This document shows positions 1-32,000 of a stretch of DNA of 32,000 nt, one piece after another. The DNA is from Kineococcus radiotolerans SRS30216 = ATCC BAA-149. GTDB lineage: Bacteria; Actinomycetota; Actinomycetes; Actinomycetales; Kineococcaceae. The stretch is taken from contig NC_009664.2 in assembly GCF_000017305.1 (NCBI RefSeq), positions 840,001 through 872,000 on the forward strand, given 5' to 3'. Positions within the stretch are counted from its first letter, which is position 1. Each line of letters starts with the position of its first letter. The translations under genes were made by a program, and so were the position numbers. The notes beneath the pieces were generated by a model. The model worked only from the letters and a program-made list of their open reading frames with translations. It was not told the origin of the DNA and made no database searches.

Positions 1-289
1 CGCCGAGCTCGGCGAGCACGGCATCAAGGTCAACGGCGTCAACCCCGACGGGGTGGTGCGCGGGTCGGGGATCTTCTCCGGCGGCTGGGGCGCGAAGCGC
101 GCCGCGGTCTACGGGGTGCCGGAGGAGGAGCTGGGCGCCTACTACGCCCAGCGGACCCTGCTCAAGCGCGAGGTCCTGCCCGAGCACGTCGCCAACGCCG
201 TCTTCGTCCTCACCGGCGGGGAGCTCTCCCACACCACCGGCCTGCACGTCCCCGTCGACGCCGGCGTCGCCGCCGCGTTCCTCCGATGA
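1..289 (+). CDS. C-terminal end of a short-chain dehydrogenase domain, as found in the bifunctional rhamnulose-1-phosphate aldolase/lactaldehyde dehydrogenase (RhaD/SDR fusion). The 5' end lies outside the window.
   Basis: The frame is open from position 2 to TGA at 287-289. The tail '...GIKVNGVNPDGVVRGSGIF...YYAQRTLLKREVLPEHVANAVFVLTGGELSHTTGLHVPVDAGVAAAFLR' matches the SDR C-terminus of the actinobacterial rhamnose aldolase/SDR. A rhamnulokinase gene follows directly. Confidence 0.65.
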   Translation, partial: AELGEHGIKVNGVNPDGVVRGSGIFSGGWGAKRAAVYGVPEEELGAYYAQRTLLKREVLPEHVANAVFVLTGGELSHTTGLHVPVDAGVAAAFLR

Positions 290-311
290 CCCGCGAAGCG
301 TAGGGAACACC

Positions 312-1745
312 GTGTCCGTCCACATCGCGGTGGACCTCGGAGCCTCCAGCGGGCGGGTGATGGCCGGCGCGGCCGCACCCGGCCGGCTGGAGCTCACCGA
401 GCTGCACCGCTTCCCCAACGGGCCCGTCCCCCTCGCCGGGGGTCTGGTCACCGACGCCGTGGGCCTGTGGCAGCAGGTCCTCCACGGCCTGCGGGCCGTG
501 GCCCGCGCCCACGGCGACGCCGCCACGGTGGCCGTCGACACGTGGGCGGTGGACTACGGCCTGCTGGCGGCCGACGGGACGCTGCTGGGGACCCCGCGCC
601 ACTACCGCGACCCGCGGACCGGCGGCGTGGCCGAGCGCGTCCTGGCCCGCGTCCCCGGCCCGGACCTCTACGCGCGCAACGGGCTGCAGCACCTGCCCTT
701 CACCACGATCTACCAGCTGCTGGCGGAGGCGGACGGCCCGCTGCTCGCCGCGGCGTCCGACGTCCTCCTGCTGCCGGACCTCTTCGGGTTCTGGTTGTCC
801 GGGGTCCGCGGGGCGGAGGCCACCAACGCCTCCACCACCGGGCTGGCCGACGTGGCGACCGGCCGCTGGGCCCCCGACCTCGCGGAGCTCGCGGGACTGC
901 CCGCGGGGGTGCTCCCGCCCGTGCACGACCCGGGGGCCGTGCTCGGCGGTCTGCGTCCCGACGTCCTGGCCACCACCGGGCTCGGTGCCTCCACCCGCCT
1001 CGTGGCCGTCGGGTCCCACGACACCGCCTCGGCGGTGGTCGCGGTCCCGGCCGAGGACGAGGCCTTCGCCTACGTCGCCTGCGGCACCTGGGGCCTGGTG
1101 GGGGTGGAACTGGAGCGCCCGGTGCTGTCCGCGGAGTCGTTCGCGGCCAACTTCACCAACGAGCGCGGGGTCGACGACCGCATCCGCTACCTGCGCAACG
1201 TCATGGGGTTGTGGGTGCTGCAGCAGTGCGTGGCCGAGTGGTCCGCGGACGCCCCGGTGGACCTCGCCGACCTGCTCGCCGCCGCGGCCGCCCTCGGTCC
1301 GGGCGGCCCGCGCGTCGACATCGACGACCCGCGGTTCCTCGCCCCCGGCCCGATGGCCGGGCGGGTGCGCCGGGCCGTCGCGGAATCCGGTGGGCGGCCC
1401 CCGGCCGGGCCCGCCGAGGTGGCGCGGTGCGTCCTGGACAGCCTCGCCGACGCCTTCGCCCGCACGGTGGCCGACGCCGTGCGCCTCTCCGGTCACCCGG
1501 TCCGGGTGGTCCACCTCGTCGGCGGCGGCGCGCGCAACCGGCTGCTGTGCCAGCTGACGGCGAACGCCTGCGGGCTGCCCGTCGTCGCCGGACCGGTCGA
1601 GGCCACCGCCTTGGGCAACGTCCTCGTGCAGGCCCGCGCGGCCGGCGACCTGTCAGGATCGCTGGAGGGGCTGCGCGACCTGGTGCGCCGGACCAGCGAC
1701 CTCACCACCCACCAGCCCGAACCCACCACCGCAGGAGCGCCGTGA
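312..1745 (+). CDS. rhaB: Rhamnulokinase (FGGY carbohydrate kinase family)
   Basis: GTG start at 312 is preceded by 'aggga' (302-306). The N-terminus '[14 protein letters not shown]' is the FGGY phosphate-1 motif. '[37 protein letters not shown]' is the C-terminal FGGY motif. The gene sits in a rhamnose context. Confidence 0.8.
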
Positions 1746-2977
1746 AACGCCAGGTACCGAACGTCCGCGAGATCCTGGAGCTGGTGAGCTTCAAGAAGCC
1801 CGAGCTCAACGGGAGGAAGCGCCGGCTGGAGTCCGCGCTCACCATCGAGGACCTGCGCGCCATCGCCAAGCGCCGTACCCCCAAGGCCGCCTTCGACTAC
1901 ACCGACGGCTCCGCCGAGGGCGAGATCTCCCTCGCCCGCGCCCGCCAGGCCTTCGCCGACGTGGAGTTCCACCCCTCGATCCTGCGCGACGTGTCGAAGG
2001 TCGACACCTCGACCACGATCTTCGGCGGCCCCTCCTCGCTGCCCTTCGGCATCGCCCCCACCGGCTTCACCCGCCTCATGCAGACCGAGGGCGAGACCGC
2101 CGGGGCGGGCGCGGCCGGAGCCGCGGGCATCCCCTTCACCCTCTCCACCCTGGGCACCACCAGCATCGAGCACGTCAAGGCCGCCAACCCCACCGGGCGC
2201 AACTGGTTCCAGCTCTACGTCATGCGCCAGCGCGACATCTCCTACGGGCTGGTGGAGCGCGCCGCGGCGGCCGGGTTCGACACGCTGATGTTCACCGTGG
2301 ACACCCCCATCGCCGGGGCCCGGCTGCGCGACAAGCGCAACGGCTTCTCCATCCCCCCGCAGCTGACCGCCTCCACCGTCCTGGACACCCTCGCCCGGCC
2401 GTGGTGGTGGTTCGACTTCCTCACCACCACCAAGCTGGAGTTCGCCTCCCTCACCGAGACCGGCGGCACCGTCGGCGAGCTCCTCGACTACGCGATGGAC
2501 CCCTCCATCGACTACGACGACCTCGCCGAGATCCGCGCCCTGTGGCCGGGCAAGCTCGTGGTCAAGGGCGTCCAGAACGTCGCGGACTCCCGCAGGCTCG
2601 CCGACCTCGGCGTCGACGGGATCGTCCTGTCCAACCACGGCGGGCGGCAGCTGGACCGCGCCCCCATCCCCTTCCACCTGCTGCCCGAGGTGGTCCGCGA
2701 GGTCGGGCGCGACACCGAGATCGCCATCGACACCGGCATCATGAACGGCGCCGACGTCGTGGCCTCCATCGCCATGGGCGCCAGGTTCACCCTCGTCGGG
2801 CGCGCCTACCTCTACGGCCTCATGGCCGGCGGGCGCCAGGGCGTGGACCGCGCCATCGCGATCCTCGCCGACCAGGTCGTGCGGACCATGAAGCTGCTCG
2901 AGGTCGCCTCCCTGGAGGAGCTCACCCCCGCCCACGTCACCCAGCTCGAACGACTGGTCCCCCGCGCCCGCGGCTGA
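1742..2977 (+). CDS. lldD: FMN-dependent alpha-hydroxy-acid dehydrogenase (L-lactate dehydrogenase/LldD-like)
   Basis: This is the last 411 codons of track ORF 467..2977. The GTG at 1742 overlaps the rhaB stop (GTGA). The N-terminus '[61 protein letters not shown]' and '[13 protein letters not shown]' are typical of LldD/glycolate-oxidase family enzymes. Confidence 0.8.
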
Positions 2978-3017
2978 CGGCCGCACCCCCGGGGGGGTGG
3001 GCCGGCGGTCCGCGGGC

Positions 3018-3638
3018 TCAGCGGCCGCCGGCCCGGCCCCCGTCCGCGGGCCGGGCCCGCTGGGGGTGGATCGTCTCCTGCCGGGCGAGCATCGCGACGA
3101 ACTCCTCGATCCGGCGCCGGCGGGTCTCCTCGCGCTTCACCGACCCCAGCCGGTGGATCAGGGCGTAGCGGTTGGTCCGGGTGAGCACGTCGAACATCGC
3201 CCGGGCCGCGGGGTCGGCCGCGATCGCGGCGGCCAGCTCGGGCGGGACCTCGGCCTCGGACTGCGCCGCGTACGCCGCCTGCCACCTCCCGTCCGCCTGC
3301 GCGGCCTCCACCGCGGCCCGCCCCGCGGGCAGCAGCCGCCCCTCCGCCTCCAGCCGGGCCACGTTGGCGACGTTGCGCTGCGACCACGCGCTGCGCCGCC
3401 CCCGGGGGGTGTACCGGACCGAGGACGTCTGCTCGTCCCGCTTGCGGCCCTGCCCGTCGATCCAGCCCACGCACAGCGCCTCGTCGACGGCCTGCTGCCA
3501 GGTGAGGGAGGTGAGCGTGCCGCCCTTGCGGGTCAGGGCGAGCCACACCCCCGGGGAGCTCGCGTGGTGGGCCAGCAGCCACGCGCGCAGCTCCCCGGCG
3601 TCGGCGACGAGCAGTTCGTCCAGCTCCGCAGCGGCCAC
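3018..3638 (-). CDS. YdeI/OmpD-associated family protein (function unknown)
   Basis: 206-aa ORF with '...LRAWLLAHHASSPGVWLALTRKG...LTWQQAVDEALCVGWIDGQ...YTPRGRRSAWSQRNVANVARLEAEGRLLPAG', the pattern I associate with the YdeI/OmdA family. The overlapping + strand ORFs have Arg/Pro/Gly-rich junk translations. Confidence 0.55.
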   Translation of the reverse strand: MAAAELDELLVADAGELRAWLLAHHASSPGVWLALTRKGGTLTSLTWQQAVDEALCVGWIDGQGRKRDEQTSSVRYTPRGRRSAWSQRNVANVARLEAEGRLLPAGRAAVEAAQADGRWQAAYAAQSEAEVPPELAAAIAADPAARAMFDVLTRTNRYALIHRLGSVKREETRRRRIEEFVAMLARQETIHPQRARPADGGRAGGR

Positions 3639-3658
3639 CCCCGCACGCTAGCCCCCGC

Positions 3659-5125
3659 TCACGACACCCCGAGGGCCTCCTTCAGCGGGTCGATCGCGAA
3701 GTAGAGCACGAACAGCGCGGCCACGACCCACAGGACCGGGTGCACCTGGCGGGCCTTGCCCTTGGCGACCTTGAGCACGACGAAGGCGATGAACCCGGCC
3801 CCGATGCCCGCGCTGATGGAGTAGGTGAACGGCATGAGGACGATGGTCAGGAAGGCCGGCAGGGCGATCTCGAGGTCGGCCCAGTCGATGCCCTTGACCT
3901 GGGTCATCATGAGGAAGCCCACCACGACCAGCGCCGGCGTCGCGGCCTCGTAGGGCACGATCGAGACGACCGGGGCCAGGAACGTCGCCAGCAGGAACGC
4001 GATCCCGGTGACGACGCTGGCCAGCCCGGTGCGGGCCCCCTCGCCGACACCGGTGGCGGACTCGATGAAGCTGGTGTTGCTCGACACCCCGCCCGCGCCG
4101 CCGGCGGCGGCGGCGATGGAGTCCACGACGAGGATGCGCCGCATGCGCGGAGGGTTGCCCTCGGCGTCGAGGAGGTCGCCCTCGGCCCCGATGGCCACGA
4201 CCGTGCCCATGGTGTCGAAGAAGTCCGCGAGCAGGAGGGTGAACACCAGCAGCAGGACGCTGACGACGCCGATCGCCTGGAAGGACCCCAGCAGGGAGAA
4301 CTGCCCGAGGGTGGAGAAGTCCGGCGCGGACACCCAGCTGTCGGGCAGGGCGGGGACGTTGAGGCCCCAGGCCCGCGGGTCCGCGACCTCCCCGTCGGCC
4401 CCGGTGCGCGGTCCCAGCTGCGCCACCGCCTCCACGACGACGGCCAGCGCCGTGGCGACCACGATCCCGATGAGGATCGAGCCCCGGACCCCGCGGGCCA
4501 TGAGCACGATGGTCAGCAGCAGGCCGACCACGAAGACGAGGGTGGGCCAGCCGGCGAGGAAGCCGCCGATGCCGAGCTCCAGCGGGGTGCCGCTGCCGGA
4601 GCGGACGAAGCCGGCGTCGACGAGGCCGACGATGGTGATGAACAACCCGATGCCGACGCTGATGGCGATCTTCATCTGGGCCGGCACGGCGCGGAACACC
4701 GCCTCGCGCAGGCCGGTGAGCACCAGGACGAGGATGACGAGGCCCTCGATGACGACCAGGCCCATGGCGTCGGCCCAGGTCATCCCGGGCAGGCTCGCCA
4801 CCCCGAAGGCCAGGAAGGCGTTGAGCCCCAGCCCGGTGGCCAGGGCCAGCGGGTAGTTGGCGACCACGCCCATGAGCAGCGTCACCACCCCCGCCACCAG
4901 GGCGGTGCCCGCGGCGACGGCCGCCAGGTCGGGGGCGTCCCCGCCCCCGAGGAAGCCGCCGGTGCCGTCGGGCTGGGTGCCGATGATCAGCGGGTTGAGC
5001 ACGATGATGTAGGCCATCGTGAAGAAGGTCGCGAGACCGCCGCGGACCTCCCGTCCGACGGTGGACCCGCGGGCGCTGACCTCGAACCAGCGGTCGAGGG
5101 CGGACGGTGTGCTGGCGCGCGACAT
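3659..5125 (-). CDS. NCS2-family purine permease (adenine/guanine/hypoxanthine, AzgA/PbuG-like)
   Basis: 488-aa polytopic protein. The N-terminus 'LDRWFEVSARGSTVGREVRGGLATFFTMAYIIVLNP' is the hallmark start of AzgA-type permeases. ATG start at 5125 has an 'agagg' RBS. Confidence 0.85.
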   Translation of the reverse strand: MSRASTPSALDRWFEVSARGSTVGREVRGGLATFFTMAYIIVLNPLIIGTQPDGTGGFLGGGDAPDLAAVAAGTALVAGVVTLLMGVVANYPLALATGLGLNAFLAFGVASLPGMTWADAMGLVVIEGLVILVLVLTGLREAVFRAVPAQMKIAISVGIGLFITIVGLVDAGFVRSGSGTPLELGIGGFLAGWPTLVFVVGLLLTIVLMARGVRGSILIGIVVATALAVVVEAVAQLGPRTGADGEVADPRAWGLNVPALPDSWVSAPDFSTLGQFSLLGSFQAIGVVSVLLLVFTLLLADFFDTMGTVVAIGAEGDLLDAEGNPPRMRRILVVDSIAAAAGGAGGVSSNTSFIESATGVGEGARTGLASVVTGIAFLLATFLAPVVSIVPYEAATPALVVVGFLMMTQVKGIDWADLEIALPAFLTIVLMPFTYSISAGIGAGFIAFVVLKVAKGKARQVHPVLWVVAALFVLYFAIDPLKEALGVS

Positions 5126-5176
5126 TCAGGACCTCTGGGTCTGGGGGGGTTGGACCGCGGGCGATCCTGCCAGAGC

Positions 5177-6460
5177 TCAGTGCACCGGGGCGACCGGCGA
5201 GATCACCACCTGACGCACCGGGGCGTGCACCCCCGCCCACGTCGAGGACAGCGCCTCGTGCAGCACCGCGCCGGCGGCGCCGAGGGCCCCGGCCTGCTCC
5301 CCCGCCTCCCCCAGGCGCACGGCGACCGGGTGGACCTCGCGGGTCATGGCCGTCCCCAGCCGGGCGGCCAGCGCCGCGCGCACCCGCTCCCCGCTGCGGC
5401 GCAGCCCCGCCCCGCCGAGCACCACCTCGCTGACGTCGAGGACGTTGACGACCCCGAGCACCACGCGGGCGACGTCGTCGGCGGCGGCGTCCAGCACCCG
5501 CGCCGCCTCGCGGTCCCCGGCTCCGGCGCGGGCGCCGAGCAGGTCGTGGTCGTCGAGGACGGTGCGCCCGGCCAGGCGCAGGCCCGCGGCCCGGGCGGTG
5601 CGCGAGCCCACCCGTTCGACGTAGCGGCGCACCACGGCCGCGGGGGCGGCGACCGCCTCAAGGCACCCCCGGGACCCGCACGGGCACCGCGGGCCGGCCG
5701 GGTCGACGACGACGTGCCCGATCTCGCCGGCGTTGCCGGAGTCCCCGCGCAGCACCTCGTCGCGCAGCACGACCCCACCGCCGATGCCCGCCCCGACGTG
5801 GACGTAGAGGAAGCTGCGGCCGGTGCGCGGTGAGCGCCAGAGGTCCCCGACCGCCGCGGCGGTGGCGTCGTTCTCCACCAGGACCGGCAGCCCGGTGGCC
5901 GCGGCCAGCAGGTCCGCGATCGCCACCCCGCGCCAGCCCGGCAGGTTGATCGCCGAGCTGCGCACGGGGCCGGTGAAGTCCAGCGGCCCCGGGACCGCCA
6001 CCCCCACCCCGCGCACGGCCCCCTCGTCCGCGCCCCCGGCGCCCACGAGGCGGCGGACGAGGCCGGCGGCGTGGGCCACGACGAGCTCGACGGGGGCCAG
6101 CGGGTCCGGCAGCGGCTCCCGGTCGACCCCGACGACCACCCCGGACAGGTCCAGCAGGACGGCGTCGACGTGCTCGCGCTCGAACTGGACGCCGACGGCC
6201 AGGGCCGCGCCGGGTCGCACCGACAGCGCGGTCCGGGGTTTGCCCGCCCCCCGGCCGGCGCCGTCGCGCAGCAGGGCGACCCCCTCCTGGACCAGTCCGC
6301 GTTCGAGGAGGCGCCGGACGATGTTCGAGACCGTCTGCAGGGTCAGCCCCGTCGCCGCCGCCAGCTCCGTGCGGGAGGTCCCGGGGTGACGACGGATGCC
6401 GTCGAGCACCACCGCCTGGTTGTAGTCCCCCACCCAGGGCAGGTTCGTGCCACGTCGCAC
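5177..6460 (-). CDS. ROK-family transcriptional regulator
   Basis: It has an N-terminal winged HTH ('NQAVVLDGIRRHPGTSRTELAAATGLTLQTVSNIVRRLLERGLV'). The ROK sugar-kinase fold carries the zinc motif 'GHVVVDPAGPRCPCGSRGCLE'. It is divergent from a sugar ABC operon. Confidence 0.85.
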   Translation of the reverse strand: MRRGTNLPWVGDYNQAVVLDGIRRHPGTSRTELAAATGLTLQTVSNIVRRLLERGLVQEGVALLRDGAGRGAGKPRTALSVRPGAALAVGVQFEREHVDAVLLDLSGVVVGVDREPLPDPLAPVELVVAHAAGLVRRLVGAGGADEGAVRGVGVAVPGPLDFTGPVRSSAINLPGWRGVAIADLLAAATGLPVLVENDATAAAVGDLWRSPRTGRSFLYVHVGAGIGGGVVLRDEVLRGDSGNAGEIGHVVVDPAGPRCPCGSRGCLEAVAAPAAVVRRYVERVGSRTARAAGLRLAGRTVLDDHDLLGARAGAGDREAARVLDAAADDVARVVLGVVNVLDVSEVVLGGAGLRRSGERVRAALAARLGTAMTREVHPVAVRLGEAGEQAGALGAAGAVLHEALSSTWAGVHAPVRQVVISPVAPVH

Positions 6461-6521
6461 CGCGCCTCCTCGCGCTCGGCGACCCCTTTGGGATCGTTCT
6501 CAGAATCATGCTCCCGATCCG

Positions 6522-6551
6522 TTGACACGGTCAATCCACTGGATTTACTTT
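6522..6551 (+). promoter_or_regulatory. Candidate sigma-70-type promoter for the sugar ABC operon, overlapped by two short palindromes that may be a ROK operator
   Basis: TTGACA (6522-6527), an 18-nt spacer, then TACTTT (6546-6551), in the most AT-rich patch of the ROK/SBP intergenic region. The palindromes are TTGAC-ACG-GTCAA (6522-6534) and ATCCA-C-TGGAT (6534-6544). Confidence 0.35.
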
Positions 6552-6632
6552 CCTCGGACGGAGCAGCGCACCGGAGCCCGACCGGCCGGCGCGACGCCCA
6601 TCGGATCGGACACCGCCACGAGGGAGTGGGTT

Positions 6633-7994
6633 GTGCGTCGTCGTACCTTCCTGACAGCTACCGGCCTCGGCGCCGGGACCGTGCTCGGAACCGCCGCCTG
6701 CGGGGGCGATTCCCAGTCCGGGGACTCCGACAGCTCGGCGACCAAGGTCGCCTACCAGCAGTGGGGCTCCGGCACCGTGATGAAGGACTACCTCACCGGG
6801 GTGAAGTCGGCTTACGAGTCGGCGAACCCCGGCAAGACCATGGAACTCGTGCCGATCGTCGCCTCCGAGAACGACTACTACACCAAGCTCCAGCTGATGA
6901 TGCGCTCGCCGCGCACCTCCCCGGACGTCGTGTACGAGGACACCTTCCTCATCAACTCCGACATCACCGCCGGGTACCTCCAGCCGCTCGACTCCTTCCT
7001 GGGGAACTGGGAGGAGTGGAACCAGTTCCAGGACGTCGCCAAGGGAGCCGCGAAGGCCGCCGACGGCAAGACGTACGGGGTTCCGGACGGCACCGACACC
7101 CGTGCCCTCTGGTACAACAAGGACCTGTTCACCCAGGCCGGCCTGTCCGCCGATTGGAAACCCGCCGGCTGGGACGACGTCCTGGCCGCCTGCCGGGAAC
7201 TCAAGGGGAAGCTCCCGAACGTCACCCCGATCAACATCTACGCGGGCAAGGCGGCCGGCGAGGCGGCGTCGATGCAGGGTTTCGAGATGATCTTCTACGG
7301 AACCGGTACGACGCTCTACGACCCCGACCAAGACAAGTGGAACGTCGGCAGCCCGGAGTTCCGCGACGCCCTCACGTTCCTCAAGACGGTCTACGACGAG
7401 GGACTCGCGCCCGACCCGTCCATCGCCCTGGACGCCCAGGTGAGCACCCGGGTCCAGGAGGAGTTCCTCCCCGGCGGAACCCTGGCCGTGAACCTCGACG
7501 GGTCCTGGGTGTCGAGCACCTGGCTGGAGACCGGCGGGGCGCCGTGGCCGGAGTGGAACGACACCATGGGGCAGGCCCCGATGCCGACGCGGGACGGTTC
7601 GGACGGGGGCAGCATCAGCATGTCCGGCGGCTGGACGTGGGCCATGACCAAGAACGCCGCGAACGCCGACGACGCGTGGAAGGTCATCTCCACCCTGACC
7701 TCGTTCGAGAACAACCTCAGGTACAACATCAACGCCGCGGCCGTCGCCGTCCGCAAGGACGTCGCGACCGATCCCGAGTACACCGGGTCCAACCCCACGC
7801 TGGAGTTCTTCTCCGGCCTCGTCCCGGTGACGCAGTACCGGCCGCAGAACACCGACTACCCGCGCGTCTCCAGCGAGATCCAGGTGGCCATGGAAGCCGT
7901 CGTGACGGGCCAGGCCAGCGTCGAGGAAGCCGCGAACGCCTACGACGACGCGGTCAAGGGCATCGTCGGCGAGGACCGGACCGCGACGCTCTGA
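6633..7994 (+). CDS. Carbohydrate ABC transporter substrate-binding lipoprotein (family 1 SBP)
   Basis: GTG at 6633 follows 'agggag' (6621-6626). The N-terminus 'VRRRTFLTATGLGAGTVLGTAACGG' combines a twin-arginine signal with a lipobox Cys. The body has the SBP_bac_1 look ('ALWYNKDLF', 'GGWTWAMTKNA'). The track start at 6447 adds an implausible Arg/Pro leader. Confidence 0.85.
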   Translation: MRRRTFLTATGLGAGTVLGTAACGGDSQSGDSDSSATKVAYQQWGSGTVMKDYLTGVKSAYESANPGKTMELVPIVASENDYYTKLQLMMRSPRTSPDVVYEDTFLINSDITAGYLQPLDSFLGNWEEWNQFQDVAKGAAKAADGKTYGVPDGTDTRALWYNKDLFTQAGLSADWKPAGWDDVLAACRELKGKLPNVTPINIYAGKAAGEAASMQGFEMIFYGTGTTLYDPDQDKWNVGSPEFRDALTFLKTVYDEGLAPDPSIALDAQVSTRVQEEFLPGGTLAVNLDGSWVSSTWLETGGAPWPEWNDTMGQAPMPTRDGSDGGSISMSGGWTWAMTKNAANADDAWKVISTLTSFENNLRYNINAAAVAVRKDVATDPEYTGSNPTLEFFSGLVPVTQYRPQNTDYPRVSSEIQVAMEAVVTGQASVEEAANAYDDAVKGIVGEDRTATL

Positions 7995-8023
7995 CCCGTC
8001 GTCCCCAACAGGAAGGAGGGCCC

Positions 8024-8950
8024 GTGGCCACGCTCACCCGCCCCACGTCGGGAGCCCCGGACCGACCGGAACTCCGGCGCAGGACGCACCCGCTGTCGGT
8101 CGACATCGCCCGCGCCCTCCCGCTCACCCCGGCGATCGCGCTGCTGCTGGTGTTCCTCGCCGGCCCGATCCTGTGGTGCGTCTACGCCGCGTTCACGAAC
8201 ACGGCGCTCACCGGGGCCGGCTCGGGCGACACGCAGTTCGTGGGCCTGGACAACTTCCGGGCCGCGTTCGGCAGCGACACGTTCCGCAACTCCGTCGTCC
8301 TCACCCTGGTCTTCACGTTCCTCTCCGCCGTCGTCGGTCAGAACCTGCTCGGCCTGGGCCTGGCCCTGCTCCAGAAGCGCTCGGCGAAGCTCGTGCGCAC
8401 CCTGGTGGGCGTCACCGTCATCGGCGCCTGGGTCATCCCCGAGGTCGTGGCCGGGTACCTCTGGTACGCGTTCCTGGCCGAGGACGGGACGCTGAACGAG
8501 ATCATCGGCGTGCTGGGGCTGGGGCAGAACTGGCTCTACACGCTGCCGATCATCGCGGTGTCGCTGGCCAACGTCTGGCGCGGGACCGCGTTCTCCATGC
8601 TCGTCTACAACGCCGCCCTCTCCGAGATCCCGCAGGAGATCGAGGAGGCCGCCGAGATGGACGGGGCCACCGGCTGGCGGCGGCTGCGCTTCGTCACCGT
8701 CCCGATGATCAAGCGCACCGTGACCACCAACCTCATGCTCATCACGCTGCAGACGCTGTCGGTCTTCGGCCTCATCTACACGATGACCCGCGGCGGGCCC
8801 GGCACCAAGAGCCAGACGCTGCCGCTGTACATGTACGAACAGGCCTTCTCCTTCAGCCAGATCGGCTACGGCACCGCCATCGCCCTCGTCCTGCTCGCGG
8901 TCGGCGGGGTCTTCTCCATCGTCTACATGCGCCTGCTGCGCGAGGACTGA
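8024..8950 (+). CDS. Carbohydrate ABC transporter permease (MalF/UgpA-like)
   Basis: GTG at 8024 follows 'ggaaggaggg' (8011-8020), in the frame of track ORF 6071..8950. Multiple TM helices. EAA loop 'EIEEAAEMDGATGWRRLRFVTVPMIK'. Confidence 0.85.
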   Translation: MATLTRPTSGAPDRPELRRRTHPLSVDIARALPLTPAIALLLVFLAGPILWCVYAAFTNTALTGAGSGDTQFVGLDNFRAAFGSDTFRNSVVLTLVFTFLSAVVGQNLLGLGLALLQKRSAKLVRTLVGVTVIGAWVIPEVVAGYLWYAFLAEDGTLNEIIGVLGLGQNWLYTLPIIAVSLANVWRGTAFSMLVYNAALSEIPQEIEEAAEMDGATGWRRLRFVTVPMIKRTVTTNLMLITLQTLSVFGLIYTMTRGGPGTKSQTLPLYMYEQAFSFSQIGYGTAIALVLLAVGGVFSIVYMRLLRED

Positions 8951-8955
8951 CGCCC

Positions 8956-9849
8956 ATGACCACCGAGACCCCCACCCCCGCGATCGCCACGACGAAGCTC
9001 TCCGTCGCGCACAAGGCGGTCGGCCCCCGCACCTGGGTCGCCGGGGCCGCCGCCAACCTCGTCACCGGCGTCCTCGGGATCCTGTTCCTGATCCCCCTGC
9101 TGTGGGTGGTGTTCGCGGCCTTCGACGCCGACGCCGGCCTGAAGCTGGAGTGGCCGGGGTCGGACCTCAGCCTGGACAACTTCCGGGCCGTGCTGACCCC
9201 GGAGACGACCTACCGCCCCATGTGGAACGGCCTCGTTCTGTGCGTCGGCTCCACCGCCATCGCCATCGTCGTCGCGACGCTGGCCGCCTACCCGCTGTCC
9301 CGCTTCGAGACCCGCTACAAGCGCCCGTTCCTGCTGACCATCCTGTTCTCGACCGGTCTGCCGATCACGGCGATCATGGTCCCGGTCTACGGGTTGTTCG
9401 TGCAGCTGAACCTCGTCGACACCATCAGCGGCACGGTGGCGTTCATGGCGACGACCGCGCTACCCATGTCGATCTTCCTCATGAAGAACTTCATGGACGG
9501 CGTCCCCCTCACCCTCGAGGAGGCCGCCTGGACCGACGGCGCGACGTCGATGCAGACGCTGCGCCACATCGTGCTGCCGCTCATGTGGCCCGGGATGTCG
9601 GTGGTGATGATCTTCACGTTCATCGGGATGTGGGGGAACTTCTTCATCCCCTTCATCCTGCTGCTCTCCCCCGACCGGCTGCCGGCCTCGGTGAGCATCT
9701 TCACCTTCTTCGGCCAGTACGGCTCGGTGCAGTGGGGCCAGCTCGCGGCCTACTCGATCCTCTACACCCTGCCCGTGGTCCTCCTCTACGTGCTGCTCTC
9801 GCGGCGCCTGGGCGGGGCGTTCAACTTCGGCGGCGCCCTCAAGGGCTGA
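8956..9849 (+). CDS. Carbohydrate ABC transporter permease (MalG/UgpE-like)
   Basis: ATG at 8956 lies 5 nt after the upstream stop, in the frame of track ORF 8173..9849. EAA loop 'LEEAAWTDGATSMQTLRHIVLPLMWP'. Confidence 0.85.
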   Translation: MTTETPTPAIATTKLSVAHKAVGPRTWVAGAAANLVTGVLGILFLIPLLWVVFAAFDADAGLKLEWPGSDLSLDNFRAVLTPETTYRPMWNGLVLCVGSTAIAIVVATLAAYPLSRFETRYKRPFLLTILFSTGLPITAIMVPVYGLFVQLNLVDTISGTVAFMATTALPMSIFLMKNFMDGVPLTLEEAAWTDGATSMQTLRHIVLPLMWPGMSVVMIFTFIGMWGNFFIPFILLLSPDRLPASVSIFTFFGQYGSVQWGQLAAYSILYTLPVVLLYVLLSRRLGGAFNFGGALKG

Positions 9850-9863
9850 GGCCCGCCGCGGCG

Positions 9864-10790
9864 TCACCAGTGCGGCGAGCGCGGGACCGGCTGGCAGACC
9901 GGGCAGGAGAACGAGGAACGGTTCATGAACGCGTCGCGGCGCACGAGGGCCCCGCACCGCGGGCACGGCCGGCCCTCCTGCCCGTACACGGCCAGGGACC
10001 GGTCGAAGTACCCGCTGGCCCCGTTCACGTTGACGTAGAGGGAGTCGAAGCTCGTGCCGCCCGCGTCCAGCGCGGCCGTCATCACCTCGCGCAGCCCCGC
10101 CAGCAGCGCCGCGGCCTGCGCAGGGGTCACCGAACGGGTCGGGCGGGCGTAGTGCAGCTTCGCCCGCCACAGCGCCTCGTCGGCGTAGATGTTCCCCACC
10201 CCCGACACCAGGGTCTGGTCCAGCAGGGCGCGCTTGAGCCCCGTCGTCCGCTCGCGCAGGCGCCGCGCGAAGACCGCGTCGTCGAAGGCGGGGTCGAGGG
10301 GGTCGCGGGCGATGTGCGCGACGGGGGCGGGCATGGACCCCGACCACGACCCGTCGGGGGTCTCGCCCAGTCCCCCGGGCCCGCCGTCGGGGGTCGCGAC
10401 CAGCGGCACGACGGCGATCCCGCCGAAGGTCCGCTGGTCCACGAAGCGCAGGTCCTCGCCGCCGTCGTCGAAGGTCCACACCGCCCGCAGGTGCTTCTCC
10501 TCCGGCGCGTCGGCGGCCTCCACGAGCAGCTGCCCGCTCATCCCCAGGTGCACGACCATCGCCTCCTCGGCCCGGCCGTCGGGGGTGGCCAGCGGCAGCC
10601 AGAGGTACTTCCCGCGCCGCACGGCGTCGGCGACGACGAGGCCCCGGGTGCGGGCCCCGGCGTCGTCGGGACCCGCCACGTGGCGGCGGGTCACCCGCGG
10701 GTGCAGGAACCGGGCGGAGGACACCGTCCGGCCCACCACCCAGCGGGCCACCCCGCGGCGGACGACCTCGACCTCGGGCAGCTCCGGCAC
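9864..10790 (-). CDS. mutM: Formamidopyrimidine-DNA glycosylase (Fpg/MutM)
   Basis: The N-terminus '[13 protein letters not shown]' carries the catalytic Pro2/Glu3. H2TH region '[20 protein letters not shown]'. C-terminal zinc finger 'CPRCG...CPVCQ'. Confidence 0.9.
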
Positions 10791-10794
10791 GGGA

Positions 10795-11469
10795 TCAGCG
10801 CGAGGAACGCACGGCCGCGGCCGCGGTGGCCTCGCGCAGCGCCTCGACGGCGGCCGCGGCGGCCTTCTGCTCGGCCTCCTTCTTGCTGCGGCCCTCGCCG
10901 TGGCCCAGGACCGTCCCGCCGACCACGGCGTCGGCGGTGAAGTTCTTGGCGTGGTCGGGACCGGAGTCCGTGATCGCGTAGGAGGGCACCCCGAGCCCCT
11001 CGGAGGCGGTGAGCTCCTGCAGCGCGGTCTTCCAGTCCGTCCCGGCCCCGAGGCGCTCGGAGGAGTCCATCAGGGGCGAGGTGAGGCGCAGGACGAACTC
11101 CCGGGCCCCGTCCATCCCCACGGAGAGGAACGCCGCCCCGATGACGGCCTCCATGGTGTCGGCCAGGATGGAGGACTTGTCCCGCCCGCCGGTGCCGAGC
11201 TCCCCCTTGCCCAGGCGCACGTGGGCCCCCAGGTCCAGGCCGCGGGCGATGTCGGCCAGCGCGCGGGAGTTCACCACCGCGGCCCGCAGCTTGGCCAGCC
11301 GGCCCTCGGAGACGTCCTCGAAGCGGGTGTACAGCTCGTGGGTCACCACGAGCCCCAGCACGGAGTCGCCGAGGAACTCCAGCCGCTCGTTGGTGGGCAG
11401 CCCGCCCTGCTCGTAGGCGTACGAGCGGTGCGTCAGGGCCAGTTCCAGCAACCCGGCGTCGATCTCCAC
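10795..11469 (-). CDS. rnc: Ribonuclease III. The N-terminus is probably longer than this ORF-track start (see findings).
   Basis: RNase III signature '[16 protein letters not shown]'. dsRBD at the C-terminus ('[10 protein letters not shown]...[17 protein letters not shown]'). The stop lies 4 nt before the mutM start. Confidence 0.9.
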
Positions 11470-11545
11470 GCCCAGAGCAGCGTTCAGCCGGGCGGCGTCA
11501 CCGACGCCGCCCGGCTGGACTGCGGGCGCCTGCTGAGCGGTCAGC

Positions 11546-11749
11546 TCAGAGGTCCTTGACCTTGCGGCCCTTGTACTCCAGGTACAGCGGGGTGCCGGCG
11601 GAGTCGGTGACGACCCGCGCGGTGTGGGGGCGCGAGTACGCGACCTGGCCGCGGACGGTGCTGGTGACCAGGGTCTCCTCAGCCGCCTTCCACTGCGAAC
11701 GGCGCGAACGCGTGTTGCTGCGGGACATCTTCCGCTTCGGGACGGCCAC
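11546..11749 (-). CDS. rpmF: 50S ribosomal protein L32
   Basis: '[22 protein letters not shown]' is the canonical L32 N-terminus. GTG start lies 2 nt after the yceD stop. Confidence 0.95.
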
Positions 11750-11751
11750 GA

Positions 11752-12351
11752 TCAGCTCTTCTCTCTGGTTCCGGACGGGGAGTCGTCACTGCTCTCGAGC
11801 AGGGACTGCAAGGCGGCCCACCGGGGGTCCGCCGGTTCTTCGGAGGGCGGCGCCTGCTCGGAGACGCCGATCTCGTAGTCCTGCTGGCAGGGGCCGTCGC
11901 ACGTGGGCTGGAACGGCAGTTCCAGCACGACGGCGTCACGGACCGCGGGTTCGAGGTCGACGAGCTCGCCCTGGGCGACCTCACGGATCTCGTCCTCGTC
12001 GTCCGCCAGTTCCACGGGCGTCTTGCCCGGGTAGGCGAACAGCTCCTGCAGGGTGACCTCGAGGTCCTGGGTCACCTCGGTGAGGCACCGCCCGCACTCC
12101 CCGACGGCGGTGCCGCGGACGGTGCCCGAGACGAGCACACCCTCCATGACGGCTTCCATCCGCAGGTCGAGCTCGAGGTCGGCCCCCTCGGGGACGCCGA
12201 TGACGGCGATCCCGAGCTCCGCCGGTGCCGGCACGGTGCGCTTGAGGGTGCGCATCGTCCCCGGTCGACGGCCCAGGTCGTGCGTGGAGATCACGAGGGG
12301 GGCGTTGGGGTCCAACTGGCCTTCGTGCACCTTGCCCTTGGTCACGTCCAC
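11752..12351 (-). CDS. yceD: YceD/DUF177 family protein (ribosome-maturation-associated, usually co-transcribed with rpmF)
   Basis: '[10 protein letters not shown]...' and '...[14 protein letters not shown]' are the two Cys pairs of DUF177. It sits immediately upstream of rpmF. The start is either GTG 12351 or GTG 12345, both just downstream of 'ggagg' (12353-12357, minus sense). The track start at 12411 adds a non-conserved Arg-rich leader. Confidence 0.8.
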
Positions 12352-12463
12352 ACCTCCGTTCCTGGTCGATCGAGACACCACGCGGCCTCGTCGCTGGTGG
12401 GTGAACCACACGCGCCGAGGCCGTCCCCCAGGATAGCCGAGGGGGAGCCGTACGGCCCAATCG

Positions 12464-13024
12464 TCACGAGCGGGAGGTCTCGCCCCGCTCGGCCTTGTGC
12501 GCGCCCGCCGCGACGGGGGCCGGCTCGGCGGCCTCGGCCACCTCGGTGACCGTCGCGGCGCCCTCGTCCTCGCCGCCGCGCACCTTCAGCCGGTCCCGGC
12601 CGCGGTGCGCCTGCTGCTGGAGCCGGTCCAGCTCCTCCTCGAAGTCGGAGAGCTTGCGGTCCACCCAGGCGTCGGCGTCCACGCGCAGGCGCTTCGCCTC
12701 GTCCCGCGCGGCGAGCACGATGCTCTCGGCCCGCTCGCGCGCCGCCCGCGTCACCGCCTGGGCGTCGACGAGCTCCTCGGCCCGCTCCCGGGCTCGGGCG
12801 AGGACCTCGTCGGCCTCCGCCTGCGCCGCGGCGAGGACCTCGTCGCGCTGGGCCAGGACGTCACCGGCCTGCTGGACCTCCGCCGGCAGCAGCCGGCGCA
12901 CCTCCGAGACCAGGCTGAGCAACTGCTCGCGGTCGACCACCACCGACGAGGACAGCGGGACACCGCGCGCCCCCGACACGAGCGCGGCGAGCTCGCCGAG
13001 CTTCTCGTGCACCTCCACAGCCAC
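12464..13024 (-). CDS. Coiled-coil, DivIVA-like protein resembling mycobacterial SepIVA (Rv2927c family)
   Basis: 186 aa. The N-terminus 'LGELAALVSGARGVPLSSSVVVDREQLLSLVSEVRRLLPAEVQQAGDVLAQRD' and the C-terminal 'DAWVDRKLSDFEEELDRL...GRDRL' match my recollection of the Rv2927c family. Its position between coaD and yceD is the same as in mycobacteria. The middle is a heptad-like Ala/Glu/Arg coiled coil. Confidence 0.55.
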   Translation of the reverse strand: MAVEVHEKLGELAALVSGARGVPLSSSVVVDREQLLSLVSEVRRLLPAEVQQAGDVLAQRDEVLAAAQAEADEVLARARERAEELVDAQAVTRAARERAESIVLAARDEAKRLRVDADAWVDRKLSDFEEELDRLQQQAHRGRDRLKVRGGEDEGAATVTEVAEAAEPAPVAAGAHKAERGETSRS

Positions 13025-13062
13025 TGCCTTCCCTCGTTCCCGCGTCGTGCTCGCGCCCGGGT

Positions 13063-13596
13063 TCAGGCCCCGGGCGCGTCCGCATTCTCCCCCAGCCGCG
13101 ACACCAGGGCGGCACGCACCGCCGGGGGGACCAGGGCCGAGACGTCCCCGCCGTGGCGGGCGACCTCCTTCACCAGCGAGGAGGAGACGTGCTCGAAGCG
13201 GGGGTCGCCGACGAGGAACACCGTCTCCACGCCGGCCAGGTGCCGGTTCATCAGGGCCATCGGCAGCTCGTAGGCGTAGTCGGTGCCCCCGCGCAGGCCC
13301 TTGACCACGACCCCCGCCCCCAGCCGCCGGCAGTGGTCGACGAGCAGCCCGTCGGCGAACTCCTCGACGACGACGCGCTCGGCGCGCGGGTCACCGCTGC
13401 CCTCCAGGGCCGCGCGCACCAGCCCGACGCGCTCGGGGCCGGTGAGGAGACCGCGCTTGGCCGGGTTGACCGCGACCCCCACGTGCACGACGTCGAACAT
13501 CCCCGCCGCCCGCAGCAGCACGTCGAGGTGCCCCAGGGTCACGGGGTCGAAGCTGCCCGGGCACACGCACCGGCGGGTTCCCAGGGGCTCAGGCAC
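13063..13596 (-). CDS. coaD: Phosphopantetheine adenylyltransferase
   Basis: 'CPGSFDPVTLGHLDVLLRAA' is the nucleotidyltransferase (T/H)xGH motif. 'ISSSLVKEV'-type C-terminal motif ('VSSSLVKEVARHGGDVS'). GTG at 13596 lies 11 nt after the rsmD stop. The track start at 13818 overlaps rsmD and is Arg/Gly-rich. Confidence 0.9.
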   Translation of the reverse strand: MPEPLGTRRCVCPGSFDPVTLGHLDVLLRAAGMFDVVHVGVAVNPAKRGLLTGPERVGLVRAALEGSGDPRAERVVVEEFADGLLVDHCRRLGAGVVVKGLRGGTDYAYELPMALMNRHLAGVETVFLVGDPRFEHVSSSLVKEVARHGGDVSALVPPAVRAALVSRLGENADAPGA

Positions 13597-13607
13597 GGAC
13601 GCAGACG

Positions 13608-14165
13608 CTAACAGCGCGCCGTCCACACGCTCGTCTCGCCGTAGCGGCGCTCGCGCACGTCGGTGAACCCCTCCGGCCAGCGCGGCGCGGCGGTGCGGGA
13701 GGACCGCTCGACCACGACCGTCGCCCCCGGCGCCAGCAGCGGGACGAGGTCGGCGAGCAGCGCGTCGACCTCCTCGGGGGCCACGGCGTAGGGCGGGTCG
13801 ACCAGCACGAGGTCCCACCCGCCCTCCACCGCCGCGGCCGCGGAGGCGACGAACCGCTCCACCCGCTCGGGCACCACCCGCACCCCCGGCAGGCCCACGG
13901 CCTCGGCGTTGGCGCGCGCCGTCCGCGCCGCGGGGCGGGCGGCCTCGACGAGGACGACCCGCACCGCACCGCGGCTGGCCGCCTCCAGCCCCAGCGCGCC
14001 GGACCCGGCGTACAGGTCGAGCACCCAGGCCCCCTCGAGCGCACCGGCGGCGTCGAGGGCGGAGAACAGCGCCTCGCGCACCCGGTCGCTGGTGGGGCGG
14101 GTCGTCTCCCCCGGCGGCACCTTGAGCCGCCGTCCGCCGGCACGGCCGGAGATGATGCGCGTCAC
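13608..14165 (-). CDS. rsmD: 16S rRNA (guanine966-N2)-methyltransferase RsmD
   Basis: 'MTRIISGRAGGRRLKVPPGETTRPTSDRVREALFSAL', 'VLDLYAGSGALGLEAASRGA' (SAM motif I) and 'DLVLVDPPY' (DPPY motif). Confidence 0.9.
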   Translation of the reverse strand: MTRIISGRAGGRRLKVPPGETTRPTSDRVREALFSALDAAGALEGAWVLDLYAGSGALGLEAASRGAVRVVLVEAARPAARTARANAEAVGLPGVRVVPERVERFVASAAAAVEGGWDLVLVDPPYAVAPEEVDALLADLVPLLAPGATVVVERSSRTAAPRWPEGFTDVRERRYGETSVWTARC

Positions 14166-14175
14166 GGGGTGCTCC

Positions 14176-15834
14176 TCACGAGATCTTGCGCGCGCGGTGC
14201 GCGGCGTAGGCCCAGCCGATCCCCACGGCCGCGAGGGTCGCGACGAGCTGGCCGAGCAGCAGCCAGTCGTGGGCCCCCCGCGCCAGCACGGCGAGCAGGA
14301 TCGGCGCGCTGACCAGGACGGCGAGGTCGGGCCCCGTCGTGGTGGCCGCGGCCGCCCCCGGCGGCAGCCCGCCCATGGCGGTGGCGATGACCGGGCCGGA
14401 CAGGTCCGGGTCGGGACGGACGGCGCCGCGCAGGCCCGCGGCGGCGAACCCCGGCCCGGCCAGCGCCCCCAGCAGCGCCCACGACCACCACGCCGTGCCC
14501 GGGGACCCCCCGTGCAGCAGGCCGGAGGCGGTGACGGTGAGCGGCACCGCGAGCGCGCCCCACGCGGAGCAGAGCACGGCGACCGGGACCCAGCGGACCA
14601 GCACGACCCCGGTCGCGGAGATCGGCAGCGTCCGGGCGGCGGCGGGCACCAGGGCCAGCCCGCGGGCCGGTTCGGACAGCGTGGTCGCGGCGGCGTAGCC
14701 GGCCAGCCACAGCAGCAGCGCGCCCACCGCGCGGTGCGCGGAGGTCCCCGAGGCCAGGACGAAGGGCACCAGGGCCAGGACGCCGGCGGTGACGAGCCGG
14801 CGCGGCTGGCGGCGCAGCAGGACGACGTCGGCGGCGAGGACCGCGCGGACCGGCCCGCCGGCCCGGGTGAACCGGGCCCGGCGGCGGCGCCGCGCCCCGG
14901 AGTCCGCCGACAGCGCCCGCCCCATCTCGCGGACGTCGAACTGCAGCACCGAGGAGGTCAGCCGCTCCAGCCGGGACGCCCCGCGCCGCAACGAGGGCGA
15001 GGGGATCTCCCCCACGCGCGACCAGGCGGGCCGCCCGACCGCGGCGAGGACGACCAGGGCGGCCGTCCCGACGACGACGGCGGGCACGAGGACCGCGCTC
15101 GGGTGCACGGCGTCGACGCGGATCCCGACGACCGCCGAGCCCGCGAGGGCGAGCACCAGCCCCACCCCGACCCCGTCCAGGACCCGCCCGACCCGCAGCA
15201 GCGCCTCGACCCCCGCCCCTACGGCCGGGCGCACGACGAGGGCGTACCCCGCGGCCGCCGTCCCGGCGCCGACGGCGAACCCCCCGAGGAGGCCGCCGGC
15301 GACGGTGGCGCCGCTGAGGTCGCCGCTCACCCCGAAGGCGACCGAGGAGGTCCACGCCGTGAACAGCCCGCCCGTGAGCGCCGTGCCCAGCGCGCGGTTG
15401 CGCACCACGGGCCGCAGCAGGTCCGCGCGGGGCACCGGCAGCGGGGTCCACCACGTCGTCGGGGCGGTGGGCAGGCTCACCGGCCCCAGCCGGCACCACG
15501 CCGCGAGGCCGAAGGCGATGACGCTGCAGGAGAGCCCGACGGCGAGGACGACGGCGGAGGTCTGCGGCACCCAGCCCGGTCCCTCGCCGCTGCGGGCCAG
15601 CCCGCTGCGCAGGGCCTCGCGCAGGGACCCGCTGCCGCCGAGCAGGAGCAGGAACGCGATCCCCACCTGCAGCAGCGTCGTGTAGGTGTCGGTGAGGGTG
15701 GCGCGCAGACCGCGGGCCGCCTTGGAGGGGGCGGCCTCGTCGAGCAGCTCCCGGCGGGTGGGGTGGGGCTGGTCGGCGAGCGGCCCCACCAGGAGCGGGG
15801 CGTCCGGCCGGGATCCCGCGGCGGGTCCGGTCAT
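14176..15834 (-). CDS. Large polytopic membrane protein of unknown function, the partner of the upstream ABC ATPase. It may belong to the DUF6297-type family; that name is from memory and unverified.
   Basis: 552 codons from ATG 15834, which overlaps the ATPase stop (ATGA), in the frame of track ORF 14176..16431. There are at least 10 long Ala/Leu/Val/Gly hydrophobic segments separated by Arg-rich loops (for example 'RRRRRARFTRAGG'). I can see no EAA loop or recognisable ABC-2 motif. Confidence 0.6.
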   Translation of the reverse strand: MTGPAAGSRPDAPLLVGPLADQPHPTRRELLDEAAPSKAARGLRATLTDTYTTLLQVGIAFLLLLGGSGSLREALRSGLARSGEGPGWVPQTSAVVLAVGLSCSVIAFGLAAWCRLGPVSLPTAPTTWWTPLPVPRADLLRPVVRNRALGTALTGGLFTAWTSSVAFGVSGDLSGATVAGGLLGGFAVGAGTAAAGYALVVRPAVGAGVEALLRVGRVLDGVGVGLVLALAGSAVVGIRVDAVHPSAVLVPAVVVGTAALVVLAAVGRPAWSRVGEIPSPSLRRGASRLERLTSSVLQFDVREMGRALSADSGARRRRRARFTRAGGPVRAVLAADVVLLRRQPRRLVTAGVLALVPFVLASGTSAHRAVGALLLWLAGYAAATTLSEPARGLALVPAAARTLPISATGVVLVRWVPVAVLCSAWGALAVPLTVTASGLLHGGSPGTAWWSWALLGALAGPGFAAAGLRGAVRPDPDLSGPVIATAMGGLPPGAAAATTTGPDLAVLVSAPILLAVLARGAHDWLLLGQLVATLAAVGIGWAYAAHRARKIS

Positions 15835-16553
15835 CGGACGGGGTCGCTGACGATCCGGGCGGCCTCGTCGGCGTCGACCACGCGGCACACCGGCGCCACC
15901 TCGGGGTCGTCCACGACGACGGCGCGGGTGGCCAGCGCGCGCAGCAGGACGACGTCGTGGGTGGCCAGGACCAGCGCCGTCCCGGCGTCGCGCTCGGCGA
16001 CGAGGCGTTCGGCCAGCGCCTCGCGCCCGGTCGGGTCGAGCCGCTGCTCGGGTTCGTCGAGCAGCAGGACCGCGCGGGGGCGGACGAGGGCGGCGGCCAG
16101 CAGCAGGCGGCGCTTCTGCCCGCTGGAGAGGGACCCGGGCAGCTGGTCGGCGGCCCCGGTGAGCCGTTGCGCCTCGAGCTCGGCGTCGACGACCCCGACG
16201 ACGTCGCGGACCCCGTGCCCGCGGGCGACGAGCTCGAGGTGCTCGGCGACGGAGAGCTCGGCGAACCAGGCGTCCTCGTCGAAGACGGAGGCGACCTCGC
16301 GGCGGAACTGCGCGGACCGCTCGTCGACGGCCCGGCCGCGCAGGGTCACCGTGCCGCCCAGGGGCTGCAGCAGCCCGGCGACGGCGCGCAGCACGGTGGA
16401 CTTGCCCGCGCCGTTGGCCCCGACCAGGCACAGCGCCTCCCCCGCCGCGACGTCGACGGTCACCGGGGCGCAGACGGGCCGGCCGTAGCCGACCCGCAGG
16501 TCCTCCAGCGCCAGCACGACGTCGCGGGCCGGGCGGGCCCTCCCCCGGCTCAC
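15831..16553 (-). CDS. ABC transporter ATP-binding protein
   Basis: Walker A 'GANGAGKST', signature 'LSSGQKRRL', Walker B 'VLLLDEPE', H-loop 'LATHD'. The GTG at 16553 overlaps the recG stop (GTGA). An alternative in-frame GTG at 16517 would give the more typical '[12 protein letters not shown]' N-terminus. Confidence 0.85.
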
Positions 16554-18829
16554 GCGCGCTCCAGGAAGGCCTCGGTGTCGCCGCTGACCCGGGCCGCGAC
16601 GGCCGCGGCGAGGGGGCGGTGGGCGGAGAGGTCGGGATCGGCGGCGACGAGGGTCACCGCGGCGGCGCGGGCGTGGGCCACGAGCTCGGCGTCGCGCAGG
16701 ACCCCGAGCAGCTGCAGGGAGCTGCGCTCCCCCGACTGCGCGGCCCCGAGCACGTCGCCCTCGCGGCGCTGCTCGAGGTCGAGGCGGGCCAGCTCGAAGC
16801 CGTCCCGGGTCCGGGCCAGGGCCGCGAGCCGCTGCCCGGCGGGGGACCCCTCCGAGGCCCCGGACAGCAGCAGGCAGGTGCCGGGCAGCCCACCGCGCCC
16901 GATCCGCCCGCGCAGCTGGTGCAGCTGGGAGATGCCGAAGCGGTCGGCGTCGACGACGACCATGACGCTGGCGTTGGGCACGTCGACGCCGACCTCGACG
17001 ACGGTGGTGGCCACGACGACGTCGACCTCGCCGGCGGCGAACCGGCTCATGACGTCGTCCTTCTCGGCCGGGGGGAGGCGGCCGTGCAGGACCTCGGTGC
17101 GCAGCCCGGCGGTGGCGGGGTGGGTGCGGACCACCTCGACGACCTGGCTGACGGCGGCTGCGGGCCGCGGCTTCGGCCTGCCCGGCTTCCCGCCGCGCGG
17201 GCGCGGTTCCTCGAAGAGGGCGTCGTCGGGTGCCGGTTCCTCCCCGGGCCCGTCCTCGGGGGGCGTGCCGTCCTCACCGCCCTCGTCGTCGGTGTCGATG
17301 CGCGCGCAGACGACGTAGGACTGCCGCCCCAGCGCGGCCTCCTCGGCGATGCGCTGCCAGGTGCGGTCGATCCAGGCGGGGCGGTCCTGGGGGACGACGA
17401 CGGTCTGCACGTCGGCGCGCCCGGGCGGGAGCTCGGTGAGCACCGAGGTCTCCAGGTCGCCGAAGAGGGTCATGGCGACGGTGCGCGGGATCGGGGTGGC
17501 CGTCATCACCAGCAGGTGCGGGATGCCGTTGCCCTTGGCGCGCAGCGCGTCGCGCTGCTCGACGCCGAAGCGGTGCTGCTCGTCGACGACGACGAACCCG
17601 AGGTCGGCGAACTGCACGTGCTCCTGCAGCAGGGCGTGGGTCCCGATGACGATCCCGGCCTCCCCGCTCGCCGCGGCCAGCAGGGCCGCGCGGCGGGCGG
17701 GCGCGCCCATCGAGCCGGTGAGCAGGACGACCTTCGTGGCCCGCTCGTGCGCCCCGAACGTCCCGGCGCCGGCGAGGTCGCCGAGCATCGCGGTGATCGA
17801 GCGCAGGTGCTGGGCGGCGAGGACCTCGGTGGGGGCCAGCAGCGCGGCCTGCCCCCCGCCGTCGACGACGGTCAGCATGGCCCGCAGCGCGACGAGGGTC
17901 TTGCCGGAGCCGACGTCGCCCTGCAGGAGGCGCTGCATGGGGTGCGGGCGGGCGAGGTCGGCGGCGATCTCCTCGCCCACGGCGCGCTGGGAGCCGGTGA
18001 GCGGGAACGGCAACCGCTGGTCGAAGGCCGCGGCGATCCCGTCCGGGGAGGCGGTGCGGGCGACGGCGCGCTGGCGGGCGGTGGAGGCCCGGCGCAGCGC
18101 CAGCGCGGTCTGCAGGACGAACGCCTCCTCGTAGCGCAGCCGGTGCCGGCCGGCTTCCAGCTCGGCCTCGTCGCGGGGGGCGTGCACGGCGCGCAGGGCC
18201 GCGAGGGGGTCGAGGAGGTCCGCGCCGGCGACGACCTCGGCGGGCAGGAACTCCGGCAGCTGCCCCTCGAGGCCGTCGAGGAGCTGCGCGACGCTCTGGC
18301 GGACCAGCCAGTTCGGCGCGGCCTTGGAGGCGGGGTAGAGCGGGATGGGCCGGTTGACGGCGTCCACGCCGTCCTCGGGGTCCTCCAGCGTCTCGTAGTC
18401 GGGGTGCGACAGCTGCCAGACGTCCTGGAACTTGCTCACCTTCCCCGAGGCCAGGACCAGCGCACCGGGGACGAGGTCGGCCTTCTGGTGGGCGAACTGG
18501 CCGGCGAACTTGGCGAAGAAGGTCATGGTGAGGGTGTCGCGGCCGTCGCCGAGGGTCACCACGAGGCGGACGCCGTCCTTGGCGCGCATGCGCTGGGGCT
18601 CCCCGTACTTCACGACCTGGGCCAGGATCGTGGCGTTCTCGCCCTCGACGAGGTCGCGGATGGGGGTGAGCGTGCCGCGGTCGGCGTAGCGGCGCGGCAG
18701 GTGCCACAGCAGGTCCCGGACGGTCTCCAAGCCGAGGCCCTCGGAGAGGAACTTCGCCGGGTTGGCCTTCTTGCTGTTCCCCTTGCCCCGCGGGAGCCGG
18801 CTGGACAGGGGTGCGTCCAGCTCGTCCAC
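16550..18829 (-). CDS. recG: ATP-dependent DNA helicase RecG
   Basis: 759 aa. The wedge/OB N-terminal region is followed by SF2 helicase motifs '[11 protein letters not shown]' (I), '[10 protein letters not shown]' (II) and 'MTATPIPRT' (III). Motif VI and the TRG region are '[11 protein letters not shown]'. Confidence 0.95.
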
Positions 18830-19015
18830 GCGGGCAGGTTACCCCCGGGCTCCCCGCGGGCCGGGGCGCCCACCGCCGGCGCGTCGGGCCCCGCCCTCGG
18901 TTTCCCGCGGGGGCCGCACCTCGGCTATGGTGGTCAGCGGTGTCCGGGCCTCCGGCGCCACGGGTGCCCCGACCGGGGTCCACCCACTTCACCCGATCGA
19001 CTTCAGGAGTTCCCC

Positions 19016-19201
19016 GTGGCTGCCACCTGTGACGTCTGCGCCAAGGGCCCTGGCTTCGGCAAGAGCGTCTCGCACTCGCACCGGCGGACCAACCGCATGT
19101 GGCTCCCGAACATCCAGCGGATCCGGGCCACTGTCAACGGTTCTCCCAAGCGCCTCAACGTGTGCACCTCCTGCCTGAAGGCGGGCAAGGTCACGCGCTG
19201 A
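19016..19201 (+). CDS. rpmB: 50S ribosomal protein L28
   Basis: GTG at 19016 follows 'aggag' (19005-19009). '[42 protein letters not shown]...' is the L28 signature. It is the last 61 codons of the otherwise spurious track ORF 16619..19201. Confidence 0.9.
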
Positions 19202-19212
19202 CCACCTCGTGC

Positions 19213-19264
19213 TGAACGCCCCGAGGGGCCGGTCCCCCCAGGGGGCCGGCCCCTCGGGCGTTCA
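19213..19264. terminator. GC-rich hairpin between convergent rpmB and thiL, probably a bidirectional terminator
   Basis: TGAACGCCCCGAGGGGCCGG (19213-19232) pairs with CCGGCCCCTCGGGCGTTCA (19246-19264), leaving one bulged C. The C6/G5 run in between can extend the stem. The 3' arm overlaps the thiL stop codon. Confidence 0.6.
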
Positions 19265-20206
19265 CTGGGCGAAGTGGTCCCACCCGGTGCCCGCCCCGGC
19301 CCACGCCCGCCCGTCGACGAGCACCGGGTGCGGCCCGGCGGGCCGCACGACCCCGACGGCGGCGAAGGGGGCCGGGAGCCCGGCGTCCGGGGGGAAGCAC
19401 CCGAGCAGCGCGTGGTCCTCCCCGCCGGTGAGGACGAGCTCGGTAGCCCGCCCGCCCACCGCGGGCAGCAGGTCGGCGATCCACCCGCCCAGCGCCGAGG
19501 TGGTCGACAGGTCGAGGGTGACCCCGCTGGCCGCGGCGATGCGGCCCGCGTCGCGCAGCAGCCCGTCGCTGACGTCCATCAGCGCGCTCGCCCCGGCCCG
19601 TCGCGCCCGGGGACCCGCCGCGACCGGCGGCACCGGTCGCCGGTGCGCGCCGAGCAGGTCCGCCGGGCCGTCGAGCACCCCGCGCTGCAGCAGGTCCAGC
19701 CCGGCGCCCGAGCGGCCCAGGGTGCCGGCCACCGCGACCACGTGACCGGCCCGGGCCCCCGATCGCAGCACCGGCGGGGCCCCGGCCAGGTCCCCCAGCG
19801 CGGTGACGGCCACGACGATCTCCGAGGCCGCGGACAGGTCCCCGCCCACGACGACCGCGCCGAACTCCGCGCAGGCCTGCGCGACGCCCCGCGCGAAGTC
19901 CTCCACCCACGCCACCTCGAGGTCCCCGGGCATCCCGAGGGCGAGGAGCAGACCGGTGCAGGTGGCGCCCATGGCGGCCACGTCGGCGACGTTCTGCGCG
20001 ACGGCCTTCCACCCGACGTCGGCTCCGGTGGACCAGTCCCGCCGGAAGTCGCGGAGCTCCACGAGGACGTCGGTGGTCGCGACGACCCGCCCGTCGGGGG
20101 CGGCGACGAGGGCCGCGTCGTCGCCGGGCCCGAGCAGGGCGCGGGTCGGCATCAGCGGCAGCACCCGCGCCAGCAGCGCCGTCTCGTCCAGTTCCTCGAC
20201 CCGCAC
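19262..20206 (-). CDS. thiL: Thiamine-monophosphate kinase
   Basis: AIR-synthase-fold motifs 'GPGDDAALV', 'TTDVLVELRDF...GWKAVAQNVADVAAMGA' and 'SALMDVSDGLLRDAGRIA'. Confidence 0.9.
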   Translation of the reverse strand: MRVEELDETALLARVLPLMPTRALLGPGDDAALVAAPDGRVVATTDVLVELRDFRRDWSTGADVGWKAVAQNVADVAAMGATCTGLLLALGMPGDLEVAWVEDFARGVAQACAEFGAVVVGGDLSAASEIVVAVTALGDLAGAPPVLRSGARAGHVVAVAGTLGRSGAGLDLLQRGVLDGPADLLGAHRRPVPPVAAGPRARRAGASALMDVSDGLLRDAGRIAAASGVTLDLSTTSALGGWIADLLPAVGGRATELVLTGGEDHALLGCFPPDAGLPAPFAAVGVVRPAGPHPVLVDGRAWAGAGTGWDHFAQ

Positions 20207-20261
20207 TCGCGCCCCGCCCCTCGTGCCCCGTCCTCCGCTGCAGCGGGCACACTACGGGGCG

Positions 20262-20777
20262 ATGTCCGCACCCGGTCCGCCCAGCACCCCCGCGCGCCAG
20301 CCCCCCGGGCGGCTGGTCGTCGCCCTCGTCGTGGTGCTCGTCGCGGCCGGCGCGGTGTGGGCCTACCTGGCGGGTTCGCGCGGGGTCGAGGCCGCCCCGG
20401 ACGCCGCGGACCCGGCGTGCACGACCCTGCTGGCCGCCCTGCCGGCGTCGCTGGGGAACCTCGGCCGGACCCCGCAGGGAGCGGCGGGGGTGGCGGCGTG
20501 GGGCGAGGACCGGGTCGTCCTGCGCTGCGGCGCACTCGTCCTGGGGCCGACGACGAAGGCGTGCGTGCCCGTCGGCCCGGACGGGGGTCCAAGTGTGGAC
20601 TGGGTGCAGGACGCCGTGAGCGACCGCGCGGTGCGCTTCCTCACCTACGGGCGGACCCCCGCCGTGGAGGTGACCGTGCGCTTCGGCGACGGGCTGACCC
20701 GCGACCAGGCCACCTCGCAGCTGGTGGACCTCGCCGGGCCGGTGTCGGCCATCCGGCAGACCCGGACCTGCGTGTAG
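20262..20777 (+). CDS. DUF3515-like membrane-anchored/secreted protein
   Basis: ATG at 20262 in the frame of track ORF 19803..20777. It has an N-terminal TM/signal anchor 'LVVALVVVLVAAGAVWAYL' followed by a Cys-containing domain ('ACTTLLAALPASL...VVLRCG...ACVPV'). It is divergent from thiL, as DUF3515 genes are in many actinobacteria (recollection). Confidence 0.55.
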   Translation: MSAPGPPSTPARQPPGRLVVALVVVLVAAGAVWAYLAGSRGVEAAPDAADPACTTLLAALPASLGNLGRTPQGAAGVAAWGEDRVVLRCGALVLGPTTKACVPVGPDGGPSVDWVQDAVSDRAVRFLTYGRTPAVEVTVRFGDGLTRDQATSQLVDLAGPVSAIRQTRTCV

Positions 20778-20790
20778 GCGCCGCGCGCGC

Positions 20791-21561
20791 TCAGCCCAGC
20801 AGGGCCGCGGTCTCCCGGGACGCCTTCCGGATGCCGGACCGCTCGTCCAGCCAGCCGCCGGCGACCCCGACGACGGGCAGCTTGCCGATCGCCCGGGTGA
20901 GCAGGCCCCCGCGGGGCCGTTCGTCGAGCAGGTCCGGCAGCCCGCGGAACGTCCGCGCCAGCCGCCACACGGTGCGCGCGGCCCGCTGGGCACCGCGTCC
21001 GAAGGTCGCGACGGGCCCGGGCCCGCCCCGGCCGTCCTCGGGGGCGGGGTCGGGCTCCTCGGCCAACTCCCGCTCGGCCTGCGCGGGGTCGGGGACGGGC
21101 GCCGCGGCGACGGGGAGGTCGCGGTCGAAGAGGACCTTCGCCAGCAGCGGCACCCACTGCGCGGGCTCGGTGCGACCGTGCTCGCGCGCGGTGGCGCACA
21201 CCGCCAGACCGGCCGCGGAGGCCCCCAGCGCGGCCTGGAGGGGGACCCGGTCGGCCACCGCCCCGGCGAAGCGGGGCGCCGCGGCCGCCAGGCCGGCGCT
21301 GATCCCGATGCGGGTCACCCACCAGTCCACGCGGCGGGCGAGGGGCTGCCGGTCCCACTCGGGCGAGGCCGGGGTGACCTCCCCCAGCGCGCGGTCGCGC
21401 AGCGCGTCGAGGACCCGGGCGGGGAACGGCGCCGTCGGCGGCGGGTCGTCGTCGAGACCGAGCCAGCGCCGGGGGTCGGTCAGGACGCGGTCCACCAGCC
21501 CCGCGTAGACGCCGAGGGCGCGGGAGATCTGGTCGTCGCTGACGGCGGGGGTTCGAGCCAC
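20791..21561 (-). CDS. Hypothetical protein with no confident family assignment; weak resemblance to EcsC-type proteins
   Basis: 256-aa ORF. GTG at 21561 is preceded by 'gagga' 7 nt upstream (minus sense). Composition is coding-like, unlike the overlapping frames. It has two Ala/Gly-rich hydrophobic stretches, an acidic/Pro linker, and the C-terminus 'AIGKLPVVGVAGGWLDERSGIRKASRE'. Confidence 0.5.
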   Translation of the reverse strand: MARTPAVSDDQISRALGVYAGLVDRVLTDPRRWLGLDDDPPPTAPFPARVLDALRDRALGEVTPASPEWDRQPLARRVDWWVTRIGISAGLAAAAPRFAGAVADRVPLQAALGASAAGLAVCATAREHGRTEPAQWVPLLAKVLFDRDLPVAAAPVPDPAQAERELAEEPDPAPEDGRGGPGPVATFGRGAQRAARTVWRLARTFRGLPDLLDERPRGGLLTRAIGKLPVVGVAGGWLDERSGIRKASRETAALLG

Positions 21562-21624
21562 CCGGAGATCCTCGCGCCTGCGCGCCGCGCCCGCCCGCCG
21601 GGACGCCGCCCGCCGGACGGGACC

Positions 21625-22755
21625 TCAGCGCAGGCCGGTGGGGCGGCGCAGCGCGAGCTGGATCAGCCGGTGCACGAGCTCGGGGTAGTCGACGCCGGTG
21701 GCCGCCCACATCCGCGGGTACATCGAGAACGGCGTGAACCCGGGCATGGTGTTGATCTCGTTGACCACGATGCCGTCCTCCCCCCGGGCGGGGTCGACGA
21801 AGAGGTCGACGCGGGCCAGGCCCTCGGCCCCCATGGCCTCGAAGACCCGCACCGCGGTGCGGCGCACGGCGGCGACGACGTCGTCGGGCAGGTCCGCGGG
21901 GCAGGTCAGCCGCACGTTGCCGGAGTCGAGGTACTTGGCCTCGAAGTCGTAGAAGTCGTGGCCGCCGACGACCTCGACCTCCCCGGGCAGGCTCGTCAGC
22001 GGTTCCCCGCCGTCGAGGTCCTCCAGGACCCCGCACTCGATCTCCCGGCCGACCAGCGCCGCCTCGACGACGACCTTCGGGTCGTGCGAGACGGCCTCGG
22101 CCACCGCGGCGGCCAGGCCCTCGCGGGAGGTGACACGGGTGATCCCGATGCTGGAGCCCGCGCGGGCGGGCTTGACGAAGACCGGGTACCCGAGGGCCTC
22201 CACCTCGGCGACGACGCCGTCGCGGTCGGTGTCCCAGCGGCGGGCGCGGAAGGAGGTCCAGGGCCCCACGGGCAGGCCCTGCCCGGCCAGCAGCAGCTTC
22301 ATGACCTGCTTGTCCATGCCCGCCGCCGAGGCCAGCACCCCGGACCCGACGTAGCGGGTGTCGGAGAGCTCCAGCAGCCCCTGCAGGGTGCCGTCCTCGC
22401 CGAAGGGCCCGTGCAGCAGCGGCAGCACGACGTCGACCTCGCCGAGCTCGGCGAGCGCCGGGGCGCCGGGGGCGCCGCCGAGGCGCTGCAGCGCCTTCGT
22501 GTCCACGTCGAGGGGCAGCCCGACGGGCGTGCCGGTCGCGGGCACCTCGGGCAGGGCCCCGTCGGTGAGCTCGAACCGGGCGGGGTCCTCCACGAGCACC
22601 CACCGCCCCGTGGTGGTGATGCCGATCGGCACGACGTCGTAGACGTCGCCGTCGAGGGCCGCGAGCACGCCCGCGGCGGTCACGCAGCTGATGGCGTGCT
22701 CGGAGGATCGGCCGCCGAAGACGACGGCGACGCGGGGCTTGGGCTGGCTGCTCAT
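21625..22755 (-). CDS. ddl: D-alanine--D-alanine ligase
   Basis: 'VAVVFGGRSSEHAISCVTA', 'LHGPFGEDGTLQGLLE', the ATP-grasp section 'PVFVKPARAGSSIGI' and 'NEINTMPGFTPFSMYP'. Confidence 0.95.
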   Translation of the reverse strand: MSSQPKPRVAVVFGGRSSEHAISCVTAAGVLAALDGDVYDVVPIGITTTGRWVLVEDPARFELTDGALPEVPATGTPVGLPLDVDTKALQRLGGAPGAPALAELGEVDVVLPLLHGPFGEDGTLQGLLELSDTRYVGSGVLASAAGMDKQVMKLLLAGQGLPVGPWTSFRARRWDTDRDGVVAEVEALGYPVFVKPARAGSSIGITRVTSREGLAAAVAEAVSHDPKVVVEAALVGREIECGVLEDLDGGEPLTSLPGEVEVVGGHDFYDFEAKYLDSGNVRLTCPADLPDDVVAAVRRTAVRVFEAMGAEGLARVDLFVDPARGEDGIVVNEINTMPGFTPFSMYPRMWAATGVDYPELVHRLIQLALRRPTGLR

Positions 22756-22775
22756 CGGCGCAGACCCTACCCGCG

Positions 22776-24014
22776 GTGTGGTTGGGTTCCTGCGTGCCCG
22801 AGAACCTGCCCGCGGACGTGTCCGAGAACACCCCGCAGAACGCCCCGCTGTCCCCCGCCACCCTGGCCGTGGTCTCCGGCCGTCCCCCGCGCGGTCTCGA
22901 CAGCGAGCTGAACACCCCCGTCTCGCTGTCCGCCACGTTCGTCGGCGGCGGGTCGCTGGGGGCGGCCGAGCTCGGCTACGGCCGGTTCGCGAACCCGACC
23001 TGGGCCGCGCTGGAGACCGCGATCGGCGACCTGGAGGGGGGCCGGGCGCTGGCCTTCGCCTCCGGCATGGCCGCCGTCGCCGCGGCGCTGCACCTGGTCC
23101 CGGCCGAGGGGACCGTCCTGGTGCCCCACGGGGCCTACAACGGCACCCACTCCCTCAGCGGCCTGCTCAGCACCCAGGGCCGCCTCGCCGTGCAGCCGGT
23201 GGACATCACCGACCTCGACGCCGTGCGCACGGCGCTGGGCGCGCTGAGCGGGCCGGTGCTGCTGTGGCTGGAGTCGCCGACCAACCCGCTGCTGGAGGTG
23301 GCCGACATCGCCGCCCTGGCCGCGCTGGGCCACGAGCACGGGGCGACGGTGGTGGTGGACAACACCTTCGCGACCCCGCTGCTGCAGCGGCCGCTGGAAC
23401 TGGGCGCCGACGTCGTCGTGCACTCGGTGACGAAGTTCCTCTCCGGCCACTCCGACGTCGTCCTGGGCGCGGCGGTCGCCCGCGACGAGGCGGTCCTGAC
23501 CGCGCTGAAGGCGCACCGGACCTTCCACGGGGCCATCCCCGGGCCGATGGAGGCGTTCCTGGCCCTGCGCGGGATCCGCACGCTGCCGCTGCGGCTGGAG
23601 CGCTCGCAGGCCTCCGCCGCCGACCTGGCCCGCCGGCTGCTCGCGCACCCCGCGGTGACCCGGGTGCGCCACCCCTCCCTGCCCGACGACCCCGGCCACG
23701 CCCTGGCCGCCGCGCAGATGGCGGGCTTCGGGGCGCTGGTCTCCATCGAGGTGGTCGGGGGCGCGGCGGGGGCGGACGCTGTCGTGGACGCGGTGCGGCT
23801 GTGGGTGCCCGCGACCAGCCTGGGCGGGGTGGAGTCGCTGGTGGAGCGCCGCCGCCGGCACGGCAACGAACCCGTCGTCGTCCCGGAGGACCTGCTGCGG
23901 CTCTCCGTGGGCGTGGAGGACGTGGAGGACCTCTGGCGGGACCTGGCCCGGGCCCTGGACCGCGCGCTGGCCCACGCCCCGGGGTCCGGCGGGGGCGCGG
24001 CGGGAACCGCCTGA
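22776..24014 (+). CDS. PLP-dependent Cys/Met-metabolism (trans-sulfuration) enzyme, cystathionine gamma-synthase/lyase-like
   Basis: 'ESPTNPLLEVADI', 'VVVDNTFATPLLQRPLELGADVVVHSVTKFLSGHSDV' (PLP-lysine motif TKF..GHSD) and 'SLGGVESLVE'. The start is uncertain. GTG 22776 is only 20 nt from the divergent ddl start, and in-frame GTGs at 22794 and 22818 are alternatives. Confidence 0.8.
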   Translation: MWLGSCVPENLPADVSENTPQNAPLSPATLAVVSGRPPRGLDSELNTPVSLSATFVGGGSLGAAELGYGRFANPTWAALETAIGDLEGGRALAFASGMAAVAAALHLVPAEGTVLVPHGAYNGTHSLSGLLSTQGRLAVQPVDITDLDAVRTALGALSGPVLLWLESPTNPLLEVADIAALAALGHEHGATVVVDNTFATPLLQRPLELGADVVVHSVTKFLSGHSDVVLGAAVARDEAVLTALKAHRTFHGAIPGPMEAFLALRGIRTLPLRLERSQASAADLARRLLAHPAVTRVRHPSLPDDPGHALAAAQMAGFGALVSIEVVGGAAGADAVVDAVRLWVPATSLGGVESLVERRRRHGNEPVVVPEDLLRLSVGVEDVEDLWRDLARALDRALAHAPGSGGGAAGTA

Positions 24015-24106
24015 GGGACGCGCGCGTCGGACCACCGGGAACACCCCGGGCCCGCGCCGCGCTGCACCGAGCGCGACACGCCCGGGACCTCCCGGTGGTC
24101 CGGCCT

Positions 24107-24124
24107 TATCTCATCTGTGAGATA
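24107..24124. promoter_or_regulatory. Perfect 7-4-7 palindrome TATCTCA-TCTG-TGAGATA, a candidate operator for the downstream XRE-HTH fusion protein
   Basis: Read directly from the sequence. The palindrome ends 10 nt upstream of ATG 24135 and forms a locally AT-rich island in a very GC-rich intergenic region. Confidence 0.4.
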
Positions 24125-24134
24125 CGGTGCCCGC

Positions 24135-25685
24135 ATGGCAGTCTCCACCGAGCAGATGACGCCCAGCAGCGACCACCTGTCGCAGATCGGCGCCCTCATC
24201 CGCGACGCCCGCAAGCACCGGGGTCTCACCCAGGTCCAGCTCGCGGAACGCCTGGGCACGTCCCAGAGCGCCGTCCACCGCATGGAACAGGGGCAGCAGA
24301 ACGTCTCGATCGACATGCTGCAGCGCGTCGGTCACGCCCTCCAGGACGACATCGTGTCCATCGGGCGGCCCAGCCCGACGCACCTGCGCGTCCACGGCGG
24401 GGTGAAGCTCTCGGGCAGCATCGCCGTGAAGTCCAGCAAGAACGCCGGGGTGGCCCTGCTGTGCGCCGCGCTGCTCAACAAGGGCCGCACGACGTTGCGC
24501 GGGGTGGCGCGGATCCTGGAGATCCACCGCATCCTCGACGTGCTGGCCAGCATCGGCGTCCGCTACGAGTGGGTCAACGAGGCCGACCTCGTCCTCGACG
24601 TGCCGACCGAGCTGGACCTGGACGCGATGGACGGCGAGACCGCGCGCCGCACCCGCAGCATCATCATGATGCTCGGCCCGCTGCTGCACCGCTACGACGA
24701 GTTCGCGCTGCCCTACGCCGGCGGTTGCGACCTCGGCACCCGCACCGTCGAGCCGCACATGGTCGCCCTGCGCCCCTTCGGGTTGTCCATCACCGCCACG
24801 ACCGGCTACTACCACGCGACGGTCGACCAGACCGTGTCCCCGCAGCGCCCCATCGTCCTGACCGAGCGCGGCGACACCGTGACCGAGAACGCCCTCATGG
24901 CGGCGGCCCGGGTCGAGGGCGTCACCACGATCCGCAACGCCAGCCCGAACTACATGGTCCAGGACCTCTGCTTCTTCCTGGAGCAGCTGGGCGTGCGGAT
25001 CGACGGGATCGGCACCACGACCCTCGTCGTGCACGGCGTCAAGGACATCTCCGTCGACGTCGACTACGCCCCCTCCGAGGACCCGGTGGAGGCGATGAGC
25101 CTGCTGACCGCGGCGATCATCACCCACTCCGAGCTCACCGTGACCCGCGCCCCGATCGAGTTCCTCGAGATCGAGCTGGCGATCCTGTCCGAGATGGGCC
25201 TGGAGTACGACCTCACCCCGGAGTACACCGCCGCGAACGGGCGCACCCGCCTGGTGGACATCACGGTGCACCCCTCGGAGCTCAAGGCCCCGATCGACAA
25301 GATCCACCCGATGCCGTTCCCGGGCCTGAACATCGACAACCTGCCGTTCTTCGCCGTCATCGCGGCGAGCGCGGAGGGGTCGACCACGGTGCACGACTGG
25401 GTCTACGACAACCGGGCGATCTACCTCACCGAGCTCAACCGGCTGGGGGCGCGGGTGAAGCTGCTCGACCCGCACCGCGTGCTGGTGGAGGGCCCGACGC
25501 GCTGGTCGGGGGCGGAGGTGCTCTGCCCGCCGGCCCTGCGCCCGGCCGTGGTGGTGCTGCTGGCGATGCTGGCGGCCAAGGGGACCTCCGTCCTGCGCAA
25601 CGTGGACATCATCGCCCGCGGCTACGAGCAGCTGGCCGAGCGGCTGACCCCGCTGGGCGCGCAGATCGAGACCTTCCGCGACTGA
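24135..25685 (+). CDS. Fusion protein: an N-terminal XRE/Cro-C1 helix-turn-helix domain joined to a MurA-like enolpyruvyl transferase (EPSP-synthase fold)
   Basis: The HTH is 'IGALIRDARKHRGLTQVQLAERLGTSQSAVHRMEQGQQNVSIDMLQRVGHAL' (about aa 15-70). MurA motifs follow: 'VKSSKNAG', 'TRSIIMMLGPLL', 'GGCDLGTRTVEPH' (Cys codon at 24726-24728), 'FPGLNIDNLPFF', 'YDNRAIYLTEL' and 'DIIARGYE'. I prefer ATG 24135 to the track's GTG 24117 because 24117 lies inside the upstream palindrome. Confidence 0.8.
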   Translation: MAVSTEQMTPSSDHLSQIGALIRDARKHRGLTQVQLAERLGTSQSAVHRMEQGQQNVSIDMLQRVGHALQDDIVSIGRPSPTHLRVHGGVKLSGSIAVKSSKNAGVALLCAALLNKGRTTLRGVARILEIHRILDVLASIGVRYEWVNEADLVLDVPTELDLDAMDGETARRTRSIIMMLGPLLHRYDEFALPYAGGCDLGTRTVEPHMVALRPFGLSITATTGYYHATVDQTVSPQRPIVLTERGDTVTENALMAAARVEGVTTIRNASPNYMVQDLCFFLEQLGVRIDGIGTTTLVVHGVKDISVDVDYAPSEDPVEAMSLLTAAIITHSELTVTRAPIEFLEIELAILSEMGLEYDLTPEYTAANGRTRLVDITVHPSELKAPIDKIHPMPFPGLNIDNLPFFAVIAASAEGSTTVHDWVYDNRAIYLTELNRLGARVKLLDPHRVLVEGPTRWSGAEVLCPPALRPAVVVLLAMLAAKGTSVLRNVDIIARGYEQLAERLTPLGAQIETFRD

Positions 25686-25694
25686 GGTCGCCCA

Positions 25695-25718
25695 CCGGCC
25701 CGGGAGCACCCGGGCCGG
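25695..25718. terminator. GC hairpin downstream of the HTH::MurA-like gene
   Basis: CCGGCCCGGG (25695-25704), loop AGCA, CCCGGGCCGG (25709-25718): a perfect 10-bp stem lying 10 nt after the stop codon. Confidence 0.45.
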
Positions 25719-25722
25719 ACGG

Positions 25723-25760
25723 CAGGAGGCCCCCGCACCGTCGAGGTGCGGGGCCTCCTG
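25723..25760. terminator. Long GC hairpin between the convergent HTH::MurA-like and HU genes, probably a bidirectional terminator
   Basis: CAGGAGGCCCCCGCACC (25723-25739), loop GTCGA, GGTGCGGGGCCTCCTG (25745-25760): 16 bp with one bulged C. Confidence 0.55.
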
Positions 25761-25799
25761 CGCGTGCGGGCCCGGGCGGGACCGCGGGAACCGCGCGGT

Positions 25800-26339
25800 T
25801 CAGGCCTTCTTGGCGACCCGCCGGGTCGTGGTGGCCGTCTTGGCCGGCGCCGCCTTCCGGGCGGTGGTGGTGCTCGTGGTGCGGGCCGGCGGGGCGGCCT
25901 TCTTGGCCGTGGCCGTGCTCGTGCGGGCCGGGGCGGCCTTCACGGGAGCGGTCCGGGCCGGGGCCGCCTTGCGCGCCGCCGGGGTCGCGGCGGCCTTCTT
26001 GGCCGGGGCCGCGGCGGGGCCGGCGGTGCGCTCCTTGACCTCGGCCTGGAAGGCGCGCAGCGCCTTGGTGTCGGAGACGATCTCCTTGAAGGCGGTGCCG
26101 GGGCGGAAGCGGGGCACGGAGGTCTTCTTGATCTTGACGGCCTCGCCGGTGCGGGGGTTGCGTCCGGTGCGGGCGTTGCGGGCCTGCTTCTCGAAGGTGC
26201 CGAAGCCGCTGATGGCGACCTTGTCGCCCTTGGCGACGGTGAGCTGGATGAGCTCCACGACCGCCTCGACGGCCGACACGGCCTGCTTGCGGCCGCCGAG
26301 ACGCGCCTCGAGCGCGTCCACCATCTCTGCCTTGTTCAC
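25800..26339 (-). CDS. hupB: Nucleoid-associated protein HU with an actinobacterial-type basic Ala/Lys/Pro/Thr-rich C-terminal tail (HupB/MDP1/Hlp-like)
   Basis: GTG at 26339 follows 'ggaggagcc' (minus sense). The HU fold is 'VNKAEMVDALEARLG...AISGFGTFEKQARNARTGRNPRTGEAVKIKKTSVPRFRPG'. About 90 aa of 'AAPAKKAAATPAARKAAPARTAPVKAAP...' repeats follow. The track start at 26462 adds an implausible leader. Confidence 0.9.
   Translation of the reverse strand: MNKAEMVDALEARLGGRKQAVSAVEAVVELIQLTVAKGDKVAISGFGTFEKQARNARTGRNPRTGEAVKIKKTSVPRFRPGTAFKEIVSDTKALRAFQAEVKERTAGPAAAPAKKAAATPAARKAAPARTAPVKAAPARTSTATAKKAAPPARTTSTTTARKAAPAKTATTTRRVAKKA
25803..26069 (-). repeat. Degenerate tandem coding repeats for the low-complexity basic tail of HU
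   Basis: 'ggccttcttggc' recurs at about 25803, 25888 and 25993. 'gtgcgggccgg' recurs at about 25879 and 25919. Both encode AKKA / PAR(T) repeats. Confidence 0.6.
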
Positions 26340-26637
26340 GGGGCTCCTCCTGGGGGGTTCGGATCGTCCGGGCCGAGCAGGAGCCCGACGGGGAAACGGT
26401 ACGACCGACCACCACCGGAGTCCACCACCGGTGGGGCGGCGATTCGTTGCGCCGCAGCACACCTCGCCGCCGCGACCGCGGCGGGGCCTGCGCCGCAGGG
26501 CGTCCGCGCCCCGGCGACCGGGTCGCCGTGCCCGCGGTCGCGGTCGCGCGGATGTCGTTGCCGCACAACGGGTCCGGACGCAGAACGGCCCCGGTCCCGC
26601 TGCGCCGCAGCGGGAATCCGGGGCCGTCCGGGAGGGC

Positions 26638-27243
26638 TCAGGCCGACGGCGCCAGCGGCGTCGTGGTGGGCTTGAACGAGGGGCGACGGGCTTCGAAGTC
26701 GGTGATCGCGTCGGCGTGGCGCAGGGTGAGGCCGATGTCGTCCAGCCCCTCCACGAGGCGCCAACGCACGTAGTCGTCGACCTCGAAGGGGGCGGTGAAG
26801 TCGTCGACCTGCACGATCCGCTCGATGAGGTCGACCGTCACCTCCGTCCCCGGGTGGGCCTCCAGCGCCTTCCAGATGAGGTCGATGTCGCTCTGGGCCA
26901 CGACGGCGGCGAGCAGCCCCTGCTTGCCGGCGTTGCCGCGGAAGATGTCGCCGAAGCGCGGCGCCAGGACGGCCCGGAAACCGTAGTCGCGCAGGGCCCA
27001 CACGGCGTGCTCCCGGCTGGAGCCGGTGCCGAAGTCCTGCCCGGCCACCAGCACCGAACCCGGGCGGTACGGCTCCTGGTTGAGCACGAAGCCGGGGTCC
27101 TTGCGCCAGCCCGCGAACAGGGCGTCCTCGAAACCGGTCTTGGTGACCCGCTTGAGGTAGACGGCGGGGATGATCTGGTCGGTGTCGACGTCGGTGCGGC
27201 GCATCGGGACCCCGACGCCGCGGTGGACGGAGAACTTCTCCAC
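26638..27243 (-). CDS. leuD: 3-isopropylmalate dehydratase small subunit
   Basis: GTG at 27243 follows 'gaggagc' and lies 11 nt after the leuC stop. '[27 protein letters not shown]...[20 protein letters not shown]'. Confidence 0.9.
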
Positions 27244-27254
27244 GGGGGCTCCTC

Positions 27255-28688
27255 TCAGACGTTCGTGGGGACGGGGGGTTCGAGGTCGGCCGGGGAGCTC
27301 AGGGTGCCCCGCACGGCCGTCGCGGCCGCCACCAGCGGGCTCACCAGGTGGGTGCGCCCGCCCTTGCCCTGGCGGCCCTCGAAGTTGCGGTTGGACGTCG
27401 AGGCGCAGCGCTCCCCCGGCGCGAGCTGGTCGGGGTTCATGCCCAGGCACATCGAGCAGCCCGCGAACCGCCAGTCGGCGCCGAACTCCTTGAAGACGGT
27501 GTCGATCCCCTCGGCCTCGGCCTGCAGGCGCACCTTGGCCGACCCGGGGACGACCATGACGCGCACCGAGTCGGCCTTCCTGCGCCCGCGCACGACGTCG
27601 GCCGCCGCGCGCAGGTCCTCGATGCGGCTGTTGGTGCAGGAGCCGATGAAGACGGTGTCGACGGCGATGTCGCGCATCGGCGTCCCGCCCTCCAGGCCCA
27701 TGTACTCCAGGGCGCGCTCGACGCCCTGGCGCACCCCGTCGTCGCCGATGCGCTCGGGCTCGGGGACCGAGCCCGACAGCGGGACGCCCTGGCCGGGGTT
27801 GGTGCCCCAGGTGACGAAGGGTTCCAGCGCACTGCCGTCGAGGACGACCTCGGCGTCGAACTCGGCGTCGTCGTCGGTGCGCAGGGTCCGCCAGTACTCC
27901 ACGGCCGCGTCCCAGTCGGCGCCCTGCGGGGCGTGCGGGCGGCCCTCGAGGTAGGCGAAGGTCGTCTCGTCGGGGGCGACCATCCCGGCCCGCGCCCCGG
28001 CCTCGATCGACATGTTGCAGATCGTCATCCGCCCCTCCATGGAGAGGTTGCGGATGGCCTCGCCGCGGTACTCCAGGACGTAGCCCTGCCCGCCGCCGGT
28101 GCCGATCTCGGCGATCACGGCGAGGATGACGTCCTTGGCGGTGGTCCCGGGCTTCAGCGTCCCGTCGACCGTGATCGCCATCGTCTTGAACGGCTTCAGC
28201 GGCAGCGTCTGGGTGGCCAGGACGTGCTCGACCTCGCTGGTGCCGATGCCCATGCCCAGGGAGCCGAAGGCGCCGTGGGTGGAGGTGTGGGAGTCCCCGC
28301 AGACGACCGTCATGCCGGGCTGGGTGAGGCCCAGCTGCGGGCCGACGACGTGCACGATGCCCTGCTCGGCGTCGCCGAGGGGGTGCAGCCGGACGCCGAA
28401 CTCCGCGCAGTTCTCGCGCAGCGTCTGCAGCTGCTTGGCCGAGGTCTTGTCCTCCAGCAGCGACAGCGGGCGGTCGATGTCGACGGTGGGGGTGTTGTGG
28501 TCCTCGGTGGCGATGGTGAGGTCGAGGCGGCGCACCGGGCGACCGGCGGCCCGCAGCCCGTCGAAGGCCTGCGGGCTGGTGACCTCGTGGACGAGGTGGA
28601 GGTCGATGTAGAGCAGGTCGGGTTCGCCGTCCTGCCCCTTGCGGACGACGTGGTCGTCCCAGACCTTCTCCGCCAGCGTGCGCGCCAT
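27255..28688 (-). CDS. leuC: 3-isopropylmalate dehydratase large subunit
   Basis: '[15 protein letters not shown]...[17 protein letters not shown]', '[14 protein letters not shown]' and '[11 protein letters not shown]' are the aconitase-family Fe-S ligand motifs. Confidence 0.95.
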
Positions 28689-28706
28689 GTCCAGCTCCCC
28701 TCACTT

Positions 28707-28727
28707 GCGTCTCACGATTTGAGACGC
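28707..28727. promoter_or_regulatory. Perfect 8-5-8 palindrome GCGTCTCA-CGATT-TGAGACGC in the leuC/IclR divergent intergenic region, a candidate IclR-type operator
   Basis: Read directly from the sequence. It is centred in the 51-nt gap between the leuC start (28688) and the regulator start (28740). Confidence 0.4.
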
Positions 28728-28739
28728 CAGTATCGCTCC

Positions 28740-29456
28740 GTGGACAAGAGTAGCGGAGTCGGCGTGCTCGACAAGGCCGTCCGGGTGCTGGGCGCCCTGG
28801 AGGCCGGCCCGGCGAGCCTCGCGCAGCTGGTGACGGCCACCGGCCTCTCCCGCCCCACCGCGCACCGGCTGGCCGTCGCGCTGGAGCACCACCGCCTGGT
28901 GAGCCGGGACCTGCGGGGCCGCTTCGTCCTCGGCGAGCGCCACGCCGAGTGGGCGGCCGCGGCCGGGGAGGACCGGCTGGTGGCGGTGGCGGGGCCGCTG
29001 CTGGGCGCCCTGCGCGACGCCACGGGCGAGAGCGCCCAGCTCTACCGCCGCCACGGAGACCACCGGGTCTGCATCGCCGTGGCCGAGCGGCTGCACGGCC
29101 TGCGCGACACCGTCCCCGTGGGGGCCTCGATGACGATGAACGCCGGGTCCGCGGCCCAGGTGCTCCTGGCCTGGGACGACCCCGAGCGCCTCTCCGTGGA
29201 GCTCGTGGGCGCCCGCTTCGACGCCGCCGCCCTCTCCGGGGTCCGCCGGCGCGGCTGGGCGCACTCCAGCGGTGAGCGCGAGGCCGGGGTGGCCTCGGTG
29301 AGCGCGCCCGTCCGCGGCCCCTCCGGGCGCGTGCTCGCGGCCGTGTCGGTGTCCGGGCCCGCCGAGCGCTTCGGGCGCCACCCGGGCCGCCGGCACGCCG
29401 ACGCGGTGCTCGCCACCGCCGCCGCCTTCACCGCCGCCCTCGCCCCGCAGAACTGA
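28740..29456 (+). CDS. IclR-family transcriptional regulator, an LtbR-like positional equivalent divergent from leuCD
   Basis: GTG at 28740 in the frame of track ORF 27348..29456. The N-terminal wHTH is '[48 protein letters not shown]'. An IclR effector domain follows ('GESAQLYRR...', '[20 protein letters not shown]'). Confidence 0.85.
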
Positions 29457-29499
29457 CCCCCCCCGCTCGGCGCGCGGTCCCCCGGGGGCGGGGACGACG

Positions 29500-29530
29500 A
29501 AGGCCCCCGGTCCAGTGGACCGGGGGCCTT
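29500..29530. terminator. Perfect 15-bp-arm palindromic hairpin between the convergent IclR gene and the tRNA cluster
   Basis: AAGGCCCCCGGTCCA-G-TGGACCGGGGGCCTT (29500-29530), lying 6 nt beyond the 3' end of the last tRNA-Glu. Confidence 0.55.
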
Positions 29531-29536
29531 CACCTG

Positions 29537-29609
29537 TAGCCCCGACGGGATTCGAACCCGCGCTACCGCCGTGAGAGGGCGGCGTGCTAGGCCGCTACAC
29601 AACGGGGCC
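29537..29609 (-). tRNA. tRNA-Glu (anticodon CUC), distal copy
   Basis: The minus-strand read is GGCCCCGTTGTGTAGCGGCCTAGCACGCCGCCCTCTCACGGCGGTAGCGCGGGTTCGAATCCCGTCGGGGCTA. Acceptor stem is GGCCCCG/CGGGGCT. Anticodon stem CCGCC/GGCGG carries loop CTCTCAC. The T-loop is GGTTCGAATCC. No CCA is encoded. Confidence 0.9.
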
Positions 29610-29654
29610 CTAGCGCCGAAGGCTCCGCGTCGTACGACGAGGATCTTCGATCTG

Positions 29655-29727
29655 TAGCCCCGACGGGATTCGAACCCGCGCTACCGCCGTGAGAGGGCGG
29701 CGTGCTAGGCCGCTACACAACGGGGCC
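29655..29727 (-). tRNA. tRNA-Glu (anticodon CUC), proximal copy
   Basis: The sequence is identical to the copy at 29537-29609, offset by 118 nt. Confidence 0.9.
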
Positions 29728-29815
29728 CTAGCTTGCTGTTCCGTTCCCGGAACCGTCACCGCGGAGTCTAAGTCGTGGAGCGGAGTGCTCGGGACCTTCG
29801 ACATCGCGATGAGCG

Positions 29816-29887
29816 CTGGGGTACCAGGACTCGAACCTAGACTAACTGAACCAGAATCAGTCGTGCTGCCAATTACACCATACCCCA
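29816..29887 (-). tRNA. tRNA-Gln (anticodon CUG)
   Basis: The minus-strand read is TGGGGTATGGTGTAATTGGCAGCACGACTGATTCTGGTTCAGTTAGTCTAGGTTCGAGTCCTGGTACCCCAG. Anticodon stem ACTGA/TCAGT carries loop TTCTGGT. The T-loop is GGTTCGAGTCC. Confidence 0.9.
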
Positions 29888-29926
29888 CGGTGTTCTCCCC
29901 GGCCGGCGTACCGCCCGAGCGAGATG

Positions 29927-29956
29927 ACTGTATCGGGTGCGTGCCCTGCATCCCAA
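29927..29956 (-). promoter_or_regulatory. Candidate promoter for the tRNA-Gln/tRNA-Glu cluster
   Basis: In minus sense: TTGGGA (29956-29951), an 18-nt spacer, TACAGT (29932-29927). This lies about 40 nt upstream of the tRNA-Gln 5' end. It rests on motif match only. Confidence 0.3.
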
Positions 29957-30006
29957 ATCGGCACCCCACCGCCCGGCCTGAGCGGACGGGGGGCACCGAA
30001 CAGGGG

Positions 30007-31512
30007 TCAGAGCGTGGCGCGCAGCCGGCGCAGCCGGGCCAGCGAGGACTCCCGGCCGAGGATCTCCATGGACTCGAACAGCGGCGGCGACACCCGGCGG
30101 CCGGTGACGGCGGTGCGCAGCGGGGCGAAGGCGAACTTGGGCTTGACCCCCAGGCCCTCCACCACGGCCGCGCGCAGCGCCGCCTCCAGGTCCGCGGTCG
30201 TCCAGCCCGTCAGGGCCTCCAGGGCGGCGAGGGAGGCGTCCAGCACGTCGGCCGCCTCCGGCCGCAGCGCCGCCGTCGCGTCCGGCTCCAGCACCACGTC
30301 CCCGTCCGCGACGAAGAGGAACCCCAGCATCCCGGGGGCCTGCCCCAGCAGGGTCATGCGCTCCTGCACCAGCGGCGCCGCCGCGGCCAGCCGCTCCAGC
30401 TGCTCGGGCGAGGGCTGCGCGGGCAGCACGCCGGCCGCCTGCAGGTACGGCACGAGGCGCCCGCGGAAGTCCTCCGGGGCCAGCAGCCGCAGGTGCGCGG
30501 CGTTGATCGCCTCGGCCTTGGCCACGTCGAAGCGCGCGGGCGAGGCGTTGACGTCGGCCACGTCGAAGGCGGCCACCATCTCCTCGACGCTGAAGACGTC
30601 GCGGTCCTCGGAGATCCCCCAGCCCAGCAGCGCGAGGTAGTTGAGCAGGCCCTCGCGGATGAACCCGCGGTCGCGGTGGTGGAAGAGGTTGGACTCCGGG
30701 TCCCGCTTGGACAGCTTCTTGCTGCCCTCGCCCGTGACGTAGGGCAGGTGCCCGAACAGGGGCACCGCCTGCGAGACGCCGATGTCGACCAGCGCCTCGT
30801 GCAGCGCGATCTGGCGCGGGGTGGAGGACAGCAGGTCCTCCCCCCGCAGGACGTGGGTGATCCCCATGAGCGCGTCGTCGACGGGGTTCACCAGCGTGTA
30901 GAGGGGGTCGCCGTTGGCGCGGACCAGCACCGGGTCGGGGAAGGAGCCGGCCTTGAACTCGATGCGCCCGCGCACCACGTCGTCGAAGGAGTAGTCCCGG
31001 CCCTCCGGCAGCCGCAGCCGCAGCGTGGGCTCGCGCCCCTCGGCGCGGAACGCGGCGACCTGCTCGGGGGTCAGGTCGCGGTCGAACCCGTCGTAACCCA
31101 GGACCTTGGGGCGGCCGGCCGCCTCGTGGCGGGCCTCGATCTCCTCGGCGGTGGAGAAGGACTCGTAGAGGTGCCCGGCCTCGCGCAGCCGGCGCACGAC
31201 GTCGTCGTAGACCGGGCGGCGCAGGCTCTGGCGGTAGGGCTCGTGGGGGCCACCGACGCCGATGCCCTCGTCCCAGTCCAGCCCCAGCCAGTCCAGCGCG
31301 TCGAGGATCTGGGCGTAGCTCTCCTCGCTGTCGCGGGCGGCGTCGGTGTCCTCGATGCGGAAGACGAAGGTGCCGCCGGTGTGACGGGCGTGGGCCCAGT
31401 TGAACAGGGCCGTCCGGATCAGGCCGACGTGCGGCGTCCCGGTGGGCGAGGGGCAAAAGCGGACACGGACGGGCGAGGTGCCCGGGGCGGGGGGTGCGGC
31501 GATGTCAGTCAT
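30007..31512 (-). CDS. gltX: Glutamate--tRNA ligase
   Basis: '[25 protein letters not shown]' is the class I HIGH region. 'FRIEDTD' is present. 'KLSKRD' is the KMSKS-type motif. Confidence 0.95.
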
Positions 31513-31682
31513 GGCCCGCCCAGCCTATTCGGGCGTACGGGTCGACGGCCCTGCATCCACCCGGGTGGTTGCGCAGAGTCACTGGTAGGCCGTCCGGGTG
31601 GCGGGGCCGGTCACCCTGCGTCACGCGTGTCAGCGTTCTCGCACCAGCCCCCGCTCCCCCGCCGCCCCCTCCGGAGGACCCC

Positions 31683-32000
31683 GTGACCCGCCCCCCGCTC
31701 CGCCTCGCCGCCGCCGCGCTGCTGCTCCCGCTGGCGGGTCTGACCGCCTGCGGCTCCGTGCAGGCCGCTGCCGGTCCGCTCGTGTCGGGCACCACCCCCA
31801 CGCCGACCGCGACGGCCACCGCGACCCCGGCCCCCGTCCCCGTCGAGCCCGTCGTCAACGACCTCGCGCTGGGCTCGGCCCACCACGAGCTGCGGGCCGG
31901 CGGCATGAGCCTCGCCGTGGACTACTGGTCCACCCTCGACATGGCCGGGTGGACCGCCGGCGCCGCGAAGCCGGTGCAGCTCGCCGCCACCGTCACCGGC
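31683..32000 (+). CDS. Putative lipoprotein. Only the N-terminal 106 codons are present, and the 3' end is outside the window. It is not in the ORF track because no stop is reached.
   Basis: GTG at 31683 lies 5 nt after 'ggagg' (31673-31677). 'VTRPPLRLAAAALLLPLAGLTACGS' is a signal peptide with a lipobox. A Thr/Pro/Ala linker 'TTPTPTATATATPAPVPVEP' follows. The frame is open to position 32000. Confidence 0.5.
   Translation, partial: MTRPPLRLAAAALLLPLAGLTACGSVQAAAGPLVSGTTPTPTATATATPAPVPVEPVVNDLALGSAHHELRAGGMSLAVDYWSTLDMAGWTAGAAKPVQLAATVTG

Follow-up and report, generated by a model that had tools for sequence, protein, structure and literature searches.

A widespread MurA-type enolpyruvyl transferase with a fused helix-turn-helix domain and a conserved operator is a probable enzyme-repressor

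Results

A 32-kb stretch of the Kineococcus radiotolerans SRS30216 genome (hereafter the window) encodes an XRE-type helix-turn-helix (HTH) domain fused to a MurA-type enolpyruvyl transferase. The HTH-MurA protein is probably a bifunctional enzyme-repressor, or trigger enzyme, which represses its own gene and acts on a small regulon. Self-repression together with a few other targets is the probable mode of action because the fusion and the site that it targets are both conserved across a range that reaches from soil actinobacteria to the ultra-small Patescibacteria. The position of the operator is the one observation that points to repression as the sign of this regulation.

Domain architecture and distribution of the fusion

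The coding sequence of the fusion (24135..25685, + strand) was found as one uninterrupted open reading frame of 516 amino acids plus the stop codon, with a GC3 of 0.98. Two in-frame start codons were considered, namely the ATG at 24135 and a GTG at 24117. The GTG was rejected, as it falls inside the operator described below, while the conserved spacing of 6-8 nt between a TAnnnT hexamer and the ATG, together with the leaderless record of SCO5998 in Streptomyces coelicolor, favored ATG 24135, which is assigned as the true start on these comparative grounds.

The XRE/Cro-C1 HTH, with the recognition helix TSQSAVHRME (24183..24341, + strand; amino acids 17-69), was matched by the Pfam families HTH_31 (PF13560, E = 1.4e-12) and HTH_3 (PF01381, E = 2.8e-12), and an AlphaFold2 model of the protein (pLDDT 89.7) placed helices at amino acids 11-28, 33-40, 44-51, and 59-68 of this region. 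The MurA-type enolpyruvyl transferase domain (24378..25682, + strand; amino acids 82-516) was matched by the Pfam family EPSP_synthase (PF00275) over amino acids 87-504 with an E-value of 2e-45. The top PDB sequence matches of the protein were MurA structures (E = 1e-55), and a Foldseek comparison of the model with MurA structures gave TM scores of 0.85-0.91. Among the NCBIfam models, the MurA subfamily NF006873 passed its cut-off of 297 with 325.9 bits, while the murA equivalog TIGR01072 reached 306.3 and stayed below its cut-off of 392.7. In the model, the HTH is joined to the first MurA strand by a short structured transition, and amino acids 73-78 (24351..24368, + strand), which have a pLDDT below 50, form an inter-domain linker that appears to be flexible.

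The preliminary description of this DNA had proposed an XRE HTH and a full MurA in a single reading frame and had named HTH_3 and EPSP_synthase as the Pfam families expected of it. Both families were matched, and the reading frame, the Pfam and PDB matches, and the AlphaFold2 model all confirmed the architecture. An assembly or sequencing artefact joining two genes was refuted, because hundreds of genomes and metagenomes, independent of one another, carry the same uninterrupted architecture. The best 120 database homologs, which are approximately 74-75% identical and come from several actinobacterial families, were all fused, and the fused gene was present in at least 595 reference genomes. 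The family extends through many orders of Actinomycetota and is abundant in Patescibacteria; hence, the architecture is not rare, and the comparison of its members identifies it as an ancient fusion family.

Judged by its sequence, the Kineococcus gene is the ortholog of S. coelicolor SCO5998 'murA2' (509 amino acids; sven5810 / vnz_28735 in S. venezuelae). Streptomyces MurA2 is approximately 74% identical and has the same HTH and MurA domains, operator, and leaderless promoter, while the N-terminus of the Kineococcus protein is nine residues longer. Searches of the literature for the fusion, SCO5998/SCO5999, and the operator sequences returned mentions of the gene name only; neither the HTH nor the operator was described, and no regulatory role was given to the fusion. 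MurA2, a known target of BldM-WhiI in late development, was treated in the searchable literature simply as a second MurA, with no mention of a possible regulon. The earlier statement that no characterized member was known therefore holds for the HTH and its DNA-binding role, which were found in no paper, but not for the gene itself, as the ortholog had been named murA2 (SCO5998 / sven5810), identified as a BldM-WhiI target, and mapped as leaderless. PMC12161575 credits S. coelicolor with two MurA genes, and the enzymatic role of HTH-MurA may therefore be redundant or secondary. Among the distant representatives, the nearest MurAs with a canonical signature were also patescibacterial and are uninformative on co-occurrence.

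Conserved operator and leaderless promoter

Upstream of the start codon, an 18-bp palindromic inverted repeat, TATCTCA-tctg-TGAGATA, was found at 24107..24124, which is the predicted site for a dimer of the protein's own HTH. It was the sole match to TATCTCA-N4-TGAGATA in the window at up to two mismatches, where 0.11 matches were expected by chance, and even at three mismatches no further copy was found in the window, with none at ddl or HU. The dyad was present at the gene's own promoter in 87 of 87 actinobacterial orthologs, where its 16-bp core was perfect in 79 and one or two bases off in eight. Similarly, the fused genes of Patescibacteria were preceded by the dyad AT(A/C)TCA-N4-TGA(T/G)AT in approximately 74 of 82 loci, and the recognition-helix motif TSQSA(V/I)xR(M/I)E was common to the actinobacterial and patescibacterial members. 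The dyad, which had been described as an operator from the window alone, is thus a conserved element and, on this comparative evidence, a candidate binding site.

A -10-like hexamer, TACGGT (TAnnnT; 24123..24128, + strand), lies 6 nt (gcccgc) before the ATG and shares its first two bases with the end of the operator. All 87 orthologous promoters had a TAnnnT hexamer whose first two bases were the final TA of the dyad and whose end lay 6-8 nt before the start codon. This spacing predicts a leaderless HTH-MurA mRNA whose 5' end is A24135 or an adjacent nucleotide, and SCO5998 is among the experimentally mapped leaderless transcripts of S. coelicolor (PMC4895711, Supplementary Data 2). A scan for E. 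coli-type promoters and terminators called nothing at the HTH-MurA promoter, its E. coli-type consensus being uninformative for a promoter of this type.

A different role of the dyad was also considered, in which it would form a hairpin in a 5'-leader RNA or serve as the site of another regulator, while the HTH would be used, for example, for protein-protein contact. The arms could form a 7-bp stem, and the Streptomyces promoter is also acted on by BldM-WhiI, which has been footprinted on murA2 (SCO5998 / sven5810; PMC4125116), and a DmdR1 box is predicted within the shared intergenic region. However, the dyad would not be transcribed, because the transcript is leaderless, and its arms are conserved in sequence across phyla beyond their pairing. 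The motif of BldM-WhiI lies separately, approximately 30 nt further upstream, and in two phyla the dyad is found together with the fused gene and an invariant recognition helix. Such a role is very improbable.

Operator copies at other genes and gene neighborhood

Since the operator was also present at other genes, HTH-MurA may command a small regulon. Across 1.74 Mb of flanking sequence from actinobacteria, matches to TATCTC-N6-GAGATA with up to one mismatch were confined to three kinds of place. They lay at the gene's own promoter, approximately 135 bp ahead of acnA, and, in two loci, at one further intergenic position. The acnA site was found in every locus covering the region, with 65 exact copies and three one-mismatch variants in the Streptomycetaceae. 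In genera outside the Streptomycetaceae, no aconitase gene was found within 10 kb of HTH-murA, and the window contained neither an aconitase gene nor a second operator. In Patescibacteria, murB adjoined the fused gene in 41 of 82 loci, immediately divergent in 38 and directly downstream in three, and the dyad lies in the divergent murB-murA promoter. Additional patescibacterial dyads preceded a Mur ligase gene, class IV aminotransferase operons, and a beta-lactamase/PBP-like gene. The regulon suggested by these sites would include murB, the Mur ligase, the class IV aminotransferase operon, and the PBP-like gene in Patescibacteria, and acnA in the Streptomycetaceae.

In the window, ddl is located two genes from HTH-murA, and the HU gene is convergent with it, a proximity to which the preliminary description had drawn attention. 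These neighbors are specific to Kineococcus. For example, the Streptomyces and Kribbella orthologs have unrelated neighbors, and gpsA is inserted beside the HTH-murA gene in K. gynurae. A functional link to ddl and HU was rejected because of this variation and the lack of any other operator in the window, and the comparison of loci marks both neighbors as coincidental. Between the convergent HTH-murA and HU genes, a G+C-rich inverted repeat with 12-bp perfect arms (GCAGGAGGCCCC and GGGGCCTCCTGC; 25722..25761) is likely a bidirectional terminator, a role given here as likely only, because the T-tract-dependent terminator scan did not call this hairpin.

Active site and sugar-nucleotide pocket

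The nine PEP-binding and catalytic residues K22, N23, R91, C115, R120, D305, R331, R371, and R397 (E. coli numbering) were all present in the window protein, and they were invariant in 121 fused homologs from actinobacteria and in 25 patescibacterial fused proteins. Residue assignments were checked against E. coli MurA from NC_000913, where Cys198 of the window protein (TGC, 24726-24728) appeared as the counterpart of Cys115. The motifs assigned earlier to Lys22, Arg91, Cys115/Arg120, Asp305, and Arg397 proved correct, while the DNRA motif had been mistaken for that of Arg371: it holds the counterpart of Arg331, and Arg371 corresponds to R469 in PALRPA. With these residues intact and invariant across the family, the initial view that the enzyme is not decayed was borne out. 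The distant fused relatives P0140, P0147, P0152, P0158, and P0162 have lost C115, R120, R91, and R371 while keeping the HTH recognition helix, and the scaffold can therefore serve as a pure sensor.

Around the sugar/diphosphate pocket, the subfamily carries a fixed signature of V163D, E188N, M306N, D369P/A, P121T, and L124P relative to canonical MurA; Asp369 is not conserved in the subfamily and is replaced by Pro or Ala. At the corresponding pocket positions, the window protein shows G246-D247, N272, and P466/A467 but retains L468, while canonical MurA representatives keep S162-V163, E188, and D369. The pocket roles of D369/L370 and V163 have been described (PMC4062475, PMC10500568). Because of these substitutions and the score below the murA equivalog cut-off, the acceptor substrate could differ. 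HTH-MurA would then be an enolpyruvyl transferase with an acceptor other than UDP-GlcNAc, DNA-tethered or self-regulated, similar to NikO. The latter (enolpyruvyl-UMP synthase, PDB 4FQD) is an actinomycete MurA-fold transferase with a non-UDP-GlcNAc acceptor and offers a model for altered specificity, but it has no HTH and is encoded in an antibiotic gene cluster, whereas HTH-murA stands alone, with no biosynthetic cluster around it in any lineage examined. The match to NikO was also far weaker than that to MurA (E = 1e-23 versus 1e-55). Furthermore, the same signature was found beside murB and Mur ligase genes in very small patescibacterial genomes, where the fused protein is the obvious MurA. 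The suggestion of a different specificity, raised in the preliminary description, is thus weakened by the patescibacterial neighborhoods while retaining the fixed pocket differences in its favor, and it appears quite unlikely. Because patescibacterial members with the same pocket signature adjoin murB and Mur ligases, HTH-MurA would instead be an active enolpyruvyl transferase most likely acting on UDP-GlcNAc.

Discussion

Trigger enzymes such as BirA, PutA, and NadR are single polypeptides that unite an active enzyme with a DNA-binding domain, and their operators are located at their own genes and at genes of the same pathway. In HTH-MurA, an intact active site and a DNA-binding domain were found in one polypeptide, with operators at its own gene in all lineages and at same-pathway genes in Patescibacteria; in the window, the operator was at its own promoter only. 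The enzyme fold and the DNA-binding fold differ from those of BirA, PutA, and NadR, and the working principle of HTH-MurA is proposed by analogy to them. A dimer would bind the palindrome, with half-sites 11 bp apart on the same helix face, and the bound protein would cover the -10 region and the start site, thereby repressing its own transcription.

A coupling of substrate status to transcription, as put forward in the preliminary description, is plausible. In the most speculative step of the proposal, occupancy of the MurA domain may alter the affinity for DNA. Candidate signals include the PEP-Cys adduct, UDP-GlcNAc, and UDP-MurNAc, which may act through the large open-to-closed movement of MurA. 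A DNA affinity set by ligands would match expression to precursor flux, as in trigger enzymes of the BirA/PutA type. A metabolite-gated repressor of this kind, in which the catalytic cycle sets transcription and which would be ancient, controlling murB, murC, and D-amino-acid supply in Patescibacteria and re-wired to aconitase in the Streptomycetaceae, is a tentative reading, less probable than self-repression with a small regulon as such.

Another explanation is a pure transcription factor, in which the MurA domain would serve to sense PEP, UDP-GlcNAc, UDP-MurNAc, or some other anion as a ligand and would have no useful catalytic activity, while a housekeeping MurA is encoded elsewhere. The decay of the active site in the five distant fused homologs, which keep the recognition helix, fits such a protein, as do the two MurA genes reported in S. 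coelicolor, the murA equivalog cut-off that was not reached, and a Streptomyces regulon that includes aconitase, whose gene is not a cell-wall gene. The HTH region was also matched by the NCBIfam model NF006015 (E = 1.5e-10), which represents the BzdR type, with an XRE HTH and a shikimate-kinase-like sensor. Regulators of this type are a precedent for an XRE HTH that precedes a domain of metabolic-enzyme origin, as in HTH-MurA. However, the enzyme-like domain of BzdR is a non-catalytic effector sensor, and the loss of catalytic residues that marks such pseudoenzymes was absent in the window protein, with only distant relatives such as P0140 and P0147 looking decayed. The nine residues invariant in the actinobacterial and patescibacterial proteins, among them the Cys of the nucleophile loop and the base Asp305, would be needless for mere binding, and the patescibacterial members adjoin murB, as a pathway enzyme would. 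A sensor without catalysis is therefore considered unlikely, and the enzyme-repressor remains the preferred reading.

Canonical MurA (E. coli / Enterobacter cloacae; PDB 1UAE, 3SWD) has the same two-domain inside-out alpha/beta fold and the same nine residues as HTH-MurA, with an identity of approximately 27-31%, but it has no DNA-binding domain. The paralogs MurAA/MurAB (MurA1/MurZ) of the Firmicutes are a precedent for two differentially regulated MurA-type enzymes per genome (PMC12077105, PMC6736417). These paralogs have no HTH and are controlled post-translationally (ReoM/IreB/ClpCP, PASTA kinases), in contrast to the built-in HTH observed here.

The comparative data define an 18-bp operator and a leaderless promoter in which the operator overlaps the -10 element, together with candidate regulons, which for Patescibacteria comprise murB, murC, and a class IV aminotransferase and for Streptomyces acnA. 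MurA is the first enzyme of cell-wall synthesis, and its known controls are post-translational, namely ClpCP/ReoM, CwlM, and feedback by UDP-MurNAc. With a DNA-binding domain of its own and an operator that is conserved, a MurA would represent a transcriptional control of the pathway that is embedded in the enzyme, and if this is true, MurA would join the short list of trigger enzymes. In Patescibacteria, which are mostly uncultured, the family may provide one of the few predictable regulatory circuits. For Streptomyces, the findings suggest that murA2, so far seen as a spare enzyme, also regulates aconitase during sporulation. Should the metabolite-gated reading be true, HTH-MurA would directly tie the flux of cell-wall precursors to the TCA cycle, at the enzyme level, in the late development of the Streptomycetaceae.

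Domain architecture and fold of HTH-MurA

The HTH-murA gene is a single ORF of 516 aa on the + strand of the window, running from an ATG at 24135 to 25685, with an in-frame GTG located upstream at 24117. Its GC3 of 0.98 is as expected of a real gene in this genome, and the window itself is G+C-rich actinobacterial DNA. Pfam identified an XRE-type helix-turn-helix (HTH_31/HTH_3; aa 17-69, E about 1e-12) and an EPSP_synthase domain (aa 87-504, E 2e-45), confirming both the architecture and the uninterrupted fusion of an HTH to a full-length MurA fold that the preliminary description had proposed. The protein scored above the cut-off of the NCBIfam MurA subfamily model NF006873 (325.9 versus 297 bits) and below that of the murA equivalog TIGR01072 (306 versus 392.7). 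Its closest solved structures were MurA enzymes (E 1e-55), with NikO and AroA being much weaker matches. An AlphaFold2 model built from an alignment of 60 sequences was confident (pLDDT 89.7, pTM 0.81): aa 11-68 form a bundle of helices, aa 82-516 take the MurA fold, and the linker at aa 73-78 is of low confidence. A Foldseek comparison of this model with MurA structures gave TM values of 0.85-0.91.

Distribution of the fusion

The best protein matches were from Kineococcus (90-93% identity). Both domains were present in all of the 120 best database homologs, which were 506-522 aa in length, mostly near 509, and which included members of Streptomyces, Kitasatospora, Kribbella, Nocardiopsis, Nonomuraea, Aeromicrobium, Actinocatenispora, and Stackebrandtia at approximately 74-75% identity. 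With one genome scanned per species, the gene was present in at least 595 genomes. Hence, two genes joined by an assembly artefact were ruled out, and the fusion, which the preliminary description had suggested counting across genomes, is not rare. In the protein library clustered at 50% identity, P0121 (73%) was the sole full-length fused representative with over 50% identity to HTH-MurA.

A representative search, together with a further homology search that started from an unfused relative, revealed the same pocket subtype to be abundant in Patescibacteria, including Parcubacteria, Zambryskibacteria, Vogelbacteria, and others, where some proteins carry the same HTH (about 505 aa) and others lack it (about 436 aa). 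In a rough neighbour-joining distance tree, constructed without support values, three sets formed one clade separate from canonical MurA: interleaved fused and unfused patescibacterial proteins, a tight group of actinobacterial fusions, and a divergent fused set. The recognition helix 'TSQSA(V/I)xR(M/I)E' was common to the actinobacterial, patescibacterial, and divergent fused groups.

Active site and acceptor pocket

When 121 proteins of the family were aligned to E. coli MurA (from NC_000913), K22, N23, R91, C115, R120, D305, R331, R371, and R397 (E. coli numbering) proved invariant. The catalytic motifs are thus intact, as described from the sequence, and one motif label was corrected: 'DNRA' holds R331 rather than R371, which corresponds to R469 in 'PALRPA'. 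The family differed from canonical MurA by V163D, S162G, E188N, M306N, D369P/A, P121T, and L124P, at positions that have been assigned to UDP-GlcNAc or fosfomycin interaction (PMC4062475, PMC10500568). These changes were fixed within the family, while canonical representatives retained S-V, E, and D. The residues that bear the chemistry are therefore intact, and the acceptor pocket is of a distinct subtype.

Genomic context in the window

Upstream of HTH-murA are a Cys/Met-metabolism PLP enzyme (22776-24014) and, beyond it, ddl (21625-22755). On the other side lie an HU-family protein (25800-26462, - strand) and then leuD, leuC, and an IclR regulator, a backbone that resembles the mycobacterial hupB-leuDC region. 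The HU protein is of the HupB/HupS type, with a long C-terminal tail rich in Ala, Lys, Pro, and Thr; its listed ORF starts at a GTG that precedes the conserved 'NKAEMV' start by approximately 45 codons, the true start is probably near 26330, and the homolog in K. gynurae has 175 aa. The gene order was the same in K. gynurae (compared at L007 8810-9850) except that gpsA (glycerol-3-phosphate dehydrogenase) occurred between the PLP enzyme and HTH-murA, where the window has a 120-bp intergenic region (24015-24134), indicating that the ddl-hupB slot is variable within the genus. The Streptomyces and Kribbella orthologs were found in quite different surroundings, and a scan of the window identified no operator copy at ddl or HU. 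The neighbourhood, of which these two genes had been pointed out initially, thus offers no clue as to function.

HTH-murA is monocistronic. The stretch that separates it from the convergent HU gene contains a G+C-rich hairpin with a perfect 12-bp inverted repeat (25722-25761). As the hairpin lacks a T tract, a terminator scan made no call there; it may terminate transcription from both sides without a factor, as terminators of the actinobacterial type do. Two further stretches (3018-9849 and 14176-18829) encode a YdeI/OmdA-domain protein, a xanthine/uracil-family permease, a DUF6297 protein, RecG, and, transcribed divergently from each other, a ROK-family regulator with a winged HTH and an ABC operon for sugar transport (solute-binding protein and permease). 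These genes are unrelated to the HTH-murA finding.

Predicted operator and promoter of HTH-murA

The inverted repeat TATCTCA-tctg-TGAGATA (24107-24124) occurred only once in the window, and the same dyad was found upstream of the Streptomyces and Kribbella orthologs. Among 87 actinobacterial promoters (86 loci and the window), the 16-bp core ATCTCA-N4-TGAGAT was perfect in 79 and had one to two mismatches in the remainder, so the dyad noted upstream of the gene is a conserved feature. In all 87, the last TA of the dyad began a TAnnnT hexamer, the actinobacterial -10 form, with 6-8 nt between its end and the start codon. From this arrangement, the mRNA is predicted to be leaderless and to begin at the ATG, as borne out by transcription-start mapping, where SCO5998 (S. 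coelicolor murA2) is listed among leaderless transcripts (PMC4895711, Supplementary Data 2). The predicted operator would span the -10 element together with the spacer that precedes it, the classical position of a repressor.

The Streptomyces promoters also contained TCACCCGnnYGG approximately 30 nt upstream of the dyad (e.g. L047 1801-1825), which in reverse complement is the BldM-WhiI Group II motif, published with a footprint on the murA2 promoter (PMC4125116). Its presence confirms the identity of the gene and provides an activator site separate from the dyad. In the non-sporulating genus Kineococcus, the corresponding position (window 24072-24084) reads GACAC(G/T)CC, which may or may not be a related activator site.

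Candidate operator copies at acnA and at patescibacterial cell-wall genes

The Streptomyces murA2 orthologs adjoin aconitase or lie within a few kb of acnA. In S. coelicolor, SCO5998 (6573186-6574715; 509 aa, the fused length) adjoins SCO5999 acnA (PMC12161575). Matches to TATCTC-N6-GAGATA with at most one mismatch, in the 1.74 Mb of actinobacterial sequence that surrounds the orthologs, fell in only three kinds of place: the promoter of HTH-murA itself, a position approximately 135 bp upstream of the acnA start codon, and, in two loci, one extra site in the shared intergenic region. The acnA copy, TATCTCGATGTCGAGATA, was identical in 65 Streptomycetaceae loci (within L012-L087, e.g. L022 9830-9847 and L013 7981-7998), and three more had a one-mismatch variant (e.g. 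L001 5048-5065). It stays with acnA even at 7.5 kb from murA2, and hence belongs to acnA. Read in the direction of acnA, a conserved TAGAGT directly precedes TATCTCGATGTCGAGATA and the iron box noted by others (PMC12161575) lies downstream. The position of the site suggests repression at the acnA transcription start in Streptomycetaceae. One solved MurA, S. pneumoniae MurA1, was crystallized with bound citrate (PDB 3zh4), which is mentioned solely because aconitase is the Streptomyces regulon candidate and does not mark citrate as a ligand of HTH-MurA.

Among 82 patescibacterial metagenome or genome loci (within L088-L170), about 74 had a dyad AT(A/C)TCA-N4-TGA(T/G)AT, in some cases exactly ATCTCA-N4-TGAGAT, whose distance upstream of the fused gene was 25-165 nt. 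The murB gene was immediately divergent from the fused gene in 38 of the 82 loci, which places the dyad within a murB-murA control region, and directly downstream in three. Extra dyads were found before a Mur ligase (L131, about 2660), before class IV aminotransferase operons (L134 and L149, about 5511; L103, about 3240), and before a beta-lactamase/PBP-like gene (L163, about 2650). The aminotransferase operons are headed by an ORF of 83-90 aa, one of which was searched against Pfam and returned no match.

Discussion

The simplest account of these comparisons is that HTH-MurA combines a MurA-type enzyme with a repressor domain of its own. It would bind the dyad as a dimer, the half-sites being 11 bp apart, and would repress from an operator over the -10 element. 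As an enzyme it would act on UDP-GlcNAc, to judge from the murB linkage of proteins with the same pocket. In canonical MurA, a large movement leads from the open to the closed state, and PEP-Cys115 and UDP-MurNAc form a tight 'dormant' complex (PDB 3SWD, 3SU9, 8D84). By analogy, the ligand state of the MurA domain might modulate DNA binding, which is the most speculative step.

The serious rival is a transcription factor that serves as a sensor only. Five divergent fusions (P0140, P0147, P0152, P0158, and P0162; 35-37% identity, 500-517 aa) keep the HTH, with the recognition helix 'TSQSA(V/I)ARxE', while C115, R120, R91, and R371 are lost. These look like pseudoenzyme transcription factors, and the scaffold is thus able to evolve into a pure sensor; HTH-MurA and its close relatives retain all nine key residues. 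An enzyme of altered acceptor specificity would fit the fixed changes of the pocket, yet proteins with the same pocket are linked to murB. As for a dyad that is not an operator, it lies outside the transcript and is therefore unlikely to act as an RNA hairpin.

Databases annotate the family as 'UDP-N-acetylglucosamine 1-carboxyvinyltransferase' or 'helix-turn-helix domain-containing protein'. The preliminary description knew of no characterised member; the Streptomyces ortholog had in fact been named and used as a BldM-WhiI target (PMC4125116), and murA2 overexpression gave no exploration phenotype (PMC11005364). The statement holds for the HTH and the operator: in the papers searched, which excluded subscription-only sources, none was found that mentions the HTH, its operator, or autoregulation, nor the site at aconitase or the circuit in Patescibacteria. 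We rate HTH-MurA as a putative trigger enzyme built on MurA. The pairing of the protein with a predicted operator is common to two phyla, and candidate operators also mark cell-wall genes in Patescibacteria and, in Streptomycetaceae, acnA.
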